Positions 1 through 64,000 of a stretch of DNA of 64,000 nt are shown one piece after another. The position numbers were made by a program, and so were the translations under genes. Numbering within the stretch: position 1 is the first letter of the stretch; each line of letters starts with the position of its first letter. Under the pieces are notes generated by a model. It worked only from the letters and a program-made list of their open reading frames with translations. It had not been told where the DNA came from and searched no databases. Origin of the DNA: Methanobrevibacter thaueri (lineage in GTDB: Archaea > Methanobacteriota > Methanobacteria > Methanobacteriales > Methanobacteriaceae); assembly GCF_015062915.1 (NCBI RefSeq), contig NZ_SUTJ01000003.1, positions 33,525 to 97,524 on the forward strand, read 5' to 3'.

Positions 1-9
1 AAATATATT

Positions 10-32
10 GTGAAAGAGCATTTGGAAAGTAA
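10..32 (+). repeat. 23-nt dispersed repeat, copy 1 (GTGAAAGAGCATTTGGAAAGTAA)
   Basis: Matches 36201-36223 (GTGAGAGAGCATTTGGAAACTAA) at 21 of 23 positions. Confidence 0.8.
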
Positions 33-92
33 CAATTATATATACTAAGGTTAATAAAATAGTATTAGAAAATTTAATTAATTGAGGTTAAT

Positions 93-512
93 ATGAGAAA
101 ATCTAGATTAAGCATATTCAAATCTACTTCTATGATGATTTCTGTCGTTGGAATTATTATGATTATCGCAACAATCCTTGTTGTTGCTTATGTGAGTTAT
201 AGTATTGTCTCTTCAGGAATTACAAATGAAATCTCATCTGGAACCCAATATGATGAGCTTGCAGAGCTACAGGCATCATATGACAATCTGTCTGTGAAGT
301 TTGATAGTGTCAAGGCCACATATTATGCCGGTGGCGCTGATGATGTTCAAGTTTACAATGATGCGAAATTAGAGTTGGCACGGGCGGATTCGGCTATTCA
401 AAATGTCAAGAGTGCTTTGGATGCAGGTAAGCCATCTAATGAGGTTGACAGCAGGATTGAATTTGCAAAAGAAGAATTAAAAACCGCTAGTGATGCATAC
501 AATTCACTTTAA
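93..512 (+). CDS. Hypothetical membrane-anchored protein (N-terminal TM helix, helical ectodomain)
   Basis: 139-aa ORF with GAGG RBS. Hydrophobic MISVVGIIMIIATILVVAYV stretch, followed by a T-rich tract after the stop. Confidence 0.75.
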   Translation: MRKSRLSIFKSTSMMISVVGIIMIIATILVVAYVSYSIVSSGITNEISSGTQYDELAELQASYDNLSVKFDSVKATYYAGGADDVQVYNDAKLELARADSAIQNVKSALDAGKPSNEVDSRIEFAKEELKTASDAYNSL

Positions 513-596
513 ATTTTACTTCTTTTTTTCTCTATTTTTTTAAAACAAGTATCTTTTTTTCTTTATGGTGATGATTTTTAATATTATGTGGAATAT

Positions 597-1232
597 TTAG
601 TTTTTCTTCTTTTTCTGGCGTTTGTTTGGCATATATTCCAGGCCTACAACATACATTTCAGAACTTTTCTTACGTGATGATGCAGGTTTTGTGGTTCTCA
701 CATGTCTGAACTTGCCTTTAAGTGAATCCAACATCTCCTTGTATTCAGGGCCCTGGAAAACTTTCATGACAAGATTTCCTTTCGGTTCAAGGATGTTCTC
801 AGCTATTCCAATGACAGTGTAGGTCAAATCGATTGATCTTAACTGGTCGATGTTTTTTATTCCGCACAGTGACGGTGACGCATCAGACATTACAACTTTT
901 GCCTTTCCGCCGATAAGCTTCATGATTTTTGCCTGAACCTCAGGGGTTGTGAAATCCCCTCTGATTCCGAAATAGTTCTCCTCATGGAATTTCTTGAATC
1001 TGTTCAAGTCAACGCCGACAACGATTCCTTCTTCACCTACCTTTTCAAGTGCCACTTGGGACCATCCTCCAGGTGCTGCCCCAAGATCTACCACGGTATT
1101 TCCTTCCTTGATGAGCTTGTACTTTTTATCCAACTGTTTGAGTTTATATGATGCGCGTGAGCGGTAATCTTCCTTTTTAGCTTTTTTATAATACGGGTCA
1201 TTATGCTTTTCCATTTGCCATTTACTTCCCAT
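597..1232 (-). CDS. rlmE: 23S rRNA 2'-O-methyltransferase RlmE/FtsJ
   Basis: [27 protein letters not shown] and [13 protein letters not shown] motifs. Start moved to ATG 1232 (MGSKWQ) behind a GAGG RBS. Confidence 0.93.
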
Positions 1233-1233
1233 T

Positions 1234-1764
1234 TCAATCCCTCTTGTATTGGTCAAAATCAAGTGCGCTGCATACTGGTGCGCCGATTTTTACTATTTCA
1301 ACATCCACTTCCTTGTTGTTGACTTCAAGCAACATTACTGTTCTGTCTGCAAGCCTTGGAACAATAGGGCTTCCAGGATTCACCAATAGGACACCGCCTT
1401 TCTGTTCGATTTTTGGCTGGTGGGAGTGTCCGGAAACAAGAATGTCAACATCCAACTGTTTTGCCAGGTATAGCAATTGGTCTGTGTCTGCCCTTGGATA
1501 GACTTCTCCATGAACAACGCCAATTCTCAGTCCTTCCGCTTCTATAACCTTGGCTTTTGGAAGGTCTATTCCATTAACCCTATCCATATTTCCCTGAACG
1601 GCCATGACTGGTGCTATGTTTTCAAGCTCTTCAATGACTTTCGGTGAAGTCAAATCTCCTGCATGGATTATCAATTCAACATTTTCAAATGCTTCAATTA
1701 CTTTTTCAGGCAATTCTCTTGCCCTGTCAGGTATATGGGTGTCTGAAATTAAACCAATTAACAT
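1234..1764 (-). CDS. Metallophosphoesterase, YfcE/MJ0936 family
   Basis: SDTH, HAGD, GNMD, HG and GHSH motifs. Coupled to rlmE. Start at ATG 1764. Confidence 0.88.
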
Positions 1765-1887
1765 TTTTTTCAATCCTTAATTATTCATGTTATATTTTGT
1801 TAATTATCTCTATTAAAATTAATTAAAAAAACTTTATTAATTGTTATAAATATAAATATTATCATCATTCTTTTAGGAGAAGATAAA

Positions 1888-2979
1888 ATGGGAGAAGTTA
1901 AAAAGGAAGATATTTTAGATATTTTGGCTAAATATGACAAAAGTGAAATCACAATAGCCACTCTCGGAAGCCACACCTCCTTACACATTCTTCAAGGTGC
2001 AAAGGAAGAAGGATTTAGAACAGCTATTGTATGTCAAAAGGGAAGAGAAATTCCATATCAACGTTTTGGAGTAGCTGATGAATACATCATCGTCGATGAA
2101 TTCAAGGACATCGTCAATGAGGATGTACAGCAAAAACTCAGAGACATGAATGCAATCGTTGTTCCTCATGGATCTTTTGTCGCATATGCTGGTCTTGATA
2201 ATGTTGAAGACAAGTTCAACGTCCCAATGTTCGGAAACAGAGACGTGCTCAGATGGGAAGCTGAAAGAGACAAGGAAAGAGCACTGCTCGTTGAAGGTGA
2301 TGTAAGAATACCATTCAAATACGACAGTCCTGACCAAATCGACCGTCCTGTAATGGTCAAGTTCCCAGGTGCAAGAGGAGGAAGAGGTTACTTTGTAGCA
2401 TCATCCACCGAAGAATTTGACGCAAAAATCGAAGCAATGAAAGCACGTGGATGGTTAGAAGACAGTGATGTTGAAGCAGCACACATTGAAGAATACGTTT
2501 CAGGTTGTAACTACTGTATCCACTATTTCTACTCAGCACTTGACGATACAGTTGAACTGATGGGTATGGACACAAGATACGAATCCAGTATTGACGGATT
2601 TGTAAGAATGCCTGCTAAAGACCAACTTGACATTGATTTAAGCCCATCCTATGTTGTAACCGGTAACCACCCTGCTGTAATTCGTGAATCATTACTTCCA
2701 CAAGTGTTCGACATTGCAGACAAATTAACTGAAAGCGCTAAAAAACTAGTTGCACCAGGATTAAACGGTCCATTCTGTATGCAAACATTAGTAAATGATA
2801 ATTTAGAAGTAATCTGTTTCGAAATCAGTGCCAGAACTGATGGTGGAACTAACACTTTCATGGATGGTTCTCCTTACTCCTACTTAACCTATGGTAAACC
2901 AATGAGTATGGGTAGAAGAATTGCTCTTGAAATCAAACGTGGTATAGAAAGAGATGAATTAGAAAAAATAATAACATAG
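1888..2979 (+). CDS. purP: Formate-dependent FAICAR synthetase PurP (ATP-grasp)
   Basis: IATLGSHTSLHIL, VKFPGARGGRGYF, GNHPAVIRESLL, FEISARTDGGTN and MSMGRRIALEIK. Confidence 0.9.
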   Translation: MGEVKKEDILDILAKYDKSEITIATLGSHTSLHILQGAKEEGFRTAIVCQKGREIPYQRFGVADEYIIVDEFKDIVNEDVQQKLRDMNAIVVPHGSFVAYAGLDNVEDKFNVPMFGNRDVLRWEAERDKERALLVEGDVRIPFKYDSPDQIDRPVMVKFPGARGGRGYFVASSTEEFDAKIEAMKARGWLEDSDVEAAHIEEYVSGCNYCIHYFYSALDDTVELMGMDTRYESSIDGFVRMPAKDQLDIDLSPSYVVTGNHPAVIRESLLPQVFDIADKLTESAKKLVAPGLNGPFCMQTLVNDNLEVICFEISARTDGGTNTFMDGSPYSYLTYGKPMSMGRRIALEIKRGIERDELEKIIT

Positions 2980-2984
2980 AGTTA

Positions 2985-3410
2985 TTATTTATTCTTTTTA
3001 TTTTTATTTTTGTTTTTGTTTTTATTTTTGCCTATTTTTTGTTGTTTTTCGTATTCAGCCATTGCTTTCATGCGGTCTCTTTTTGCCCAAGCACCAACAA
3101 GTCCGACCAAAGCACCAACTAGAAGGATAATTGCTGTTACAGCCAATATTCCATTTTCTGTTACGAAAAATCCTGAAGCGGTTCCCATGTATCCTTGTAA
3201 TGTCAATACTACAATTGGGGTTGCTCCAAGTGCACCTAATATTGCTCCTTTTTTAATGCTATTTTGTCCATATCCAATGTATAACAGTCCTATTGCTGAG
3301 AATGGGTAAAGCCATTCGTTCTTGAATTGCCATCCGAATATGATGAATGCGGCAGCTATTGCAGCACCAAATACTAAAGCCTTAATATCAATGTCCATGT
3401 CATATCTCAT
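2985..3410 (-). CDS. Small membrane protein with basic (KN)n C-terminal tail
   Basis: 141 aa, about 4 hydrophobic helices, GGAG RBS. Downstream of a similar small membrane gene. Confidence 0.7.
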   Translation of the reverse strand: MRYDMDIDIKALVFGAAIAAAFIIFGWQFKNEWLYPFSAIGLLYIGYGQNSIKKGAILGALGATPIVVLTLQGYMGTASGFFVTENGILAVTAIILLVGALVGLVGAWAKRDRMKAMAEYEKQQKIGKNKNKNKNKNKKNK

Positions 3411-3426
3411 GCTTTATCTCCAAAAC

Positions 3427-3795
3427 TTATTTTTTAGAAGCTATTGCCCCTCCAACAGCTCCAGTAATTCCCATAACTATTGCATAATAAATCAAATATC
3501 CAATAATTGTGACTATGCTTGCAATTCCGGAAACGGTAAATCCTGTCAATCCTCCAAAGATTCCAAGTACACTTCCTCCGAAAGTTGCGGCAAAGATGAA
3601 TAATATTGCTGCAACGATTGTGCCCAATGCGCCTGCAACGGCAGCATTCCACAAACCACCTAACGCACCGCTATGTGCGATGTAGCCTGTGATGAATCCG
3701 ACAATCAACAATCCAATAAATTCATACTGTGCAAAAAATGATTTTACGAACACTGCTAATATGAAACCTGTTATTACTGCGCTCCATTTAGTCAT
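3427..3795 (-). CDS. Gly-rich small membrane protein (DUF5518-like)
   Basis: 122 aa with 4 Gly/Ala-rich TM segments and an AGGTGA RBS. Confidence 0.7.
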   Translation of the reverse strand: MTKWSAVITGFILAVFVKSFFAQYEFIGLLIVGFITGYIAHSGALGGLWNAAVAGALGTIVAAILFIFAATFGGSVLGIFGGLTGFTVSGIASIVTIIGYLIYYAIVMGITGAVGGAIASKK

Positions 3796-3857
3796 AATAT
3801 CACCTTTTAATATAACTATCTAATTTCAGTTATAAAAGTATTTATTTTTAATTTTGA

Positions 3858-6455
3858 TTAATAGATGTCCTTCAGCTTATCTTTGATTTGATCAAGGATT
3901 GCCTGATGCATTCTTTTTGTAAACTCTCCCTTGTCATTTTGATTTAAAACATCAAGATATCCCTGTGAAACCAGATTGAATGCAAATGGGCTTGGAATTA
4001 CAGTGTTTATGGTTTTGATTTCCATTTCTCCACTGTCTACCATATTGATGACCTTCAATGCATTTTTGATATCCATATAATCCTCTGTGGCTTCCCTTCT
4101 TGACTCTTTTAGGATAGGGAAATCGTTATCCATTTCCTGCACGAACTTAAGCAGGATCTTTCCCCTCACCTGCTGGCGTCCAACGGATTTAGACTCTCCC
4201 TTGTATCTTCTAAGGGTCATGAGCGACCTTCCCGCACAATGGCGGAACCTTGAAGCCAGTGTTTCTGTTTTATTCAATGAATTGGTGAGTATCCTTTCAA
4301 AATTCTCAGGATTCAACTCTTTAAAGGATTCCAAACCTCCGATTGTGCCGTCTGAACTCAAATAGAATCCATTATCGGAAATTGAAATGGTAATGTTGGT
4401 GTTGTACCTTTGAGCCACAACATAAGCGACAGCCCTTGAAAGTGCGTCGTTGACCTTTCTTCCAAACAGTGAATGGAATATTACAAAACGCCTGTCTCCG
4501 AATCCTCTATAGTATTCTATCAATAGGCATCGATTGGATGGGATTTTCGCATACTTGTACTGTTCTACAAAGTATTCATAGATGGAATTGGCTGCAAAGT
4601 CATCAACATACAGGTAATCATAAATGAATTCCATAATCTCTTCCTTGCTTCTTCTGTATTCGAATTTGGATTCCATATATGATCTGAACCTTTGAATTTC
4701 CATTGCAAGGTCAAATGACAATGGGAGTTGCTGTGAAAACCATGAGGGTATTGTTGGCGGCCCATTGGCGGGTGTCACGTTGATTGTCATTCCCTTTGCA
4801 TAATTGAACCTGAAGGTTCTTCCTCCCAAAACGAAAGTGTCTCCCTTCTTAAGCCTTTCCATGAATGACTCTTCAATCTTTCCAACGGTTTCCCCATCAT
4901 ATTTGACTAGAACTCCTGATGAATCAGGTATTGTTCCAATATTTGTTGAATAAAGCATTCTTGCCAATTTTCCACGCTTTCCGAAAGTGTTCTCCTTATA
5001 GTCAATCCATATCTTTGCATAAACGTAACGCTCTTCAAGCTCAGGGTATTCTCCGGCCATATAACTCAGGACGTCCTCATAATCGTCTCTTGTGAGATCC
5101 TTGTAGCAGTAGCTTTTGCGTATCACGTCATAGGCGTAATCGATGTCCCATGGATTTTCTATACTCATTCCGTAAATGTGCTGTGCCAGAACGTCAAGGC
5201 AATTTCTAGGAATGTTGATTCTGTCAATCTTGCCTTCCTTTGCATTTTTAAGTAAAACTGAACACTCCACCAAATCGTCACGGTCAGTCACTATGATTCT
5301 TCCCTTTGATTTCTCATGCAGTCTGTGTCCGCTTCTTCCAATCCTTTGAAGGGCTCTTGCAACTGATTTCGGTGAGTTTATAAGAACTACAAGGTCAATG
5401 TAACCGATGTCTATTCCAAGCTCGAGGGATGTTGATGAAACCACTGCCTTCAATTTCCCTTCCTTCAGCTTGTTTTCCGTTTCCAGACGAACTTCCTTTG
5501 ACAGGGAGGAGTGGTGAGCCATTATATTGGAATCATTGTAGTTCATTGGATACATTTTCTTTAGATTGTAAACGAACCTTTCTGTTCCGCTACGGGTATT
5601 TGTGAATATTAATGTGGTCTTGTTTTCCTGAATCAGGTCATCTAACAGGTCATACATTCCTAAACGTGTGTCCTCCTCATCGGCAAGCACGATATCGCTT
5701 ACTGGACACATCACTTCCATGTCAAGCTCCTTTAAATAGTTTATGTTGACAATCTTGCAGTTTCGCTCGACTCCATACTCGTATCCCACAAGGAACTTGG
5801 CAACTTCCTCAATCGGACTTACTGTTGCAGACAATCCGATTCTTGTGTATTGGCCTATTAAGTGTTGCAGTCTTTCCAGGGATAGGCTTAAGTGAACTCC
5901 CCTCTTGTTTTCAGCCAGTGAGTGGATCTCGTCAATGATTACATATTTGACATGGCTTAGCTTTTCCCTGAATTTCGGAGCCACAAGAAGTATTGACAAT
6001 GTTTCCGGAGTTGTGATAAGTATATGCGGCGGCTTTTTAAGCATCTTCTGCCTTTGATATTGTGTTGTGTCACCGGTCCTCACTGCCTTTCTGATTCCTA
6101 ATTTTTTGCCGGCTATCTTTTCAATTCCGTCCAACGGCTCGTCAAGGTTCTTTTCAATATCGTTGTCCAGTGCCTTTAATGGGGAGATGTAAATGCAGTA
6201 GACCTTATCCTCCAGCTGTTCCTTTTCTGCAAGGGTTGTCAGTTCGCTGATTACTGATAGAAATGCTGTTAAGGTCTTACCGGAACCTGTAGGTGATGAG
6301 ATTAGTACGTTGTTTTTCTTGTGAATGTCTATGATTGATTTTTTCTGTGCAGGTGTAAAGTCTTCAAAGTTTGATTCAAACCACTGTTCAACCCACGGAT
6401 GGAGAATTTTGTAGATTTGTTTTTTTGAATAACTTTTTGTTTGCTCTTCAATCAT
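3858..6455 (-). CDS. lhr: ATP-dependent helicase Lhr (Lhr-Core)
   Basis: [38 protein letters not shown]-like and QRIGRSGH motifs; 865 aa. Confidence 0.92.
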
Positions 6456-6727
6456 TTATTTTCCTCATTCTTTTCAATTGGTTTATGTAAATTTAATTAT
6501 TCAATTATATTAACTTTTTTTGTTCAGTCACATATTTTTGATGAATTTTTTGATACACCTAAACTTTTTATCGAACATATTATGGTCAGTTAAATAAAAT
6601 CGTCTAATAAATTTTACAAAATATTGAATATTTTTTTATTATTTCATGATTTTTCTAGATAAAAATTATTAAATACTTTAATGTTTAAATATTTATACAT
6701 AGGCTATATGCCTAAGGTGGTAATAAA

Positions 6728-7498
6728 ATGAATGATTTATTTAACTTACAAGGACAAGTAGCAGTAGTAAGTGGAGCTTCCTCCGGTATCGGAGTAGACA
6801 TGGCAAAAGCATACGCAAGATATGGTGCTGACATTGTAATTACCGGAAGAAGGAAAGAAAGATTAGACCAAGTAGCAGAAGAAATCAAAGAAATTGGTGT
6901 AGACTGCATTGGTGTAGTTTGTGACGTAACCGACACTGAAAGTGTAGAAAACTGTGTAAAAGAAATCATGGACCACTTTGGAAGAATAGACATTCTCCAC
7001 AACAACGCAGGATACGGTGCAACTAAAGAAGCAGAATTATTAACTGACGAAGAATGGAACATGACCGTAGACGTTGACTTAACCGGTACCTTCAAAATGT
7101 CAAGAGCAGTTGCACGTGAAGCAATGATTCCACAAAAATACGGAAGAATCATCAACACTGCATCCATGTTCGGTTTAGTAGGAACCATGGCAACACCAAC
7201 TTCCCCATACGCAGCAGCAAAAGGAGGAGTTGTAAACCTTACCAGACAATTAGCAGCAGAATGGGCAAAATACAACATTACTGTAAACGCAATCTGTCCT
7301 GGTACTTTCCCAACTGAACTCACCCGTTCAACTATTGACAACGACGAATACAAAGCATACACCAAAACCGTTGTGCCTGTTGGAAGATCCGGTGTGGACG
7401 GAGAATTAGACTCAACCGTTGTTTACTTAGCATCCCCTAAATCCAGTTACGTAACTGGACAAGCTATTGCTGTAGACGGTGGATACACCTGTATCTAA
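6728..7498 (+). CDS. Classical SDR oxidoreductase (gluconate 5-dehydrogenase/FabG-like, probably NADP(H))
   Basis: SGASSGIG, GRR, NNAG, YAAAK, VNAICPG and VDGG motifs. Confidence 0.9.
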   Translation: MNDLFNLQGQVAVVSGASSGIGVDMAKAYARYGADIVITGRRKERLDQVAEEIKEIGVDCIGVVCDVTDTESVENCVKEIMDHFGRIDILHNNAGYGATKEAELLTDEEWNMTVDVDLTGTFKMSRAVAREAMIPQKYGRIINTASMFGLVGTMATPTSPYAAAKGGVVNLTRQLAAEWAKYNITVNAICPGTFPTELTRSTIDNDEYKAYTKTVVPVGRSGVDGELDSTVVYLASPKSSYVTGQAIAVDGGYTCI

Positions 7499-7524
7499 AT
7501 TTAAAATAGTATTTAATGCTATTC

Positions 7525-7549
7525 AAATAAGAGATTCATTCTCTTATTT
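7525..7549 (+). terminator. Hairpin plus T-tract after the SDR gene
   Basis: Perfect 10-bp stem AAATAAGAGA/TCTCTTATTT with a 5-nt loop, followed by T runs. Confidence 0.6.
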
Positions 7550-7620
7550 ATTTTACTTTTTTTGTAAACTTTTTTTTAAATTCAAATATTTTTATATATG
7601 CTTAAAATCTAACTAATATC

Positions 7621-8469
7621 ATGCCAAATTTAAGTTTTGAACAGGCCATTAACAATTTATCTGATGATGATGTTAAGGTTAGAAAAGAAGCAATAGAGTC
7701 ATTGGTTGGAATAACTGATGAGAATGCTATTGAACCATTGATTAAAGCCACCACTGATGAAAGCGCTCAAGTAAGGTTTAAGGCCGCTGAAATTTTAGGA
7801 AACATGGGCGAAGTGGCTGTTGACAAATTAATTGAAGAATTTGAAAATGCAGAAGGTAAAGACAAACGCTTCCTTGCATTTGCACTTAAAGAAACCGGTG
7901 ATGAAAAGGTCATCCCATACTTTGTTGGCGCAACTAATGATGAAGACTTTGGTGTTAGAAAAGTTGCAGTGCGCTCATTAGGTGAACTTCAGGCTGAAAG
8001 CGAATTGGATGCTATATCAAAATGCCTCGAGGATGAGGACTGGGGTGTAAGGCTCGCAGCCATTCAGGCATTAGGAGACATTGCAACAGATGATTCAATC
8101 AAACTGATCAAGGATGCACGTAAGGCTGAAAGCGACAAGGACTTTAAGAAATCCTGTAACAAGGCAATCAAAAAGGCTCAAAAAAGGCAAAAGGCAAAAG
8201 CATCCGGTGAAGAAGTAGTGTCATTGATTCCAATGAGCACCCTTAAGGAAATGGAAAAGACTAATGTCCAAAAGGCAATCAAGGGTTATGAAAGCTACGT
8301 TGAATCAAAACAAGCAAAAGACGCACCATATAAAAGATTATGCGTACTATACAGAAAAGCTAATGACTATGACAATGAAGTCAGAGTCATAAAAACAGCA
8401 TGTGAAGTCTTTGCAGACAACGATAAAAAATTATCATACTTTGAAAAAAGATTGGCTAAACTAGAGTAG
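7621..8469 (+). CDS. HEAT-repeat (PBS lyase-like) protein with C-terminal TPR-like segment
   Basis: Repeated D-x-x-VR-x-x-A-x-x-x-LG units (DVKVRKEAIESL, AQVRFKAAEILG, FGVRKVAVRSLG, WGVRLAAIQALG). Confidence 0.85.
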   Translation: MPNLSFEQAINNLSDDDVKVRKEAIESLVGITDENAIEPLIKATTDESAQVRFKAAEILGNMGEVAVDKLIEEFENAEGKDKRFLAFALKETGDEKVIPYFVGATNDEDFGVRKVAVRSLGELQAESELDAISKCLEDEDWGVRLAAIQALGDIATDDSIKLIKDARKAESDKDFKKSCNKAIKKAQKRQKAKASGEEVVSLIPMSTLKEMEKTNVQKAIKGYESYVESKQAKDAPYKRLCVLYRKANDYDNEVRVIKTACEVFADNDKKLSYFEKRLAKLE

Positions 8470-9285
8470 TTTAGTTTCGTAGAGATCTTTCCTTTTATTC
8501 TTTAAAAGCGGAAGCTCTTCCCTTATTTTTTTTATTTCACTCAAGTCAATATCACAGAATATAATCTGCTCTTTTTCATCCGCCTGGGTTAAAATCTCTC
8601 CCCAAGGACTTGTGACTATTGAATGGCCATAGCTGTGATAGCTTGCATCCTTATTCAATGCAGGTGCAACGCCGACACAATAGCACTGATTGTCCAATGC
8701 CCTTGACCTAAAGAGCAATTCCCAGTGTGCAGGACCTGTGGTCATGTTGAATGCACCCGGATAGAACAGTATCAATGCACCATTTTCAACCATTATTCTT
8801 GCAAGCTCAGGGAAACGCACGTCATAGCATATTCCAATGCCAATATTACCAAACTCTGTTTCGGCAACGGTAAACTCATCACCGGCGGTCAGCACATCAG
8901 ACTCCTTAAAGGTAATCTTATCCTTAACGTCAATGTCGAAAAGATGCATTTTTCTGTGCTTTGCTATTATTGATCCTGTCCTGTCAAACAGGTAACTGGT
9001 ATTGTACAGGCAGTCATTTTCATACTCGGGAATTGACCCTGCCAGAATATAGACATGATTTTCACTAGCCAACTTGGAAATGCTTTTTAATGTGTCGCTT
9101 TCACTTTCACTTTCACCATACTCGATGAATTTGTCGTTTGAATATGGGCAGTTAAACATTTCAGGCAGAACTATAAAATCAGCGTCATTGTTTGCACTAT
9201 CGATTATCATTGAGGTGGCGGTTTCAATATTGGCTTTCTTATTGTCAACGACGTTCATTTGACAAAGAGATAGTTTAATTTTCAT
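8461..9285 (-). CDS. Carbon-nitrogen hydrolase (nitrilase superfamily, omega-amidase/Nit2-like)
   Basis: E-K-C triad in LPEMF, HRKMHLFD and GICYDVRFPE. Confidence 0.9.
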   Translation of the reverse strand: MKIKLSLCQMNVVDNKKANIETATSMIIDSANNDADFIVLPEMFNCPYSNDKFIEYGESESESDTLKSISKLASENHVYILAGSIPEYENDCLYNTSYLFDRTGSIIAKHRKMHLFDIDVKDKITFKESDVLTAGDEFTVAETEFGNIGIGICYDVRFPELARIMVENGALILFYPGAFNMTTGPAHWELLFRSRALDNQCYCVGVAPALNKDASYHSYGHSIVTSPWGEILTQADEKEQIIFCDIDLSEIKKIREELPLLKNKRKDLYETKLL

Positions 9286-9327
9286 AATTATCTAAAAAAT
9301 AAGAAAAAAGTATGAAGTTAATCATAC

Positions 9328-10035
9328 TTAAGCGATATTAGCAGTGTTAATCACAGAATCAACGTCTTCGGATGAAACGGCATTCATTGAATCTCCGTTT
9401 ACTTTAAAGACATGGGTAATTCCTTCAGTGAACATTGAAACATAACGAGTGTAATCGCCGTCAGCATCTTCTAAAACAATGTTGGATGCATTTCTGCCGT
9501 CTAGGGTTATTGTTTCAACAAGTTCGACATAAGCGCCTTTTCCTTGCGCAGATGTTAGGATTCCTTGAGATATTTCTTTAATGGAATCAGCACTGCTTGT
9601 CACGTTATAGTATTCAATTGTAACATTATCTTCATTTTGGAAAAACTTTGCTCCAGCATGTTCTAAATCGGTTTCATTGATTTCTTTCCAATCACCAGAA
9701 TATTTAAATGAGAAATCTCCTGTAGAATATTCCATTGCGTTGGCTGTTGCCTGCAATGGTGAACTGGAATTACTGTTATTGCCGGTTCCCATGAGAACGA
9801 TTCCGCAAATAACAATCAAAGTTATAAGTAATATTGCTCCAATAATAAGTTTGTTGTTTTTGATTATACTAATAGTGTCCTCATCATTGGCGTCTTTTTT
9901 AACTTTTGGTTCTTGTTGGAATATATCTTCGCTTTTTGGAGCTACAACCTTTTGTTTTGGAAATTTATAACCGCAATTTCCACAAACAGGAGCACCATCA
10001 TAACTAGGATTTCCACATTCAGGACATTTTTTCAC
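9328..10035 (-). CDS. Zinc-ribbon membrane protein with PsbP-like ectodomain
   Basis: CPECG...CGNCG N-terminus, one TM helix, FSFKYSGDW motif; GTG start behind a GGAGG RBS. Confidence 0.75.
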   Translation of the reverse strand: MKKCPECGNPSYDGAPVCGNCGYKFPKQKVVAPKSEDIFQQEPKVKKDANDEDTISIIKNNKLIIGAILLITLIVICGIVLMGTGNNSNSSSPLQATANAMEYSTGDFSFKYSGDWKEINETDLEHAGAKFFQNEDNVTIEYYNVTSSADSIKEISQGILTSAQGKGAYVELVETITLDGRNASNIVLEDADGDYTRYVSMFTEGITHVFKVNGDSMNAVSSEDVDSVINTANIA

Positions 10036-10106
10036 ACTTTAACCTCCATTAAAATTTACATTTATTAATTATAATATAAAAATATATTTACATAAGGCGT
10101 GATAGT

Positions 10107-10586
10107 ATGGCAGATGAAAAAATTATTAATCTTGATGATATAAATTATGCAGTTTACAGAATAGGCGAGTGGAAAAATCATTATGAAATCAACCAGATCG
10201 GATTGTCAAATGAGGTTCCAGCCACCAAAAACACAGTAATGCACGTTAAATTCTCAATGGATGAAATCAGAAACTCAAAATTCGACATTTCCGATAAGAC
10301 TGTTAATGGTTTTGTGGCCATTGCATTGCAATTGAACTCAAAACTTCAAGAGATGGATTTGGATGAGGTCATTGAACTTGAGGAAAAAGAGTACAAGAAT
10401 ATTCTTGAAGAATTGGATAATTTAGATTTATTAAATGATGAGGATTCCCTTCCATTGGATGGCGAGGATTATCTTATTTTTAAATTGGAAAAGGATTGTC
10501 ATGTGACAATTTCAATTCCTGCAAATGATTTTACAAAAAATCACTTCGAGAATGAAGTTAAAAAAATAGAAGATGCATTAGATTAG
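10107..10586 (+). CDS. Acidic hypothetical protein
   Basis: 159-aa ATG ORF with native codon usage filling the gap between two genes. Confidence 0.7.
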   Translation: MADEKIINLDDINYAVYRIGEWKNHYEINQIGLSNEVPATKNTVMHVKFSMDEIRNSKFDISDKTVNGFVAIALQLNSKLQEMDLDEVIELEEKEYKNILEELDNLDLLNDEDSLPLDGEDYLIFKLEKDCHVTISIPANDFTKNHFENEVKKIEDALD

Positions 10587-11365
10587 AAGAAATCTAATGT
10601 TACTTTTTTATCTCTTTTAAGCTCACGAGGAGGTTCAACTGACACGAACTCAATGCCTTCCTCTTCAATCAGCTCCAAGGCATCATCCATGATTGATGGT
10701 GCAACAAGCAAACCCCTTATCTTTTTCTTTTCGGCGTTAACCTCTTTCAGATAATCGTTATCGGTGTTTTCCATATCCTGAATGTATCTTCTCAGCTGCT
10801 TAACCGCTGTGACTCCTGCCTTTCTGGCTTTAAGTTCAAGTATCATCAGGTTATTGTCACTGTCCTTTCCTAAAATATCAATGAAACCATGCTCGACGCT
10901 GTATTCACGTGCAGTAGGTGTGAATCCCTCTTCAATCATATGAGGCTTTTCCATAATCATGTCGCTCATGTCCTTTTCATATCCTGCCTGCTCAAGCTCT
11001 TCAAAGTCTTCCATATTCGCATAATTGGCAAATTGGATTGTTTTCACTTCCACAGTCAGCAGTTCCTTGGGAGTCCTTCTGTGACTTTCTAAAAATAGGT
11101 TATCTTCCCGGATGTATGCTCTTGTTTTTGATTTTGGTGGTTGCCAATTCACTGGTTCAACCTTTTTTTCCTGATGGATTAAAAAAGCGCCATCGGGCTT
11201 GATCATTATAATTCGCTCTCCCCAATTCAGTTCGCTTAATGCACGGCCTTCATAACTGACTTTACAGCATGCAAACAGTATTATTGTTGCCTTTTTTCTT
11301 AGGGCTTCCTGAACGAAGTCATATGCATCCTCGCAACTTGGTTTTTCCAAAATTTTATATTTCAT
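10583..11365 (-). CDS. nucS: Mismatch-specific endonuclease NucS/EndoMS
   Basis: YEGRALSEL, KPDGAFLIH, PVNWQP, GFIDILGKD and ELKARKAG motifs; PIP-box-like KVTLDFF C-terminus. Confidence 0.93.
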   Translation of the reverse strand: MKYKILEKPSCEDAYDFVQEALRKKATIILFACCKVSYEGRALSELNWGERIIMIKPDGAFLIHQEKKVEPVNWQPPKSKTRAYIREDNLFLESHRRTPKELLTVEVKTIQFANYANMEDFEELEQAGYEKDMSDMIMEKPHMIEEGFTPTAREYSVEHGFIDILGKDSDNNLMILELKARKAGVTAVKQLRRYIQDMENTDNDYLKEVNAEKKKIRGLLVAPSIMDDALELIEEEGIEFVSVEPPRELKRDKKVTLDFF

Positions 11366-11443
11366 CACAATAACATTGTTTAGTTTAATTTAAATAATTT
11401 GTTTTTCAAAGGAATATACATAATTTGCATTGGAGGAATTTAA

Positions 11444-12439
11444 ATTTACGATGATGAATACTTTGAGAGCAGGAATGAATATCACACAATGGATTCATTT
11501 CAATTTGAAAACGGAGATGTTTTAGAGGATGTTCAGGTTGAATATATGACATTTGGAACTCCCATTTATGATGAGGACAATAACATTAAAAATGCAGTCA
11601 TATATTGCCATGGGTCTCTTGGAAGATATTCATCAATGAAAAAGATAGCTCCACTGGTCGGCAAGGGGGACGCTTTTGATGAAAGCAAGTACTTCTTCAT
11701 CTGTCTAACCGCATTGGGCTCTCCAAATTCATGTTCACCATCAACAACCGGTTTGAAAAATAAATTCCCCAAATACACAATTCTTGATGTTGTAAATTTC
11801 CAAAAGCAGTTTTTAGCCGAAAAATTCAACATATCCCATGTTTTGGGAATGATAGGAAATTCCATGGGAGGTTTCGTTGCACTAACATCAGCAATCAAAT
11901 ATCCCGACTATGCGGATTTCATAATCACAGGAGTGAGCAGCTATAAGGTTGCCGGCCATGATTTCATCCTTTCAAAATTTGTTGATGAGATAATAACATC
12001 CGATCCCGATTATGCCAAAGGAGAGTTGACCTACTCATTGATAAGAACATTGAGGCTGGCTAATCTGGCTGAATTCAACTTTGGACTTTCAAAGGAGGCA
12101 TTGAGAGAAATGTCAAATGATGAACTGGCCAGTGAATTCGAAAACTTCGGCAATGAAATGCTTGAAGTCGACATTTACGATTTGAAATATTGCAACGAGT
12201 CCTGCATGTACTTCAATGTAGAAGATGACTTGGATAAGGTCAAATCTAAGGTTCTAATCATTTCCTGCACTAAAGACCCTCATTTCCCAACAGACCTTGA
12301 CGGCATCCCAATGAACAACATGATCAAGGATTCCCAGTTGATAGTGATGGATTCAAACTTGGGACATTTATGCTTCAACGAGCTTGAAAGCATTTCATAT
12401 GAGCTCAAAGAATTCATGGAGGAGTTTGATGATTGTTAA
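11444..12439 (+). CDS. Homoserine O-acetyltransferase-like alpha/beta hydrolase with intact triad; probable ATT start at 11444, first ATG at 11489
   Basis: YCHG, GNSMGG nucleophile, TKDP Asp and LGHL His. GGAGG at 11432-11436 lies 7 nt before an in-frame ATT. Confidence 0.8.
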   Translation: MYDDEYFESRNEYHTMDSFQFENGDVLEDVQVEYMTFGTPIYDEDNNIKNAVIYCHGSLGRYSSMKKIAPLVGKGDAFDESKYFFICLTALGSPNSCSPSTTGLKNKFPKYTILDVVNFQKQFLAEKFNISHVLGMIGNSMGGFVALTSAIKYPDYADFIITGVSSYKVAGHDFILSKFVDEIITSDPDYAKGELTYSLIRTLRLANLAEFNFGLSKEALREMSNDELASEFENFGNEMLEVDIYDLKYCNESCMYFNVEDDLDKVKSKVLIISCTKDPHFPTDLDGIPMNNMIKDSQLIVMDSNLGHLCFNELESISYELKEFMEEFDDC

Positions 12440-12701
12440 TATTACAGATTACGGATCAGGTGAGGTTAATTTTGTCGAGTACCAGGTTTCAGGATTATCA
12501 CCAGAACAGCTGAATTTCCTTGATGAAAATTTAGAGGAACAAACAAGCATTGTCGGTGATGATTTGATAATAAAATCTTATTTTGAAGATAAACTCTATC
12601 CCTTTGCAAGTGATGTGGCCCAGTTCAGGTTAGATGATTTCATTGCTCGTGAAGAGATTGAGATGAACGCTTTTTTATCCAGTTTTTTAGAAGATATGTA
12701 A
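12429..12701 (+). CDS. Conserved small acidic hypothetical protein (DUF5750-like)
   Basis: ATG 12429 behind GGAGG, overlapping the upstream stop. Ends EEIEMNAFLSSFLEDM. Confidence 0.75.
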   Translation: MIVNITDYGSGEVNFVEYQVSGLSPEQLNFLDENLEEQTSIVGDDLIIKSYFEDKLYPFASDVAQFRLDDFIAREEIEMNAFLSSFLEDM

Positions 12702-12821
12702 AAAAATCATATCTTGTAGATTATTATCACTAAAAGTTTTTCAATTGGATAATTTTTAAGTATATTTATATACTTTGTTTTAACTATTATTTATTATATG
12801 AACCTTTTATGATGTGATAAT

Positions 12822-13826
12822 ATGTACAGAGATAATGATGCATTCATAGGTTATGATAAATTCATATTGGATAAATTTGAATTTGAGTCAGGAAGGGTTC
12901 TTGAAAACGTTGAAATCGAATACTCCGCTAGAGGAACTCCCAAATATGACGAGGATGGTAATATATGCAATGCATTAGTTTATTGTCACACTTTCAATGG
13001 AAACTACTCTTCGGTTGATTATATACACAAGCTTGTTGCCGAAGGCAAACCGTTTGATTTAAATGAATTTTATATCATTTCAACAACTTCATTAGGATTT
13101 CCAGAATCCTGTTCACCATCAACCACTGGTTTAAAACATAATTTTCCAAAATACACAATTAAGGATAAGGTTAATTTTAAAAGACAATTTTTAAGGGAAA
13201 AATTCGGTATTGAAAAGGTTTATGGTATAATCAGTAAGGGTGTTGGAGGATATGATGCCTATACCTGGGCTTGCGAATATCCTGATGAAATGAAATTCAT
13301 AATGGTTGCAGGAAGCTGTTTTAAAACAAACGGGTATCGTTATGTGGTTTCCAAATGCATGGAAAGTATAATTGAATCCTCTGATGATTTTTACTCAGAG
13401 ATTTATAGCGACTCATTATCAAGAATGATGGTTTCAATCAACAGGCTATTGTATTCAAACTATTTCTCCAAGAAAATATTTTCAAACCTGTCCAATGACC
13501 AAATCGATGTATTGATGGATGATTTTGTAGATGAAGGATTGTTCGTGGACATTTATGATTTCAAATTGCGTAATGATGCGGTTCTGGAGTATGATGTTGA
13601 GGATAAGTTAAAAAACATTAAAGCCGAGACATTGGTTATCAGTTCAAATGATGATATGTATTACACTCCCGAATTTGACGTAATGCCCCTGAATGACCTG
13701 ATTGAAAACGTAACAATAGTGACTTTTGAAAGTGACATTACAAATATCAATTATGATGACGAAGCCATTGTTGAAAAAGAGATTGCAGAATTTATGGATA
13801 AGGTAAAAAATAAAAATAGTAGCTAG
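12822..13826 (+). CDS. MetX-like alpha/beta hydrolase paralog with degenerate catalytic site
   Basis: Shares SCSPSTTGLK and KFPKYTI-type motifs with 11444-12439. Nucleophile elbow reads SKGVGG and no C-terminal catalytic His is visible. Confidence 0.8.
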   Translation: MYRDNDAFIGYDKFILDKFEFESGRVLENVEIEYSARGTPKYDEDGNICNALVYCHTFNGNYSSVDYIHKLVAEGKPFDLNEFYIISTTSLGFPESCSPSTTGLKHNFPKYTIKDKVNFKRQFLREKFGIEKVYGIISKGVGGYDAYTWACEYPDEMKFIMVAGSCFKTNGYRYVVSKCMESIIESSDDFYSEIYSDSLSRMMVSINRLLYSNYFSKKIFSNLSNDQIDVLMDDFVDEGLFVDIYDFKLRNDAVLEYDVEDKLKNIKAETLVISSNDDMYYTPEFDVMPLNDLIENVTIVTFESDITNINYDDEAIVEKEIAEFMDKVKNKNSS

Positions 13827-13835
13827 TTAAACTAG

Positions 13836-14753
13836 CTATTTTGAAACGTCCAACATGTGTTGAACAGCTTTCCTAGATTTTTCAGCAACATCACTAGGCA
13901 ATGTGACTTCAGGAGCCTCATTGACAAGTGAATCTCTAATTTTTTCAAGGGTATGCAATTTCATGGTCTTGCAGATTGCCCCTTCAAGCAGAGGATATAG
14001 CTTTTTGCCCGGAACCTCTGAGTTGATTCTTGTAATCATGTCAACCTCTGTTCCAATGACAAATTCCTCCTTGTCGCTTTCGGCAATGTGTCTTAACATT
14101 CCACCGGTTGACATTACCACATCACATGCTTGCTGAACCTTAATGTCACATTCAGGGTGACAGATTATCTCAGCGTTAGGATATTCCTTTCTTTTAAGCT
14201 CAACATCTTCAATATGGAACAGTCTGTGAACGTAACAGTGACCGTCGCTAGGAACTGGAATGATTTCCTTATCGATTTTTTCTGCAACATGAGTTCCTAA
14301 GTTTTTATCCGGTCCGAATAGAATTTTATCATGAGGCAGGCTTTCAGCAACCTTGACTGCATTTGCGGAAGTGCATAATGTATCTGCATGCTGTTTTGCT
14401 TCAGCGATACTGTTCACATAAAGGATAACTCCTGCATCAGGATGTTCCTCTTTTGCCTTTAACAGTTCCTCTTCAGGAAGCATATGTGCCATTGGACATT
14501 CAGCTTCAAGGGTTGGAATGACTATTTTCTTGTCTGGATTCAATATGAATGCGGTTTCGGCCATGAAATCCACACCACAGAATATTACCAAGTCCTTGTC
14601 ATCAATTTCTGATGCTTTGATACATAATTCTAGTGAATCTCCAAGAAAATCAGCAATTTCTTGAACTTCTTTTGGCTGGTAGTTGTGTGCGAGGATTATG
14701 GCATTCTTTTCCTCTTTCAATCTTAAAATCTCGTCTTGAAGTGCACTACTCAT
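13836..14753 (-). CDS. nadA: Quinolinate synthase
   Basis: ILAHNYQ, FCGVDFMAE, CPMA, YVNS, CTSANA, CYVH, CHPEC, STGGM and CKTMK. Confidence 0.95.
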   Translation of the reverse strand: MSSALQDEILRLKEEKNAIILAHNYQPKEVQEIADFLGDSLELCIKASEIDDKDLVIFCGVDFMAETAFILNPDKKIVIPTLEAECPMAHMLPEEELLKAKEEHPDAGVILYVNSIAEAKQHADTLCTSANAVKVAESLPHDKILFGPDKNLGTHVAEKIDKEIIPVPSDGHCYVHRLFHIEDVELKRKEYPNAEIICHPECDIKVQQACDVVMSTGGMLRHIAESDKEEFVIGTEVDMITRINSEVPGKKLYPLLEGAICKTMKLHTLEKIRDSLVNEAPEVTLPSDVAEKSRKAVQHMLDVSK

Positions 14754-15501
14754 TCATCTCACCTAATTGATTAATATATTTTCTAATTTCATTTGTAATT
14801 ATTATCTTATATTCGTCTTTATCATTAAAGTCTTTTACCCAAAATGATACCTTAACCTTGCTTTGTTTAAAACTAATCTCTTTACTGTAAACATCTGGTT
14901 TGGGTTTGTCTGATATTTTAGGATAGCTCTCCATTCTTTCGATCAGGTATTTTCTGAAATCAACAATGTCAATGTCAAGCGGAAATCCTGCAAGAATATC
15001 GACTCTAAACATTTCGGGGTCTTTATATTCGAGATATTCATTGTTTGTCAATATTGAGTTCGGAACATGGTTCCTGACTCCATAATCATCTGTGATTACG
15101 GTTGACCTGAGAGAGACCTTTTCAACATAGCCCTTCTCTCCATTTATCTCAAGGGTATCCCCTACTTTTACGCTTCTTCCCAAAATCAAGAGCACTCCTG
15201 AAAAAAGATTTGAAATGATATCCTTTGCAGCAAAACTCACTGCAATACCTACAATACCTACACTCAACAAGGTTCCTGCAAGATTTATTCCAAAATACTG
15301 CAGTATCACCATCAATGCAATGAAATAAATCACATAAGTAATCATGTCTCTTACAAGATATGCTGCGGTCATGTCATCCTTAAATCTCTCTGCCTTATTC
15401 ATTACATATGCAATGAATCTAGTCATTAATAAAGTAACGCCTATTATAATCAGTATGCTGATTAAACTCATTGTGGTGTCGTTAATTACTGGGATATTCA
15501 T
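14746..15501 (-). CDS. mscS: Small-conductance mechanosensitive channel (MscS family)
   Basis: 3 TM helices; GIVGIAVSFAAKDIISNLFSG; VKVGD; VPNS. Confidence 0.88.
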   Translation of the reverse strand: MNIPVINDTTMSLISILIIIGVTLLMTRFIAYVMNKAERFKDDMTAAYLVRDMITYVIYFIALMVILQYFGINLAGTLLSVGIVGIAVSFAAKDIISNLFSGVLLILGRSVKVGDTLEINGEKGYVEKVSLRSTVITDDYGVRNHVPNSILTNNEYLEYKDPEMFRVDILAGFPLDIDIVDFRKYLIERMESYPKISDKPKPDVYSKEISFKQSKVKVSFWVKDFNDKDEYKIIITNEIRKYINQLGEMNE

Positions 15502-16397
15502 AGTACTATTTCCATTAAATCTTTAGCTATTTTAGTGTTGTCAAATATTTCACGGGCTTCTTTCAGCATGATATCAACATATTCCTTGCCGTATCTTGTA
15601 CTGATATGTGTCAGGACCAATTCCTTGCTGTTGGACTCCTTTGCAATGTATGCTGCATCGGTTGAAGTGGAATGGGCATGATCTTCAGCGTTTGTGCGCT
15701 CCTCTTCAACGAATGTGGATTCATGGATAAGCAATGTGCTGTCTTTTGCAAGCTCAATCATCTCCTCACAAGGTCTGGTGTCACCGGAATAGGTTATCTT
15801 AATTCCTTTTCTTGGCTTTCCTAGAACCTGTTCGGGCTTTATGATTCTGCCGTCAATTTCAACTTCCTCTCCATTATGAAGCTTTCCAAAGGCAGGTCCT
15901 ACTGGCACACCCAATTCAATGGCCTTTTCACGTAGGAAACGTGGCTTTTTCTTCTCTTCAATTGAATATGCAAGGCATGGAACATTATGCCTGACTCTTT
16001 GTGCTGTAATGATGTACTCTTCAGTTTCCTCGATGGTTTCTGTATCGATTTCAATCCATTCAACCGGAAAGTCAATAGCACAGTATCCTAATGAGTAGAT
16101 TGCATCCTTAATGTCATTCAATCCTTTAGGACCATAGATTGTCAATTCTGACTCTCTTCCATGCAGGCTCATTGACTGCAGGAGTCCGGGAAGGCCCAGG
16201 ATATGATCTCCATGATAATGAGTAATGAATATTTTGGATATTTTCATAGGACTTACTTTTGTGTAAAGTATCTGTCTTTGTGTCCCTTCACCACAATCAA
16301 ACAGCATCACATCCCCAAATGCCTTAAGGGCTATTGACGGATGATTCCTTTCTTTTGAATGGACTGCGGATGAAGTTCCTAAAAAAATTATTTCCAT
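15498..16397 (-). CDS. rnz: Ribonuclease Z
   Basis: FLGTSS, FDCGEGTQ, THYHGDH, YSGDT, HEST, AHST and LTHISTRY; GVPVGP exosite. Confidence 0.95.
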   Translation of the reverse strand: MEIIFLGTSSAVHSKERNHPSIALKAFGDVMLFDCGEGTQRQILYTKVSPMKISKIFITHYHGDHILGLPGLLQSMSLHGRESELTIYGPKGLNDIKDAIYSLGYCAIDFPVEWIEIDTETIEETEEYIITAQRVRHNVPCLAYSIEEKKKPRFLREKAIELGVPVGPAFGKLHNGEEVEIDGRIIKPEQVLGKPRKGIKITYSGDTRPCEEMIELAKDSTLLIHESTFVEEERTNAEDHAHSTSTDAAYIAKESNSKELVLTHISTRYGKEYVDIMLKEAREIFDNTKIAKDLMEIVL

Positions 16398-16465
16398 AAT
16401 GTAATCACTTTTATATTTCTTAATTTAATATATATTCATAATCATATTAAATTTTAGGTGATTTT

Positions 16466-17305
16466 TTGCAAAAAATTATTGAATATATGCTGGCTGAAGA
16501 TGAAGGATTTGGAGACATTACCTCAAATGCAGTTGTGGATGAGGACAAAACAGTAAGTGCATATATAAAATCAAAAGATGAAGGTATATTGGCTGGAATA
16601 AATGTCATACGTGACCTTTTTGAAGAGTACGGAGTTAAAGTGAACTTCTGGTTGGCAGAGGGAAGTGAAATATCAAACGGTGACATGCTACTGTCACTTA
16701 AGGGCGATGCAAGAACAATTCTCCTGCTTGAAAGGACTGCACTGAACCTGCTCATGAGAATGAGTGGAGTGGCAAGTGCGGCAAGATATTATGCTGATTT
16801 GGTCAAGGATTCAGATGTAAGAATTGCAGGAACCCGTAAAACATCTCCTGCAATAGGCAAATTTGATAAATATGCTCTTAAAGTTGGTGGTGCCGACACT
16901 CATCGTTTCGCCCTTGATGACATGGTGCTGATCAAGGACAATCACATTGCAGCATGCGGAACACCTCTTGAAGCGCTTCTCAAAGCTAAAGAGAACACCA
17001 GCTTTTCTAAAAAGATAGAAATTGAAGTTGAATCATTGGATGATGCGGTTGATTGTGTTCAAAACGGTGCGGATATCGTAATGCTTGACAACATGACTCC
17101 ATCTGAAGTTAAAGAGGTTATCGATAAATTGAATGAGTTAAACATTCGTCAAAACTCATTGATTGAAGTGTCTGGCGGAATTACTGATGAAACCATTCTT
17201 GATTACGCTAATCTGGGCGTTGACATTATCTCAATCGGTGCATTGACACATTCATCAAGAAGCCTTAATTTCAGCTTGAAGATAGAGGAATCACAGTCTC
17301 AGTGA
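16466..17305 (+). CDS. nadC: Quinolinate phosphoribosyltransferase
   Basis: GDITS, ERTALN, GTRKT, HRFALDD, KDNH, EIEVE, MLDN and SGGI; TTG start after AGGTGA. Confidence 0.95.
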   Translation: MQKIIEYMLAEDEGFGDITSNAVVDEDKTVSAYIKSKDEGILAGINVIRDLFEEYGVKVNFWLAEGSEISNGDMLLSLKGDARTILLLERTALNLLMRMSGVASAARYYADLVKDSDVRIAGTRKTSPAIGKFDKYALKVGGADTHRFALDDMVLIKDNHIAACGTPLEALLKAKENTSFSKKIEIEVESLDDAVDCVQNGADIVMLDNMTPSEVKEVIDKLNELNIRQNSLIEVSGGITDETILDYANLGVDIISIGALTHSSRSLNFSLKIEESQSQ

Positions 17306-18808
17306 TAACACTTCTTTTAACTCTTCATCACTCATTTCAGTAATGAATGTTTCGTCATTGCTTATGGATTTGCTTGCAAGGTCTGTCTTATGCTTGCTTA
17401 TTGCATCGATAGTCTCTTCAAGCGTTCCTTTGGTGATGAACCTATAAACCATCACGTCCTTTGTCTGTCCGATCCTGTGAACCCTGTCAGTGGCCTGGTT
17501 TTCAACGGCAGGATTCCACCATAAGTCGTAATGGATAACATTTTGAGCAGCAGTAAGGTTCAAACCGGTTCCTCCGGTCTTAAGTGTTGCAACAAAGATC
17601 TTATAATCATCATTCTCTTGGAAGGTATCTATGATTCTTGTTTTTTCCTTAAGGGTTTGTGAACCGTGCAAGAACAGCACTTCCTGCTTGAATTTCTTCG
17701 AAATCAACTCCTGAATCAGTTTTCCCATTTCAACGTATTGGGTGAAGATTATGACTTTCTCATCATTGTCAAGGATGTTTTCAAGGATATTCACCAGCAG
17801 TTCCATTTTTCCGGATTCAGAAATCTTCGGCTTTTTAATGTCCAGGAATTGTGCAGGATGATTGCAGGTCTGCTTTAGGGCAGTCAGAATCTTGAGGATT
17901 ATTCCCTTTCTCTGAATTCCCTTCGAGTTTTCAATATCAAAGAAAATCTCATCCAAAATGGCGTTATATAACTTAATCTGCTTTTTGCTTAAGCTGCAGT
18001 AGACATCATTGATGAGCTTGTCAGGCAACTCCTTTTTAATGTCATCATCAGTCTTTAAACGCCTCATTACAAAAGGCTTGGCTATTGTTCTTAGATTTTT
18101 TAAAGCATCCTCATCATCCAGTTTTTCAATAGGCATGACATAATTGCGCTTGAAATCATCCTTTGTTGAAAGATAGCCCTTGTTAACAAAATCAAATATT
18201 GACCAGTAATCCATCAGCCTGTTTTCGATTGGAGTACCAGTCAGGGCTATTTTTGTCCTTGCCGGAACCTCCTTTATCGCCTTGGTCTGTTCTGTATTCG
18301 GATTTTTGATGTTTTGCGCCTCATCAATTACGCATAAAAACCACATTTCATCCACAAACATATCCAAATCAAGCCTAACAACACCGTAAGATGTTAATAT
18401 GATGTCATATGACTCCAATGGAAAAGTCCTGTTTGATCCGTGATAAATGTAATATGTCAGGTCTGGAGTGAACTTCTTAATCTCGTTTTCCCAATTTGAT
18501 ATTAATGTCGGCGGAACAATGATTAGGCAGGACTTATCTTCCAAAAGCCCTTTTTCCTTGTAAAATAAGATTGCGGACAGGACCTGTATTGTTTTACCCA
18601 GCCCCATGTCATCAGCCAGGATGCTTCCGAATTTGTAGCGGATATTTTGAATCAGCCAGGAATATCCAATCTTTTGATAAGGCCTCAGCTCTCCTGTTAA
18701 TGTTTCGGGAGCATTGTAGATTTTGGTTTCGGTAATCAGCTTTTTAAATCTGGTGAACTCCGCAGGGGTTTTCAAATGCTTTTTAGCCAATCTTTCAGTG
18801 TTGCTCAT
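17291..18808 (-). CDS. Stand-alone SNF2-family ATPase/helicase
   Basis: LADDMGLGKT, DEAQ, LTGTPIEN, CNHP, GTGLNL, WWNPAVENQATDRVHRIGQ. Start at ATG 18808. Confidence 0.9.
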   Translation of the reverse strand: MSNTERLAKKHLKTPAEFTRFKKLITETKIYNAPETLTGELRPYQKIGYSWLIQNIRYKFGSILADDMGLGKTIQVLSAILFYKEKGLLEDKSCLIIVPPTLISNWENEIKKFTPDLTYYIYHGSNRTFPLESYDIILTSYGVVRLDLDMFVDEMWFLCVIDEAQNIKNPNTEQTKAIKEVPARTKIALTGTPIENRLMDYWSIFDFVNKGYLSTKDDFKRNYVMPIEKLDDEDALKNLRTIAKPFVMRRLKTDDDIKKELPDKLINDVYCSLSKKQIKLYNAILDEIFFDIENSKGIQRKGIILKILTALKQTCNHPAQFLDIKKPKISESGKMELLVNILENILDNDEKVIIFTQYVEMGKLIQELISKKFKQEVLFLHGSQTLKEKTRIIDTFQENDDYKIFVATLKTGGTGLNLTAAQNVIHYDLWWNPAVENQATDRVHRIGQTKDVMVYRFITKGTLEETIDAISKHKTDLASKSISNDETFITEMSDEELKEVLSLRL

Positions 18809-19062
18809 GGTCAAGTCCTTTAATATATTTTTAATTTAAATTTTGTCTCTGATTGCTTTTAAAAATTTTGCAGATGGCAATTGCGGAAATGTTCAACTAT
18901 TCTTTTTCAATTTGTTCAGACCTGAACATTAAATATTATTCAATTATATTCATTTTATTTTCCAAAACTTGAATCAAAATCCTAAAAAAACAAACTTTAA
19001 TAATATAGTAAAATAAAATATATAAAGGATAGAGAATTATATTTTCTTAAAATGGTGATTTA

Positions 19063-20145
19063 ATGGTAAAAATAGCTAAATTAGCTTTGGAAGATGGAAC
19101 TGTCTTAAAAGGTGAAGCATTCGGTTACGAAACCACTAAATTAGGAGAACTTGTTTTTTCAACAGGTATGGGTGGTTACACCGAATCATTAACTGACCCG
19201 TCTTTTAAAGGAGAAATTTTAATGTCCACTTACCCGCTAGAAGGTAATCACGGTGTAAGTGAGAAGTGGTATCAGTCTGATAAGATTCAGGTTGAAGGAT
19301 TTGTTTGTCGTGAGGTTTGTCGTGAAGTCTCCAATTTCGGACCTCAAAAGACCTTGGACGAATTTTTAAAAGAATTTAAGACTCCTGGAATCAGTGGAGT
19401 CGACACTCGTGATTTGACACTTAAAATCCGTGAAAGAGGTTCACTTAAAGCTGCAATCACAACAGAAGACATTGCCGATGACAAACTGATTGAAATGGCA
19501 AGGTCACAACCAAGCATTGAAGACGTTGACGTTGTCCCATTGGTATCCACAAAGGAAATCAAGATGTTTAACGAAGATGCTGACAAAAAGGTAGCATTAA
19601 TCGATTGCGGTGTTAAAAAGAACATTATCAACTCATTTTTAGAAAGGGATATTGGAGTAATATTATTCCCTTACGATACTGATTACAAAACAATCTTGGA
19701 TTACTCTCCAAATGGATTGATGATTACATCTGGCCCTGGAAACCCTGATAGGGTAACAGAAACTATTGAAACCATGAAGAAATTGGCAAACAGGTTGCCT
19801 ATTTTTGGAATCTGTATGGGTCAGCAATTGATTGCTAAATCTTTCGGTGCAAAATCATACAAGATGAAATTCGGGCACCGTGGTGAAAACCAGCCAGTCA
19901 AAGACCTGAACACTGGAAAGGTATATATAACATCACAGAACCACGGATTCACAATCGATAAGGAATCCTTAAAGGAAACAGATTTAGTATTGACTCACAT
20001 TAACTTAAATGACGGAACTCCTGAAGGTATTTCACACAAGGAATTACCTATGCGTTGTATACAATACCACCCTGAAGCAGGACCTGGTCCAAACGATACA
20101 AGAAATACTTTTGATGAGTTTAGCCAAATGATGGATGATTATTAG
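19063..20145 (+). CDS. carA: Carbamoyl-phosphate synthase small subunit
   Basis: [33 protein letters not shown] and QYHPEA. Confidence 0.97.
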
Positions 20146-20160
20146 GAAAGGGGATTACAT

Positions 20161-23100
20161 ATGCCAGTAGATAAAGATATTAAAAAAGTATTAATTATTG
20201 GATCTGGACCTATTCAAATTGGACAGGCAGCAGAATTCGATTATTCAGGTTCACAAGCATGTAAATCACTAAGAGAAGAAGGAATTGAAACCGTACTCGT
20301 CAACAGTAATCCGGCTACAATCCAAACCGATTTGGGAATGGCGGACACTGTTTACACTGAACCTTTGACTCCTGAAGTTGTTGCAAAAATCATTGAAGAA
20401 GAAGATATTGACGCTATTTTACCAACAATGGGTGGACAAACCGGATTGAATATTGCAACAGGTCTTGGAGATTTAGGATTGCTCGAAGGAATCAAGGTTA
20501 TCGGTTCCGACGTACAGACAATCAAGGATGTGGAAGACCGTGACTTATTCGCAAACCTCATGGAAGAAATCGGTGAGGAAATTCCAAAATGTCATGCGGT
20601 TGAAAGTGTAGAGGATGCACTTAAGGCTGTAGAGGACATCGGTTACCCGGTCATTGTAAGGCCAGCATTCACATTAGGAGGAACCGGTGGAGGAATCGCC
20701 CACAACGAAGAGGAATTGATTGAAATCGCAAACCACGGATTGGACATGAGTTTCATCAACCAGGTATTAATCGACGAATCAGTTCTCGGATGGAAAGAGA
20801 TAGAGTTTGAAGTAATGAGGGATAAGGAAGACACCTGTATCATCGTATGTACCATGGAAAACATCGACCCTATGGGTATCCACACAGGAGACAGTGTTGT
20901 AGTTGCTCCTATTCAAAACCTATGCGACGAAACCATTCAAAAAATGCGTGACGCATCCATTAAAATCATCAGAGCATTAGGCATCCGTGGAGGATGTAAC
21001 ATTCAATTTGCCCTAAACCCTGAAACCGATGAGTACAAGGTTATTGAAGTAAACCCACGTGTATCAAGAAGTAGTGCACTCGCATCCAAGGCAACAGGTT
21101 ATCCTATCGCTAAAATTTCCTCAAAAGTGGCATTAGGACTCACTTTGGATGAAATCAAAAACGACATCACAAAAGAGACTCCTGCATCATTCGAACCGGC
21201 AATCGATTATGTGGTTATTAAAATCCCAAGATGGCCATTCGACAAGTTCAAAGGAATCAGCCGTGAAGTCGGAGTTCAAATGAAAGCTACCGGTGAAGTA
21301 ATGGCAATCGGAAGAACCTTCGAGGAAGCCTTCCAAAAAGCATTAAGATCACTTGACATGGGCTTTGACGGATTCGAATATATTGAATACACAGAAGATG
21401 ACTTGGCTCATCCGACAGATTTGATTTACTTCCAAATCTACTCAGCAATTAAGGACGGAATGGATATTGATAAAATCCGTGAACTCACAAAAATCGATAA
21501 TTTCTTCCTATACAAAATCAGAAACATCGTAAACTTTGAAAACGATGTGAGCGCTGACAAATTGGATGATGAAGATTACCTTAGAAAAGCAAAACAAATC
21601 GGATGTTCCAACAAACGTTTAGCAGACTTATCTGGTCAGACCGAAGAGTACATCAGAAACCTGCTCAACAAGTACAACATCAAACAATCATACAAGATGG
21701 TAGACACCTGTGCTGCAGAGTTTGAAGCTAAAACCCCATATTACTACAGCAGCTACGACAAAGGTAACGAGTTAACCTCAACCAACAAGAAGAAAGTGGT
21801 AATTCTAGGTGCAGGACCTATCAGAATCGGTCAGGGAATCGAATTCGATTACTGTTGTGTACACTCATCCCTCGCATTGAAAGAGGATGGAATCGAAACA
21901 ATATTAATCAACAACAACCCTGAAACCGTAAGTACCGATTATGACATTTCAGATAAACTGTTCTTCGAGCCATTGACATTTGAAGATGTTATGGGAGTCA
22001 TTGAACAGGAAAAACCTGACGGCGTTATCGTGCAGTTCGGAGGACAAACCTCAATCAACCTTGCAGTGCCACTGGCTAATGCAGGCGTAAAAATCCTCGG
22101 AACTCCATATGAAAGCATCGACAGGGTAGAAGACCGTGAACTGTTTGCAGATCTTCTTGAAAAATTACACATTCACCAAGCTCCATACGGAACAGCTAAC
22201 TCCTTTGAAGAGGCAAAGGCAATCGCTGAGAAAATCACATTCCCAGTGCTCGTACGTCCATCATACGTTATTGGTGGAAGAGCAATGGAAATCGTTTACG
22301 ACATGAACGAGCTTGAAGAATATATGAAAGAGGCCGTAAAGGTTTCACCTGACCACCCAATTCTCGTCGACAAGTTCCTTGAAGACGCCATTGAACTGGA
22401 TGTTGACATATTATGTGACGGTGAGGACGTATTCATTGCAGGAATCATGGAACACATTGAAGAAGCAGGTGTTCACTCAGGAGACTCCGCATGTGTAATA
22501 CCTCCACAGACAATACCGGAACACATATTGAACACCATCCGTGATAATTCAAGAAAACTGGCATTGGAATTGGATGTTAAAGGTTTAATGAATATTCAAT
22601 ATGCAGTCAAACTTGATGAGGAAATGGTATACATCATTGAGGCAAACCCTCGTGCAAGTAGGACCGTTCCATTCGTAAGTAAAGCTATTGGAGTGCCATT
22701 GGCAAAAGTGGCAACCTGGATTATGAACGGCGCAAAACTTAAAGACTTCGGATTAACCAAAGAGGTTAAAATCGACCATGTTGCCGTTAAAGAATCAGTA
22801 TTCCCATTCCTTAAACTTCCGGAATCCGACACTGTGCTTGGACCTGAAATGAAATCCACAGGTGAAAGTATCGGTATCGATGAAAGCTTCGGAATGGCAT
22901 TCTACAAGTCCCAGCTTTCAGCAGGTATGGAATTGCCTAAGGAAGGTAAGATATTCATCAGCGTAAAAGAATCCGATAAGAAAAAAATCAGACCAATCGC
23001 TGAAAAGGCAGAGACTTTAGGATTTAAGATAGCTGCAACTGCAGGTACCGGTGATGCAACAGGACTTGACAACATTGAAAAGGTCCTAAAAGTATCACAA

Positions 23101-23337
23101 GGATCACCTAACATTCGCGATTCAATACTCAACAATGAAATCGACTTGATTATCAACACATCTGAAGGTAAACAGTCTGCAAAAGACGGTTACATCATCA
23201 GACGTTTAGCTATTGAACTCGGTATACCTTATGTAACCACATTAGCTGGTGCAAGAGCTGTTTTGAATGCTATTGAAGCTGTTCAGAATAAGGAAATCAA
23301 TGTAAAATCTTTAAATGACTATGTTGATGGAGAATAA
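20161..23337 (+). CDS. carB: Carbamoyl-phosphate synthase large subunit
   Basis: [17 protein letters not shown], two ATP-grasp halves, [17 protein letters not shown]-terminal MGS domain; 1058 aa. Confidence 0.98.
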
Positions 23338-23351
23338 TTATTCTCTATCAT

Positions 23352-23948
23352 TCAATTATTTTTATACAAGTATTCCTTGATGTTAATACCGCATGAAGGA
23401 CAATCTTCTTCTCCGATTTTCAACCTGCTTTTACACTTAGGACAGAAGTTGAGTTGTACTTTATATTCTTTTGTTTGGTCAATGACGATATTGACTTCAA
23501 GCCTTTCGGTGATGTTGGTGCTTAGGGCGCTCATATCCCAGTTGTTGTCCATTAAAATCTTTTTATAGTAAAACGCTTCGGTCATGCTGTCATAGTACCC
23601 GATGATGTCGTCACCCTTTTGAATGTAGAACTTTCTCATCTTATGGTTGAACAGTATTTCCCCTTCACGTTCGCTCTTGTTGATTTTGCTTCCCTTTATC
23701 CTGCCTTTTGGTCTTTTTTCAGGAAACGGAGGCAGTTCCATATTTTCATACTTGTTTTCAAGGTCACATTCAACAAGCAAATCATAGTCGAAATTACAAA
23801 AAAACAGTGCATCCCTTTCATATAAAGCATCAGATAACTTACTGAACTCTCCATAATCCTTATTGTTATATTTAACTCTGTATACATTACCTGTTTTTAC
23901 AATGTTCCTGTAAAAGTATCGTATTTCCTGAGAGTTAATAGCAATCAC
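23352..23948 (-). CDS. Hypothetical protein with two AP2-like beta-beta-alpha repeats and a C-terminal zinc ribbon
   Basis: Repeats YRVKYNNKDYGEFSKLSDALYERD and FYIQKGDDIIGYYDSMTEAFYYKK; CPKC...CPSC. Start codon uncertain (GTG inside the RBS, or ATT 23939). Confidence 0.7.
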   Translation of the reverse strand: MIAINSQEIRYFYRNIVKTGNVYRVKYNNKDYGEFSKLSDALYERDALFFCNFDYDLLVECDLENKYENMELPPFPEKRPKGRIKGSKINKSEREGEILFNHKMRKFYIQKGDDIIGYYDSMTEAFYYKKILMDNNWDMSALSTNITERLEVNIVIDQTKEYKVQLNFCPKCKSRLKIGEEDCPSCGINIKEYLYKNN

Positions 23949-24102
23949 CTTGATGGTTTATAAAAAGCAATGATAATCATGAATTCATGTTTCAAGCTTG
24001 TGTTCAAATTCATGCTTATTACAGTTTTACTATTGATTTTCAAATTAAATAAATTTAATGAATAAAAAAATACTTTAATAAAAAAAACCAGATTTTACTT
24101 TA

Positions 24103-25257
24103 ATGTTTACTATATCAAACGGAATTATTTTAAAAGGCCAGGATTTGCAGCCAGTTCGTGAAAACATTGTTGTTGACGATGGTAAAATCATTGAAATTGG
24201 AAAAGAGGCAAAAGAAGGTAAAATCATAGATGTTGATGGTGCAGTGGTTTGCCCATCATTTATTAATGGTCATATTCATATTGGCGATTCAATCATTAAG
24301 GATGAGGGTTATGGTCTTTCCCTGAGCGAAATGGTAAAGCCACCGAATGGTGTGAAGCATGTGGCCCTTTCAAATGCAAGCGATGATGATTTGATTGATG
24401 CCATGAGACAGTCAATGAAGGAGATGGCTGAATCAGGAACAACCCATTTCATAGACTACAGGGAAGGTGGAATTGAAGGCGTCAAGCTTTTGAAAAAGGC
24501 ATCTGCAGACTTGCCGATCAAACCTATTGTTCTTGGTCGTGACGACAGTTTCTATGGTGATGATCCTGACTTGGGCAAAGTCAGAAATGCAATCCGTAAG
24601 CTTTTAAAGATTGCCGATGGTATTGCGCCAAGCGGTTTTGGCGAAATAACCTCCGATGTTGCCAGACTTATTGTTGATGAATGCAATAGGCAGGGCAAGA
24701 TTTCATCAATTCATGTTGCAGAATCAGAATCCAATCAGATAGAGTCATTAAATGAGTTTAACATGACTGAAATCGCCAAGGGTGTGGATGCAGGGTTCAG
24801 TCAACTTGTTCATCTTACAAATCCCAAATCCAATGACTTGGAGGGGGTTTCAAAATCCATGCAGAACGTGGTAGTGTGTCCAAGGGCAAATGCAACATTA
24901 AACGTTGGAGTGGCTCCCTTAAACCGAATGGTTGACATGGGCATCCGTCCATTGCTTGGTACTGATAATGTAATGCTCAATTCACCTAACATGTTGAGGG
25001 AATTGGAGTTCAGCTTAAAGATAATGTCCGTTTATCATAAGAGTTACATTGACCCTAAAGAACTGTTGAAAATGGCAACAACAAACATTTGCGGCTTCAA
25101 CATTAACGATATTGTTCAAAAATCAATGATAAAAGTGGGCGATTTTGCAGAATTTATTGTTTTCAAATCTTTTTCTAAAAATCCTTACTTAAATATATGC
25201 AATCGCCAAGAAACGAAAAATATATTATATATCATTAACAAAAAATTTAGCATATAA
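24103..25257 (+). CDS. Metal-dependent amidohydrolase family protein
   Basis: NGHIHIGD (HxH), HVAES, VHLT, CPRAN and GTDN. Confidence 0.88.
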   Translation: MFTISNGIILKGQDLQPVRENIVVDDGKIIEIGKEAKEGKIIDVDGAVVCPSFINGHIHIGDSIIKDEGYGLSLSEMVKPPNGVKHVALSNASDDDLIDAMRQSMKEMAESGTTHFIDYREGGIEGVKLLKKASADLPIKPIVLGRDDSFYGDDPDLGKVRNAIRKLLKIADGIAPSGFGEITSDVARLIVDECNRQGKISSIHVAESESNQIESLNEFNMTEIAKGVDAGFSQLVHLTNPKSNDLEGVSKSMQNVVVCPRANATLNVGVAPLNRMVDMGIRPLLGTDNVMLNSPNMLRELEFSLKIMSVYHKSYIDPKELLKMATTNICGFNINDIVQKSMIKVGDFAEFIVFKSFSKNPYLNICNRQETKNILYIINKKFSI

Positions 25258-25295
25258 TATCATGGATATAAATCTATATATTATGGGAGATGTTA

Positions 25296-25721
25296 ATGAT
25301 GTATAATAAAATATTGGTCCCTACAGATGGGTCTGAATACGCAAAAAAAGCTCAAAAGCATGCTTTATTTTTAGCTAAAGTAAGCGGAGCTGAAATTGTG
25401 GCGGTGAGCGTCACAGAAAATAATTTTGTTAACGGACTTCCATTAGATGATGAAGTATACCAGTTAAATCAAATTCTCAATGAGAGGTCTGAAGAAAATC
25501 TCAAGGAATTTGACAAGTTAAATGAAGACGATTTAAAAATTACTCATGTGGTTAGAGAAGGTTCACCTGCTAAGGTTATCTTAGAGGTTGCAAAAGAAGA
25601 GGCCGTTGACTTGATCGTAATGGGTAGTTCTGGTAAATCTGGTTTTGATAGATTTATTATGGGCAGTGTAGCAGACAAGGTTGTAAATTCAGCCAAATGT
25701 GCAGTGCTTGTAGTTCATTAG
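25296..25721 (+). CDS. Universal stress protein (UspA family)
   Basis: KILVPTDGS, DLIVMGSSG and MGSVADKVV. Confidence 0.92.
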   Translation: MMYNKILVPTDGSEYAKKAQKHALFLAKVSGAEIVAVSVTENNFVNGLPLDDEVYQLNQILNERSEENLKEFDKLNEDDLKITHVVREGSPAKVILEVAKEEAVDLIVMGSSGKSGFDRFIMGSVADKVVNSAKCAVLVVH

Positions 25722-25760
25722 TTTTACCATTTTATTATTGTAAATTGTAAAGGTGTTTTT

Positions 25761-26600
25761 ATGTTAGTTAAAAGAACAATGTCTAAAAATGTAGTAAGTG
25801 TTTCCGTTCCAGGTAACAGAGAAAAAGTTTTAGACTTAATGAGAAAAGAAAACAAAGCAGTGCTTCCTGTAGTTAAAGAAGATACTGATATTTTAGTAGG
25901 ACTAGTAACTCGTTCTGATTTAATTAATAATCCTGATGAAGAGCAAATTGCAATGTTAATGACCAGAGATTTAATCACTGTTAAACCTGGTGACGATGTA
26001 GTGGATGCTGCTCGTCTTATGATGGAGAATAATGTTAGAAGAGTTCCTGTTGTCAATGATGATGGCGAATTAGTTGGTATCATCACCTCTTTTGACTTGG
26101 TATCTAAAGCTTTAACTAAAATTGAAGTAAACGATGCAGTTGAAAATTATATGATTACCACTGTTCCGACAACTTGGGAAAAAGCTCCATTGAATGTTGC
26201 TTTTGAAACTATGAATCAATTCGGATTAAAATCTGTTTTAGCATTGGATGATGATGCTAAATTATCAGGAATTTTAACTGAAACCGATTTCATTTCCGAA
26301 ATTGAAATAATCTCTGAAAGAAGCGAACACAGTTCTACTGTTGGTACTGAAGGGGACAAATGGTCTTGGGACAGCACTTCCGTATTGTACATTGAGAAAA
26401 ACCACTTGAAATTCACAGACAAAGTGGTTAGTGATGTTGCTGTTGGAAATGTGGAAGTAGCAAACTCCAAAACTAAAGTTTCTGACTGTGCTAAAAAGAT
26501 GAAATCCTTAAACATTGAGCAAATTCCTGTAATCGGTGTTGAAGGAGATTTAGTGGGACTTGTAAGAGCAAGTGACTTAATCAAAGCATTAGTTGAATAA
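25761..26600 (+). CDS. CBS-domain protein (two CBS pairs)
   Basis: LPVV...LVGLVT, VRRVPVV...LVGIIT, IEQIPVI...LVGLV. Confidence 0.9.
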   Translation: MLVKRTMSKNVVSVSVPGNREKVLDLMRKENKAVLPVVKEDTDILVGLVTRSDLINNPDEEQIAMLMTRDLITVKPGDDVVDAARLMMENNVRRVPVVNDDGELVGIITSFDLVSKALTKIEVNDAVENYMITTVPTTWEKAPLNVAFETMNQFGLKSVLALDDDAKLSGILTETDFISEIEIISERSEHSSTVGTEGDKWSWDSTSVLYIEKNHLKFTDKVVSDVAVGNVEVANSKTKVSDCAKKMKSLNIEQIPVIGVEGDLVGLVRASDLIKALVE

Positions 26601-26610
26601 TTGTGATAAG

Positions 26611-27072
26611 ATGGCGGTTAGTCCAGTATTAGTGATTAAAACAGACGACAGTGTTGTAGGCGTTCGTGCAAGATTATATGATGATTTTTCCGAACACAAC
26701 ATTGTTTTGAATTCTGTCATCACTTATTGGTGGGCAAATAACATGCCGCCTGCTTTAAAATTTTTAGAGCTTTTTGATTCTGTAATCAAAAGAACAATTA
26801 ATGAGATCATGCCTCATAAAACTTTGGAACTGAAGTATGAGGTCAATGCCAATCAAAATTTAGAAAAAGCTTCTGAAATTGAAATCAAATTGATTTCTGT
26901 AGTTGCAGATGAAGTTGGATTTAAGATTGATGGCGGTTCATTTTCCCTGGAAGGAATCCGTAAGGTTGAAGATGACTTTGAAGTTAAGGAATTTTCAACA
27001 ACCTTCGATCAAGTAATTGAAACTCCTGACATTGTTTTGAAAAAATATAGGGAAATGGAAAACAAGAATTAA
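26611..27072 (+). CDS. Conserved hypothetical protein
   Basis: ATG 26611 just after the CBS gene; operon-like arrangement; T-rich tract downstream. Confidence 0.7.
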   Translation: MAVSPVLVIKTDDSVVGVRARLYDDFSEHNIVLNSVITYWWANNMPPALKFLELFDSVIKRTINEIMPHKTLELKYEVNANQNLEKASEIEIKLISVVADEVGFKIDGGSFSLEGIRKVEDDFEVKEFSTTFDQVIETPDIVLKKYREMENKN

Positions 27073-27245
27073 TTCTCATTAATTCTCATCTATTTTTTAG
27101 GAATTTTAATCCTATCGTTTAATTGAATAATCAATTAATTATAATAATGGTTTATGAAATTGTTTTCATTTATTTTGATGTAGATTTATTTTAATGAATT
27201 GCTTTTTTAATATTTAGGAATTGTTTTTGGTGAAGCTATATCAAC

Positions 27246-27902
27246 TCATTCATTAACATAATTTTTAATGTATTCAAGCAATTCCTTTGCGTCATGTTTT
27301 TTGATGTCTTCGCTTTCACGGATAAAATTGATTAATTCATTTTTCTTATCCTCATCCAAGTCGGACTCGGACAGTGTTTTTGCATAGTTTCTTTTTGGAT
27401 AAAAAGTTTCCTTTGAGATTTGGACAAGCTCATCCTTTTCATTTTCTGTTATGATGCCTTCGGATACGGCATTGGTAAAGACATAATTCATGCTGATTAA
27501 AGGAACGGACAATGCTTCCAGGCTTTCGCTGTCAAGCATCACGGCAACGTCATCATCTGAATCAATCGCACCGCTTGCATACTGGTTATAGCAATAGCCT
27601 ATTCCAACCATTCCAAGACTGTCAAGTTCAGAGGCTCTTAAGGCACCCATGCTTGAAGCTCCAAATACCTTGACTCCCCTTTTCATCACATCAAGGATTT
27701 CCCTATGGCCCACGGCGGAATTTTGATGGAAAACTCCATCGATTATTCCAATAATGTCGGGATTTTCCTTAATGTCATGGCCCAGATCTCCCCTTTTGAT
27801 GGGTCTTTTGTAGATTACTTCAATATTGTCTGTTGAATCCAGAATTTCACGGGATTCATCAAATGAGAGTGACAGTCCTCCATAAATCAAAATCTTAACC
27901 AT
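27246..27902 (-). CDS. tfuA: TfuA, McrA glycine thioamidation partner
   Basis: RPIKRGDL, IIDGVF, GASSMGALRASEL, DDDVA and PKRNY; directly downstream of ycaO. Confidence 0.9.
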   Translation of the reverse strand: MVKILIYGGLSLSFDESREILDSTDNIEVIYKRPIKRGDLGHDIKENPDIIGIIDGVFHQNSAVGHREILDVMKRGVKVFGASSMGALRASELDSLGMVGIGYCYNQYASGAIDSDDDVAVMLDSESLEALSVPLISMNYVFTNAVSEGIITENEKDELVQISKETFYPKRNYAKTLSESDLDEDKKNELINFIRESEDIKKHDAKELLEYIKNYVNE

Positions 27903-27906
27903 AGTA

Positions 27907-29109
27907 TCATACTTTTAAAAATCTGTATCCTGCTCTTGTCGAATCAATTGCATAAACTTCCATTTCAGGTATTATCACGCGCACAACGCTGACATCCACT
28001 TCAGGTCTTGTCAAATCAGTGTATAGGATATGCTTGATGTCATTTCTAACCAGTTCGTCCTTAACGATTTCAATATCCTTCAATATTGAAGTGGTGGACT
28101 TGTTCTCAATTTCTGATAAATCAATTTGATTTTCCTCTTGCTGGAAATAATATTTGTTGATTCTTTTCATCCTCTCATATCCGGCTTCACGAGCAAAATC
28201 GGCTCTTACAGTGTCTTCACGAGCACCATTGATTTGTGTTGCCCTGCTTTGAGCCACTTCTGTAAGTGCCCTTAGGATTGCAACTTCAGGGTCAAGGTGT
28301 GTTCCGATACCGAGTGTCAGCAGTCCGGCATCTCTTGTTACTGTATCATCTGCTGATGCGGCGATTGTTGGAATATTTATGTCTGCTGTAAAGTCCATCA
28401 GCTTGATTTTAATGCCCTGTGATTCGAATTTATCGATTATTTCATTGATAAGCTCGCTTTCGATACTGTCAATGTTGATTTGTGAATAGTTCTTATGGGT
28501 CAGCTCGAAGATGCTCCACGCATCTCTTTCAATAACCTCAAATATTCCATGCAATATTGCCTCTTCAAGAACATTTCCAGAGGCAAGACCGTTTGTGTTT
28601 GATTTGAAAAGGCTTTGAACATCATTACCATGATTGTAAGGGTGGAAAACCGCATTTGACAAAACGTAATAGTCATTGTCGGAAATTATGTCATGAGCCA
28701 GACTCCATTCGAATGCGGTGTCGCTTAAATCTTCCTTTTCAAATTTCTGAGGCAAGTTCAGGGATTTAGGTTCAATATAATCTCCTTTATCAGCTATTTC
28801 ATCAGGTGTTGCGACAATGGTATCGTCGCTTTTCTGCTTTTCAGCTGAATACCTTTCAAAACCTTCCATCATTGCGGAGGCCTTGGCATGTTCCTTGCTG
28901 ATACCCTTTCCTCCGTAGATGCTGATTGCCCCATCCTCTGCAGTTGGCCTAATGGCTGTAAAGACAGGCATTCCAATTCTATCCAAGTCTGTAATGTCAG
29001 CCACACGAGTTATTCCAACGCTTTTAAGCTTATCCTCATTGATTTCAATTGTTTTTTTAGGGGCGATTACCCTGTGAGTTCCTTTAAAATATGTGAGTTC
29101 TTCTGTCAT
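27907..29109 (-). CDS. ycaO: YcaO, McrA glycine thioamidation enzyme
   Basis: GITRVADITDLDRIG, MMEGFERYSAE, SNTNGLASGN, EVIERDA and RALTEVAQSR; no Pro-rich azoline-type C-terminus. Confidence 0.92.
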   Translation of the reverse strand: MTEELTYFKGTHRVIAPKKTIEINEDKLKSVGITRVADITDLDRIGMPVFTAIRPTAEDGAISIYGGKGISKEHAKASAMMEGFERYSAEKQKSDDTIVATPDEIADKGDYIEPKSLNLPQKFEKEDLSDTAFEWSLAHDIISDNDYYVLSNAVFHPYNHGNDVQSLFKSNTNGLASGNVLEEAILHGIFEVIERDAWSIFELTHKNYSQINIDSIESELINEIIDKFESQGIKIKLMDFTADINIPTIAASADDTVTRDAGLLTLGIGTHLDPEVAILRALTEVAQSRATQINGAREDTVRADFAREAGYERMKRINKYYFQQEENQIDLSEIENKSTTSILKDIEIVKDELVRNDIKHILYTDLTRPEVDVSVVRVIIPEMEVYAIDSTRAGYRFLKV

Positions 29110-29110
29110 G

Positions 29111-29752
29111 TTACATTCCTAAAATCAATCTTACAATATTTTCAACACCCATAGTCATTGACATTAATGTCAGGATTCCGGCTATGGCTATTGTAATAAT
29201 CCAAATTCCAAAATTCCAAGTCAATACTTTTGATCCATCAAGGTTTCCAATAGGCAATAGGTTGAACACTGCCAGGAAGCTGTTCACTGAATAACCGACT
29301 GAACAGATTATGAAAGCCAGCAACATGTTACTGGAATAGAATGCTGATGGATAAACTGCTGTTGCAATTCCCAAAAAGACTAAAGCAAGTATAATATTAA
29401 CTATCGGTCCTGCAATAGAAATCTTTCCGTTAATCTCATCGGTCATGTAGTTTGCGTAGGTGTAAACCGCTCCCGGAGCAGCAAATACAAAACCGAAAAA
29501 TGATGTGACGAGCGCAAAAATCAGTCCTTGAGGCCATAATTTGAACTCGGCCCAGTATCCGTATTTCATTGAAACGAACTTGTGTCCGAGCTCGTGCAAA
29601 ATAAAACCTGCCCCTACGCCAACCATAACGATTGGCAGTATGGATAGAACTGCATTGGTGTCTCTTCCACCTTGCACTATTGCAAAACAGAGTGAAATAA
29701 CGAAAAATGCGATTATTAAATCTCTTACTTCACTGCTTGTAAATCTAAACAT
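29111..29752 (-). CDS. Site-2 protease family (M50) membrane metalloprotease
   Basis: HELGH, AGPIVN and FNLLPIGNLDG. Confidence 0.9.
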   Translation of the reverse strand: MFRFTSSEVRDLIIAFFVISLCFAIVQGGRDTNAVLSILPIVMVGVGAGFILHELGHKFVSMKYGYWAEFKLWPQGLIFALVTSFFGFVFAAPGAVYTYANYMTDEINGKISIAGPIVNIILALVFLGIATAVYPSAFYSSNMLLAFIICSVGYSVNSFLAVFNLLPIGNLDGSKVLTWNFGIWIITIAIAGILTLMSMTMGVENIVRLILGM

Positions 29753-29801
29753 AATGTTAAAATATCTAATTTTATATATAAAGTTTTTTCTAATATTAAT
29801 T

Positions 29802-30818
29802 ATGGACTTTCATATAGATAACATATTAAAAGATTTAACAAAGGATGATTTTGACGCTTATTTATTAACACAATTCACTAATGTCGAATACATATCCAAT
29901 TATAAACCAACCAGCTTTGCATTCTGCATAATCAAGGAAAATCCAATTATTTACGCATCCGGAATGGATATGGAATTGGCCAACAGGGACTCTCAAATAG
30001 AAGTCAGCCAATACGAGTCCTACGATGTCATGATAAAAGATTTGAAGGAGGATGGAATAAAAAACCTTGCAATCGAGCCAACTCTTCCATTCAGCACTTA
30101 TGTACGTTTTCGTGATGATTTCAAGATTGATGCAAAGACATACATTGACAAACAGAGGATGATTAAAACCCCACTGGAAATTGAAAAGATTACAAAAGCG
30201 ACCGAGATTGCTCAAAAGTCATTTTTACAGTTGGATATTTTGAATAATAACAACACTGAAAAGGAAGTTGCATTTGATCTTGTCCGTTACATGATTGAAA
30301 ATGGAGCATCTAAGGAATCATTTGACACTATCGTGACAAGCGGTTCCAATTCAAGTCTTCCTCATGCAATCCCTGAAGATAAAAAACTCGACAACCCAAT
30401 TTTGATTGACTGGGGAGCCATTTTCGAAGGGTACTGTTCAGACAACACTCGTACAATGGTTTACACAGAACACCAGCAGGAAATATGGGACATTGTGGCT
30501 GAATCCCATGACAAGGCCATAAAGGCGATTAAACCTGGAATGAAATGCTGTGAAGTCGATAAGGTTGCAAGAGATATCATTTCAGATTATGGATATGGCG
30601 ATAAGTTCATCCATTCCACAGGCCATAGTCTCGGTTTGGACATTCATGAAACTCCAGGATTTTCACCTCGTGACGAAACAGTCATTGAAGAGGGAATGGT
30701 CATAACGGTTGAGCCAGGAATATACCTGGAAGGCGAATTCGGGGTTCGTCTAGAAGATACCATATCAATTTCCAAAAAAGGTAATGTCATTGGTGACTTG
30801 CCGCTTGACATCGTATAA
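29802..30818 (+). CDS. Xaa-Pro aminopeptidase / M24B peptidase
   Basis: IDWGA, YCSDNTRT, HSTGHSLGLDIHE, TVEPG and GVRLED. Start moved to ATG 29802; the longer ORF overlaps the M50 gene. Confidence 0.92.
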   Translation: MDFHIDNILKDLTKDDFDAYLLTQFTNVEYISNYKPTSFAFCIIKENPIIYASGMDMELANRDSQIEVSQYESYDVMIKDLKEDGIKNLAIEPTLPFSTYVRFRDDFKIDAKTYIDKQRMIKTPLEIEKITKATEIAQKSFLQLDILNNNNTEKEVAFDLVRYMIENGASKESFDTIVTSGSNSSLPHAIPEDKKLDNPILIDWGAIFEGYCSDNTRTMVYTEHQQEIWDIVAESHDKAIKAIKPGMKCCEVDKVARDIISDYGYGDKFIHSTGHSLGLDIHETPGFSPRDETVIEEGMVITVEPGIYLEGEFGVRLEDTISISKKGNVIGDLPLDIV

Positions 30819-30857
30819 TTTTATATGATGAAATTAAATATGTTATAAATAGATATC

Positions 30858-31628
30858 ATGCCGGCAAATATTTTTAAAAGAGTTTGGGATTACAGTACGT
30901 ATAACATACCATTTCTCTTATTTGTATTTATACTGATATTGGCCTCAAACACAATTACGGATTTCTTCTTCAGGGAATTAGATAACACCATGGCCATGAT
31001 TATTCAATTCATGTTCAATATTGTATTGTGGGGTTATGGGATGCAGATAACCCGTGACAGGATTAATGGAGGCAAGAGATTGCCAAAACTGTTACCTAAA
31101 GTCATGCTGTCATTGGGAGTTAAGCTGGTCATTGTCTCTTCAGTTTATGTTTATGTTCAAGGGATAATTTTGGATTTCATATGCTCCCCTTTGAATTTCC
31201 AGACTTATGATTTGGAAGACATGCTATGGGATTTGCCCCATACCATTCATGAAATATATACTCATGACCCGGCAAGCCTTATAATTTTCTTTGTGGTCGG
31301 CACAATACTCTTTTACATCACAGCATTTTTCCTGGAAATTGCCATTGCCAAGCTGGCTGATACCGGCAGTATATTGGAAGCATTCAATCTCAAATCAATA
31401 TTCAGAAGCATTCATGCATGGGGATGGAAGAAGTATACGAAGGAATACACATTAATTCTCATTACAGTGACAATCCTATTTTATATTGGCATAATTCAAT
31501 TTGATATTCCTGTGATAGATTATGTTTTTGACACGTTTCTAATGTTTTTAATTTTTGTAACCCAATTCATGGGTATAGGTGCGGTATATGCCAAAATGAA
31601 AGCTGCCGAGGCTGAAAAATTAGAATGA
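30858..31628 (+). CDS. DUF4013-like membrane protein
   Basis: Multi-TM; LWGYGMQITRDRINGG...LP and AKLADTGSILEAFNL pattern. Confidence 0.7.
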   Translation: MPANIFKRVWDYSTYNIPFLLFVFILILASNTITDFFFRELDNTMAMIIQFMFNIVLWGYGMQITRDRINGGKRLPKLLPKVMLSLGVKLVIVSSVYVYVQGIILDFICSPLNFQTYDLEDMLWDLPHTIHEIYTHDPASLIIFFVVGTILFYITAFFLEIAIAKLADTGSILEAFNLKSIFRSIHAWGWKKYTKEYTLILITVTILFYIGIIQFDIPVIDYVFDTFLMFLIFVTQFMGIGAVYAKMKAAEAEKLE

Positions 31629-31629
31629 A

Positions 31630-31653
31630 TCAAAAGTATATGGATACTTTTGA
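31630..31653 (+). terminator. Hairpin immediately after the stop codon
   Basis: Perfect 10-bp stem TCAAAAGTAT/ATACTTTTGA with loop ATGG; T tracts follow. Confidence 0.55.
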
Positions 31654-31803
31654 GCATAATTTTTTAATAAGTAAAGTGGTAGTTTTTTTTTATAGATGTA
31701 TACTTTTTTTGATATTTTATCCAATCTTTTGTAAAATATTTTTTTCATAATATTTATATGCTCATTCATTCAATATTTTTATTGATTGTGGAAGGCGGTT
31801 AAT

Positions 31804-33237
31804 ATGAGGTACCTCAATAGAAATGACTTGTTAATCGTTGTCAGGAATATGGGCATTTTGATGATTGGAATCGGAGGGATGTGTCTGGTTCCGGTCATTG
31901 TAGATTTTTTGTATCTTGAGTATAATGCCATATATTACATTATGCCTGCCCTTGTATCAATTCTCATTGGTTTAATCTGTTCAAGAGCGCTAAATCAATA
32001 TTCCTCTGATAAAATCCGCTTCAAGCATGCAATGCTCATATCTTCACTGTCATGGCTGTGGGCAGGTCTAATCTGCGGCTTGGTTCTTTACTCTGTAACA
32101 GGTATTGGAATTGTGGACGCCGTTTTCGAGAGCATATCCGCTTTAACCGGAAGTGGAATAACAATATACTCCGATGTGGAAGTTCTTCCATACAGTATCC
32201 TGTTTTTCAGAGCATTTCAACAATGGGTTGGCGGTTTAGGTATTGTTTTTTTCATAATATTCATTTTGACAAAACCAGGCAGCATGTCATCCAAACTATA
32301 TCGTTCCGAAGCCAGGGAAGATCGTCTCAAACCATCCATCATGGCCACAATCAAGCAAACCATCCTGATTTATTTTATTTACACGGCTCTTGGAATCACT
32401 TTATACCTGCTTGCGGGAATGCCTCTTTTCGATTCGGTGTGCAATACGTTCACCACAATTTCAACCGGAGGGATGAGCATAAAGAATGCCAATATCGGAT
32501 TTTATCAAAGTGACGTGATTTATTTCATCACTATCGTCCTGATGATACTGGGGGCAACCAGCTTTCTGGTTCATTATAGGATTATTAAAACACGGGGTAA
32601 ATCATTGATTCAGGATTTGCAGTTCAAGGTATTGGTTTCTTTAATAGCAATTGCCTCTCTATTGATATATTTCACATCAAACATTGTTTCAATGGATGCA
32701 CTATTTGTTGTCGTTTCGGCCATCACGACAACTGGGGCAAGCATTGAAAGCTCAACGGTCATGGGAGGATGGCCTCCTTTTGTGCTCTTCATAATTATGA
32801 TGCTGATGCTCATTGGAGGGTCAAACGGTTCAACTGTGGGAGCCATGAAACTGATGAGGGTCATTACATTTGCAAAGGGAATTTATAAGAACACTCGTGA
32901 GATCCTGGCCCCTCAAGGCAGTGTTTTAAAGATGCAGATGGACGGTAAGGAGCTTAAGGAAAGCGTTGCAGCACAAAGCGGAAACTTCATCGCCCTTTAT
33001 TTGATGTTCATTGTCTTTACCTGGTCATTGTTATGTTTATATGGCCATAATCCTATTGATTCATTATTCTTCTCAATGTCCATGCAGGGAAACGTTGGCT
33101 TGGAGATCGGGCAAATGTCACAGGCATTGGAATGGCCATTAAAGGTTGTGGGAATATTCAACATGTGGACCGGAAGGCTTGAAATATATCCTGTAATCAT
33201 CTCATTGAGGGCATTTTTCGAAGTGTTCAAAAGATAA
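31804..33237 (+). CDS. trkH: Trk-type potassium uptake membrane subunit
   Basis: FESISALTGSG, FQQWVGGLG, TTISTGG, TTTGA, GGSNGSTVGAMK, GNVG and MWTGRLE. Start at ATG 31804. Confidence 0.92.
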   Translation: MRYLNRNDLLIVVRNMGILMIGIGGMCLVPVIVDFLYLEYNAIYYIMPALVSILIGLICSRALNQYSSDKIRFKHAMLISSLSWLWAGLICGLVLYSVTGIGIVDAVFESISALTGSGITIYSDVEVLPYSILFFRAFQQWVGGLGIVFFIIFILTKPGSMSSKLYRSEAREDRLKPSIMATIKQTILIYFIYTALGITLYLLAGMPLFDSVCNTFTTISTGGMSIKNANIGFYQSDVIYFITIVLMILGATSFLVHYRIIKTRGKSLIQDLQFKVLVSLIAIASLLIYFTSNIVSMDALFVVVSAITTTGASIESSTVMGGWPPFVLFIIMMLMLIGGSNGSTVGAMKLMRVITFAKGIYKNTREILAPQGSVLKMQMDGKELKESVAAQSGNFIALYLMFIVFTWSLLCLYGHNPIDSLFFSMSMQGNVGLEIGQMSQALEWPLKVVGIFNMWTGRLEIYPVIISLRAFFEVFKR

Positions 33238-33330
33238 TTCAACAAATTATATAACTTCTCATTCTTAAACTATTAACTAATTGAATTGTGTAATATTTTT
33301 TCATGAATGATTTTTTTAGGGGCGTATTGT

Positions 33331-34734
33331 GTGAAAAAGACAAAAGTCATATGTAGTGTTGGGCCGGCAAGCAATTCTGTTGAGGTAATGGGTGAAATGG
33401 TCAATAAGGGCATGGATTGTGCACGTATAAATCTTAGTCATGCCACACAGGATGATATACTGAACACAATAGAGGTCGTCAGGCAAGTGCGCAGGAAATG
33501 CAATGCACCAGTGGCCATAATGTATGACACTAAGGGGCCGGAATTTCGAACATTGGAATTTGACGATGGTGGAGTAAGCCTTAAAAAGGGAGATACCATC
33601 AAAATGAGCAAGGACTGCATCCAGGGCAATGAAAATGAATTTGGAGTCAATCACAGTGAAGCCATTGACTTTATAGAAGTCGGAGACAAGGTTCTTGTTG
33701 ACAATGCTCTTCTAGAACTTGAAGTTATTGACAAACAAGAGGGTTATGTTGTGTTGAAGGCATTGGGCAACGGCAAGATACAGAACCACAAGACAATCAA
33801 TGTTCCGGGTGTTGATTTGAAACTGGACTTCATAAGTGATGTTGATAAAAAAGACATCGCCTTTGCCGCAAAACACTCCTGCGATTACTTGGCATTGTCC
33901 TTTGTAAATACTCGAGAGGATGTTATTGCAGCCCGTGAAATAATCGAGGAAGCCGGAGGCGACGCTCTCATCATTTCAAAGATTGAAAGCAGGATGGGAA
34001 TAGAAAACCTTGATGAGATAATTGACGAATCCGATGGAATCATGGTGGCTCGAGGAGACCTGGGAGTTGAGGTTCCGATGGAGGAGCTGCCGATGCTTCA
34101 AAAGGATATCCTCAGGAAATGCCGTGAAAAGGGAAAGTTCGCAATTGTCGCTACAGAGATGCTGGCGTCAATGTATGAAAATCCAAGGCCTTCAAGAGCG
34201 GAAGTCTCAGACGTGGCCAATGCAGTGCTGGACGGAACAGACTGCGTGATGCTGTCAGGTGAAACCACAATCGGAAAGTACCCGGTAGCGGCAGTTGAAA
34301 TAATGAGCAGAATATGCAAATACGTCGAATCAACAATAGATTACACAAAACACCCCGTTTACAAGGGATCAATTGGAATCAGCGACACAATCGCAAAACT
34401 GGTAGTTGATGCCGTTGAATACTCTAACATCAAGCTGATAGTCACTCCTACCATGACCGGTTTCACCGCCCGCAAGATCAGTAATTTAAGGCCAAACTCC
34501 ATAATTCTGGCATGCTGCCCGTCAAATCACATTGCCGAGAAGGTCGCATTGAACTTTGGCGTCAAGCCTGTTTTGACTGAGGTATATGAAAGCACTGAGA
34601 AGGTCATTGAAAATGCAAAAAAAATCGCTCAAAAGGAATTCAATCTGAATGAGGGTGATTTGATAGTCATCACAGGAGGATTCCCATTAGGCGAGGCGAA
34701 AAAAACCAACTATGTAAGGATATTGGCGATATAA
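33331..34734 (+). CDS. pyk: Pyruvate kinase
   Basis: KTKVICSVGP, ARINLSH, DTKGPE, SKIE, GIMVARGDLGVE, ATEML, RAEVSDVAN and MLSGET; probable GTG start 33331. Confidence 0.95.
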   Translation: MKKTKVICSVGPASNSVEVMGEMVNKGMDCARINLSHATQDDILNTIEVVRQVRRKCNAPVAIMYDTKGPEFRTLEFDDGGVSLKKGDTIKMSKDCIQGNENEFGVNHSEAIDFIEVGDKVLVDNALLELEVIDKQEGYVVLKALGNGKIQNHKTINVPGVDLKLDFISDVDKKDIAFAAKHSCDYLALSFVNTREDVIAAREIIEEAGGDALIISKIESRMGIENLDEIIDESDGIMVARGDLGVEVPMEELPMLQKDILRKCREKGKFAIVATEMLASMYENPRPSRAEVSDVANAVLDGTDCVMLSGETTIGKYPVAAVEIMSRICKYVESTIDYTKHPVYKGSIGISDTIAKLVVDAVEYSNIKLIVTPTMTGFTARKISNLRPNSIILACCPSNHIAEKVALNFGVKPVLTEVYESTEKVIENAKKIAQKEFNLNEGDLIVITGGFPLGEAKKTNYVRILAI

Positions 34735-34832
34735 TACATACAGTGTATCTATAATTTCACAATATCTGTTCCTCAATTTTTTACAAAAAACAATAAAGCG
34801 AAGATTAATTTAAATTTTTACATATTTTCTTC

Positions 34833-34975
34833 ACTGAAATGCACTATTTTCATTGAACTACCTCGACCTTGGATGAGGTCGGGGATTCTTACTTCACGGG
34901 CAGGTACTTTCCCACGAAAGTAGTTTTACCGTGCTATCCCCCCAGTTCCTGAGGTTCATTTTTGTTTTTTCTTGA
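34833..34975 (-). ncRNA. Predicted TnpB omega-RNA (reRNA) scaffold plus about 20-nt flank-derived guide
   Basis: Overlaps the tnpB 3' end. Contains GGAACTGGGGGGATAGC, a TACTTTC/GAAAGTA hairpin and the right-end hairpin, ending in TTCAA. 5' boundary is approximate. Confidence 0.65.
34861..34884 (-). other. IS right-end hairpin
   Basis: CCTCGACCT-TGGATG-AGGTCGGGG on the + strand. Confidence 0.8.
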
Positions 34976-36102
34976 AGAAGTCTGTATCCTTCTTGTTCTA
35001 TGTTTTTGGCGGCGTTTATGTCTCTGTCGTGTTGTGTTTGGCAGTGTGGACAGGTCCATCTTTTTTCTTCGCCTAAGTCTTTGTTGTAGTATCCGCATAC
35101 GTTACAATTTTTGCTGGATGGGTACCATTGGCTTATTTGGACGAATATTTTATCGTACCATTCGCATTTGTATTTTATCATTTCCACTAACTTGTACCAG
35201 CTGATATTCTGTAGTTTTTTGCTATAATCGGTTTCTTCGAATATTTTTTGTATGTCTAGTGTTTCCATACAGATTAGGTCGTATGTTTTGACTAGGTAGT
35301 TGCTTAATTTGTGGTATGCGTCTTTTATGCGGTTGTTTTTTCTTTGTATCCATTTGCCTAGTTTTTTTAGTGTTTTGTTGTAGCGGTTGCTGTTGTATTT
35401 TTTTCGTGATAGGCTTTTTTGGTATTTTTTAATCATTTTTTCCTCATGTGTCGTGTCTAAATTGGTTATCTTTAGTCCGTTGCTGAGGATTGCTAATGTT
35501 CTCATACCAAGATCAATTCCCACGCTCTTATAAGTATAATCCATTGTCTCTACTTCGGTTTCGATGTTGAAAACTGCATAAAAGTGACCGTGCTCCTTTT
35601 TAATGGTTACATTGTTTATTTTAGATTCTTTTAGTAATCTTTTATAATGGGTGCTGGTTCTGTAATGTACTTTTCCTAGTTTTGGTAAGACAATTGTATT
35701 GTCTTGTATTTTGATATTATTGTTGTTTTGTATTCTGAAACTTTGTTTTGGATTCTTTTTGGATTTGAATCTAGGATAATCGGATGTATTGTTGAAGAAT
35801 CTATTAAATGCAGTTATTAGGTCACGATAGACCTGTTGTAGGCTGCTTGACTCACTTTCATACAAGAAGGGATATTGTGTTTTCAACATGTTCAACATTG
35901 TATTGAATGTTTTCTGATTGCATTGTAACTTTGTGTATCCTTGTTGTTTAAACAATTCAAATGTTTCCTGATATTCTTCTAATAATTTATTCCAAGTTAA
36001 TCTGGCGTTATTAATATTCTGATTAATTTTATCCTTCATACTTTCATCAGGATACAATTTAACCACAATACCTTTATTAACCGTATTATACTCAGAAAAC
36101 AT
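34894..36102 (-). CDS. tnpB: RNA-guided endonuclease TnpB
   Basis: N-terminal KLYP HTH, PRFKSKK, RuvC-I GIDLG, RuvC-II METL, CNVC/CPHC zinc finger, RuvC-III DRDINAA. All three acidic residues are present. Confidence 0.95.
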   Translation of the reverse strand: MFSEYNTVNKGIVVKLYPDESMKDKINQNINNARLTWNKLLEEYQETFELFKQQGYTKLQCNQKTFNTMLNMLKTQYPFLYESESSSLQQVYRDLITAFNRFFNNTSDYPRFKSKKNPKQSFRIQNNNNIKIQDNTIVLPKLGKVHYRTSTHYKRLLKESKINNVTIKKEHGHFYAVFNIETEVETMDYTYKSVGIDLGMRTLAILSNGLKITNLDTTHEEKMIKKYQKSLSRKKYNSNRYNKTLKKLGKWIQRKNNRIKDAYHKLSNYLVKTYDLICMETLDIQKIFEETDYSKKLQNISWYKLVEMIKYKCEWYDKIFVQISQWYPSSKNCNVCGYYNKDLGEEKRWTCPHCQTQHDRDINAAKNIEQEGYRLLQEKTKMNLRNWGDSTVKLLSWESTCP

Positions 36103-36200
36103 ATGAAATCACATCCAAAACAGGAGTTTTTTTACAATTTTTTCCAAATTAAGAAAACACACAATAATATATTATTAAATAACCATAATATAAACAAACA

Positions 36201-36223
36201 GTGAGAGAGCATTTGGAAACTAA
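36201..36223 (+). repeat. 23-nt dispersed repeat, copy 2, inside the IS left end
   Basis: 21/23 identical to positions 10-32. Confidence 0.8.
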
Positions 36224-36256
36224 TACTAATTCATCCCATGTTTTTGTGCAATTCAT

Positions 36257-36279
36257 CCACGACCTAAAAGAGGTCATGG
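36257..36279 (-). other. IS left-end hairpin
   Basis: CCACGACCT-AAAAG-AGGTCATGG on the + strand; an outer GTGCAA/TTGCAC pair can extend the stem. Confidence 0.8.
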
Positions 36280-36363
36280 TATTCTTGCACTATTAAGATA
36301 AAATATATTTATTCTAATGATAAATATTTATAATAATATATATTACATTTTAGGTGGGAATTT

Positions 36364-39300
36364 ATGCACAAGTTTAATTTATCGTCATCTCAGAAGATGT
36401 TGTTGTTTTCTGAGATAAACAATCCTAACAACGACTCGTTTTATCTCAAATTCAGAAAAGATTATGATTTGAAGAATTTTGATAAGGTGAAACAGGCAAT
36501 TGAAAGTATTTCTAGAAATCATTTAAACTTAAAAATTAAATATGATGAAAAGGGGGATTTCAAGCAATATTACGATGATTTTGATGTAAATGTGGAATCA
36601 TTTGAAGTTGCTGATGAAAATTTGGACCAATTCATTGTCGATTACTTGGATGAACCTTTTGATGATGTTTTCGATTCTCCATTGTATAAGTGGGCAGTAT
36701 TGAAAACAGAATCATCAGCTGTTCTTATAGGTGTTGTACAGCATATCCTATTGGATGGTACTTCCTTATTTTCATTAATTCCTCAGGAGATTGAAAAATA
36801 CCTCCGTGATGGGGATTATGTTTCAGATGAGTATTCTTACGAAACATATGTTAATGATGAAATGGAGTATTTAAAGTCCCCTGAAGCCAGTGAGGATAAA
36901 AAATATTGGTTGAACATTTTAAAAGATTATTCTCAGGATTGGTATTCATTCGACAATTCTGAACTTGGTTATTATGAAGTGCTTTTGGATCAAATCCCTA
37001 ACTTCAAGTATTCCCCATTTGTCACTGCACTTGCACTTGAGTTTTTATATTTTGCAAAATCCAAAAAGAGCAACAAATTGTTTAAGGACATTGTGATGAA
37101 CACTTCCGTCCATGGAAGATACTTCGGACAAGGCGACGCTCTTGGAATGTTTGTAAATACAATTCCATTAAGGCTGACCTATGATGAGGATTTAACCTTT
37201 GATGAGTTGATGGTATATTCAAAATCAGTTTTAAAAGAGGGATTGGCACATGCTAAATTGCAGTTCAGTGAATACGCAACCGATTTGAGAAACGTAAACA
37301 TTGACCCGGACTGCATTTCAATGTTTTCCATAGTGTCCAATTCCACAGACTATGATTCAAAATTCCTGACTTTGCAAAAGGACATCAAGTTCCCATTGCA
37401 CTTCAGGATAAATAAGAACTATTCAGATAAAAACGGCCTGCAATCCATATTTGTGGAATATGACAAATCCTGTTTCAGCCATCGTGAAATTGAATCAATT
37501 GCAAATGGTTTAAGGGATTTGCTAAGGCAGATAATGGATGATTCCTCCAAAAAATGTAAGGATTACACTGTTGAAGTGGTTGATTTCTTCAATGCCGAAA
37601 ACTACTACAACAACATGATGAATTCATTTGACAATCCGACAGCAATCTCTCCAGATATGAGTGGAGACAATGTAATATTCTCTGAACTTTCCAAACCTAT
37701 AGATGATGATAAATTAAAGAACTTGTCAAAACAATATAATCTGTCTAAGGAAAGAATGCTGTTGTCTGTGTTCATGTTTAACTTGACAAAATTCTCATTT
37801 TCAAAAGATATTCTTGTTGCCTACAATAAACAGGCTTGTGGATATCATTTCAACACAGATTTATCTGTTATTGAATACTTGGAGGACTTTAAAAAGTATT
37901 TCAAGTATTATTCAAATTATCCTTTGTTAAACAATAAAAAACTCAATTTTGAAAGTGAAATATTGTTTTTCACTGATGAATACGATGCCAAGGACTATAA
38001 ATTCGTATTTAATTATGAAAGTGGAAAAATCAACATCAGCTATGATGAGTCATTCTATTCAAAAGAACTAATTGAAACATTTCTGGAATCAATGGAAGTC
38101 TTATTGGATAGATTCGAATCAGGCGATAATTTATTGAAAGATATCTCCATAAGAAGACAACTTGAATATGATGAGGACTTCAAGATTGAACTTGCAAATG
38201 AAGGTGTTGTAAACAAGGTCTTTGACATGGCTGTAGCTCAAAACCCTCAAAAAACAATACTCATTGCAGAGGATGGGGAAGTAACATATGGGGAATTGGA
38301 TAAAAAAGCCAATAGGATAGCTAATGCATTAATCAAAAGAGGAGTGAACATTGAAGATAGGGTAATGTTCATGATGAGAAGAAACAGTGACCTGATAGCT
38401 GCAGTTTTAGGTATTGTCAAGGCAGGAGCCGCTTTTATTCCAATTGACCCTAAATATCCTAAAAACAGAATCAATCAAATTCTGGATGACAGTGATTCCA
38501 AATTCGTCATAACAAGTTCAGAAATAGGTTATGATGGAGAAAACAGAATAGATATTGATGATTTGCTTGATGAAATTGATGATTCAAATCCTGAAATCGA
38601 GTTAACGCCGGATAACTTGTGTTTCATGATTTATACTTCAGGTTCAACCGGAAAACCTAAGGGAGTGATGATTACTCATAGGGGTATCACAAATTATGTT
38701 GCAAATGTTGAGGAGAATGTTCCGATTTATGAGCTGAACCATAAGTGTAACAAGTTCATTTCAATTTCAACAGTTTCTTTCATTGTATTTTTGAGAGAAG
38801 TGTTTGGTACAATACTCAATGGATTGCCAGTGGTGTTTGCAAACGATGAAGAATCAATAGATCCATTGAAATTGGTTGAATTGTTCAAAAAAACCGGAGC
38901 TCAAGGATTTGGCTCCACACCAACAAGACTGCTCGAATACATTCAGCTTGAAGAGATTCAGGATGTTGTTAAGGATTGCACTGTGATAATTGTCGGCGGT
39001 GAAGGATTCCCTCCTATATTATATGAAAGGCTGTCAAAATACACTGATGCAGACATCTACAACTCTTACGGCCCAACAGAGGTCACCATTGCATCACACT
39101 ACAAGCTGATTGACTCATCTCAAGTCACCGCAGGATGGAAGATGCTCAATGTGGTTGATAAGATAATGGATATCGATGGAAATCAACTTCCTCCATATGT
39201 CATGGGCGAAATCTATGTTGGTGGTGCAGGAATTGCAAGAGGATATCTGAATAATGAGGAGCAAACCCAAAAGGTCTTTTTAACACTTAATGACATTCCA

Positions 39301-42300
39301 TATTACAATACTGGAGATTTGGGTAAAAAAGATGCTAACGGCGAGCTATATGTTCATGGGAGAAATGATACTCAAATCAAGCTTAGGGGCTTAAGAATCG
39401 AATTGTCTGAAATTGAAGGGGCAATTGCCAATTATGATGGCATTTCCCTTTCAAAGGTCGTTGTCAAAAAAGTCAATTCAGTGGAGCATTTATGCGCCTA
39501 CTTTACAGCCGTAACCGATATAGATATTGATGATTTAAAGCAACATTTAGTTGATTCAATTCCTGAGTATATGGTTCCATCTTATTTCACACAACTTGAC
39601 GAGTTTCCAAAAACTCCAAATGGCAAGACAGACTTTAAAAACTTGCCTGACCCTGAAATTGATGTTGATGATTTTATTAAACCAAGAAATGAGATTGAAC
39701 AGGAGTTATTCAATATTGTATCCGAGCTCTTGAACATTGAGGAATTTGGTGTAAACACTGATTTATTCAGCATAGGATTGACTTCATTGTCTGTAATCAA
39801 ACTGACATCTGCAATTTACAATAACTTGAATGCACAGTTAAACGTTACTGAAATACTTAATTATAAGACAATTGAAAGAATCGCTTCTGAAATTAAGATA
39901 GATGATGCATCATCAAGTGATGTGCAGGAATTATATCCTTTAACCTCAAATCAACTTGGAGTTTACTTTGACTGCATTAAAGATCCTGAAAACACTGCAT
40001 ATAACCTTCCAAAGAAAATGGAATTTAGTGAAGGCATTGATGCAGATAAACTCAAATTATCAATTATTGAATCCATTGAAAATCATCCATATTTAAAAAC
40101 AAGAATTGTAATGGAAAACGGTGAAGTTTACCAACAAAGAAGGGATAACCTGAAAGTTGATGATTTAATAGAAATGGTTGATGATGCTAATGTGGACGAG
40201 TTTGTAAAGCCGTTCAAGCTTGATGAGGGGCCATTGTTCCGCTTCAAGATAGTTGGAAATTCAATGTTGCTTGCTGATTTCCACCACATTATCGTTGATG
40301 GAACTTCATTAAACATTCTATTTGATGAGATAGCTAAAATCTATGATGGAAAGGATTATGAGATTGAGGAGATTGATGGATTTGAATATTCATTGAATGA
40401 AAAGAAAACAGAACAATCCAGCTTGTATGAAGAGGCTAAACTATTTTTCTCCAATAAGGTCAAGGAATTTGATGATGCCACATTGATTCCGCAGGACATC
40501 AATGGTGATGAGTCTGAGGGTAGTGCCGCAATGGATGATATCTTCTTGGGTAAGGAATCCATAGATGAGTTCTGCGCAAAATCCGGCATATCCCAAAACA
40601 ACTTGTTCCTGGCTGCGACCTCATTCGTCATAAACAAGTTTGTTTATAATCGTGAAATATTGATTGCAACAATCACTAACGGCAGATTCAATCCAAACCA
40701 GCAAAAGACATTGGCAATGATGGTTAAGACATTGCCTTTATCATTGAAATTGAATTCAGATTCAAACATTAAGGAATACCTTGACTACATTAACGGCGAG
40801 TGGTTAAACGTATTGGGTTACTCATCATATCCTCTAACAGAAATCTCAAACGAGTTCGACATCACTCCTGAGATATTGTACGCATACCACGGCAAAATCA
40901 TTGAGGATATTGAAATCGGAGGAATGAATGTCGAAAGGCAGTCAATAGATTATGAAGGATTGAAATTCAAGATAAATATTAATGTTGTCGATGTCGGAGA
41001 CCAATATAGGATTTTCTGCGAATACAATGACCAATTATACTCTAAAACTTTAATTGACACATTCCTTAACTGTATTAGGATTGTCCTGAATAAATTCCAA
41101 AGTTTCGATGAAAAAACATTGATGAAGGATATTTCAATAATCGAAAATGATGACTGGGGAGTTGACGATTTAGAGTATGATGAAATTCCAGAGGAAAGAT
41201 TAAACAAGATATTTGAAAATCAGGTGGAAATGCATCCTGACAGGGTTGTCTTATATGCCACCGACGGGGAATTCACATATGAGCAATTGAATGAAAAGGC
41301 CAATAGGATTGCACATGGCCTTATCAAAAGGGGTGTAGGTCCTGAGGACAGGATAATGTTTATTCTTAATAGGGACAGTAACACAATAGCATCAATTTTC
41401 GGTATCCTGAAATCAGGTGCTGCATTTATTCCAGTGGACTCAGAATATCCTTCTGAAAGAATTGAGCATGTATTGACAGACAGTGAGTCAAAATACATAA
41501 TTGTGGATGATGTAATTGAGAAAAAATCCATAGATCTGTCCCAATATGAGGATAACTTATTGGATGTCCATGAACTTCTAAAAGAGGAAGACACTTCAAA
41601 CCCCGACCCTGACGTTCATGCCAATAACATGGCTTATCTCATCTACACTTCAGGTTCCACAGGACTTCCAAAAGGAGTAATTCTTGAACATGGAAACATT
41701 GCAAACTTCGTTTATCCTGACCCTAGAAATGTATGTACCTATGAACTGGTGCATAATCTTGAAAAAGAGGATTATAAGGTATTGTCCACTACAACAGTTG
41801 CTTTCGATGTGTTCCAGCAGGAGATTATGGGATCCCTATTGAACGGGGTGCCGATGGTATTTGCCAATGACACTGAATACAAGGACCCAATCGAAATGAT
41901 GAGTCTGATTCACAGGACAGGCGCTAATGTCTACATTGCAACCCCATCACGTTTGCTGCAATATCTGGAAATCGAAGCGATGCAGGAGACAATGTACGGA
42001 TTCAAGGTATACATTCACGCTGGAGAACCATTCTCAGCCAGATTATATGAATTGCTTTCACAAAACTCCAATGGAAAACTATTCAACATGTACGGGCCAA
42101 CAGAGACTACAGTCTACTGTAACGGTCAGCTGCTTGAAAGTTCAGACATTCACATTGGAAAAGAGCTTTTCAACGTACATGAAATGGTTATGGATTTCGA
42201 TTCAAACCCATTGCCTCCAAATGTCATTGGGGAAATGTACATTGCAGGAAAGGGTGTTTCAAGAGAGTACCTGAACCGTCCTGAGAAAAATGAGGAGTCA

Positions 42301-44169
42301 TATGAAATAATTAATGGAATCCGATTCTATCACTCAGGGGACTTTGTTAAAGTCACTGAAGATGGGAATTATTATGTGTTCGGAAGAATGGATAACCAAA
42401 TCAAGCTTAGAGGCTTAAGGATTGAAATAGGTGAGATTGAAGTTGGTCTTTCAAACTTCCCTGGAATCAAATCCGTTGCGGTTGTCGTTAAAAAGATTAA
42501 GGGCAATGATCACTTATGTGCATATTTCACTGTTCATGATGATTACAAGGATGAAAACCGTGAGGAAAATGGATATTCAATTGATATTGATGAGTTAAAG
42601 GCTTCACTTGCTGAAAAATTGGTATATTACATGGTTCCAACAGTCTACATGGAACTTGATGAAATGCCGCAAACCGTAAATGGCAAAACAGACTTGAGGA
42701 ACTTGCCTGAACCGGTTCTAATCACTGAATATGTTGCTCCTGAAAATGAAATTGAAGCATTCTTTGCAAATCTCTTTGCAGAAATTTTAGGACTTGATGA
42801 GGTAAGCGCCACCGATAACTTCTTTGAAATTGGTGGAACTTCACTTCTAGTTACTAAAATTACCATGGAAGCTATAAACAGAAATTATAACCTGAATTAT
42901 GGGGACGTATTCTCAAATCCAACTCCAAGGGCATTGTCAGACTTTATCCTATCTGATGAGTCATTGGAGAAGAAATCAGAAATGGCTTATGACTATTCAC
43001 AAATCAACAGCCTGCTTGAGAAAAACAATCTTGAAACAATCATTAATGGTGAAATCCAAGACAGTGTAGGTAATGTGCTGTTGACTGGTGCCACAGGATT
43101 TTTAGGAATACATGTATTGCGTGAATTACTTGAAAATGAGGATGGTGAAATTTACTGTTTCATCAGATCCAATAAGGTTCTAAGCGGTGCTGAAAGATTG
43201 AAATCACTTCTCTTCTATTATTTCTCAGATGAGTACAACGAGGCATTTGATGAAAGGCTGCACATTATCGAGGGAGACATCACAAACTTTGAGGACTTTG
43301 AAAAGCTTGTGCATGAAAAAATAGATACTGTCTTCAACTGTGCCGCCAACGTAAAACACTTCTCATCAGGAACAGATATTGAAGATATCAACCTTGGGGG
43401 TGTAGTCAATGGACTCAAGTTTGCTAAAATGAAGAATGCGAAATATGTTCAGATTTCAACCTACAGTATTGCAGGTGAAAGTATTGACAATTATCCTCCG
43501 GTTGACGTTAAATTTACGGAAAATGATCTATTCATTGGTCAGGCAGTGGATAACCAATATCTAAACAGTAAATTCCTTGCGGAACGTGCCGTTTTGGAAG
43601 CTGCCGTTAATGATGATTTGGATGTTAAAATCATGCGTGTAGGTAACCTGATGGCCAGAAGTTCAGACAGTGAATTCCAAATCAACTTCGTAACAAACGG
43701 TTTCATCAATCGTCTTAAGGCGTTCGTGACAATAGGTAAAATGCCATATTCCATGCTTATGAATCCTGTTGAATTCTCACCGATTGACATTACAGCTAAG
43801 GCCATTGTGGGATTGTCCAAGACTCCTAAGGAATGCACCATTTTCCATCCATATGATTATCACAATATCAGCTTCGGAGACATAATTGATATAATTAGGC
43901 CGTTAGGATTGACAATTGATCCTGCTGAAGATGATGATTATCAAAAAGCATTGGATGAGGCTCTTGCAGACAAAACAAAACAAGAGGGAGTTTCCGGTTT
44001 AATCACTTCTATTGGTTCGGGTAAGGTTAAAAAGATATGGCTTCCTGTAGACAATTCATACACAATCCAGGCATTATATCGTTTGGGAATTACCTGGCCA
44101 TTCCTTTCAGAGGAATACGTTTATAATTTTGTAAAATATTTGGATGAACTTGATTTCTTTAGTGTTTAG
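36364..44169 (+). CDS. Non-ribosomal peptide synthetase, C-(half C)-A-T-C-A-T-R
   Basis: C1 QHILLDG (36739), A1 YTSGSTGKPKG, T1 GLTSL (Ser 39784), C2 HHIIVDG (40282), A2 YTSGSTGLPKG, T2 GGTSL (Ser 42841), reductase TGATGFLG (43084) with YLNSK. Confidence 0.95.
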   Translation: MHKFNLSSSQKMLLFSEINNPNNDSFYLKFRKDYDLKNFDKVKQAIESISRNHLNLKIKYDEKGDFKQYYDDFDVNVESFEVADENLDQFIVDYLDEPFDDVFDSPLYKWAVLKTESSAVLIGVVQHILLDGTSLFSLIPQEIEKYLRDGDYVSDEYSYETYVNDEMEYLKSPEASEDKKYWLNILKDYSQDWYSFDNSELGYYEVLLDQIPNFKYSPFVTALALEFLYFAKSKKSNKLFKDIVMNTSVHGRYFGQGDALGMFVNTIPLRLTYDEDLTFDELMVYSKSVLKEGLAHAKLQFSEYATDLRNVNIDPDCISMFSIVSNSTDYDSKFLTLQKDIKFPLHFRINKNYSDKNGLQSIFVEYDKSCFSHREIESIANGLRDLLRQIMDDSSKKCKDYTVEVVDFFNAENYYNNMMNSFDNPTAISPDMSGDNVIFSELSKPIDDDKLKNLSKQYNLSKERMLLSVFMFNLTKFSFSKDILVAYNKQACGYHFNTDLSVIEYLEDFKKYFKYYSNYPLLNNKKLNFESEILFFTDEYDAKDYKFVFNYESGKINISYDESFYSKELIETFLESMEVLLDRFESGDNLLKDISIRRQLEYDEDFKIELANEGVVNKVFDMAVAQNPQKTILIAEDGEVTYGELDKKANRIANALIKRGVNIEDRVMFMMRRNSDLIAAVLGIVKAGAAFIPIDPKYPKNRINQILDDSDSKFVITSSEIGYDGENRIDIDDLLDEIDDSNPEIELTPDNLCFMIYTSGSTGKPKGVMITHRGITNYVANVEENVPIYELNHKCNKFISISTVSFIVFLREVFGTILNGLPVVFANDEESIDPLKLVELFKKTGAQGFGSTPTRLLEYIQLEEIQDVVKDCTVIIVGGEGFPPILYERLSKYTDADIYNSYGPTEVTIASHYKLIDSSQVTAGWKMLNVVDKIMDIDGNQLPPYVMGEIYVGGAGIARGYLNNEEQTQKVFLTLNDIPYYNTGDLGKKDANGELYVHGRNDTQIKLRGLRIELSEIEGAIANYDGISLSKVVVKKVNSVEHLCAYFTAVTDIDIDDLKQHLVDSIPEYMVPSYFTQLDEFPKTPNGKTDFKNLPDPEIDVDDFIKPRNEIEQELFNIVSELLNIEEFGVNTDLFSIGLTSLSVIKLTSAIYNNLNAQLNVTEILNYKTIERIASEIKIDDASSSDVQELYPLTSNQLGVYFDCIKDPENTAYNLPKKMEFSEGIDADKLKLSIIESIENHPYLKTRIVMENGEVYQQRRDNLKVDDLIEMVDDANVDEFVKPFKLDEGPLFRFKIVGNSMLLADFHHIIVDGTSLNILFDEIAKIYDGKDYEIEEIDGFEYSLNEKKTEQSSLYEEAKLFFSNKVKEFDDATLIPQDINGDESEGSAAMDDIFLGKESIDEFCAKSGISQNNLFLAATSFVINKFVYNREILIATITNGRFNPNQQKTLAMMVKTLPLSLKLNSDSNIKEYLDYINGEWLNVLGYSSYPLTEISNEFDITPEILYAYHGKIIEDIEIGGMNVERQSIDYEGLKFKININVVDVGDQYRIFCEYNDQLYSKTLIDTFLNCIRIVLNKFQSFDEKTLMKDISIIENDDWGVDDLEYDEIPEERLNKIFENQVEMHPDRVVLYATDGEFTYEQLNEKANRIAHGLIKRGVGPEDRIMFILNRDSNTIASIFGILKSGAAFIPVDSEYPSERIEHVLTDSESKYIIVDDVIEKKSIDLSQYEDNLLDVHELLKEEDTSNPDPDVHANNMAYLIYTSGSTGLPKGVILEHGNIANFVYPDPRNVCTYELVHNLEKEDYKVLSTTTVAFDVFQQEIMGSLLNGVPMVFANDTEYKDPIEMMSLIHRTGANVYIATPSRLLQYLEIEAMQETMYGFKVYIHAGEPFSARLYELLSQNSNGKLFNMYGPTETTVYCNGQLLESSDIHIGKELFNVHEMVMDFDSNPLPPNVIGEMYIAGKGVSREYLNRPEKNEESYEIINGIRFYHSGDFVKVTEDGNYYVFGRMDNQIKLRGLRIEIGEIEVGLSNFPGIKSVAVVVKKIKGNDHLCAYFTVHDDYKDENREENGYSIDIDELKASLAEKLVYYMVPTVYMELDEMPQTVNGKTDLRNLPEPVLITEYVAPENEIEAFFANLFAEILGLDEVSATDNFFEIGGTSLLVTKITMEAINRNYNLNYGDVFSNPTPRALSDFILSDESLEKKSEMAYDYSQINSLLEKNNLETIINGEIQDSVGNVLLTGATGFLGIHVLRELLENEDGEIYCFIRSNKVLSGAERLKSLLFYYFSDEYNEAFDERLHIIEGDITNFEDFEKLVHEKIDTVFNCAANVKHFSSGTDIEDINLGGVVNGLKFAKMKNAKYVQISTYSIAGESIDNYPPVDVKFTENDLFIGQAVDNQYLNSKFLAERAVLEAAVNDDLDVKIMRVGNLMARSSDSEFQINFVTNGFINRLKAFVTIGKMPYSMLMNPVEFSPIDITAKAIVGLSKTPKECTIFHPYDYHNISFGDIIDIIRPLGLTIDPAEDDDYQKALDEALADKTKQEGVSGLITSIGSGKVKKIWLPVDNSYTIQALYRLGITWPFLSEEYVYNFVKYLDELDFFSV

Positions 44170-44180
44170 GGGGTAAAACA

Positions 44181-45908
44181 ATGCATGAACGTAATTATGA
44201 GTTATTGAGAAGTAAGTTTACTGAGTTTTTCCTGCCTACATTGTTCACTTCCATGGCAGGAAACATCTGTCTTTTTGTAGATGGATTGATTGTGAGTTTC
44301 TTGCTGGGTGCAGCAAACCTTTCGGCTATTCAGATTGTTGCTCCTTTAATCACCTTTGTCAATCTCATTTACTGGATGATCGGATTGGGGGGCAGTGTTC
44401 TCTGCTCTGTTGCAAAGGCCGAATTCGATGATGAAAAGAGCAATAGCTACTTTTCGGTGGCAATTATATCTCTTATAACCCTAGGCATAGTGATAGCAGT
44501 TGTAGGTCTTATATTTTCAGGCCCAATTGCCCAGTTGTTATGTGCTTCACAGCCTGAATTGATTCCGGATGTCACTAGCTATTTCATTTTATTGGTTATT
44601 GGAATGCCATTTTTATGTTATATGATGAGCTTATCATACTTCATAAGGGCCGATGGAATTCCTACACTGCCATTCAGGGCGATATTGTTGGCTAATATTA
44701 TTAACATAGTCTTTGATATCATATATCTCCAATTATTTAATATGGGAATAGGAGGAGCAGCATTGTCTACCTCAACAGGGTACTTAACAGGTTCAATATT
44801 AATTTCATTTTACTTCTACAAGTCCGAACGAACACTACAATTTATAAAATTGAAAGTGACTTCATTTCTGTCTTATCTTAGGCAGATTGTCACTTCTGGA
44901 TTCTCATCCTCATCAACCCAATTATACTTGACATTAAAGCTATTGATTATAAACTCATTGATTGGAATATATGTTGGAAACGCAGGTCTTGTAGCATTTG
45001 GTATTTGCTATAACAGTCTGTTCATATTGTACATCTTTTTAATCGGGACAGCTCAGACAATGTCTCCAATCGTGTCAGTTTACTATAAGGAAGAGGATTA
45101 TTCCGGAGTGAATTACATTATTCGCAGGTCGTTGAAAATAGTCTTTGCTTCAAGTCTTGCATTGGCGGTTTTATTCATAGTCTATCCTCAATCATTGTTG
45201 ATGCTGTACAGTGTCAAGGACCCGTCTTATGTTCTTGTTGTCTTAAACGCAGTAAGGATATTTGCAATAAGCTATGTTGGAACTGCAATAACATTCCTAT
45301 ACACTTTCTATTCTCAAGCGATACAGAAAAATCAATTGTCAACAATCATTTCATTGCTTGAGGGATTAATATTTCCGATTGGATTTGCAACAGTATTGTC
45401 CTTTGTGTTTGGAGGAAATGGAATTTGGATTTCATTTGCATTGGCTGAACTCTTTACAATACTTTTCATATTTGCATATTCAAGGCACTTAAGCAGGAAA
45501 ACCGATGGGGAGTACACCGGATTTTTCATCAACAAGCACAATGACGACACAAAGGTATTTGAGTATACCATAAGAGGCAATATTGACGAGGCTGTGGAAT
45601 TATCACAAGAAGTTCAAAATTATCTAGAAGGAAACAAATCCGCAACGGTGGTCAGCATGGCCATTGAGGAAATGCTTGTAAATATCATCAACACCAATGA
45701 TGAGGTCGGCACAATTGATGTTATCGTCAGAAACAATGAGGACAATATTCTGATTTCAGTCAAGGATACAGGAATCGATTTCAATCCTGTTGTTGAAAAT
45801 GAGAATTTGGAATTTGACAACATAAGTGTCTTAAATAAAATTGCGGATAAAATCGATTATTCCAGAGTTTTGGGATTGAACAGCACTGTAATCACAATTA
45901 AAAATTAA
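44181..45908 (+). CDS. MATE efflux transporter fused to a C-terminal RsbW-like (HATPase_c) domain
   Basis: About 12 TM MATE body (VDGLIVSFLLG, GIGGAALST). Tail EEMLVNII...VKDTGIDFNP. Starts 11 nt after the NRPS stop. Confidence 0.88.
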   Translation: MHERNYELLRSKFTEFFLPTLFTSMAGNICLFVDGLIVSFLLGAANLSAIQIVAPLITFVNLIYWMIGLGGSVLCSVAKAEFDDEKSNSYFSVAIISLITLGIVIAVVGLIFSGPIAQLLCASQPELIPDVTSYFILLVIGMPFLCYMMSLSYFIRADGIPTLPFRAILLANIINIVFDIIYLQLFNMGIGGAALSTSTGYLTGSILISFYFYKSERTLQFIKLKVTSFLSYLRQIVTSGFSSSSTQLYLTLKLLIINSLIGIYVGNAGLVAFGICYNSLFILYIFLIGTAQTMSPIVSVYYKEEDYSGVNYIIRRSLKIVFASSLALAVLFIVYPQSLLMLYSVKDPSYVLVVLNAVRIFAISYVGTAITFLYTFYSQAIQKNQLSTIISLLEGLIFPIGFATVLSFVFGGNGIWISFALAELFTILFIFAYSRHLSRKTDGEYTGFFINKHNDDTKVFEYTIRGNIDEAVELSQEVQNYLEGNKSATVVSMAIEEMLVNIINTNDEVGTIDVIVRNNEDNILISVKDTGIDFNPVVENENLEFDNISVLNKIADKIDYSRVLGLNSTVITIKN

Positions 45909-46010
45909 GTGATATTTAAGGATGATGTTAACACATTATCCAATTCTTTTTTTTCGATTAAATTAATTATTTATATTTTCATTAACATAATTTTCATTGA
46001 GTTAATTAAC

Positions 46011-46868
46011 ATGTCTGGTCAAAAATCATTTATTGCGAAAATAGAGGAAAGCATTTTAAAGGCAACCAAACCAAAATATATGGACTTTTCAGATGAGGTA
46101 AGTCACTTTTTATCCGATAGGCAAAATGATCCTAAGCCTCCAAGTGGCCTTTTCAAGAGTTTTGATTTCAATGGTATGGAAGTCTTCAAAATAGGTGATG
46201 AAACTTGCAAAAACACAATACTGTATCTACATGGGGGAGCATACGTTAATGAAATAAATTATCAGCATCTATTATATTGCTTTTTGCTTTCACGAAAATT
46301 AGATGTCCAAGTGTTGTTGCCAGTTTACCCACTCGCTCCTTTACATAAAGCGAAGGAAACTTTTGACCTGCTTCGAGAATTTTATGAAACCCTAACCTCA
46401 AGGGATAATTTGATACTTATGGGCGATTCCGCAGGAGGAGGACTTGTTTTTTCATTCTGTCAGTATCTCAATACAATCGGTCTGGCGCAACCCGACAAGA
46501 TCATAACATTTTCCCCATGGATTGACATTTCAATGAGCAACGGGCCGTATGACAATGAAAACGACCCGATTTTAGGTGAAATCGGCCTGAGGGAAATCGG
46601 GAAATCATGGGCAGGTGACTGGGATAGCAAAGACTATCGCGTAAGCGCCACATATGGAGATAACAGCGGATTGCCGAGAACCCTTATTTTTGCCGGAACA
46701 AATGAGATATTCTACAAGGACATCAAGATGTATGTTGAAAAGCTAAAAAGAGATGATGTTGATGTCAAGTTCATAGAAGGCGATGGACTATTCCATATCT
46801 ATCCGTTGTTCCCGATGCCTGAGGCAAAAAGCGCATTTAAAGAAATAAAAAAAGAAATAATTAAATGA
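46011..46868 (+). CDS. HSL-family alpha/beta hydrolase (esterase)
   Basis: YLHGGAY oxyanion motif, GDSAGG, NEIF and LFHIYP. Start moved to ATG 46011. Confidence 0.88.
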   Translation: MSGQKSFIAKIEESILKATKPKYMDFSDEVSHFLSDRQNDPKPPSGLFKSFDFNGMEVFKIGDETCKNTILYLHGGAYVNEINYQHLLYCFLLSRKLDVQVLLPVYPLAPLHKAKETFDLLREFYETLTSRDNLILMGDSAGGGLVFSFCQYLNTIGLAQPDKIITFSPWIDISMSNGPYDNENDPILGEIGLREIGKSWAGDWDSKDYRVSATYGDNSGLPRTLIFAGTNEIFYKDIKMYVEKLKRDDVDVKFIEGDGLFHIYPLFPMPEAKSAFKEIKKEIIK

Positions 46869-46895
46869 TTATTCATAACTGAATAATCATGAATT

Positions 46896-47762
46896 TTAAG
46901 AGTTTTCAGGGATTTCGCCAAACCAATCTGTTTTTTTACCAACGTAATACATTATTAAACATAGGATAATCTCGAAAATGGTCACCTCTATGAAATCAGG
47001 TAGTGTCACGTTTGTTTGGGCTGATTGGAGTCCGAACATAATAAGTAAACTGAGGGATAGGTTGTTTGCGGTATGGAACGCAGAGCTGACCTCTATACCA
47101 TTTGTCTTCCAAGCTAAAAATCCCATAATCAGTCCTGAAATGAATATTTCAACATTTCCTAGGCTGTTGTAACCGTGAGACAGTGCAAAAATAACTGACT
47201 GAAGAATCACTGCTAAAATTGGTATGCTGAACCATGATCCGAATGTCTGCATTATGAGTCCACGATACACGTATTCCTCTGCTATACATTGAAGGGGCAC
47301 TAAAATTAAACAAATTATCAAAAACGGTATGGAAAAATGATAAGTCCCAGTTTGACCGGTTATTGCTGTTTCAACAAGTTCAAAAACCAAGAACAGTATA
47401 AATGGAATTATAAATGCTTTAAAATAGAGTTTAAAGTTCCATCCTCCTCTTGAAGAAGCATATGATGAGAATGGTCTGTCCTTAACAATCTTTGTTGCAA
47501 TATACACTGCGGGAATCATGGTGATAACTGACAAATTAGAAATGATTGTGCCCAACTCGTTATTCAATGTTTCATATCCTCCGTTTAGGAATCCATCTAT
47601 TAAATGCTCTCCATATACAATTGAAAAAATGAAGTATATCGATACGATCAGAATGGCATTTATTATTAATCCTATTATGAATACCAGTATTGGTTTGTAC
47701 CATTTGTATTTTTCAAAAGTTTTTGGAAATGTAACGAATTCGTTTATTTCTTTTTCTGTCAT
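46896..47762 (-). CDS. CPBP (CAAX/Abi) intramembrane metalloprotease
   Basis: EEYVYRG, FALSHG and FHTANN motifs. Confidence 0.88.
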   Translation of the reverse strand: MTEKEINEFVTFPKTFEKYKWYKPILVFIIGLIINAILIVSIYFIFSIVYGEHLIDGFLNGGYETLNNELGTIISNLSVITMIPAVYIATKIVKDRPFSSYASSRGGWNFKLYFKAFIIPFILFLVFELVETAITGQTGTYHFSIPFLIICLILVPLQCIAEEYVYRGLIMQTFGSWFSIPILAVILQSVIFALSHGYNSLGNVEIFISGLIMGFLAWKTNGIEVSSAFHTANNLSLSLLIMFGLQSAQTNVTLPDFIEVTIFEIILCLIMYYVGKKTDWFGEIPENS

Positions 47763-47917
47763 GATTATAGATTTTTATTTTTTATCATATATCTTTTGCA
47801 TTTTGAAGTTTGGTCTATTTCTGAAATATTATACTTTAAATAATATTGTTTTCACATTGTAAAATTGATTTAAAAGATAACCAAGTCTTTATATTAACTA
47901 AACGATAATAGTATTTT

Positions 47918-48844
47918 ATGAATCTAAAAATAATTGATAATTTAGTTGTATTCATTGACAATATTGTTCCTGAAAGGTATTTGTCCAGGTTTCAGGAATT
48001 TTTGTTGAGTGGAGCAATTTTTACAGATGCAAGTAAAGTTTTAGCCATTCTCATAATTTTCTTATTATTGTCAGAAAGCGCATTTGCAGCAATGTTAATG
48101 TCCCTAAACCTTCCAGTCTCTGTTCTGATATTGCCACTTTTTGTCATTCCTGGACTTTTCACATATGTCATTGTCCAACAGGAGAGGAGAGCTCAAGAAA
48201 TAGAGCGAACCGCTCCAGACTTTCTAAGGCAGCTTTCAAGCATGCTGCAGGTAGGACTCAGCTTTGAAAATGCAATGGAGGACATGTCGCAATACGGCGA
48301 AGGCCCGCTATACGACGAGATGAGGAGAACGATCATAGAAATTCGAATGGGGCGAAATTTCGATGAGGCATGGCGTGCAATGAGCAAGCGATTGAAATCA
48401 AGGGAACTGGAGAGGATTTTTGGAATAATTCTTGATGGGCGCAAAAGCGGTTCAAGCATTTCAAAAGTATTGTCTGATGTTTCGGATGACTTGAGGGAGC
48501 TGATGGCTCTTAAAAGGGAGAGAAGATCATCGGTCATGATGTCAGTCATGTTTCTTCTGATTTCAGCGGTTATAGCTACTCCATTTTCTATAGGCATGGT
48601 AAGCGTATATTCGGGATTCATGCAAAGCTATGGGATGGATTCACAAATCATTTTCACAGCCCCGATTGCAGGGGAAATGTACTTGATTATCCATTCTATT
48701 CTAGTGGGCTTTATCATCAGCATAATCATGTATGGGGATGTTAAGAAGGGCGTAAAATATTCCCTGCCTCTGGCTGTGGGGTCATTTGGAATATTCTATT
48801 TCATATCAACATTTGGCGGAACCTTGCTTATGGGGGGATTCTAA
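47918..48844 (+). CDS. Type II secretion F-domain (TadC-like) platform protein
   Basis: PDFLRQLSSMLQVGLSFENAM, GPLYDEMRR and SGSSISKVL; 3 C-terminal TMs. Confidence 0.85.
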   Translation: MNLKIIDNLVVFIDNIVPERYLSRFQEFLLSGAIFTDASKVLAILIIFLLLSESAFAAMLMSLNLPVSVLILPLFVIPGLFTYVIVQQERRAQEIERTAPDFLRQLSSMLQVGLSFENAMEDMSQYGEGPLYDEMRRTIIEIRMGRNFDEAWRAMSKRLKSRELERIFGIILDGRKSGSSISKVLSDVSDDLRELMALKRERRSSVMMSVMFLLISAVIATPFSIGMVSVYSGFMQSYGMDSQIIFTAPIAGEMYLIIHSILVGFIISIIMYGDVKKGVKYSLPLAVGSFGIFYFISTFGGTLLMGGF

Positions 48845-49026
48845 TGGATAATAAGGGTCAGGCATCAGCGGAATTCATATTGTTGTTTGGTGGAATAATT
48901 GTTGTTGTTCTGCTTGCTATTCATCTATACAATAAGTATATGAATGATTTGAGTGAGGAGATTGCATCAAAGGAAGTCAGCGAATTCAACAATGAATTGA
49001 CTAACCTTGGACAGTATTTCAAATAG
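48844..49026 (+). CDS. Class III signal peptide protein (minimal type IV pilin-like)
   Basis: KG|QASAEF with Glu at +5, then a hydrophobic helix; TAATG coupling to the upstream gene. Confidence 0.85.
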   Translation: MDNKGQASAEFILLFGGIIVVVLLAIHLYNKYMNDLSEEIASKEVSEFNNELTNLGQYFK

Positions 49027-49088
49027 TTAATGTTAAATATGTTCAACATTAGAGATAATTATGCTGAGCGCTAAAAAAATTTTAAAGG

Positions 49089-49313
49089 ATGGTTAAAATG
49101 GAATGGGATGCAGTTGTCAATGCAATTCTTTCATTCATTATTCCTGGTGTGGGCCAGGCAATAAATGGTGACAAGAAAAAAGGAATAATAATGTTTATAA
49201 TAGCGGTAATTTTAGCATTTATAATAGCTATATACCTTACTGGAATTATTGGAAATGTAATTTATACAATCTATGCGCTTTACTGTGCAATTGACGCATA
49301 CAGAACATACTGA
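49089..49313 (+). CDS. Small membrane protein
   Basis: 74 aa, ILSFIIPGVGQ motif, three hydrophobic segments. Confidence 0.7.
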   Translation: MVKMEWDAVVNAILSFIIPGVGQAINGDKKKGIIMFIIAVILAFIIAIYLTGIIGNVIYTIYALYCAIDAYRTY

Positions 49314-49409
49314 TTTTTTAGAAGTTCATGATGGGAAATTTCATAATTTCTCATTCTGATATATTTTTTTACATTAACTTTTTTTAGTTATAAAAACAAA
49401 ATTTAATTG

Positions 49410-50351
49410 ATGAAAAGGGTTTTTAATCTTATTGAAAAATATTTTTTTATAATCATTTTGATTGCCGTTGGCATTTCACTGGCCTATCCCAAGTCATTCA
49501 GTTGGGTTTTAAGTGAAATTAATGGTGTCAATATACTGAATCTGCTTTTAAGCGTTGTTCTTTTCACAATGGGAACAACATTGAAGTTGGACAATTTCGT
49601 CAATGTATTCAGGCATCCTCGCGAGATTGCAGTTGGAATTTCCGCCCAGTATATCATAATGCCTGTTCTGGCATTTGCCCTTGCAAGCCTGTTTTCCCTT
49701 GATGCTGCATTGACTGTGGGAATCATTCTAGTCGGCACTGTTCCCGGTGGAACTGCCTCTGATGTCATTACGTTTCTTGCAAATGGTGATGTAGCGCTTT
49801 CCGTTTCATTAACAGCAGTCTCCACTTTGCTTTCACCAGTACTGACTCCACTAATCACTTTGCTGCTAATAGGCAATCAGATTCATTTCGATCCAACCCA
49901 AATGTTCATTTCAATTGTTCAGATAGTTATCATTCCAATAGCATTGGGTTTGCTTTTGAATTATAAGTTCCCAAGCTTTTGCGATGAACTCAAAGATTAT
50001 CTGCCGGCAATATCATCTCTTGTCGTTTGTTTGATTGTTGCAGGAGTGATTGGGGCAAACAAGCAGGCTATACTGACCTCATCAGGAATAGTGATTGTTG
50101 TCATCGTTCTACAGTATTTTATCGGAATGCTGCTTGGTTTTCTTTTGGGTTATCTGGTTGGAATGGAAAGAAAGCAGGTCATTACTGTGGCTATTGAACT
50201 GGCATTTCAAAATTCAGGACTCTCAACAAGCCTTGCCAAGACTCATTTTCCAAATCTGGCCCAGGCAACAGTTCCTGGAGCACTGTATTCGGTTTGGCAG
50301 AATTTTGCAGGGTCAATTCTTGCATATATCTTCAAGAGGCATTATAACTGA
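49410..50351 (+). CDS. Bile acid:sodium symporter (BASS) family transporter
   Basis: MFTMG-like VLFTMG, QYIIMP, PGGTASDV and ELAFQNSGL. Confidence 0.88.
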   Translation: MKRVFNLIEKYFFIIILIAVGISLAYPKSFSWVLSEINGVNILNLLLSVVLFTMGTTLKLDNFVNVFRHPREIAVGISAQYIIMPVLAFALASLFSLDAALTVGIILVGTVPGGTASDVITFLANGDVALSVSLTAVSTLLSPVLTPLITLLLIGNQIHFDPTQMFISIVQIVIIPIALGLLLNYKFPSFCDELKDYLPAISSLVVCLIVAGVIGANKQAILTSSGIVIVVIVLQYFIGMLLGFLLGYLVGMERKQVITVAIELAFQNSGLSTSLAKTHFPNLAQATVPGALYSVWQNFAGSILAYIFKRHYN

Positions 50352-50446
50352 TTTGACTTTTCATTGTTATATTTTAAATAATATTAATGCCAAAAATATT
50401 AATGCTCTTTAATTTTTGAGTATTAAAACTTAGATGGTGATAAAAC

Positions 50447-51157
50447 ATGGAATTAACAGAAATCATGTCAGATGCTTTACTGTATCCATTTCAGAATATT
50501 AAAGCATTAGTACTTTATCTTATTTTGGGAATAATTTTAGGAATCTCCATTGCGGGACTCGTTGTGGCCTTGGCTGCCAGTTATGCTGCTGAAAATGTTT
50601 TGGCTATTCTAGGTACTGGAGTTTTAGGAGTAATCATCGCTCTTATCCTTTCATTCATCATATCAGGTTATCAATTGGATATTGTTAAATTTGGTATAAA
50701 TAGGGATCCGGGTGCACCTGGAATTGATATTATCAGACAATTCGTTAATGGATTTAAATTGTTTATTGTTCAAATTGTTTATTATCTTATTCCAATCATT
50801 ATCGGAGCTATTCTCGCAATTTTCTTCCAAAATTGGCTATCCAGCATCATAAACTTCATTATTGCTATTATCTTTGGATTAGCAGCAATCATGGGTCAAT
50901 GCAGATTAGCTAAAAGTGAAGATATGGCTCATGCATTAGCAATTGGTGATGCTATCGGCGATATTTCCAGAGTGGGTATCGTTAAACTCTTAGTATTCAT
51001 TATTCTCATGATGATTATTGCAGTGATTTTAGCAACAATTATGATTTTCGTTGCTAGATGGAACAATATCATTGGCGGAATACTAATTGGTATTTTAGGG
51101 GTTTACTTCTCATTCTTTGTAAGTAGAGCTACTGGTTTATTATACTCTAATGTATAA
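50447..51157 (+). CDS. DUF4013-like membrane protein
   Basis: DALLYP start, ISGYQLDIVK...PG and multi-TM profile; GGTGA RBS. Confidence 0.72.
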   Translation: MELTEIMSDALLYPFQNIKALVLYLILGIILGISIAGLVVALAASYAAENVLAILGTGVLGVIIALILSFIISGYQLDIVKFGINRDPGAPGIDIIRQFVNGFKLFIVQIVYYLIPIIIGAILAIFFQNWLSSIINFIIAIIFGLAAIMGQCRLAKSEDMAHALAIGDAIGDISRVGIVKLLVFIILMMIIAVILATIMIFVARWNNIIGGILIGILGVYFSFFVSRATGLLYSNV

Positions 51158-51180
51158 ATAAACCTTTATTTTTTCTTTTT

Positions 51181-51813
51181 TTAAAACAAGTCTTCAATAT
51201 TATATTCAACCGCTTTTTTGACATTATGCTTGGAGCAAGCTGCCAATTTATAGTTTTCAACATCAAATAAGCTGAATTTCAGATTATTTTCATTGCCTTT
51301 TAATGTGATTTCATCCCCGATCAGTATTTCAAACTGATCCAGTTCCAGATTGAATCCCAAACCAGTGTATTTCATATAGCTTTCCTTTAAAACCCAATAT
51401 CTAAAAAATTCGTTTGAAGGATTGTGGGATTTCATAATGCTTTCATATTCTGAGTTGAAGAAGTAGTGTTTGGCTATGTCCAAATCGATTTCCCCATCAA
51501 CATATTCAACATCAACGCCGACTTCCATATCGGATATTGCACAAGCTACCATTTTACGTGAATGGCTCAAATTGAAATGAATGTCTTCATGGCTTGATAT
51601 GTATGCCTTGCCGTATTTTCCGGTTTCGAAAGTGGGGTTTGTGATGTTTTCCTCTCTAAGCAAGGTATTCAAAAGAAGATATGCTCCGGCGCTCAGTTTC
51701 TTGTCCTTTTCGAACCTATAAAAATCCACTTTTGATTTTCTATGTTCCGGGAGCAATTCGTATGACCTTGTCAAATCCAAATCGTCGACATTGCAGTAAG
51801 CTATTTTAATCAT
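51181..51813 (-). CDS. Sfp-type 4'-phosphopantetheinyl transferase
   Basis: YGKAY, FNLSHS, VGVDVE and FFRYWVLKESYMKYTGLG. Confidence 0.93.
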   Translation of the reverse strand: MIKIAYCNVDDLDLTRSYELLPEHRKSKVDFYRFEKDKKLSAGAYLLLNTLLREENITNPTFETGKYGKAYISSHEDIHFNLSHSRKMVACAISDMEVGVDVEYVDGEIDLDIAKHYFFNSEYESIMKSHNPSNEFFRYWVLKESYMKYTGLGFNLELDQFEILIGDEITLKGNENNLKFSLFDVENYKLAACSKHNVKKAVEYNIEDLF

Positions 51814-51846
51814 TTTTTAATCTTCAATGTTAAAATTAGGTATTGT

Positions 51847-52224
51847 TTATTCCACTTTCTTGGTGATCTTGAGATGGTTTTCGTCGGCAATCCTATCATA
51901 TTCAATATCATCTGAAAGCTCTTTTGTCAGATGAATTCCCAAACCGCCTACCTCAGCATCTTCAATGCTTTCCGGCATTTTAGGGTCTTCATTTAAAAGA
52001 GGATTGAATTCAACTCCATCATCAATAAACTCAAGTGTCAATATGGAGTTTTCAAAACTAGAGTTGACCCTGATTGAATCGGTCTTTGAATAGTTGACAA
52101 TGTTTACAAAGACCTCTTCCAGAATCAGATCAACCTGAAAATCCTGTTTTCCAATAATTTCATTGATGAAATCATTCAATTTGTATAATTCCTCAATTTG
52201 AGGAGCCAATTCCAATGAATTCAT
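51847..52224 (-). CDS. RsbW/SpoIIAB-like anti-sigma-factor Ser kinase (HATPase_c)
   Basis: N-box EEVFVNIVNY, G1 DDGVEFNP, G2 GGLGI; ATGA overlap with the STAS gene. Confidence 0.88.
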   Translation of the reverse strand: MNSLELAPQIEELYKLNDFINEIIGKQDFQVDLILEEVFVNIVNYSKTDSIRVNSSFENSILTLEFIDDGVEFNPLLNEDPKMPESIEDAEVGGLGIHLTKELSDDIEYDRIADENHLKITKKVE

Positions 52225-52520
52225 TCTATCTTTAATATTTTATCAAATCCAGACATCCTGAAAATTTCATTAATGGTTTCGTTCACGTTTTTGATAACCA
52301 TTGGGGTGTCTGTGGATTTTAATTTTTTCTGGGTTGCTATCAGCACTCTCAAACCGGCACTGGAAATGTATTCCACTTTCTCAAAATCAATTACTAATGA
52401 GTCAAATTTTCCAAGCTCTTCATTAATTTCCTTTTCCAAGTCCTGTGAAGTCAAGGTATCAATTCTACCCTCTACTGATAATGTTAAATCCTTGTTATCA
52501 TAATCTTTTAAAATATTCAT
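52221..52520 (-). CDS. STAS-domain anti-sigma-factor antagonist (RsbV/SpoIIAA-like)
   Basis: VEGRIDT, IDFEKVEYISSAGLRVL with the phospho-acceptor Ser, and FRMSGF. Confidence 0.92.
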   Translation of the reverse strand: MNILKDYDNKDLTLSVEGRIDTLTSQDLEKEINEELGKFDSLVIDFEKVEYISSAGLRVLIATQKKLKSTDTPMVIKNVNETINEIFRMSGFDKILKIE

Positions 52521-52652
52521 AATATCACTGGTTTAATATATTTTTATGTAAGTTTAAATATTTTGTTGAAATTTCCTGTAGATATTCCTTTCGGTGTTGA
52601 ACACTATCTCTGAATCAAAAAAATAAGTGGAAAAAGAGATAATTGATTAAAG

Positions 52653-53696
52653 TTATCTCATGTATAAAATAAACTTACCGAATTTAGGGATTCTATAAAT
52701 GATTGCGGCCGCCACATAACTGAAGAAAATCAGTAAAACCCATAAAATCAGAGCCTTGACAGGTTCTGTGAATGGCAATCCAACAATCAAAGGTAATAAT
52801 GGGAGTCTGAATAGGTTATGTATTAAAAATACTGCAAATGAGTATTTTGACAATACTTGGACTCCACTATAGAATCTGACGCTTCCTCTTCTGGAACACA
52901 GTTCGAACAGTGCGAATGATCCTGTCAGGATGAATGGGAACTCATACCATAGGAAGAAATTGTATCCTCTGATGAATGCATAGTACTGGAAGACTACACA
53001 AATTAAAAATGACACGAGTGCAAGCAATCTGAATTTATTGGTTGAATACTTCTTGAAAACTCCTTTCTTGACCAAGTATCCCAGTATAATGTAAATTCCA
53101 TATACTCCTCCACTGAATCCTAAACTGAATTGGATTGAAATGCCTTTAATCCCCTGCATGTCAAACAGTAATGTGATGAATGGAATCGCAAATGCCAAAA
53201 GTGAAAATACGATTGTGGCCTGATTGATTGTTTCCGGTTTGAAATTATCCAATGCGCTTGCAACAAACGGCATGGAAAGATACATTCCAATAATCATCGG
53301 CATATACCACATGTGGCTGAAGAATAGGTTTCCAGCTTCGGTAAAGTTGACGGACTGGCTTCCAACAGCAACAAACTGCAGGCTAACTGCATAAATCACG
53401 GTCCAAAGGATAGTGACTATAATCAGTCCCTTACAGTTTTTGCTCCAGAACTTGCGGACACGCTCGTCATTATAGCTTCTGTCAAGTAACAGATAACCTG
53501 TAATCATTAAAAAGAACGGAACCCCAATACGTCCAATAAACAGTGAAATGAATTGAAAAACTCTTGAAAATAATGTATAGTGCATTATTGCATCAGATGA
53601 TATTATATAAATACCATCTGTTGCATGAATGTACAGTACTGTCAGGATAGCTATTGCACGTACAAGATCAATCCATTCGACTCTATTTTTACTCAT
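52653..53696 (-). CDS. Acyltransferase-3 family membrane O-acyltransferase
   Basis: RVEWIDLVRAIAILTVLYIH, GVPFFLMITGY, HMWYM and YSFAVFLIH; about 10 TMs. Confidence 0.88.
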   Translation of the reverse strand: MSKNRVEWIDLVRAIAILTVLYIHATDGIYIISSDAIMHYTLFSRVFQFISLFIGRIGVPFFLMITGYLLLDRSYNDERVRKFWSKNCKGLIIVTILWTVIYAVSLQFVAVGSQSVNFTEAGNLFFSHMWYMPMIIGMYLSMPFVASALDNFKPETINQATIVFSLLAFAIPFITLLFDMQGIKGISIQFSLGFSGGVYGIYIILGYLVKKGVFKKYSTNKFRLLALVSFLICVVFQYYAFIRGYNFFLWYEFPFILTGSFALFELCSRRGSVRFYSGVQVLSKYSFAVFLIHNLFRLPLLPLIVGLPFTEPVKALILWVLLIFFSYVAAAIIYRIPKFGKFILYMR

Positions 53697-53711
53697 TAAT
53701 TATGTCTCCGA

Positions 53712-54521
53712 TTATTTTCTACGTATAATTGGTACAAATATGGCAATCATTGCCACTAAAACTAATGCTATAGGTATTCCTGTCTTTTTCATGTCCTGTT
53801 TAGTGTTGTTTTCAGGTTTGGTTTTATTGTAATGTTTAACGATTTTTGTTTTCACTGTTTCTTTTGTTTTGGTTGTTTTTTTAGTTTTAGTATTTTTATC
53901 TTTGCTGGTATCATCCTTGTCATCAGTTGATGTTGAGTTTTCTGTGGAATTGTCAGTAGAATCGTCGGTTGAATTGTCTGTTGAATCGTCTGTGGAGTTG
54001 TCATCATCTGTTGAATTAGATTGTGCATCTTCAGTTGGTGTTGTTTCATCCTCAGTGGCTGTCTGATTGTCATTGTCTGATTCATCTTCAGTCAAATTAT
54101 CTTCATTGTCTGAAGAAGGGATTTCAGTATTCAATACATCTTCTACAGTTGTTTCATTATCAATGCCTAAAATATCTCCATCAAGAGGATTCTCTTTTAT
54201 GATGAAACCTTTCTTTGCATCACCGATAATATGAAAAGAATAATCTTTATTGTCATTCACTTTAATTGAATATTTTCCGTCATCTTCCTGATTCTTGAAT
54301 ACTGCTGACCAAGAATTGGATTTGCTTAATACTTTGGTGTCAACAACCTTGTTGTCCTTTAAAAGATTTACTGTTACCTTATCTGGAAGGTTTACTATGT
54401 CATCCCATGTAAGTTTTACAGAGATGTCTTGAGTTTTAATATCATCCGCTGCAGAAACGAAGCTAACGCATGCTGTTAGAAAAACTGCAATAAACAATAT
54501 TGTAAGTAGCTTTCTGTTCAT
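53712..54521 (-). CDS. Secreted Cna-B-type surface protein with acidic S/T stalk and C-terminal sorting-signal-like tail
   Basis: Signal peptide; VKLTWDD..PDKVTVNL..NSWSAVF; DxST repeats; MKKTG-hydrophobic-RRK end. Start at ATG 54521. Confidence 0.82.
   Translation of the reverse strand: MNRKLLTILFIAVFLTACVSFVSAADDIKTQDISVKLTWDDIVNLPDKVTVNLLKDNKVVDTKVLSKSNSWSAVFKNQEDDGKYSIKVNDNKDYSFHIIGDAKKGFIIKENPLDGDILGIDNETTVEDVLNTEIPSSDNEDNLTEDESDNDNQTATEDETTPTEDAQSNSTDDDNSTDDSTDNSTDDSTDNSTENSTSTDDKDDTSKDKNTKTKKTTKTKETVKTKIVKHYNKTKPENNTKQDMKKTGIPIALVLVAMIAIFVPIIRRK
53930..54020 (-). repeat. Degenerate 12-nt tandem repeat encoding D(D/N)ST units
   Basis: GAC AAC TCC ACA / GAC GAT TCA ACA / GAC AAT TCA ACC / GAC GAT TCT ACT / GAC AAT TCC ACA. 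Confidence 0.75.
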
Positions 54522-54590
54522 TAATTGCACCTCTAAAATAATTAGTTAATAATTATATTATTTTTTGATATATAATTATTTAACTAATGT

Positions 54591-55163
54591 TTAATTGTTA
54601 ATGAATTTTGGAACAATCCACATTGCAATTATTGAAAGCAGACAACAAATGATGATCGCCGGAGGATATGCGAAATAACCAATTATAATTCCAATGACGG
54701 CTAAAACAATGGTCATTGCGAATATATAATCTTTTTCCAAAGCCAATTGAAGTGCAATGTTTGCCGGATCTGATTCTTTCAGGAATTTTGAAATCAATTT
54801 GGAAAGTATTGCAGTCACAATAAAGCATAGTCCATATAGCAATTGCGGGAAGAACAAATAGAAATTCTCAGCAACAAATGTAGTCAGGTAAGGCAGCAAT
54901 GAGAAGACAAAAAGGGTTATTCCCATTGTCCATATGACCTTATGGTCAATCTTGTTCACAATTGCGAAAAGGTTGTTGTTGAAATTCCAGAAATTGAAAC
55001 ACACTATGAAACTGATGGCATAGATTGCAAATTCATATTTAAGCTCAAACAATGCCTCCCAGGTTCCTGCTGATGCAAGGGGAATTTCCAAAACAATGAT
55101 TGTAATGATGATTGCCAAAATTGCATCAATCAATGCTTCAAATCGTTCAGTTTCCATTTTCAT
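54591..55163 (-). CDS. TMEM175-family potassium channel, paralog 2
   Basis: ERFEALIDAILAIIITIIVL and LLPYLT; 6 TMs. Confidence 0.85.
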   Translation of the reverse strand: MKMETERFEALIDAILAIIITIIVLEIPLASAGTWEALFELKYEFAIYAISFIVCFNFWNFNNNLFAIVNKIDHKVIWTMGITLFVFSLLPYLTTFVAENFYLFFPQLLYGLCFIVTAILSKLISKFLKESDPANIALQLALEKDYIFAMTIVLAVIGIIIGYFAYPPAIIICCLLSIIAMWIVPKFINN

Positions 55164-55728
55164 TCCTCCTCACAACTCTTCCAAGAATAATCCACATGAC
55201 AATTGAAAGCAGGCAGCATAAATAAATTCCCGGACGGTACACTGTATAAGTTAGGATGAAACCAATTATCAAAACAATTATAGGGGTGTTTAACAGGTAT
55301 GAATCATTGTTCAATGTTTTCAATTCCTTATTATATGGATTGCTTTTGTAAATAGTGTGATTGGCCAATGTGGTAAGGATATGGGTTATTATGAATATCA
55401 AACCAAACATTATCTCGGCAGGTATGGAATAAATGTTGTTTGCAAGCCAGATTGTAAAATACGGAAGCAAGGATATTACAAAGGTCATAATTCCATAAAT
55501 CCATACGGTAGTGTTTTCAATATGCTCCACAACCTGGAACAGGTTATGATTGGCATACCAGATATTATATAAAATCAAAAAACTAATCAAATAAGCAATA
55601 TAAACATTTTGCAGCTCTAAAACTCCACCCAATGTCGGAGTTGCCGGTTGGGGAATTTTCAAAACCAGAACAGTGATTATGATTGCAATAATCGCATCAA
55701 AAAATGTTTCAAATCTATTGGTTTCCAT
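55147..55728 (-). CDS. TMEM175-family potassium channel, paralog 1
   Basis: NRFETFFDAIIAIIITVLVL, WYANHNLF and LLPYFT; 6 TMs. Confidence 0.85.
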   Translation of the reverse strand: METNRFETFFDAIIAIIITVLVLKIPQPATPTLGGVLELQNVYIAYLISFLILYNIWYANHNLFQVVEHIENTTVWIYGIMTFVISLLPYFTIWLANNIYSIPAEIMFGLIFIITHILTTLANHTIYKSNPYNKELKTLNNDSYLLNTPIIVLIIGFILTYTVYRPGIYLCCLLSIVMWIILGRVVRRNENGN

Positions 55729-55778
55729 ATGACAATATTTATAATTTTTAATATAAAATATTAATTAAAGGTGATAAA

Positions 55779-57191
55779 ATGGATATGTTAATAGGCGGAA
55801 AACACGTTTCAGGCGAAGATTTGGAAGATGTAGTCAACCCTTATGATGGCAGTGTAATAGACACTGTGCCGATAGCACACCTGCAGACAGCACAGCTTGC
55901 AATCGATGCGGCAAATGATGCAAAAGACAGTCTTGTTGAAATGTCTGCATTTAAGGTTTCAAACAAGTTATATTCAGTTTGTGAGAAATTAAAAGACAAA
56001 CGTGAGGAGTTCGCTGAACTGTTGGCACTGGAAGTTGGAAAACCCATTAACGAGGCACTGGTTGAACTTGACAGGTCAATCGAAACACTCAAGCTGGCTG
56101 CTGAAGAAGCAAAAAGAATATATGGGGAAAGCGTGCCGTTGGATGCCGGATTGAACGGAAAGGGATTTTTCGCATTCACACAACGCCTGCCGCTGGGAGT
56201 TGTTGCGGCAATAACACCATTCAATTATCCATTGAACCTGACAATACACAAGATTGCACCTGCAATTGCCTGCAAAAACACTGTAATCATAAAACCACCA
56301 ACAGAAGCACCTTTAACCGTAATGAAGTTTGGGGAACTCTTGAATGAGGAGTTTCCAGATGGTGTGGTCAACACAGTAACCGGATACGGCTCTGAAGTCG
56401 GGGATTACCTGGTGTGCTCACCGGAAGTTGACAAGATATCATTCACAGGAAGCGTAACAACCGGAATGATGATATCCCAAAAGGCGGGAATGAAAAAGGT
56501 CACTTTGGAACTTGGAGGAAACGACCCGATGATTGTTTTAAAGGATGCCGATATTGACAAGGCGGTTAAGGGAGTCATCAACGGAGCATTCTTAAATGCT
56601 GGCCAGGTCTGCATGGGAGTCAAAAGAATAATCATTGAAGATGAGATTGCCGATGAATTTGCAGATAAACTGGTAGCAGAGACTGAAAAACTGGTCATGG
56701 GAAATCCACTGGAAAAAACCACAACATTAGGAACACTCATTTCTGAAAATGCCGCAAGGCAAGTTGAAGAGACAGTCAACAATGCAGTTAGGGACGGTGC
56801 CGAAATACTCACCGGAGGAAAGCGTGAAGGAGCATTCTATCAGGCTACAGTAATTGACAACGTTGATCCTGAAATGGATTTGGTTGTAAGGGAAACATTC
56901 GGTCCGATAGCGCCAATAATCAGGGTGAAAGGCATTGACGATGCAATTAAAGTGGCTAACGACACTGAATATGGCTTGCAGGCTGGGGTTTTCACTTCAG
57001 ATTATGCTTCAGCAATGAGGTGTGCCCAGGAAGTTGAAGCTGGAACAGTGTTCATCAATAAGCAATCCACCTTCAGAACAGACAACATGCCATTTGGAGG
57101 ATTCAAGAATAGTGGTGTTGGAAAAGAGGGCATTAAATATGCCGTTGAAGAAATGACCAAAACAAAATTGATAGGATTGAATTTAAGGTAA
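55779..57191 (+). CDS. NAD-dependent aldehyde dehydrogenase, lactaldehyde dehydrogenase (CofA/MJ1411-like)
   Basis: ITPFNYP, FTGS, LELGGND, GQVC, ETFGP and PFGGFKNSG. Confidence 0.88.
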   Translation: MDMLIGGKHVSGEDLEDVVNPYDGSVIDTVPIAHLQTAQLAIDAANDAKDSLVEMSAFKVSNKLYSVCEKLKDKREEFAELLALEVGKPINEALVELDRSIETLKLAAEEAKRIYGESVPLDAGLNGKGFFAFTQRLPLGVVAAITPFNYPLNLTIHKIAPAIACKNTVIIKPPTEAPLTVMKFGELLNEEFPDGVVNTVTGYGSEVGDYLVCSPEVDKISFTGSVTTGMMISQKAGMKKVTLELGGNDPMIVLKDADIDKAVKGVINGAFLNAGQVCMGVKRIIIEDEIADEFADKLVAETEKLVMGNPLEKTTTLGTLISENAARQVEETVNNAVRDGAEILTGGKREGAFYQATVIDNVDPEMDLVVRETFGPIAPIIRVKGIDDAIKVANDTEYGLQAGVFTSDYASAMRCAQEVEAGTVFINKQSTFRTDNMPFGGFKNSGVGKEGIKYAVEEMTKTKLIGLNLR

Positions 57192-57198
57192 TTAAAAT

Positions 57199-57229
57199 TG
57201 TTGGAAGTGGGAATCCTCACTTTTCAACA
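57199..57229. terminator. Hairpin between convergent genes
   Basis: TGTTGGAAGTGGG / CTCACTTTTCAACA stem with G:U pairs and one bulge. Confidence 0.5.
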
Positions 57230-57592
57230 TTGATTCCTCACTCCAGGCATCAAACCAAATTCAGAGAAGATATTGAGCTTTTTTTGAATAGGGAGGATTT
57301 TCATATTAACGTGGTGGATTTTGTGCATGAATCCATTGTTGAATGTTTCATCATCAACATGAATATTTACCAGCAGTGAATGGTCTTCTTCACCACTTAA
57401 ATCACAGTACATTTCTAGTTCGAATTCCCCTTGTGGAAATGTTTCTAATAGATAAGGTTTTGCCTCATCAAGAAGTTCCAGTAGGTTTTCATGCATTTTA
57501 ATAAAATCATGAATTTTTTTAGGGTTTTTCAATTCATAGAATTCGGTTAATCTGGAAAAATTTTTTTCAAATAAACTGTTATTATGTGTCAT
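57224..57592 (-). CDS. Hypothetical protein, HEPN-associated partner (putative antitoxin)
   Basis: 122 aa, 12 nt downstream of the HEPN gene, GGAG RBS; no GS-x-A-x-G nucleotidyltransferase motif. Confidence 0.7.
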   Translation of the reverse strand: MTHNNSLFEKNFSRLTEFYELKNPKKIHDFIKMHENLLELLDEAKPYLLETFPQGEFELEMYCDLSGEEDHSLLVNIHVDDETFNNGFMHKIHHVNMKILPIQKKLNIFSEFGLMPGVRNQC

Positions 57593-57604
57593 AATTCAAT
57601 CTCC

Positions 57605-57997
57605 TTAAGTATTGGCATATTTTCTATTCAGGTATTCCAATGATTCCAATCCGTTTTGAACATCATTTCGGGTTTGAAATAATGATTTTTTGAAATAATC
57701 AATATTTTTTTCATTCCAATCATAATCTGCATGTCCTCTAACTTTTTTCAGATTAAATAAAATGTCTCCAACATATTTTTCACTTGGGTCCTTTGAAAAT
57801 CTCAATGCATTACACACTTTTGTGTGGACTCCATTCCTGGTTGTCAAATATTTCTTTCCACGAACTTCCACCAGATATTTTCGAGATTCCCCGAACAGTG
57901 CATAATAATCTCTATTGATTGCAGATCTGATGTGTGCTTCATCATTTGTTTGGCTTAATTCTTCGCCGATTCCATAAAATTCCTTGAAATCATACAT
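57605..57997 (-). CDS. HEPN-domain protein (UPF0332-like)
   Basis: RSAINRDYYALF, a conserved H (GVH) and R-x-x-ADY (RGHADY). Start at ATG 57997 after GGTGA. Confidence 0.75.
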   Translation of the reverse strand: MYDFKEFYGIGEELSQTNDEAHIRSAINRDYYALFGESRKYLVEVRGKKYLTTRNGVHTKVCNALRFSKDPSEKYVGDILFNLKKVRGHADYDWNEKNIDYFKKSLFQTRNDVQNGLESLEYLNRKYANT

Positions 57998-58202
57998 TTT
58001 TTCACCTTGCAATATTGTTCCAATCACATTTTATTCTATGAATATTGGAATTTTGATACATATGAAATATATTTTTCAGTATTTTCCTGATTAAAGTATG
58101 TTATGAACTGCATCATTTAAAAAAGTATGTATCCGCTCAAATCAATATTGCTTTGGTTGCATAATTTTTTTGTAATGGTGAGGTTGGTTAATGTGGTTAA
58201 AT

Positions 58203-58925
58203 CTATTTCAAATAGTTTTCAACAAGATTACGTGTTTCATTCAGTGATTCCATTGGAATTCCCTTAGGCATTGCTCCAAGCTCGCCTTCAACGTCCTTAA
58301 GAATGCTTCCGTTCATTCCCAGAAACATTCCTTCACTGACAATGTCGCTGAATGCCTGTGGAGGAAGCAGTGACACTCCAACCCTGTTGTCGTCCTTAAC
58401 GTTCAAGTCATTGGTGACAACTGTTATTGCCCTTTTTCCAAGATTGACGTTACAAAGCATCAGATTGTCATTTTTAGGGTGTTTGGTAACGCTCATAACT
58501 TCTCCGACCTTGATGTCGACGCCCATAATAGGATCGTTTATCGGTCCAAGTGCCAAACGGTCTTTAAGTCCGATGATTGTATCAAGGAAGAATCTCACTT
58601 TTGCAATGTTTTCCTGGGTCTTTTCCCTGTCTTCCTTTGGAGCGTTGTTAAGGAACTTCTTGTTCCAGTCGTCTCCACCCAAATATTCAATAATTTTTTC
58701 AGCTTTCTCTTTTAATGCAGCAACGTCCGGAGAGTTTACCAGTTCGTCTCCCTCAAGGTATGAATAGGTCAATGATTGGAAATCACTGTTCATCTGTTTT
58801 CCCATATCAACTGCCTGCTTTTTGTTCCAGCTTCCTCTGAATGAGGCTGTTGGAATGAGGTTTAGGTAATTTTCTCTTGCCTTGCTTGCCACTAAAATTC
58901 TATAATCTTTTGTTGTATCCCACAT
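58203..58925 (-). CDS. tRNA-binding OB-fold protein (MetG C-terminal/CsaA-like)
   Basis: DIKVGEVMSVTKHP..DNL, VVTND and IVSEGMFLG. Confidence 0.82.
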   Translation of the reverse strand: MWDTTKDYRILVASKARENYLNLIPTASFRGSWNKKQAVDMGKQMNSDFQSLTYSYLEGDELVNSPDVAALKEKAEKIIEYLGGDDWNKKFLNNAPKEDREKTQENIAKVRFFLDTIIGLKDRLALGPINDPIMGVDIKVGEVMSVTKHPKNDNLMLCNVNLGKRAITVVTNDLNVKDDNRVGVSLLPPQAFSDIVSEGMFLGMNGSILKDVEGELGAMPKGIPMESLNETRNLVENYLK

Positions 58926-59081
58926 TTAAAGTCCTCTTTTAAGTCTAAATTATATTTTAACTTTATAATTTAATAAGTTTTTTGCAAAATAAGGCATTTT
59001 TAAAGTTTAAAAACATAAAGTATTTATATTAACAATAAAATAAATTTATACATATTTATTTAATAATTATGTGGTGTAATC

Positions 59082-59489
59082 ATGGTAGAAGTTTCAAAAT
59101 TACGCAGTTTAGATATTTATACCAACACAGGACATTATGTTGGTCGTGTAGAAGATGTTATTCTTAACATCAGGTTAGGAACTATTTCAAAATTACAAGT
59201 AAGGGCTATTGAGCAACAACCAAAACCAGCAGGCCTTTCAAGATCATTCATGGGCATGCTTCGTGGGGAAACTCCAGAAGAAAATGAAATGAGATCCTTC
59301 CAAAGCGACTTGTTGACCGTCGACTTTGACAAGGTTCAAGCTATTGGAGACATAATGTTAATCAACCCTAGGGATATTAAAAAAGTAAATCCTGAACCAC
59401 AAATCCCTGAAGTGACAACTCCAAAACCAGAAACCCCACAACAACCACAAGTTGAAACTCAAAGTCAGTTTGATGCAGAAAGATTATAA
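59082..59489 (+). CDS. PRC-barrel protein with P/Q-rich tail (possible CdpB-like division protein)
   Basis: DIYTNTGHYVGRVEDVIL...VQAIGDIMLI. Confidence 0.82.
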   Translation: MVEVSKLRSLDIYTNTGHYVGRVEDVILNIRLGTISKLQVRAIEQQPKPAGLSRSFMGMLRGETPEENEMRSFQSDLLTVDFDKVQAIGDIMLINPRDIKKVNPEPQIPEVTTPKPETPQQPQVETQSQFDAERL

Positions 59490-59539
59490 GCAATCTTTCT
59501 TTAATTCTTTTTTTTAATAACTTTTTTTCGCGTGATACT

Positions 59540-60304
59540 ATGAAAGTAGGTATTATAGGCTGTGGAGCCATTGCTAATATTATTACAACAAGTATTGTTC
59601 AAGAACAAAATGAAATCGATATAGCATACTTTTTCGATAAGGATATTGAAAGGGCAGAAAATCTGGCAAGCTTAGCCGGAGGAGTGGCGGTGCTTGACTT
59701 TGATGACATGTTGGGCAATGTGGACTTGATTCTGGAATGTGCTGCTCCCGCTTCCGTAAAGGAATATGCTCCAAAGGTTTTAGGGAATGGATGCGACATG
59801 ATTGTGATGAGCATCGGTGCATTCATGGACATGGACTTCTATTATGAAATGGAAAAACTTGCAAAGGAGAACAATGCAAAAATACACCTTCCATCAGGAG
59901 CCATCGTCGGTTTGGATGGAATCAAGGCAGTGGCAAAATTCGGTCTTAAGGAAGTGAATCTTGTTACAAGAAAATCACCGAAATCCCTTGGAAAGGAAAT
60001 TGACACTGAAGAAGTGTTGTTTGAGGGCAAGGCATCAGATGCGGTAAAGGAATTCCCATTGAACATTAATGTTGCAGCAACCATAAGCATTGCATGTCAA
60101 AGAGATATTGACGTTAAGATTATCGTGGACCCGAAAGTTGACAGGAATGTCCATGAGATAACTGCCAAGGGAGACTTTGGTGAATTTAAAACAACCACCA
60201 TGAACTATCCGTGTGCAGCCAATCCGAAAACAAGCATGTTGGCAGCACTTTCAGCAATAAGATTGCTTAAAAGTTTCAATGAGACAATTTGTGTGGGTAT
60301 GTAA
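59540..60304 (+). CDS. nadX: L-aspartate dehydrogenase
   Basis: GIIGCGAIA, ECAAP, MSIGA, PSGAIVGLD, FPLNINVAAT and NPKTSMLAALS. Confidence 0.93.
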   Translation: MKVGIIGCGAIANIITTSIVQEQNEIDIAYFFDKDIERAENLASLAGGVAVLDFDDMLGNVDLILECAAPASVKEYAPKVLGNGCDMIVMSIGAFMDMDFYYEMEKLAKENNAKIHLPSGAIVGLDGIKAVAKFGLKEVNLVTRKSPKSLGKEIDTEEVLFEGKASDAVKEFPLNINVAATISIACQRDIDVKIIVDPKVDRNVHEITAKGDFGEFKTTTMNYPCAANPKTSMLAALSAIRLLKSFNETICVGM

Positions 60305-61017
60305 TGAAGGATTACGAAGTTTATTCATCTTTGAAGGTTCCGAAAAACTCAAAAATCATCGTTCGCCTAGATGGAAGAAGTTTTCATAAGCTGGCAAGTG
60401 ATTTGAAATTGACAAAGCCCTATGATGAGAATTTCTACAGGGTCATGGCTGATGTGTGCAATGACTTGTTCAACGAGTTTTCAGCAAGTTTTGTTTACAC
60501 TTTCTCTGATGAGATAAGCTTACTTTTAGAAAATATTCCTTTTGACGGCAGGGTTGAAAAGATAAATTCAGTAATTGCCAGTTTTGCATCCAGTTCCTTT
60601 GTGATGCACTATGATGCTGATTTTAAAAAGCCCCCTGCATTCGACTCAAGAATCATTCCAGTTTCTGATGAGGATATACTTAAATATTTCAGATGGAGGC
60701 AGGATGAGTCCTGGAGGAACTGCGTCAATTCCCATGGAATTTCCCACCTCAAATCCAAGTATTCAAATTCTCAGGCAAATGATATAATAAAAGGCATGAA
60801 ACTAAATGAGGTGCACGAATTATTGTTCAATGATGGCATTAACTTGAATGATGTTGAGACCTATAAAAAAAGAGGAATAGGAATATATAGGAAACAGAAA
60901 AAAGTAGTGGGTTTCAATAAGAAAGAAAACAGAAACCAGACATCATACAGAAGCTATGTCTACACTGACTGGGAACTTCCAAAATTCAGCGATGAATTCT
61001 TTGAGGAGATAGAATGA
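60304..61017 (+). CDS. thg1: tRNA(His) guanylyltransferase Thg1/TLP
   Basis: RLDGRSFH, KPYD, YTFSDEISL, FDSR and WRQDESWRN. ATG 60304 overlaps the nadX stop (TAATG). Confidence 0.92.
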   Translation: MKDYEVYSSLKVPKNSKIIVRLDGRSFHKLASDLKLTKPYDENFYRVMADVCNDLFNEFSASFVYTFSDEISLLLENIPFDGRVEKINSVIASFASSSFVMHYDADFKKPPAFDSRIIPVSDEDILKYFRWRQDESWRNCVNSHGISHLKSKYSNSQANDIIKGMKLNEVHELLFNDGINLNDVETYKKRGIGIYRKQKKVVGFNKKENRNQTSYRSYVYTDWELPKFSDEFFEEIE

Positions 61018-61736
61018 GTTTCATTTCAAAATTGTTTAATAAAAATGATGAGGAGTTCAGCGAGGTTCGAGTCGACCGTGAAGTTCTTGAATCCGTAATA
61101 TACTATTCAAAAAAATCATATCCTAACGAGTTTCTAGCATTCTTTGACGGTGAGATAAAGGACAAGATACTCTACATTACAGGTTTGATATTTCTTCCGG
61201 GAGAAACCTGTGAAACAGGTGCTGTCGTTCACACAGAACTGCTTCCGATGAACACAAAATACATGGGCTCCGTCCACTCACACCCAGGACCAAGTGCAAG
61301 CCCATCCAGTGCCGACTTGAAGACATTTTCAAAAAACGGGTATTTCCACATGATTGTTTGTCTTCCGTATTCCCTTGAAACTTTCAAATCCTATGACCGT
61401 TACGGCGATCATATGCCCTACACAATCGGTGACTATTCCTATCTTAATGAGAATAACCCTGATGATTTTTTCGATGAAAATGATGTTGTAACCGATGATG
61501 ATGAGTTCAAGCCAGGATTTTTCGATGAGGATGATGATGAATTCTTCCAGACACTTGATGAGGAACGCGTTGACCGTTATGGTGAATATGAACGCCAACA
61601 CCAGCCAAGAGTAATTTCAAACACTCAGATTCCTAATCAGGTCAATATCATATCAAACACTCAAATGCCTCAGCAGAAGGTCATTAGAATTGAGTTGAAT
61701 CCGGATGGCAGTGTTAAAAAAATAAGTAAAAAATAA
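61014..61736 (+). CDS. JAMM/MPN+ metalloprotease with acidic C-terminal extension
   Basis: PNEFL and HSHPGPSASPSSAD (intact JAMM motif); ATGA overlap with thg1. Confidence 0.88.
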   Translation: MSFISKLFNKNDEEFSEVRVDREVLESVIYYSKKSYPNEFLAFFDGEIKDKILYITGLIFLPGETCETGAVVHTELLPMNTKYMGSVHSHPGPSASPSSADLKTFSKNGYFHMIVCLPYSLETFKSYDRYGDHMPYTIGDYSYLNENNPDDFFDENDVVTDDDEFKPGFFDEDDDEFFQTLDEERVDRYGEYERQHQPRVISNTQIPNQVNIISNTQMPQQKVIRIELNPDGSVKKISKK

Positions 61737-61762
61737 AAAACAATTATGGTGAAAATTGTTTT

Positions 61763-63337
61763 TTATAATTCTAATCCAATAGCTTCATAAACATTATCTA
61801 AAGCTTGGATTTCTTTAATAACGTCTTTTGGAATTTCTTTATCTAAAGTTAGAACCATGATGGCTCTTCCACCTTTTTCATCTCTTCCAACTTGCATGAT
61901 TCCAATGTTGACGCCATGTTCTCCTAATTTTGTTCCGATTTTACCGATGCTTCCAGGGACATCTTCATATTTTGCAATGAACATATGTCCTTCAGGAATA
62001 ACATCCACCCAGTAACCGTTTACTTTTAGGATTCTTGCTTCGTGCAGGTGAGTACCTTCAGCTGAGAAGGTGTCCTTTTCACTTTTTGCAATAACTTTAA
62101 TCAATGAATCGTATCCTTTTGCGTTGTCTTTTCTGCCTTCAGTAATGCTGATTCCTCTGTCTTTTGCAACAAGAGCTGCGTTAACTGCATTTACTGGTGA
62201 GCTTAAGAATGGGTTGACAGCGCCTTGGATAACTGTTCTGGTTAAAATTTCAAGGTTGTCTATTTCTGCTAATTCCCCACTGTAGACGATTTCGATTTCT
62301 TGGATTTTACCGTTTACAGCTTGGGAGATGAAACTACCTAATTTTTCACATAATTCCATGTATGGAGCTAATTCCTGGTAGGTATTGTTGTCGATACGTG
62401 GCATGTTCAATACGTTTTTAGGATTGTTTCCTTTAGCAAGATCGATGATTTCATCAGCTACGATAATTGCGGCATCCCTTTGAGCTTCTTTTGTTGAAGC
62501 TGCAATGTGAGGGGTTAAAACGATATTGTCTAATTCGAATAATTTTGAGTCTTGTGCTGGTGGTTCCTCTTCGTATACATCTAATGCGGCACCACCGATT
62601 TTATTGTTCACTAATGCATCGTATAATGCGTCCTCATCAATGATTCCACCACGGGCACAGTTTACAATGTATGCTGTGTCTTTCATAAGGTCAAACTGTT
62701 CAGTTGAGATTGAATGTTTGGTTTCAGGTGTGAGAGGCACGTGGATTGTAATGAAATCGGAGTTTTTAAGCACGGTGTCAAGATCAGTCAAGTCAACGCC
62801 CATCTGTTTTGCGACTTCTTCAGGAAGGTAAGGGTCGTATGCCATTGCATCCATTCCAAATGCTTTGCATCTGTTAACCACTTGTGAACCGATTCTTCCC
62901 ATACCGATTACGCCAAGAGTTTTGTTTCTGAGTTCAACACCCATAAATTGTTTTTTCTCCCATTTGCCTTCTTTAACAGATTTATCAGCAATGGATATTT
63001 TACGGGCCATGCTTAAGATTAAACCCATGGTGTGTTCAGCCACAGTGACAGAGGTGGATTCCGGTGAGTTTACAACCATGATACCTTTTTCGGTTGCAGC
63101 GTCAAGGTCAATGTTGTCAACTCCAACACCTGCTCTTGCAATAATCTGCAGATTGTCAGCTTTTTCAATGATGTCTGCGGTTAATTTTGTCCGGCTTCTT
63201 ACAATAATTCCATTGTATTCATGGATGGTATTTGCCAATTCTTCAGGAGTGATAGTGGTGTCTACAACGACTTCAGCTACTTCCTTTAAATTTTCAATAC
63301 CTTTTTCGTTAATAGCATCAGCGATAAGTACTTTCAT
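61763..63337 (-). CDS. serA: D-3-phosphoglycerate dehydrogenase
   Basis: [38 protein letters not shown]; ASB and ACT domains. Confidence 0.96.
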
Positions 63338-63503
63338 ATTTTCACCATAATTTTTCGAATATATTTAATAATAAATATTAATTAAAATTATGTATTTTAT
63401 TATATTTAAAAGATGTTACATTTTACAGTAATTTTTTGAACGCTCTTCTTTTTTGAAAAAATATTTTAATGGCATTCAATCATAAATTTAAATTGGTGAT
63501 AAA

Positions 63504-63842
63504 ATGGTATCAGTAGAGGAATTTCCAATTTCAACAGCAAATGACATTCCAGGATTCAGGATTGTGGAAACCAAAGGGTTCATTTACGGTTTAACCGTCA
63601 GAAGCAGAGGTGCAGGGGGCCAAATAGGTGCAGGCATCAAGTCCCTTTTTGGTGGAGAAATCACCCAATACGTTAAGATGATGGAAGAGTCAAGGGAAGA
63701 GGCATTGCACAGGGCAATCGCTCATGCCAAGGAATTGGGTGCCAACGGAATTGTTGCCATCAGATTCGATTCAAATGAAATTTCTGATGTAATGCAGGAA
63801 ATTTTGGTTTACGGAACTGCTGTAGTAGTTGAAAAAGAGTAG
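63504..63842 (+). CDS. YbjQ/UPF0145 family protein
   Basis: GEITQY...SREEAL.RAI..AKELGANGIVAIRFD and YGTAV. Confidence 0.9.
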   Translation: MVSVEEFPISTANDIPGFRIVETKGFIYGLTVRSRGAGGQIGAGIKSLFGGEITQYVKMMEESREEALHRAIAHAKELGANGIVAIRFDSNEISDVMQEILVYGTAVVVEKE

Positions 63843-63847
63843 ATACA

Positions 63848-64000
63848 ATGTTTTTTGAGGATTTGAAATATAAATGTAAAGAGATACCTCAAACAATACT
63901 TGGATATGGTCCGTTCATGGCGGAACTGTATTACGGCCACAGGTCAAGGCTCTACCTGGATGACTTATATAATGACCCTCAAAACATGGCTGAAGTCATT
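63848..64000 (+). CDS. 5' part of a hypothetical protein running off the window
   Basis: ATG 5 nt after the ybjQ stop; open to the end of the window (MFFEDLKYKCKEIPQTILGYGPF...). Confidence 0.6.
   Translation, partial: MFFEDLKYKCKEIPQTILGYGPFMAELYYGHRSRLYLDDLYNDPQNMAEVI

Follow-up and report, generated by a model that had tools for sequence, protein, structure and literature searches.

A 2601-aa nonribosomal peptide synthetase (NRPS) encoded at 36364–44169 (+) of the window, by which we mean the whole 64,000-nucleotide stretch of DNA analyzed here, is an orthologue of mru_0068 and sm9_0755 with all of its catalytic motifs intact, and the locus, rather than founding a new kind of system, belongs to an archaeal NRPS family that has already been described. 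We lean towards the reading that this orthologue is functional, sits in a locus that insertion sequences have rearranged and works by the mechanism proposed below. Methanobrevibacter are the main methane producers of ruminants, and NRPS genes have been known from them since 2010 without an assigned product or function. The comparison across the family sharpens the question, pairing one unusual starter unit family-wide with a varied terminal residue, purifying selection and transcription in the gut.

Domain organization and family membership

The open reading frame begins with an ATG and has exactly the coordinates given in a preliminary description of this DNA. It is preceded by an AT-rich, promoter-like region with a ribosome-binding site (36300–36363 (+); AGGTGGG, 6 nt 5' of the ATG, by direct reading). 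Its Pfam content comprises Condensation, two AMP-binding and two PP-binding domains and a terminal NAD_binding_4 reductase, in agreement with the C-A-T-C-A-T-R two-module architecture proposed beforehand, to which we add the remnant of a second condensation (C) domain that follows C1 and precedes A1; the full order is C1, C-lobe remnant, A1, T1, C2, A2, T2 and R. Both adenylation (A) domains contain the core motifs A5, A7, A8 and A10 and, by direct reading, A3. The carrier domains T1 (aa 1114–1175; 39703–39888 (+)) and T2 (aa ~2135–2200; 42766–42963 (+)) have their phosphopantetheine-attachment serines in IGLTSL (GLTSL, about aa 1141) and IGGTSL (GGTSL, about aa 2160), respectively, and these serines are conserved among orthologues. 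The carrier serines, C-domain histidines and reductase YxxxK were thus rightly described as intact, with the qualification that the first histidine of the C1 motif is a glutamine and only the catalytic second one is kept.

Every close homologue of the protein is from Methanobrevibacter and the window contains YcaO-TfuA and other methanogen genes, so the host is archaeal, as had been supposed, and more closely a Methanobrevibacter of the rumen or gut. The NRPS is 83–84% identical to M. millerae-type proteins of 2605/2606 aa (83–95% to Methanobrevibacter family proteins as a whole), which places it in the mru_0068/sm9_0755 family, mru_0068 itself being assigned by its description; the identical protein is found on 37 public contigs. 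The family was described for M. ruminantium M1 (mru_0068, 2010, PMC2812497) and M. millerae SM9 (sm9_0755, 2016, PMC4987999), with sm9_0755 encoding 2605 aa and being 81% identical to mru_0068 (PMC4987999). No product has been published for it (PMC8024701, 2021; bioRxiv 10.1101/2024.10.07.616454, 2024), consistent with the preliminary description. Variants of 2190 aa that lack C1 have the order A-T-C-A(Pro-like)-T-R and carry ATP-grasp and GH3 carboxylate-amine ligases instead, and fragmented family copies exist elsewhere (L038). Two bacterial loci recovered in the genome scan (L032 and L033) were rejected as relatives, consisting of unrelated split NRPS-like genes.

Domain specificities and product release

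The first A domain (A1, aa 620–1090; 38221–39633 (+)) has the specificity code IVRGIGSIAK, in which the alpha-amino-binding Asp235 is replaced by Ile and position 239 is occupied by Arg. Codes were read from a MAFFT and HMM alignment to GrsA-PheA, which yields its own code DAWTIAAICK at the canonical positions; such codes are heuristics. Among 120 homologues, 119 carry a first code of the form IVRG[IV]GS[IV]AK, while the last A-domain code takes about a dozen forms across them, some acidic-rich. Of 896 A domains drawn from 150 diverse NRPS representatives, 849 have Asp235, and Ile235 is confined to the present family in this sample. Elsewhere in the sample, Arg239 is nearly restricted to the pattern D[AP]R[HSG] (12 of 14 such codes), which we take to be that of side-chain-activated MeAsp, Glu and Aad. 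The combination of Ile235 and Arg239 makes an ordinary alpha-amino acid an unlikely substrate for A1, contrary to a literal reading of the X in the acyl-X-prolinal foreseen in the preliminary description.

No characterized counterpart of the A1 code was found, and neither the A1 and A2 code strings nor six reference codes had a match in a full-text literature search. An exhaustive search of the representatives with the remnant and A1 as query was dominated in its ranking by giant multi-module NRPSs, with Ile235 codes only in P0157, P0207 and P0179, and recovered no bacterial donor lineage. The contigs of P0157, P0179 and P0272 (a cluster-mate of P0207) contain the same NRPS-MatE cluster type, and the neighbors of P0157 look methanogen-like. 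In P0095 and P0179, A domains of the I-A-R-S type sit behind intact HHIIFDG C domains, so the A1 substrate probably offers an acylatable amine or hydroxyl.

The second A domain (A2, aa ~1638–2120; 41275–42723 (+)) retains Asp235, and our alignment reproduced both the code DVQIIAMVYK and the A4 motif FDVFQQEI that had been read by eye. Proline-activating domains reportedly carry the code DVQ[LFY]IAHVVK, and A2 matches DVQFIAHVVK at 7 of 10 positions, with mismatches at 278, 322 and 331, a degree of similarity that is only suggestive of proline-like specificity. The earlier placement of A2 close to proline-activating domains holds insofar as proline is the nearest canonical code; as a call of specificity it is weak, since the nearest of the 817 sampled codes is DVWSIAMVYK (8/10), to which no substrate is assigned.

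As the N-terminal domain of the first module, C1 (aa 4–402; 36373–37569 (+)) is a full condensation domain, aligning in phmmer with positions 11–411 of C2 (aa 1187–1620; 39922–41223 (+)), which has HHIIVDG at aa 1307. The corresponding C1 motif is QHILLDG (aa 126), and (Q/H)HxxxDG is retained in 84 of 91 full-length orthologues. In a sequence-only comparison that is a weak test, the E-values of C1 were lower for elongation C domains (1e-9 for LgrA, 2.8e-7 for TycC) than for the starter C domains of known structure (3.5e-4 for SrfAA, 7.7e-4 for RzmA), and it thus appears to resemble the elongation type more than the solved lipo-initiation domains. With QH in place of HH and this weak similarity to starter C domains, C1 may act differently or not at all. 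Apart from fragments, searches with C1 alone yielded only a frameshifted copy (L038) and a free-standing protein of C1 plus remnant, and gave no clue to an acyl donor. The remnant that follows C1 (aa ~410–600; 37591–38163 (+)) consists of a C-terminal lobe only, without HHxxxDG, and aligns with C2 positions 177–256 and 368–439; all family members have an orthologous remnant, with which the 2190-aa variants begin.

These observations bear on the alternative of a gut-Clostridia-type synthetase for N-acyl dipeptide aldehydes, which would take a fatty or short acyl-CoA through a starter C domain, add an ordinary alpha-amino acid X and then proline, and release an acyl-X-prolinal. Gut Clostridia reportedly possess NRPSs that make dipeptide aldehydes. 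The C-A-T-C-A-T-R order with its terminal reductase, the partial match of A2 to the proline code and the finding that AusA and AusB are the best NCBIfam models speak for such an enzyme, and Leahy et al. likewise proposed N-acylation from the leading C domain. Against it stand the A1 code, the preference of C1 for elongation-type domains, and the AusA equivalog cut-off, missed so widely (1051 versus 2500 bits) that kinship with AusA, and with the gut-Clostridia enzymes named in the preliminary description, is architectural only. To our knowledge, moreover, methanogens lack a conventional fatty-acyl-CoA/ACP pool, and we consider this alternative unlikely. The acyl-X-prolinal or prolinol product first proposed is thus supported in part: the reductase stands and A2 is nearest to the proline code, X is unlikely to be a normal alpha-amino acid, and the acyl part is unproven in view of the elongation-like C1.

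The terminal thioester reductase (R, aa 2238–2601; 43075–44166 (+); NAD_binding_4) contains TGATGFLG at aa 2241 and YLNSK at aa 2399. Its closest solved structure is the Mru_0351 PCP-R (6VTJ, E 1.4e-102), followed by the AusA R domain (E 1.8e-49), and it is far from the alcohol-forming reductases of MxaA (2e-16) and Mtb Nrp (2e-6). The T2-bound product is most likely released as a C-terminal aldehyde, although the extent of reduction, aldehyde versus alcohol, is not readable from sequence (PMC8024701). A four-electron reduction would instead give an alcohol with a prolinol-type end, which might be O-acylated and de-acylated by two enzymes encoded in the window. These are an integral-membrane acyltransferase (Acyl_transf_3; 52653–53696 (-)), an accessory gene found with the cluster in some relatives, and a hormone-sensitive-lipase-type esterase (45909–46868 (+); HGGAY and GDSAGG motifs) that probably starts at the ATG at 46011. 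In 7 related loci the esterase gene comes next after the MATE gene, and in 6 it is adjoined by the acyltransferase gene, so that both co-occur with the NRPS-MATE pair across several species, and the same pairing was noted for mru0512 (PMC2812497). The pair is missing from many related loci, the RNA runs cover its two genes at low depth, and R is nearer to the aldehyde-forming AusA domain than to the alcohol-forming ones, which leaves release as an alcohol rather improbable.

A third possibility draws on the loss of Asp235, a typical trait of A domains for aryl acids and aminobenzoates. Pyrrolobenzodiazepine synthetases such as NpsA/ThdA/NpsB (tilimycin) and TomA/TomB start from a non-alpha-amino acid, continue with a proline-type unit and end in a reductase. 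By analogy, A1 would, like NpsA and TomA, load an aminobenzoate-type acid, A2 would load proline, and the released aldehyde would cyclize onto the aryl amine if C1 is missing or does not block this amine. The A1 pocket has Ile299 and Ile330 as in the Phe-activating GrsA, surrounded by small residues; an aryl amine could also serve as acceptor in internal I-A-R-S modules, and the variants without C1 show the exact domain order of these synthetases. NpsA is a detectable homologue (E 3.2e-38), albeit ranked at about 55, far under ordinary amino-acid A domains. Arg239 is left unexplained, the window contains no anthranilate, pABA or alkyl-proline supply genes, and the last module of the family varies to acidic-pocket and other codes that are unfit for this scaffold; we regard the possibility as distinctly improbable.

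Locus organization, selection and transcription

A gene for a 575-aa MATE exporter (44181–45908 (+); Pfam MatE) starts 11 nt past the NRPS stop codon, and a MatE gene lies immediately 3' of the NRPS gene in all 29 related loci that reach far enough. Its last ~125 aa (45531–45905) form an RsbW/HATPase-like domain. An Sfp-type 4'-phosphopantetheinyl transferase (PPTase; 51181–51813 (-); Pfam ACPS and AASDHPPT_N), whose best NCBIfam model is AusB, completes the nearby PPTase and exporter that had been pointed out; its counterparts in about 14 related loci are found some 2.6 kb 5' of the NRPS gene. It is accompanied by a 125-aa RsbW-like HATPase_c_2 protein (51847–52224 (-)), which adjoins the NRPS in L002, L037 and L041, and a 99-aa STAS-domain protein resembling anti-sigma antagonists (52221–52520 (-)), also present in related loci. 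The PPTase/RsbW/STAS/acyltransferase block, whose first three genes have counterparts beside the NRPS gene in relatives, is placed 7 kb downstream in the window, which lacks the SpoIIE phosphatase, the remaining component of the regulatory module in relatives. On the 5' side the cluster is abutted by an IS200/IS605-type TnpB gene (34894–36102 (-)), which is multi-copy, with a depth 5- to 15-fold above its flanks, and marks a boundary, not a biosynthetic function. Rearrangement by insertion-sequence activity, which forms part of the reading that we lean towards, would account for this order. An aldehyde dehydrogenase gene (55779–57191) was considered as a cluster member and set aside, being syntenic in the closest relative only and elsewhere not linked to the NRPS.

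Comparison with 15 orthologues gave dN/dS values of 0.02–0.23 in every NRPS domain, including C1 (0.06–0.15) and the C-lobe remnant (0.05–0.23), and the lowest dN of all domains in A2. Purifying selection hence acts on all domains, C1 and the remnant included. Ruminant-gut metatranscriptomes of at least three studies, rRNA-depleted ones among them, cover the NRPS-MATE pair selectively, at a depth of 3–12 versus about 0–1.6 for the flanks, Logan contig depth being a poor and strandless measure of expression in which DNA carry-over is possible. One contig of run X15 (43404–45895) bridges the NRPS and MATE genes, the PPTase/RsbW/STAS block has coverage as well, with another X15 contig (51502–52494) over the RsbW-like gene, and contigs that begin at 36356 (X15) and 36367 (X29) may mark the transcript start. 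Runs X1–X14, labelled metatranscriptomic, were left out as RNA evidence on account of single 12-kb contigs that extend over genes on both strands. This selective coverage indicates that the gene is not silent, silence being an outcome that the preliminary description had named as speaking against its proposal. That the gene is a horizontally acquired relic, silent or making nothing, is very improbable, since the abutting TnpB element, the rearranged cluster without SpoIIE and the fragmented copies elsewhere have to be set against intact motifs, low dN/dS in all domains, selective coverage in several metatranscriptomes and an identical protein on 37 contigs.

Proposed mechanism and comparison with known systems

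For the functional, rearranged orthologue that we favor, we infer the steps from A1 loading to release from domain order and homology, as we do priming from the observed PPTase gene; the export step is in part observed. The Sfp-type PPTase would prime T1 and T2, and A1 would adenylate and load a building block other than a standard alpha-amino acid, for which Arg239 and the small residues at 278, 301, 322 and 331 suggest a carboxylate-bearing or otherwise polar acid. A2 would load proline or a proline-like small hydrophobic residue, and C2 would join the two units. The first unit is probably acylated by the N-terminal C1 with a donor supplied in trans, the C-lobe remnant probably serving only as a structural platform for A1. 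The reductase would then free the T2-bound product in an NAD(P)H-dependent step, most likely as a C-terminal aldehyde, for export by the co-transcribed MATE pump. Given the RsbW-like domain on the pump itself, export is probably under the partner-switching control of the STAS/RsbW-like module.

A constant first unit and a variable last unit across the family would fit capped peptide aldehydes directed against different proteases. As a tentative extension, which we hold with less confidence than the mechanism itself, the near-invariant, remnant-preceded A1 module may install a carboxylate-bearing non-alpha-amino cap, such as a hydroxy-diacid or an acidic amino acid linked through its side chain, common to peptide aldehydes of the Methanobacteriaceae. 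The last residue, with a Pro-like code in the window protein and acidic-, Lys-containing- or hydrophobic-pocket codes in relatives, would tune the protease target, and the RsbW-like domain of the MATE protein would gate export. Were this so, the products would be the first archaeal nonribosomal peptides and would involve a previously undescribed building block and A-domain code. Protease-directed aldehydes or signals of this kind could bear on the interactions of methanogens with bacteria and host, and on targets for methane mitigation.

Among known systems, the pyrrolobenzodiazepine synthetases share the starter-proline-reductase order with the C1-less variants, and differ in their low similarity, in the leading C domain of the window NRPS, in the variable last module of its family and in the lack of precursor-supply genes in the window. 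AusA and AusB, which make aureusimine in Staphylococcus aureus, have the same A-T-C-A-T-R core with reductive aldehyde release, supply the best models for the NRPS and the PPTase and, in AusA, the second-best solved R domain. Both models are nonetheless scored far under their equivalog cut-offs (82.6 against 225 for AusB), and the window NRPS has an extra N-terminal C domain, a C-lobe remnant and an archaeal host. Since A1 lacks Asp235, the free alpha-amine that drives AusA-type pyrazinone formation is also probably absent. The T2-R region aligns end to end with the Mru_0351 PCP-R, sharing TGATGFLG and Y..SK, and differs in that Mru_0351 is a four-module enzyme, with no known product either (PMC8024701). 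Closest are mru_0068 and sm9_0755, whose published descriptions, in their accessible portions, mention neither the C-lobe remnant nor the unusual A1 code. Those loci have an associated serine phosphatase, whereas the window has no SpoIIE and its PPTase/RsbW/STAS block is displaced. They share with it the genus, a length of about 2600 aa, two C-A-T modules with a terminal reductase, a MatE gene directly 3', an associated PPTase, acyltransferase, anti-sigma antagonist and kinase-like protein, and transposases at their borders.

Architecture and conservation of the synthetase

The NRPS gene reads as a single very long open reading frame (36364..44169, + strand) that encodes 2601 aa; AGGTGGG stands ahead of its ATG start codon. 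Pfam searches identified a Condensation domain, two AMP-binding plus AMP-binding_C pairs, two PP-binding domains and a terminal NAD_binding_4/Epimerase reductase, and a motif search located the C2 motif HHIIVDG (aa 1307), the carrier serines of T1 (GLTSL) and T2 (GGTSL) and the reductase motifs TGATGFLG (aa 2241) and YLNSK (aa 2399). The C1 motif is QHILLDG, in which the second, catalytic His is kept and the first is Gln. Reading frame, domains and motifs together confirm the coordinates and domain order of the preliminary description, which had proposed an archaeal two-module NRPS with terminal reductase, and the close homologs, all from Methanobrevibacter in rumen and gut assemblies, agree with that proposal. 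Neither another NRPS nor a stand-alone A-T protein or MbtH gene was found elsewhere in the window.

Alignment to C2 revealed that the N-terminal 620 residues hold more than one C domain: aa 4-402 align over the whole of C2, and aa ~410-620 match the C-domain C-terminal lobe only, lacking HHxxxDG. The layout is therefore C1, C-lobe remnant, A1-T1-C2-A2-T2-R. The remnant, orthologous across all family members and forming the N-terminus of C1-less 2190-aa variants, is probably a structural platform carrying A1. By sequence, C1 resembles solved starter C domains less than it does elongation C domains, and its motif is conserved in 84 of 91 full-length orthologs.

A protein identical to the window NRPS is encoded on 37 public contigs. 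RUG11987, the best-matching species representative, shows 95% identity, and M. millerae-type proteins of 2605/2606 aa show 83-84%. Among the 120 closest homologs, 91 share the window layout, 14 lack C1 and start at the remnant, nine have three modules, one has four, and five show the same two-module layout with one end missing. Pairwise dN/dS by domain against 15 orthologs was 0.06-0.15 for C1, 0.05-0.23 for the remnant, 0.03-0.10 for A1, 0.02-0.04 for A2 and 0.02-0.06 for R. A free-standing 661-aa protein made of C1 and the remnant (P0307; 47% identical; L039 10001-11986, L040 3017-5002) occurs on 7 contigs with no NRPS alongside.

Substrate codes and product release

The ten specificity positions were read by aligning both A domains to the GrsA-PheA sequence; recovery of the canonical PheA code, DAWTIAAICK, from that sequence at positions 235-517 checks the numbering. 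The A1 code is IVRGIGSIAK, and its A4 motif is SFIVFLRE versus SFDASVWE in GrsA, so that the alpha-amino-binding Asp is replaced by Ile and pocket-floor position 239 is Arg; Ile299 and Ile330 of PheA are retained, and the pocket has small residues at other positions. The code IVRG[IV]GS[IV]AK is found in 119/120 closest homologs. A sample of 150 diverse NRPS representatives comprises 896 A domains, of which 849 have Asp235; Ile235 is confined in it to the window NRPS family, and outside this family Arg239 is nearly restricted to D[AP]R[HSG] codes (12/14 such codes). Such codes are those of acidic amino acids activated via the side-chain carboxyl, namely beta-MeAsp, D-Glu (microcystin) and aminoadipate (ACV synthetase). 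The Arg in such domains holds the free alpha-carboxylate.

A closely related I-A-R-S-T-G-S-[IV]-A-K domain lies in an internal module of homologs P0095 and P0179, behind an intact HHIIFDG C domain, a position that requires of its substrate an amine or hydroxyl able to act as acceptor. Downstream of P0102, a C1-less variant with both A codes the same as in the window, lie RimK-type ATP-grasp ligases and GH3 acyl-amido synthetases, two of each, with ABC exporters in place of MatE; RimK-type ligases and GH3 synthetases couple carboxylates to amines. Taken together, Ile235/Arg239, the internal modules and the P0102 ligases suggest that the conserved first unit may be a carboxylate-bearing acid with a distal nucleophile, not a standard alpha-amino acid; possible alternatives are an aromatic alpha-hydroxy acid and an aminobenzoate. 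A1 with Ile235/Arg239 thus appears not to be an ordinary amino-acid domain, a point that the preliminary description had missed and that undercuts the simple analogy with Clostridial enzymes behind the acyl-X-prolinal product proposed earlier.

For A2, the alignment reproduced exactly the code previously read by eye, DVQIIAMVYK. The code is Pro-like, as proposed earlier: it matches 7/10 positions of DVQFIAHVVK, the canonical Pro code, which was found four times in the sampled codes. The mismatches are at position 278, at 322 (Met for His) and at 331 (Tyr for Val). The nearest sampled code is DVWSIAMVYK (8/10), whose tail is like Thr-type codes. Gln239 and the hydrophobic walls would suit a small cyclic or aliphatic residue, and we consider the chances about even that the substrate is proline or an analog. 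The last code is DVQ[IV][IL]AMVYK in 92 of the 120 closest homologs; others are acidic-rich (e.g., DVDD[YF]GSITK, DTEDIGSVAK), lysine-bearing (DAIGKGSVQK) or, in several cases, hydrophobic-looking. The three-module relative P0021 carries the A2-type module twice.

Over its whole length T2-R can be aligned with the solved Mru_0351 PCP-R (6VTJ; E 1.4e-102); the aldehyde-releasing AusA R is second among solved matches (E 1.8e-49), and two alcohol-forming domains, those of MxaA (2e-16) and mycobacterial Nrp (2e-6), are far more distant. The best NCBIfam models, AusA (NRPS) and AusB (PPTase), both score well under equivalog cut-offs. The degree of reduction by an R domain is not readable from sequence (PMC8024701), and nearness to AusA R and distance from MxaA/Nrp would make release as an aldehyde more likely than as an alcohol.

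Gene cluster and transcription

MatE starts 11 nt past the NRPS stop codon and lies directly 3' of the NRPS in every related locus reaching far enough. Many relatives share the order PPTase(-), SpoIIE phosphatase(-), RsbW-like(-), STAS(-), NRPS(+), MatE(+), with an HSL-type esterase and an Acyl_transf_3 gene often coming next. The window departs from this order: the esterase directly follows MatE, and a block 7 kb downstream encodes, all on the - strand, PPTase (51181-51813), RsbW-like (51847-52224), STAS (52221-52520) and acyltransferase (52653-53696) proteins; no SpoIIE gene was found in the window. Comparative synteny thus identifies the PPTase and exporter, already noted as nearby, as genuine cluster partners. 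In loci L041 (15598-24573) and L042 (14944-23919) a C1-less 2190-aa NRPS with A codes identical to those of the window is followed, in place of MatE, by a pair each of RimK-type ATP-grasp ligases, GH3 amido synthetases and ABC exporters, and by a second STAS gene.

The MatE gene (44181-45908) is ~125 aa longer than ordinary MATE pumps; its extension (45531-45905) shows 27% identity to the cluster's RsbW-like HATPase protein (pairwise E 9e-6) and sub-threshold HATPase_c_2 matches, and in L034-L037 the NRPS is likewise followed by MatE genes of 580-586 aa. The sequences suggest that export may be gated by STAS/RsbW partner-switching proteins. This bacterial-style set of STAS antagonist and RsbW-like kinase (window 51847-52520, - strand; L002 7363-9916), joined in relatives by a membrane SpoIIE phosphatase, accompanies an NRPS in an archaeon; we know of no archaeal sigma factors.

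A TnpB element of IS200/IS605 type with many variant positions (34894-36102, - strand) abuts the NRPS 5' end; in several runs its depth exceeds that of the flanks 5- to 15-fold, which marks it as multi-copy. Other neighbors include carbamoyl-phosphate synthetase, pyruvate kinase and other housekeeping genes, and a YcaO-TfuA pair (27246-29109, - strand), of a type associated with thioglycine formation in methyl-coenzyme M reductase, adjoining an M50 peptidase-like gene. Two tandem TMEM175-like potassium-channel genes (54591-55728, - strand) are each single-repeat and half-size.

Ruminant-gut metatranscriptome assemblies of several studies contain near-identical sequence. In the rRNA-depleted run X15, contigs cover 36356-45895 at a word depth of about 10-12, against about 1 for the adjacent pyruvate kinase and esterase, with one contig spanning the NRPS-MatE junction and a further contig covering PPTase-RsbW-STAS at depth 11; coverage is selective in the same way in two sheep-gut runs (3-8 versus 0-1.6). 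Contig depth is a crude measure without strand information, and it is the unevenness of coverage, high over NRPS-MatE and low over the flanks, that argues for an RNA rather than DNA source, for transcription of the NRPS in situ and against a silent gene, a possibility raised in the preliminary description. Fourteen faecal runs labelled metatranscriptomic (X1-X14) hold the whole gene in single ~12-kb contigs, with genes on both strands and flat depth, and behave like DNA libraries. The second of two DUF4013 membrane-protein paralogs (30858-31628 and 50447-51157) has the top depth of the region in RNA runs (36-47 in X15, 16-25 in X18). In two metatranscriptomes contigs join 55763 back to 49435 via a 15-nt filler, with no terminal repeats found, probably reflecting a strain in which the 6.3-kb block carrying the PPTase genes differs in order or is tandemly duplicated.

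Relation to known archaeal synthetases

Leahy et al. described mru_0068 of M. ruminantium M1 as a two-module NRPS of unknown product with a leading C domain, a terminal reductase and an adjoining MatE, associated with PPTase, acyltransferase, serine phosphatase, anti-sigma antagonist and kinase genes (PMC2812497). In M. millerae SM9, sm9_0755 (2605 aa, 81% identity to mru_0068) is flanked by transposases (PMC4987999). In a rumen survey, 125 archaeal genomes yielded 687 NRPS clusters; among 85 near-complete Euryarchaeota genomes examined more closely, such clusters were confined to Methanobrevibacter (PMC8241843). As earlier supposed, no product had been reported for the mru_0068 family up to 2021 (PMC8024701), and archaeal NRPs were still given as unexplored in late 2024 (bioRxiv 10.1101/2024.10.07.616454). 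Since mru_0068 and sm9_0755 are described and their products unreported, the window gene is a new member of a known, uncharacterized family on record since 2010, which the preliminary description had overlooked; what the analysis chiefly adds is the near-invariance of the Ile235/Arg239 starter code, the presence of the C-lobe remnant, the variability of the terminal module and the evidence for in situ transcription.

Follow-up and report, generated by a model that had tools for sequence, protein, structure and literature searches.

NRPSs have been known in methanogens since 2010, and the product of none has been identified. The closest described relatives of the gene studied here are mru_0068 of M. 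ruminantium M1 and sm9_0755 of M. millerae SM9, which have the same two-module C-A-T-C-A-T-R layout (PMC2812497, PMC4987999). The mru_0068 cluster also encodes MatE, a STAS antagonist, an anti-sigma kinase, a SpoIIE phosphatase and a PPTase (PMC2812497). No product has been assigned to any synthetase of this type (PMC8024701), and the papers describing the two genes give the residues of the specificity codes with no interpretation of a missing Asp (PMC2812497, PMC4987999).

The Asp in question, at position 235, is described as conserved in every A domain that activates an alpha-amino acid (PMC12283262, PMC11355689). An aliphatic residue in its place is the mark of domains that do not take such substrates, examples being StsA I306 for keto acids, Gly or Ala for hydroxy acids, and McyG V227 (PMC11253843, PMC10949194, PMC13643306). 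Asp235 is not absolutely required, since L-Phe is adenylated in vitro by McyG, which has Val here (PMC11253843). The substrates of the StsA/CesA keto-acid domains (PDB 6ULX) have no alpha-amine; StsA carries Met415 in place of the Pro of the G-P-T-E motif, and the substitution M415P abolishes its activity (PMC11253843). EnSyn A1 (enniatin synthetase) and engineered TycA take a 2-hydroxy acid as such, with no KR involved, and the adjoining C domain forms an ester; at 235, the alpha-hydroxy-acid domains known so far carry Gly or Ala instead of Ile, and no native bacterial or archaeal structure of this type exists (PMC11253843). Aryl-acid domains such as DhbE and EntE have Asn235 and a divergent A5 that replaces NxYGPTE (PMC11253843).

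The locus described here shares two modules, reductive release and gut association with the synthetases of dipeptide aldehydes and pyrazinones, and its likely products are aldehydes. The dipeptide aldehyde and pyrazinone enzymes load an amino acid on each of their two modules, and pyrazinones arise by a cyclisation that is driven by the free amine at the N terminus. Gut clostridial clusters of this kind were reportedly described by Guo in 2017, and the C-A-T-C-A-T-R layout is presumably that of the N-acyl dipeptide aldehyde synthetase family. Among the examples given in one account are AusA, the gut clostridial clusters and the R. bromii ruminopeptin system, with A-T-C-A-T-R or C-A-T-C-A-T-R organization (PMC12327764).

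Here, we describe an analysis of a two-module synthetase encoded in a 64,000-nucleotide stretch of Methanobrevibacter thaueri DNA, hereafter the window (contig NZ_SUTJ01000003.1, assembly GCF_015062915.1, positions 33,525 to 97,524 of the forward strand). We propose, with a probability of about 0.5, that its first adenylation domain, A1, is a working domain that became specialised and was then fixed, across Methanobacteriaceae of gut and rumen, for a carboxylic acid without an alpha-amino group, our best guess being an anionic hydroxy acid.

Results

Organization of the synthetase locus

The synthetase has the domain order C1, half-C remnant, A1, T1, C2, A2, T2, R (Table 1), with Pfam matches to Condensation, AMP-binding, PP-binding and NAD_binding_4. 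Many metagenome contigs carry a protein identical to it, and its nearest non-archaeal relatives are found in Clostridia MAGs. The synthetase, MatE, the STAS/anti-sigma kinase/SpoIIE module and the PPTase all match the published description of the M. ruminantium cluster, and by that description the gene belongs to the mru_0068 family (PMC2812497). At 2601 aa it is close in size to the 2605 aa of the mru_0068-type comparison. The locus departs from the mru_0068 type in having its genes for regulation and the PPTase displaced about 7 kb downstream, and in a TnpB element upstream. MatE adjoins the synthetase in 45 related loci, and the PPTase, anti-sigma kinase and STAS families stand beside it in 22-38 orthologous loci.

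Table 1. Features of the synthetase locus (positions counted from the first letter of the window)
Feature	Position	Strand	Basis
NRPS gene, 2601 aa	36364..44169	+	ORF list and translation; Pfam
C1, complete N-terminal condensation domain	36364..37548	+	full-length alignment with C2
C1 His motif QHILLDG	36739-36759	+	sequence motif
Vestigial C-terminal half of second condensation domain, without His motif	37558..38178	+	BLASTP to C2
A1 adenylation domain, code IVRGIGSIAK	38221..39633	+	alignments to LgrA, GrsA
A1 Ile807 (position 235), codon ATT	38782-38784	+	aligned with GrsA-PheA Asp235
A1 Arg239	38794-38796	+	alignment-derived code
A1 A5 motif NSYGPTE	39061-39081 (Pro at 39073-39075)	+	motif
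A1 Lys517	39625-39627	+	alignment-derived code
T1 carrier domain, GLTSLS motif	39703..39888	+	Pfam PP-binding, aa 1114-1175
T1 presumed pantetheinyl Ser	39784-39786	+	motif position
C2 condensation domain	39922..41223	+	Pfam Condensation, aa 1187-1578
C2 His motif HHIIVDG	40282-40302	+	motif conserved in orthologs
A2 adenylation domain, code DVQIIAMVYK (Pro-like)	41281..42753	+	alignment, motifs
T2 carrier domain, GGTSLL	42781..43008	+	two Pfam PP-binding stretches; motif
R, terminal thioester reductase domain, GATGFLG and YLNSK	43072..44166	+	Pfam NAD_binding_4 and Epimerase, aa 2238-2481
MatE efflux protein, conserved partner gene	44181..45908	+	Pfam MatE
Displaced support genes, about 7 kb downstream of the NRPS gene	51181..52520	-	Pfam
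PPTase	51181-51813	-	Pfam
Anti-sigma-type kinase HATPase_c_2	51847-52224	-	Pfam
STAS antagonist	52221-52520	-	Pfam

A1 has an intact adenylation fold and isoleucine at position 235

A1 is an adenylation domain of the ANL superfamily in both its motifs and its two-lobed fold. The core motifs A3, A5, A7, A8 and A10 (SGSTGxPKG, NxYGPTE, Y-x-TGD, GRxDxQxKxRGxRIE and PxxxNGK, respectively) are all intact, and the Pfam AMP-binding match has an E-value of 2e-146. The AlphaFold2 model (pLDDT 89.9) adopts the canonical A fold and, in a Foldseek search of the PDB, resembled the LgrA A domain (TM 0.89) and also matched 1AMU, an agreement that supports the fold and has no power to tell substrates apart. 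The carboxylate-binding Lys517 is present as Lys1088 in PNGKTD and is invariant among 48 orthologs; Pro904 of NSYGPTE aligns with LgrA Pro483. Ile235 together with the canonical NSYGPTE also sets A1 apart from the aryl-acid domains.

A1 has S-F-I-V-F-L-R-E as its A4 motif (aa 805-812, nt 38776-38799), and Ile807 stands where the Asp that binds the alpha-amino group is the hallmark of amino-acid domains. It fell on the Asp235 column in two independent alignments, by HMMER against the two LgrA modules in the PDB and by MAFFT against a GrsA-PheA segment whose numbering yields the canonical DAWTIAAICK code. The translation contains no Asp between YELNHKC... and ...FLRE, so a realignment could bring one to position 235 only by displacing the sequences by more than 10 residues. 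The original prediction had named such a realignment as an outcome that would count against it; with no Asp within 10 residues and two alignment methods in agreement, we discarded this possibility. The Ile codon given in that prediction and the code IVRGIGSIAK, there read by eye, were recovered identically. His333 was considered as a second basic residue specific to the clade and was dropped, as it also occurs in the third module of a three-module relative, P0213, whose A domain keeps Asp235.

The second A domain of the same protein has the A4 motif A-F-D-V-F-Q-Q-E, in which Asp1815 (GAT, 41806-41808) occupies position 235, as had been predicted. Its code is Pro-like, with the V236 and Q239 that are the published hallmark of Pro codes (PMC12283262), in keeping with the earlier proposal of proline as the second unit.

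The A1 code is conserved while A2 varies

Methanobrevibacter and Methanosphaera species supplied 48 orthologs of A1, 60-95% identical, in which the code is IVRG[IV]GSIAK, with nine of ten positions invariant and the tenth either I or V. Invariant columns make up 36% of A1 as a whole (hypergeometric P ~6e-4 for nine of ten); judged from these alignments, the pattern exceeds chance. Position 235 is Ile and the Pro of G-P-T-E is present in all 48. The codons behind the code turn over synonymously (ATT, ATC or ATA for I235; AGA, AGG or CGT for R239). Ile235 is thus under strong purifying selection and is therefore a feature of specificity, not of decay.

A wider survey covered 857 A domains of 150 representative NRPSs, drawn from a search of 1.84 billion representatives whose matches were mostly giant multi-module synthetases; 811 of the 857 have Asp235, and the combination of Ile235 with Arg239 was confined to the clade of A1. 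A bacterial contig (L057) carrying an IVRGIGSIA domain is a heavily deleted remnant and gives no architectural information.

At every orthologous locus A1 belongs to the first module. At least 12 different A2 codes occur across the orthologs, and in four loci (L023, L026, L028 and L029) the C1-A1 cassette is 71-82% identical, against only 42-49% for T1-C2-A2. Such constancy of C1-A1 beside so many A2 codes indicates that what stays constant in the product is its first unit.

Condensation domains of the first module

In front of A1 there is in every case a C domain or the remnant of one. C1 carries the His motif QHILLDG or HHILLDG in the orthologs, and 38 of 39 full-length copies are free of stop codons. 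Identity across the 39 is 39-91%, mostly 71-91%, with the three most divergent at 39-56%. A homolog search detected no relatives of C1 beyond the orthologs of this synthetase, and a sequence search of the PDB gave weak matches to elongation as well as starter C domains. In three related species (L030, L032 and L033) C1 is wholly absent and the A1 code is unchanged; C1 is therefore dispensable and possibly an orphan.

The half-C remnant (aa 399-604) aligns by BLASTP with residues 151-428 of the C2 segment (aa 1330-1607 of the synthetase). In P0213, the collinear region is the C domain ahead of an IARSTGSVAK domain. The second module of P0213, C(HHIIFDG)-A(IARSTGSVAK), is thus a sister Ile/Arg domain in an elongation module with an intact C domain, a case that consists of this single representative protein and of a sister code differing from that of A1. 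A metagenome scan for further P0213-like loci returned nothing above 34%. C1 with the half-C, the C1-less orthologs and the sister elongation-module domain are features of the first module that go beyond the original prediction.

Discussion

The original prediction took a hydrophobic residue at 235 as the mark of A domains for substrates other than alpha-amino acids, and the literature on StsA I306 and McyG V227 agrees. Its view that Arg239 hints at a second acidic group seems reasonable as a hint. The Asp235 relatives nearest to A1 have E/D at 239 and 278 (DTEEVGSIAK, DVDDFGSITK), the pattern of Arg-type codes (PMC12283262), where A1 has R and G. The alpha-aminoadipate (Aad) code DPRHLALLAK has Arg239, which there goes with a second carboxylate on the substrate; Aad-type codes differ from A1 in having Asp (or Glu) at 235 and Pro at 236 in place of Ile and Val (PMC12283262). 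Code logic of the Stachelhaus kind is a correlation. About 50 methanogen species share the pocket, and the most likely substrate of A1 is therefore an acid that carries a negative charge and is not an amino acid. Taken part by part, the sequence comparisons suggest that the substrate very probably lacks an alpha-amino group, that it is probably anionic, and that it perhaps bears a hydroxyl.

In such a pocket Ile235 would take away the amine anchor, and Arg239, in an orientation carried over from PheA by homology, would pair with the anionic group of the substrate at a roomy floor formed by Gly278, Gly301, Ser322 and Ala331. Our best guess at the substrate would be an alpha-hydroxy acid whose side chain is acidic; malate, 2-hydroxyglutarate and sulfolactate are examples. 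Pfam detected no KR domain in the synthetase or its conserved neighbourhood, as the original prediction had stated for ketoreductases, and no precursor enzyme was found in that neighbourhood, which fits a common metabolite taken directly.

The presence of a C domain or remnant before A1 and the sister domain in an elongation module imply that the substrate most likely has a nucleophile of its own. Together, C1 and the half-C, the C1-less orthologs and the sister domain favour an ester, the first of the two products originally suggested (an ester or an N-acyl-proline); of the second, what we can add is the Pro-like A2. The mechanism that we propose for A1 is, by analogy, the ester formation of the EnSyn type, in which a KR is likewise absent. 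EnSyn-type domains have Gly or Ala at 235 and neutral side chains, where A1 has Arg239 and the larger Ile, a comparison with a family of very few characterised members (PMC11253843).

The alternative that survives best, and which we consider unlikely, is that A1 loads an anionic acid without a nucleophile, such as succinate or glutarate, as an N-terminal cap, C1 being a leftover and the product an N-succinyl-type amino aldehyde. The first-module position of A1 at every orthologous locus, the unchanged code of the C1-less orthologs, the fit of Arg239 to a dicarboxylate and the lack of precursor genes nearby would all agree with it, and the half-C remnant with its collinearity to P0213 suggests an internal deletion that could have orphaned C1. 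The retained catalytic His, the near absence of stop codons and the mostly 71-91% identity of C1 are, however, hard to reconcile with a useless domain of 395 aa, and the sister domain in P0213 must take a chain from the module upstream. Succinate and glutarate are both common in the rumen and gut. A literature search on dicarboxylate-activating A domains yielded nothing relevant.

If A1 instead acted on an acidic amino acid through its side-chain carboxyl, the unit would be an isopeptide of the gamma-Glu or beta-Asp type, with no amine adjacent to the carboxyl that is activated, and both C1 and the elongation module of P0213 would have a nucleophile. Arg239 would then hold the distal alpha-carboxylate, and the distal amine would serve as the nucleophile for C1. 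The microcystin synthetase codes for iso-Glu and methyl-iso-Asp have Arg239, and methanogen cofactors and pseudomurein commonly contain gamma-glutamyl links. Arg239 is found in the Aad code as well, but that code retains Asp235 (PMC12283262), as do all the D[AP]R codes seen in relatives. Because the 34-residue pocket signature of A1 also has no additional acidic residue to hold a distal ammonium, we regard this reading as quite improbable.

The keto-acid option of the original prediction has lost ground. A1 would here be a canonical StsA/CesA domain for, e.g., 2-oxoglutarate, yielding an alpha-ketoamide unless a separate reductase acts. The Glu-type code DAKDLGVVDK has Lys239, to which the basic residue 239 of A1 is similar. 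Ile235 is the same residue as StsA I306 (PMC11253843), and the published rule combines an aliphatic residue at 235 with a code that otherwise looks like that of the matching amino acid (PMC10949194). A1 differs from StsA/CesA in its Arg239, in the Pro of G-P-T-E kept by all 48 orthologs at the place of the StsA Met, where M415P is inactive (PMC11253843), and in the absence of a KR from module and neighbourhood. A keto acid would, moreover, offer no nucleophile to C1 or to the elongation C domain of P0213. With Pro325 retained and no KR, we downgraded the canonical keto-acid domain to a poor prospect.

An ordinary alpha-amino acid, its amine held by backbone carbonyls only, would give a normal N-acyl dipeptide aldehyde like those of gut clostridial relatives. 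The architecture is that of N-acyl dipeptide aldehyde synthetases, an N-terminal C domain is classically tied to N-acylated peptides (PMC2812497), and McyG provides the precedent of Val with L-Phe (PMC11253843). This reading is nevertheless very unlikely in view of Asp235 in 811 of the 857 related domains and in A2 of the same protein, its stated conservation in all alpha-amino-acid-activating domains (PMC12283262, PMC11355689), and the co-fixation of Ile235 and Arg239 under purifying selection; two modules and R are present as in the dipeptide aldehyde enzymes, but A1 is not recognisable as an amino-acid-loading domain. That A1 is catalytically dead, with T1 loaded in trans or skipped, has the loss of Asp235 as its sole point in favour and is scarcely credible beside the intact core motifs, a pocket invariant despite synonymous codon turnover, a confident model with the canonical fold and metatranscriptome contigs that cover the gene.

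If the substrate is an anionic 2-hydroxy acid, A1 would load it onto T1, and its hydroxyl would be acylated by C1 where C1 is present. C2 would then make an amide bond between the acid and the variable amino acid loaded by A2, here Pro-like, and R would release an N-capped amino aldehyde or alcohol for export by MatE. The first unit would lack an amine, so that the pyrazinone route of the dipeptide aldehyde synthetases would be blocked and products of that type would not be expected. A more tentative and on balance doubtful extension is that IVRGIGSIAK marks an undescribed class of A domain for anionic 2-hydroxy acids and that mru_0068-type NRPSs make O-acylated or depsi-capped amino aldehydes; the acid possibly comes from methanogen cofactor metabolism, e.g., 2-hydroxyglutarate or sulfolactate. 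Were the 2-hydroxy-acid reading true, archaea would have their first defined class of non-ribosomal products, in which the acidic head is fixed and the aldehyde residue varies with the species.

An invariant first unit that is probably non-amino and probably acidic makes the mass-spectrometric search space for the product much narrower and supplies a concrete enzyme assay for a methanogen NRPS. A1 would also add to NRPS enzymology a specificity code that current predictors are unable to assign. Roughly 50 species-level genomes from Methanobacteriaceae of the rumen and gut carry the cluster, and contigs of gut metatranscriptome assemblies cover both the synthetase gene and MatE; its product could thus be relevant to the ecology of methanogens and, possibly, to work on methane mitigation. 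The synthetase and MatE had similar contig depths of about 10-12 in one rRNA-depleted RNA run, compared with about 1-2 for their neighbours.

Absence of Asp235 from the first adenylation domain

Asp235 and Lys517 (GrsA-PheA numbering) are conserved in adenylation domains that load alpha-amino acids, and an aliphatic residue at position 235 marks domains for other acids, as with Ile306 in StsA, which takes keto acids, Val227 in McyG, and Gly or Ala in domains for hydroxy acids (PMC11253843, PMC10949194, PMC13643306, PMC12283262). In the nonribosomal peptide synthetase (NRPS) encoded in the window, the first adenylation domain (A1) has SFIVFLRE as its A4 motif (aa 805-812), with Ile807 (ATT, 38782-38784) at the site of Asp235; the second (A2) has AFDVFQQE, its GAT codon beginning at 41806. 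Ile807 aligned with the amino-group-binding Asp of both LgrA modules (HMMER) and fell on the Asp235 column when A1 was aligned by MAFFT to a GrsA-PheA segment whose numbering gives the canonical code DAWTIAAICK. The extracted codes were DVQIIAMVYK for A2 and IVRGIGSIAK for A1, the latter identical to the pocket read by eye in the original prediction. A realignment placing Asp at 235 was ruled out, as no usable Asp lies within ten residues. The missing Asp235 is thus confirmed, and the literature on aliphatic residues at this position supports the central proposal that A1 has a non-alpha-amino-acid substrate. The interpretation built on it is partly supported and is sharpened here.

The domain appears otherwise functional. 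Motifs A3, A5, A7, A8, and A10 of A1 are intact, as are the carrier serines, both His motifs, and the reductase motifs of the synthetase. An AlphaFold2 model of A1 (mean pLDDT 89.9) resembles solved NRPS adenylation domains, with a TM score of 0.89 to LgrA and 1AMU among the matches. By sequence and model, A1 looks like an active domain.

Features of the synthetase and its surroundings
Feature	Position	Strand	Remarks
TnpB/IS605 OrfB gene	34894-36102	-	Pfam; directly upstream of NRPS, opposite strand
NRPS gene, 7.8 kb, 2601 aa	36364-44169	+	Pfam: condensation, adenylation, carrier, condensation, adenylation, carrier, reductase
C1, complete condensation domain	residues 1-395	+	catalytic His motif QHILLDG; HHILLDG in distant orthologs
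C-terminal half of second condensation domain	aa 399-605, 37558-38178	+	between C1 and A1; without His motif
MatE efflux gene	44181-45908	+	directly 3' of NRPS
Alpha/beta hydrolase (Abhydrolase_3) gene	45909-46868	+	begins at MatE stop codon
PPTase, anti-sigma-type kinase, and STAS genes	51181-52520	-	~7 kb downstream of NRPS
Acyl_transf_3 membrane acyltransferase gene	52653-53696	-	after PPTase/kinase/STAS genes

Conservation of the A1 code

With each species represented by one genome, a scan for the window NRPS returned 56 loci. Among 48 orthologous A1 domains, 60-95% identical and invariant in 36% of columns, the code is fixed at nine of its ten positions and alternates between Ile and Val at the tenth (P ~6e-4). 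The codons at these positions turn over synonymously (ATT/ATC/ATA for Ile235; AGA/AGG/CGT for Arg239), and the pattern argues that the code is selected rather than accidental. At least 12 different A2 codes occur among the same orthologs. In four loci (L023, L026, L028, L029), C1-A1 is 71-82% identical to the window NRPS and T1-C2-A2 only 42-49%, a drop that points to exchange of downstream modules behind a fixed first module. Asp235 is present in 811 of 857 adenylation domains from 150 representative synthetases, and the Ile235/Arg239 pair is limited in this set to the clade of the window NRPS. Sister clades retain the pair within other residues, as IMRTIGAFLK and as IARSTGS[IV]AK, the latter in a Methanosphaera MAG (P0059), an unassigned contig (P0061), and the representative protein P0213.

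Substrate class

Although StsA and A1 both have Ile at 235, they differ at A5: Met follows the A5 Gly in StsA, where its replacement by Pro abolishes activity (PMC11253843), whereas A1 has a Pro that aligns with LgrA Pro483 and is invariant in all orthologs. No ketoreductase was found in the A1 module or among conserved neighbor genes, in line with the original prediction's statement that none is present. Because the A5 Pro is kept and a ketoreductase is lacking, A1 is best classed, on its sequence, as a probable loader of a non-amino acid outside the canonical keto-acid class; of the acids originally proposed, keto acids are disfavored. Among more distant relatives (P0042, P0047 [L058], P0060, P0093), the codes are IMRTIGAFLK and NIQVFGGSG and A5 reads YGQSE, with Gln for the conserved Pro. 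As the second feature that defines keto-acid domains is the loss of this Pro, these proteins, one of which carries Arg239, may genuinely load keto acids.

The nearest Asp235 relatives of A1 are acidic at 239 and 278 (DTEEVGSIAK, DVDDFGSITK), as in published Arg-type codes (PMC12283262). In A1, whose scaffold (xGSIAK) is otherwise similar, the two residues are Arg239 and Gly278, in effect inverting the charge. Among published codes, that for alpha-aminoadipate, DPRHLALLAK, likewise contains Arg239 (PMC12283262). Together these make an anionic group on the substrate a reasonable inference, and the earlier suggestion that Arg239 signals a second acidic group retains that standing.

The N-terminal region

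The N-terminal features, which did not enter the original prediction, bear on whether the A1 substrate carries a nucleophile. C1 is free of stop codons in 38 of 39 full-length orthologs, at mostly 71-91% identity (39-56% in the three most divergent); no C1 relatives were detected beyond orthologs of the window NRPS. It is absent from three related species (L030, L032, L033), where the gene begins at the half domain and encodes 2194 aa (e.g. L032 9437-16021). A three-module variant, in a Methanosphaera MAG (L031, 985-10602, 3205 aa) and in the representative P0145, likewise begins there. The first modules of L030, L032, L033, and L031 keep IVRG[IV]GSIAK.

P0213 consists of a degenerate C, an A with Ile235, T, an intact C (HHIIFDG), an A with IARSTGSVAK, T, C, A, T, and R. 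In its first module (residues 1-1000) the C domain lacks the catalytic His (SSIILNS) and the A domain has YGSSE rather than YGPTE, so that the amino-binding Asp is missing from two consecutive modules. The window NRPS is collinear with P0213 minus the first A-T of the latter and the N-terminal lobe of its next C, the intact domain to which the half-C remnant corresponds; an internal deletion of an A-T pair and half a C domain therefore seems to have left the remnant as its scar. The IARSTGSVAK domain of P0213 would work in elongation, so a chain must be passed to its substrate, which hence has to carry a nucleophile. For A1, this position and the conservation of C1 make a hydroxy acid joined through an ester bond more likely than a plain cap, a tentative reading since its basis is a single protein carrying a sister code. 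The ester product raised originally as a possibility is favored to the same extent.

A heavily deleted cluster remnant (L057 10001-13960), comprising C1, an IVRGIGSIA A domain (49% identical), T-C, R, and MatE, shares its contig with housekeeping genes of bacterial type (RecD2, DXP reductoisomerase, M50 protease). It may reflect gene transfer between bacteria and methanogens or be a chimera produced in assembly.

Proposed mechanism and alternatives

We propose that the acid adenylated by A1 is not an amino acid and is probably anionic and probably a 2-hydroxy acid; it would be loaded on T1 and, where C1 is present, acylated by that domain. V236 and Q239, common to 59 of 71 Pro codes (PMC12283262), occur in A2, suggesting a Pro-like substrate to which C2 would form an amide. 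The R domain would release an aldehyde or alcohol, and MatE would export the product. Without an N-terminal amine, the aldehyde could not cyclize to a pyrazinone, in contrast to the products of related gut bacterial systems (PMC12327764).

The strongest alternative is that A1 loads a nucleophile-free dicarboxylate as a cap, which would suit Arg239 and would leave the conserved C1 an orphan. Next, A1 might activate the side chain of an acidic amino acid, again consistent with Arg239. A keto acid, compatible with Ile235 and disfavored by the A5 Pro, ranks third, followed by an ordinary amino acid, for which Asp235 would be expected. A dead domain comes last, given the intact motifs and selected code.

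Cluster neighborhood and metatranscriptome coverage

Conserved partner genes recur across ~50 loci: MatE in 45, a STAS protein in 38, an anti-sigma-type kinase in 28, a SpoIIE phosphatase in 25, and a PPTase in 22. In most orthologous loci the genes for PPTase, kinase, and STAS protein adjoin the NRPS; in the window they are displaced. The same gene set surrounds mru_0068, the NRPS of M. ruminantium M1, and mru_0512-0516 (PMC2812497), the latter a separate cluster matching the window's acyltransferase-PPTase segment. A 2605-aa homolog in SM9 is reported to be 81% identical to mru_0068 (PMC4987999), and no product of this family was named in the literature searched (PMC8024701). By sequence, A1 lacks Asp235 and belongs to a methanogen synthetase family that is known but uncharacterised, and its striking conservation makes the old question of the family's product directly testable. 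Because no dedicated precursor-making enzyme is conserved in the neighborhood across ~50 loci, A1 probably draws on a common metabolite or on an acid imported from the gut.

Rumen and gut MAGs of Methanobrevibacter provide the closest public-genome matches (<=95% identity), and an identical protein is present on contigs of many fecal metagenomes. The whole NRPS gene was found in metatranscriptome assemblies. In one rRNA-depleted run, contig depth, a rough measure, was ~10-12 across NRPS and MatE, ~1-2 in the upstream pyruvate kinase gene, and 1-3.5 in the downstream hydrolase gene; DNA carry-over is possible in the other runs. The hydrolase gene, with depth below that of NRPS and MatE in this one run, is found with the cluster at just 11 of ~50 loci. 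Contig depth over the TnpB/IS605 OrfB stretch is several-fold above its neighbors, and the element is therefore probably multi-copy. Beyond it, contigs with the identical NRPS vary, carrying pyruvate kinase, MFS transporter, or exonuclease VII genes, which suggests rearrangement or mobility at this point.

Follow-up and report, generated by a model that had tools for sequence, protein, structure and literature searches.

A bacterial-type STAS–kinase pair in a nonribosomal peptide synthetase cluster of the archaeon Methanobrevibacter thaueri, with an RsbW-like exporter domain as a candidate target

Partner switches are a classic bacterial means of controlling sigma factors, as in the RsbV-RsbW-RsbU/P (sigma-B) and SpoIIAA-SpoIIAB-SpoIIE (sigma-F) systems of Bacillus subtilis. 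To our knowledge, archaea lack sigma-70-family factors, and none is expected in the organism considered here, which raises the question of what a partner switch does in a sigma-less organism. The same STAS/kinase/PP2C logic is linked to non-sigma outputs in Bordetella (BtrU/V/W, type III secretion), where BtrU and BtrW take part in regulating the secretion process, and in Vibrio fischeri (SypE/SypA, biofilm), where the target of SypA is unknown (PMC8256260). Both systems are bacterial and act on targets yet to be found; in neither is there a transporter with a kinase-like domain. A transporter joined to one half of a STAS/anti-sigma-kinase pair is found in the SLC26/SulP anion transporters, which carry a fused cytoplasmic STAS domain (PMC8256260). 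In the control of secondary metabolism, a parallel is the single-domain HATPase SspH of Streptomyces, a regulator of antibiotic biosynthesis that requires conserved N and D residues; unlike the proteins described below, SspH acts globally and via transcription in a sigma-bearing bacterium, is not part of a cluster, and lacks an operon-encoded STAS partner (PMC9137472).

The same gene set as the one analyzed here has been reported in the same genus. In Methanobrevibacter ruminantium M1, the genes mru0512-mru0516 encode an acyltransferase, an anti-sigma-factor antagonist, a phosphopantetheinyl transferase (PPTase), a serine phosphatase (mru0515), and an anti-sigma Ser/Thr kinase (Leahy et al. 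2010, PMC2812497), and a MatE gene lies beside each nonribosomal peptide synthetase (NRPS). The idea that this gene set regulates the NRPS was already published for M1 in 2010; that paper offers no mechanism, makes no mention of an RsbW-like domain on MatE, and contains no survey of further genomes (PMC2812497). Neither what methanogen NRPS clusters produce nor how they are regulated is known (PMC5467289, PMC8024701). Our literature search found no paper on archaeal partner switching, and a full-text search found no description of a MATE-HATPase_c_2 fusion.

We analyzed a stretch of 64,000 nt (hereafter, the window) from Methanobrevibacter thaueri (GCF_015062915.1, NZ_SUTJ01000003.1, positions 33,525-97,524 of the forward strand; Table 1). 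An earlier interpretation made from the sequence alone (the sequence-only reading) had described, on the minus strand, the gene order STAS, RsbW-type kinase, Sfp-type PPTase, with an ATGA overlap between the STAS stop and the kinase start and a 33-nt gap between the kinase and the PPTase; the ORF coordinates and the sequence agree on every point. Its statement that similar gene sets have been noted in Methanobrevibacter NRPS genomes is matched by the M1 cluster described in 2010 (PMC2812497). The gene set is, then, not new: the window contains a PP2C-less form of the M1-type set, whereas M1 retains its serine phosphatase.

Table 1. Features of the NRPS region in the window (window positions)
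Feature	Positions	Strand	Basis or remark
Dimodular NRPS with terminal reductase, C-A-T-C-A-T-R, 2601 aa	36364..44169	+	Pfam
MatE exporter, 575 aa	44181..45908	+	Pfam MatE, 2 stretches, 9e-25; directly downstream of the NRPS
Soluble C-terminal RsbW-like pseudokinase domain of MatE (predicted)	45519..45905	+	BLASTP to the kinase, 4e-6
Abhydrolase_3 esterase/lipase-type hydrolase	45909..46868	+	Pfam 3e-29
Sfp-type 4'-phosphopantetheinyl transferase, 210 aa	51181..51813	-	Pfam ACPS 6e-15 and AASDHPPT_N
33-nt spacer where orthologous operons hold a 1.9-kb membrane PP2C gene	51814..51846	-	Junction comparison, operon maps
RsbW/SpoIIAB-type GHKL serine kinase (HATPase_c_2), 125 aa	51847..52224	-	Pfam 6e-14
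STAS-domain-only protein, anti-sigma-antagonist type, 99 aa	52221..52520	-	Pfam STAS 4e-17
Promoter-like BRE/TATA element AACAAAATATTTAAAC	52552..52567	-	~32-47 nt upstream of the STAS ATG
Acyl_transf_3 membrane acyltransferase, mru0512 equivalent	52653..53696	-	Pfam 1.5e-33

The STAS protein matches SpoIIAA, TM1442, RsfB, and RsbV in the PDB (5e-8 to 7e-5) and has the architecture of partner-switch antagonists, that is, a single STAS domain with a conserved phosphorylatable serine in the DS(S/T/A)G loop. The predicted phospho-acceptor is Ser54 (YISSAGL), which occupies the alignment position of Ser58, the phosphorylated residue of SpoIIAA, and of its counterpart serine in TM1442; Y51, S53, S54, G56, and L57 are invariant among 77 orthologues. 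The product of the adjoining gene is a HATPase_c_2 kinase in which the N box (E36/E37..N41), the G1 box (D68-x-G70-x-x-F-N-P), and the G2 box (G93-G-L-G96) are invariant across the family. A single-sequence search of the PDB with this protein yielded only a weak histidine-kinase match; B. subtilis RsbW (6m36) was reached via the family profile, in which the motifs match residue by residue. The AF2 model of the kinase (pLDDT 87.4) has UsfX, SpoIIAB, and RsbW as its best Foldseek matches (TM 0.65-0.73). The alignments and invariant motifs agree with the sequence-only reading, which had considered the acceptor serine and the kinase boxes intact, and by these marks of homology the archaeon encodes a genuine and intact STAS/RsbW pair. 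The acceptor serine, the N/G1/G2 motifs, and the kinase fold are all shared with the B. subtilis switches. The differences are a sigma-less host, a kinase of only 125 aa where those of B. subtilis span 146-160 aa, the placement of the module within an NRPS/PPTase/MatE cluster, and, in the window, the deletion of the phosphatase. We also considered the STAS protein as a substrate of phosphopantetheinylation and dropped this idea because the STAS fold is not the four-helix bundle of carrier proteins.

The PPTase shows the two ACPS-like halves, the length (~210-240 aa), and the signatures G-x-D-x-E (GVDVE at 99) and W-x-x-K-E-[AS]-x-x-K (WVLKESYMK at 140) of Sfp-type (group II) enzymes. Its substrate is the NRPS, which has T-domain cores at residues 1134 (FSIGLTSL) and 2153 (FEIGGTSL) and the domain order of reductase-terminated dimodular synthetases (dipeptide-aldehyde/pyrazinone type).

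All close homologues come from Methanobrevibacter or Methanosphaera; among the 80 best genome matches, the closest kinase is 71% identical. We surveyed 79 species loci from these two genera, with sub-counts over 63, 68, or 69 loci, the 63 being those with 3 kb on both sides. In the usual layout, as seen in the operon maps of relatives, MatE and the NRPS run divergently from an operon of STAS, kinase, membrane PP2C, and PPTase genes with overlapping stops and starts. The kinase gene is accompanied by STAS in 64 of 79 loci, by PP2C in 62 of 69, by the PPTase in 51 of 69, and by a directly divergent NRPS in 33 of 68. The tie between the module and NRPS genes that the sequence-only reading proposed holds across species: an NRPS and/or a PPTase is found within 10 kb in 59 of the 63 loci, and neither in 4. 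An NRPS is present with the PPTase nowhere in the locus in 9 of 63, and a PPTase-associated switch lacks an NRPS-MatE pair within 10 kb in 25 of 63. Genomes with multiple clusters, namely, SGB_7172 (L033, L081, L089) and RGIG2411 (L034, L082), encode as many switches as NRPS-MatE clusters but only one PPTase, which sits in a STAS-less module (L082, L089); thus, the switch tracks the NRPS-MatE clusters and not the PPTase. About 10 modules have no adjacent STAS gene, L036 contains NRPS-MatE remnants, and the divergent, AT-rich lineage L094 keeps STAS-kinase-PPTase with no NRPS nearby.

The named relatives above 44% identity all belong to Methanobacteriaceae. The nearest non-methanogen relative examined, P0134 (L093; 42% identity), belongs to an ordinary kinase-STAS pair without an NRPS, in a bacterial-type motility context; with these two observations, a bacterial origin of the specific cassette was set aside. 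On comparative grounds, the three genes are very probably this genome's copy of a conserved NRPS-cluster cassette of Methanobacteriaceae. In the window, the cassette lies 7 kb from the NRPS and no longer adjoins it, having been moved by a rearrangement in this lineage.

The phosphatase encoded between the kinase and the PPTase in most of the loci is a ~626-aa, multi-TM, SpoIIE-type PP2C with 7 hydrophobic segments within its first 315 residues, which is similar to SpoIIE in having a multi-TM N-terminal part; a fused PP2C-kinase protein also exists (P0125). A tblastn search of the 64-kb window with an orthologous SpoIIE-type phosphatase found no PP2C (best E=0.43), in accord with the sequence-only reading. 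The absence is, however, not a design feature of the module but a deletion from the usual cassette. The last bases of the spacer, GAAGATTAAAAAATG, resemble the 3' end of the PP2C gene in L013, and the cassette of the window is, to judge from this junction and the operon maps, a lineage-specific derivative that lost the PP2C gene. Such deletions occurred at least 4 times, with different junctions, and the linkage to the PPTase was kept in every case. In the PP2C-less clades, the catalytic and acceptor residues remain invariant, and purifying selection still acts on STAS, kinase, and PPTase, with dN/dS values (0.06-0.20) that equal those of PP2C-bearing pairs.

A second RsbW homologue resides on the exporter. 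The transporter proper consists of the two MatE repeats of the MATE family, and its hydrophobic part ends near residue 432; beyond it extends a 130-aa soluble tail that falls outside the family definition. The tail gives HATPase_c_2 matches in Pfam (2.7e-4 and 1.4e-6), aligns with the kinase in hhalign (probability 96.8%, E 2.6e-10), and yields an AF2 model (pLDDT 80) for which the best Foldseek matches, UsfX, RsbW, and SpoIIAB (TM about 0.7), are all anti-sigma kinases; the RsbW-like nature of the tail, already suspected in the sequence-only reading, is borne out. The tail retains the N box (IEEMLVNI) and G1 (KDTGIDFNP), and a deletion of ~10 residues has eliminated the G2 box (GGLGI) along with part of the ATP lid, such that the glycine loop and lid of an intact Bergerat fold are missing. 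Lacking the G2 box, the tail cannot be a normal kinase and probably behaves like a pseudokinase or docking domain. A C-terminal RsbW-like domain without the G2 box/ATP lid is present on all 19 complete NRPS-linked MatE proteins and on none of 3 other MatE genes. This distribution, together with the homology, makes the tail a credible target, as the sequence-only reading had suggested among other candidates, and it is the sole candidate third partner with a relevant domain.

We propose the following scheme. The kinase would phosphorylate the STAS protein on Ser54 using ATP; in the complete form of the cassette, the membrane PP2C would undo this phosphorylation upon a membrane or envelope signal. 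Depending on the phosphorylation state, STAS, the kinase, or both would or would not dock on the RsbW-like tail that the cluster's MatE exposes to the cytoplasm; through this docking, export of the peptide, and perhaps also its synthesis, would be coupled to the signal. The PPTase, under this scheme, would be in the operon so that priming of the carrier domains is co-expressed with the switch, without being a target of the latter. In the phosphatase-less form, the pair might work as an ATP/ADP-dependent kinase-STAS equilibrium acting on newly made STAS, might rely on a phosphatase encoded elsewhere, or might be locked as STAS-P. For the explanation as a whole, a cluster-specific, sigma-less partner switch aimed at the MatE pseudokinase tail and not at the PPTase, we see an even balance of arguments. 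That the tail is the partner of the switch is a tentative suggestion when taken by itself, and the specific version in which phospho-controlled docking of STAS and/or the kinase gates peptide export is possible but somewhat doubtful. In M1 treated with lauric acid, which is reported to target mainly cell-surface and transmembrane proteins, the PPTase gene mru_0514, both MatE genes, and the NRPS gene mru_0351 rise together (PMC5816558), which we count in favor of this explanation. Against it count the 25 of 63 loci where the switch has a PPTase but no nearby NRPS-MatE pair, L094, where the gene set fits a PPTase-centered function equally well, and the ~10 STAS-less modules. The association of the tail with NRPS clusters could also reflect mere shared inheritance of the cluster. 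In SpoIIAB, the region of the ATP lid is part of the surface on which the STAS protein docks; the MatE tail lacks this region, and therefore STAS may not bind it in the way SpoIIAA binds SpoIIAB.

If the MatE tail is the output, control of a transporter would for the first time be shown for a partner switch, and archaea would have their first mechanistically understood example, a mirror image of the STAS-bearing SLC26 transporters: here, the arrangement is inverted, with the MATE-family transporter bearing the kinase-like half and the STAS protein being free. The recurrent phosphatase-less forms would then represent a stripped-down, two-protein, ATP/ADP-sensing version. In any case, the kinase-like domain on a MATE exporter is a concrete, testable target, and natural 'knock-outs' exist in the lineages from which the phosphatase, the STAS gene, or the NRPS has disappeared. 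These archaea are abundant in the rumen and gut, and an understanding of how the clusters are switched could help to find their products and ecological role.

Alternatively, the output might be transcriptional: an archaeal transcription factor, either TFB/TBP or a regulator encoded outside the cluster, would be sequestered or activated by the kinase or by unphosphorylated STAS, and the promoters of the STAS operon and of the divergent NRPS-MatE genes would thereby be switched in a manner functionally analogous to anti-sigma control. We regard this as unlikely, although cluster-situated regulators typically show such a divergent layout with very little intergenic DNA (<100 nt in L002), the joint rise of the M1 transcripts for PPTase, MatE, and NRPS under lauric acid would be expected (PMC5816558), and a STAS-only protein itself serves as the output, with targets unknown, in V. 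fischeri and R. capsulatus (PMC8256260). In an alignment of 65 loci, most orthologous loci keep the promoter-like element ahead of STAS, regardless of which gene lies upstream. Nevertheless, this element resembles an ordinary BRE/TATA and was not found upstream of the window's NRPS in a motif search, which gave 4 matches in the window against 0.68 expected, the STAS-upstream copy alone having a single mismatch; a shared dedicated operator is, for these reasons, unsupported. Furthermore, the operon maps of relatives show no DNA-binding gene conserved in the cassette or its neighborhood, and the RsbW-like domain on MatE would be left unexplained.

Direct control of the PPTase, which the kinase would bind and inhibit, or phosphorylate, until relieved by STAS, so that conversion of carriers from apo to holo is gated, appears improbable. 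The PPTase gene is the last of the operon in 51 of 69 loci, usually with overlapping codons, and the retained linkage after PP2C loss, the switches that accompany a PPTase with no nearby NRPS, and the gene content of L094 all point the same way. Yet the 9 NRPS-linked modules without a PPTase in the locus, the 4 loci with neither gene, and the genomes with 2-3 switches and one PPTase, located in a STAS-less module, weaken this option of the sequence-only reading, and a once-per-genome gene can occupy any cluster operon without being regulated by it. Action of STAS on the NRPS, at its carrier (T) or other domains, on the model of the STAS-ACP complex reportedly formed by E. coli YchM/DauA, is very improbable: the NRPS has two canonical T domains, but neither sequence nor comparative evidence favors the idea, and it does not account for the kinase-like MatE tail. 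We assign an equally low probability to an inert relic, that is, a horizontally transferred module that came along on a bacterial NRPS island and lies idle in the sigma-less host, with the phosphatase loss marking the onset of decay. A bacterial origin of the NRPS genes was suggested by Leahy et al. (PMC2812497), PP2C, STAS, and the NRPS-MatE pair have been lost recurrently, and P0134 is part of an ordinary kinase-STAS pair in a bacterial-type setting; however, the module persists in 79 or more species-level genomes, its catalytic and acceptor residues unchanged throughout, the ORFs are intact, the promoter is conserved, and selection remains purifying even within the PP2C-less clades.

Several further genes recur around the cassette. 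The acyltransferase gene, the stop of which is followed by T-runs, often lies upstream of it (L005-L011, L019, L021, L026, L027, L037, L040, L062, L067), and the Abhydrolase_3 gene, recurrent in the neighborhood, adjoins it in many loci. A small ORF of M. ruminantium M1, mru_0070, matches the MatE tail. Expression of the region is plausible: it is present in six runs labelled metatranscriptomic, as assembled contigs of 6-10 kb that span genes on both strands.

Three closely packed ORFs on the minus strand of 51181-52520 encode a STAS protein, an RsbW-like kinase and a PPTase carrying the Sfp motifs GVDVE and WVLKESYMK. Both the ORFs and the raw sequence confirm the gene order initially read from the DNA: the STAS stop codon overlaps the kinase start codon in ATGA, and a 33-nt spacer precedes the PPTase; the three genes are probably co-transcribed. 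The STAS protein matches the solved structures of SpoIIAA, TM1442, RsfB and RsbV, and its Ser54 (YISSAG) aligns with the phospho-acceptor Ser58 of SpoIIAA; Tyr51, Ser53, Ser54, Gly56 and Leu57 are invariant in 77/77 sequences. In the kinase family alignment, E36/E37 and N41 of the N box, D68, G70 and F73-N74-P75 of G1, and G93-G94-L95-G96 of G2 are likewise invariant, and in the family profile alignment these motifs match B. subtilis RsbW residue for residue. The AlphaFold model of the kinase (pLDDT 87.4) has UsfX, SpoIIAB and RsbW as its nearest solved folds, besides LvrC, a HATPase-containing response regulator. The alignments thus bear out the claim that the phospho-acceptor serine and the kinase boxes are intact. 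The STAS and kinase components of a partner switch are accordingly present; the phosphatase is missing from the window, as the sequence-only reading had stated (tblastn with the orthologous phosphatase detected no PP2C in the whole of it), and there is no known third partner.

Coordinates of features in the window and in homologous loci (L numbers)
Sequence	Feature	Position	Strand	Basis or remark
Window	STAS protein, 99 aa	52520..52221	-	ORF; Pfam STAS 4e-17
Window	HATPase_c_2 kinase, 125 aa	52224..51847	-	ORF; Pfam HATPase_c_2 6e-14
Window	PPTase, 210 aa	51813..51181	-	ORF; Pfam ACPS 6e-15 and AASDHPPT_N
Window	Promoter-like element (AACAAAATATTTAAAA)	52552-52567		
Window	Acyl_transf_3 gene	53696..52653	-	Upstream of STAS, same strand
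Window	NRPS, 2601 aa, C-A-T-C-A-T-R	36364..44169	+	Pfam domains
Window	MatE, 575 aa	44181..45908	+	Pfam
Window	IS605-family OrfB/TnpB (Cas12f-like TNB domain)	34894-36102	-	Directly upstream of NRPS
Window	Contig-depth drop over T2SSF/class III signal peptide genes	47700-49075		
Window	272-aa low-complexity protein	53712-54530	-	No real Pfam match
Window	Two TMEM175-like genes, 190 and 193 aa	54591-55728	-	Overlapping, in tandem
L052	In-frame PP2C stump	10375-10617		Codon 9 joined to C-terminal part of PP2C domain
L008	PP2C deletion scar, first codons kept	10379-10515		
L041	PP2C deletion scar, first codons kept	10379-10417		
L036	79-aa MatE-tail fragment	1407-1646		Adjoins cassette
L027	3.5-kb unassigned gap	3441-7016		Abhydrolase_3 to STAS
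L094	STAS-kinase-PPTase	9678-11146		GCA_964399835.1, GC about 24%
L002	YcaO-TfuA pair	15616-17473		Equivalents in L005, L008

The kinase has 266 close homologs, practically all from Methanobrevibacter; a scan in which each species was represented by a single genome gave 262 relatives, the best 80 of which all belong to Methanobrevibacter, Methanosphaera or further Methanobacteriaceae. Gene maps drawn from precomputed Pfam matches, and others from our own annotation of 92 loci, show a usual layout in which an NRPS gene followed by MatE diverges from an operon of STAS, kinase, a SpoIIE-type PP2C phosphatase (~626 aa) and PPTase, with consecutive cassette genes overlapping by a few bases. PP2C adjoins the kinase in 62/69 species loci, PPTase lies downstream in 51/69, STAS upstream in 64/79, and an NRPS is directly divergent in 33/68. 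The phosphatase has seven hydrophobic segments within its first 315 residues; in P0125, a metagenomic protein of 767 aa, a multi-TM membrane PP2C is fused to a C-terminal kinase of the 125-aa type that is 54% identical to the window kinase. In the 63 loci whose flanks extend for at least 3 kb in both directions, NRPS and PPTase both lie within 10 kb in 25, NRPS alone in 9, PPTase alone in 25 and neither in 4. Since archaeal genomes seldom carry either kind of gene (PMC8024701), the linkage goes far beyond chance, and the connection of the cassette to the NRPS system, as originally proposed, is strong. About ten kinase-PP2C modules lack an adjacent STAS gene (L015, L038, L046, L060, L071, L082, L085, L088, L089, L092); several of these adjoin an NRPS, and in the two multi-module genomes examined, the PPTase lies in the STAS-less module (L082, L089).

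The window, its identical copy L001, the 72% and 66% clades (L008-L012), and L016, L041, L057, L063, L071 and L092 all lack the phosphatase gene between kinase and PPTase. Remnants persist at several junctions: L052 retains a stump, in L008 and L041 the first codons alone survive, and in the window all that is left is a stretch similar to the 3' end of PP2C ahead of the PPTase start. The PP2C-less loci are dispersed on a neighbor-joining tree of the kinase, a short protein, computed without support values, and the PP2C-bearing L013 falls between the window and the L008-L012 clade. We conclude that there were at least four independent losses and that the window cassette is a phosphatase-deleted derivative, in which the absence noted in the initial interpretation is a secondary loss. 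The dN/dS values for STAS, kinase and PPTase are 0.20, 0.14 and 0.10 (L008 vs L011) and 0.06, 0.14 and 0.12 (L057 vs L063) in pairs lacking PP2C, compared to 0.03, 0.14 and 0.07 (L005 vs L026) and 0.04, 0.13 and 0.15 (L036 vs L039) in pairs possessing it. Selection on the three genes is thus not relaxed in the PP2C-less pairs; these low values, together with the invariant STAS residues, indicate that the STAS-kinase pair is maintained as a functional unit with no phosphatase gene beside it.

The proposed RsbW-like tail of the MATE exporter is supported by several lines of evidence. The last ~130 residues of MatE are soluble and share 26% identity with the kinase (BLASTP 4e-6); Pfam HATPase_c_2 matches are borderline or below threshold, and hhalign against the kinase family gives a probability of 96.8% (E 2.6e-10, 113 columns). 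The AlphaFold model (pLDDT 80) has the beta-alpha-alpha-beta-beta-alpha-beta-beta order of the kinase, and its 17 best Foldseek matches are all anti-sigma kinases (UsfX, RsbW, SpoIIAB; TM about 0.7). The tail retains the N box (IEEMLVNI) and G1 (KDTGIDFNP), and a deletion of ~10 residues has cost it the GGLGI G2 loop and some of the ATP lid, so that it should be a pseudokinase or docking domain. It is present on 19/19 complete MatE genes preceded by an NRPS and on 0/3 located elsewhere in the loci, and a word-indexed search with the tail matched solely Methanobrevibacter and Methanosphaera proteins. In M. ruminantium M1, its C-terminal half is annotated apart as a 78-aa hypothetical protein, mru_0070 (P0348), a split ORF whose number comes next after that of the MatE gene mru0069; among the metagenomic matches, too, many are short separate ORFs, a sign that the tail is probably often split or mis-called. 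The fragment in L036 is a remnant of NRPS-MatE loss, and the gap in L027 is another.

Which protein the switch acts on can be approached through genomes with several NRPS-MatE clusters, where each cluster has a switch and there is a single PPTase: in SGB_7172, it lies in L089 and is lacking from L033 and L081, and in RGIG2411, in L082 and not in L034. Judged by this distribution, the switch would serve the NRPS-MatE cluster, and the PPTase, one of the targets suggested at the outset, is probably not the target but a passenger of one operon. Regulation of the PPTase nevertheless keeps some weight, given the 25 loci with switch and PPTase but no nearby NRPS and the divergent L094, which retains STAS-kinase-PPTase alone. 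The L094 cassette, with no PP2C or NRPS within 10 kb, is flanked by PAS/HisKA_2 kinases, Tex and GluRS.

Within the cluster, MatE alone carries a domain of a kind for which pairing with STAS proteins or dimerization with RsbW-type kinases is known, and its tail is therefore tentatively favored as the partner of the switch. A transcriptional output, which seems rather unlikely, would fit the divergent arrangement, the promoter-like element 32-50 nt upstream of STAS that is conserved in most loci, and the joint increase of PPTase, both MatE genes and one NRPS in M1 under lauric acid (PMC5816558); against it, the cassette neighborhood has no conserved DNA-binding gene, and the motif was not found upstream of the NRPS in the window.

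The initial reading mentioned similar sets in Methanobrevibacter NRPS genomes, and these genes have indeed been reported before: mru0512-0516 of M1 were described and suggested to sense the environment and regulate NRPS (PMC2812497). According to later papers, neither how methanogen NRPSs are regulated nor what they produce is known (PMC5467289; PMC8024701). Mechanistically, the cassette resembles the Rsb and SpoIIA switches as well as two non-sigma switches, Btr, which regulates a secretion process, and Syp, in which STAS is the output (PMC8256260). The MATE-pseudokinase fusion, of which we found no description in the literature searched, mirrors the SLC26-STAS fusion. To this the present analysis adds the cassette architecture across the family, the repeated loss of the phosphatase while selection continues and, as a concrete candidate for the target, the RsbW-like domain fused to the exporter.

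In the window, the NRPS-MatE group, accompanied by an Abhydrolase_3 gene on the plus strand, lies 7 kb from the cassette, separated by genes for a CAAX protease, a T2SSF/class III signal peptide pair, an SBF transporter and a DUF4013 protein. The OrfB/TnpB gene occupies the exact place of the STAS operon in relatives, and a transposon-associated rearrangement may have split the cassette from the NRPS. Many relatives have a YcaO-TfuA pair downstream of the cassette, at a distance of a few kb; it is not at that position in the window, presumably because of the rearrangement. Contigs from metatranscriptomic-labelled runs cover the STAS-kinase-PPTase region wholly, and in 2/4 such runs their depth falls from ~40-100 to 0-8 across the T2SSF/class III signal peptide genes, a pattern consistent with real RNA and cassette expression in faecal samples. 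Farther upstream, the low-complexity protein has a signal-like segment at its N-terminus and a hydrophobic anchor at its C-terminus, together with a long Asp/Ser/Thr/Asn-rich stretch in which DDSTDNST is repeated, and the TMEM175-like pair adjoins an aldehyde dehydrogenase gene, an arrangement conserved in relatives.
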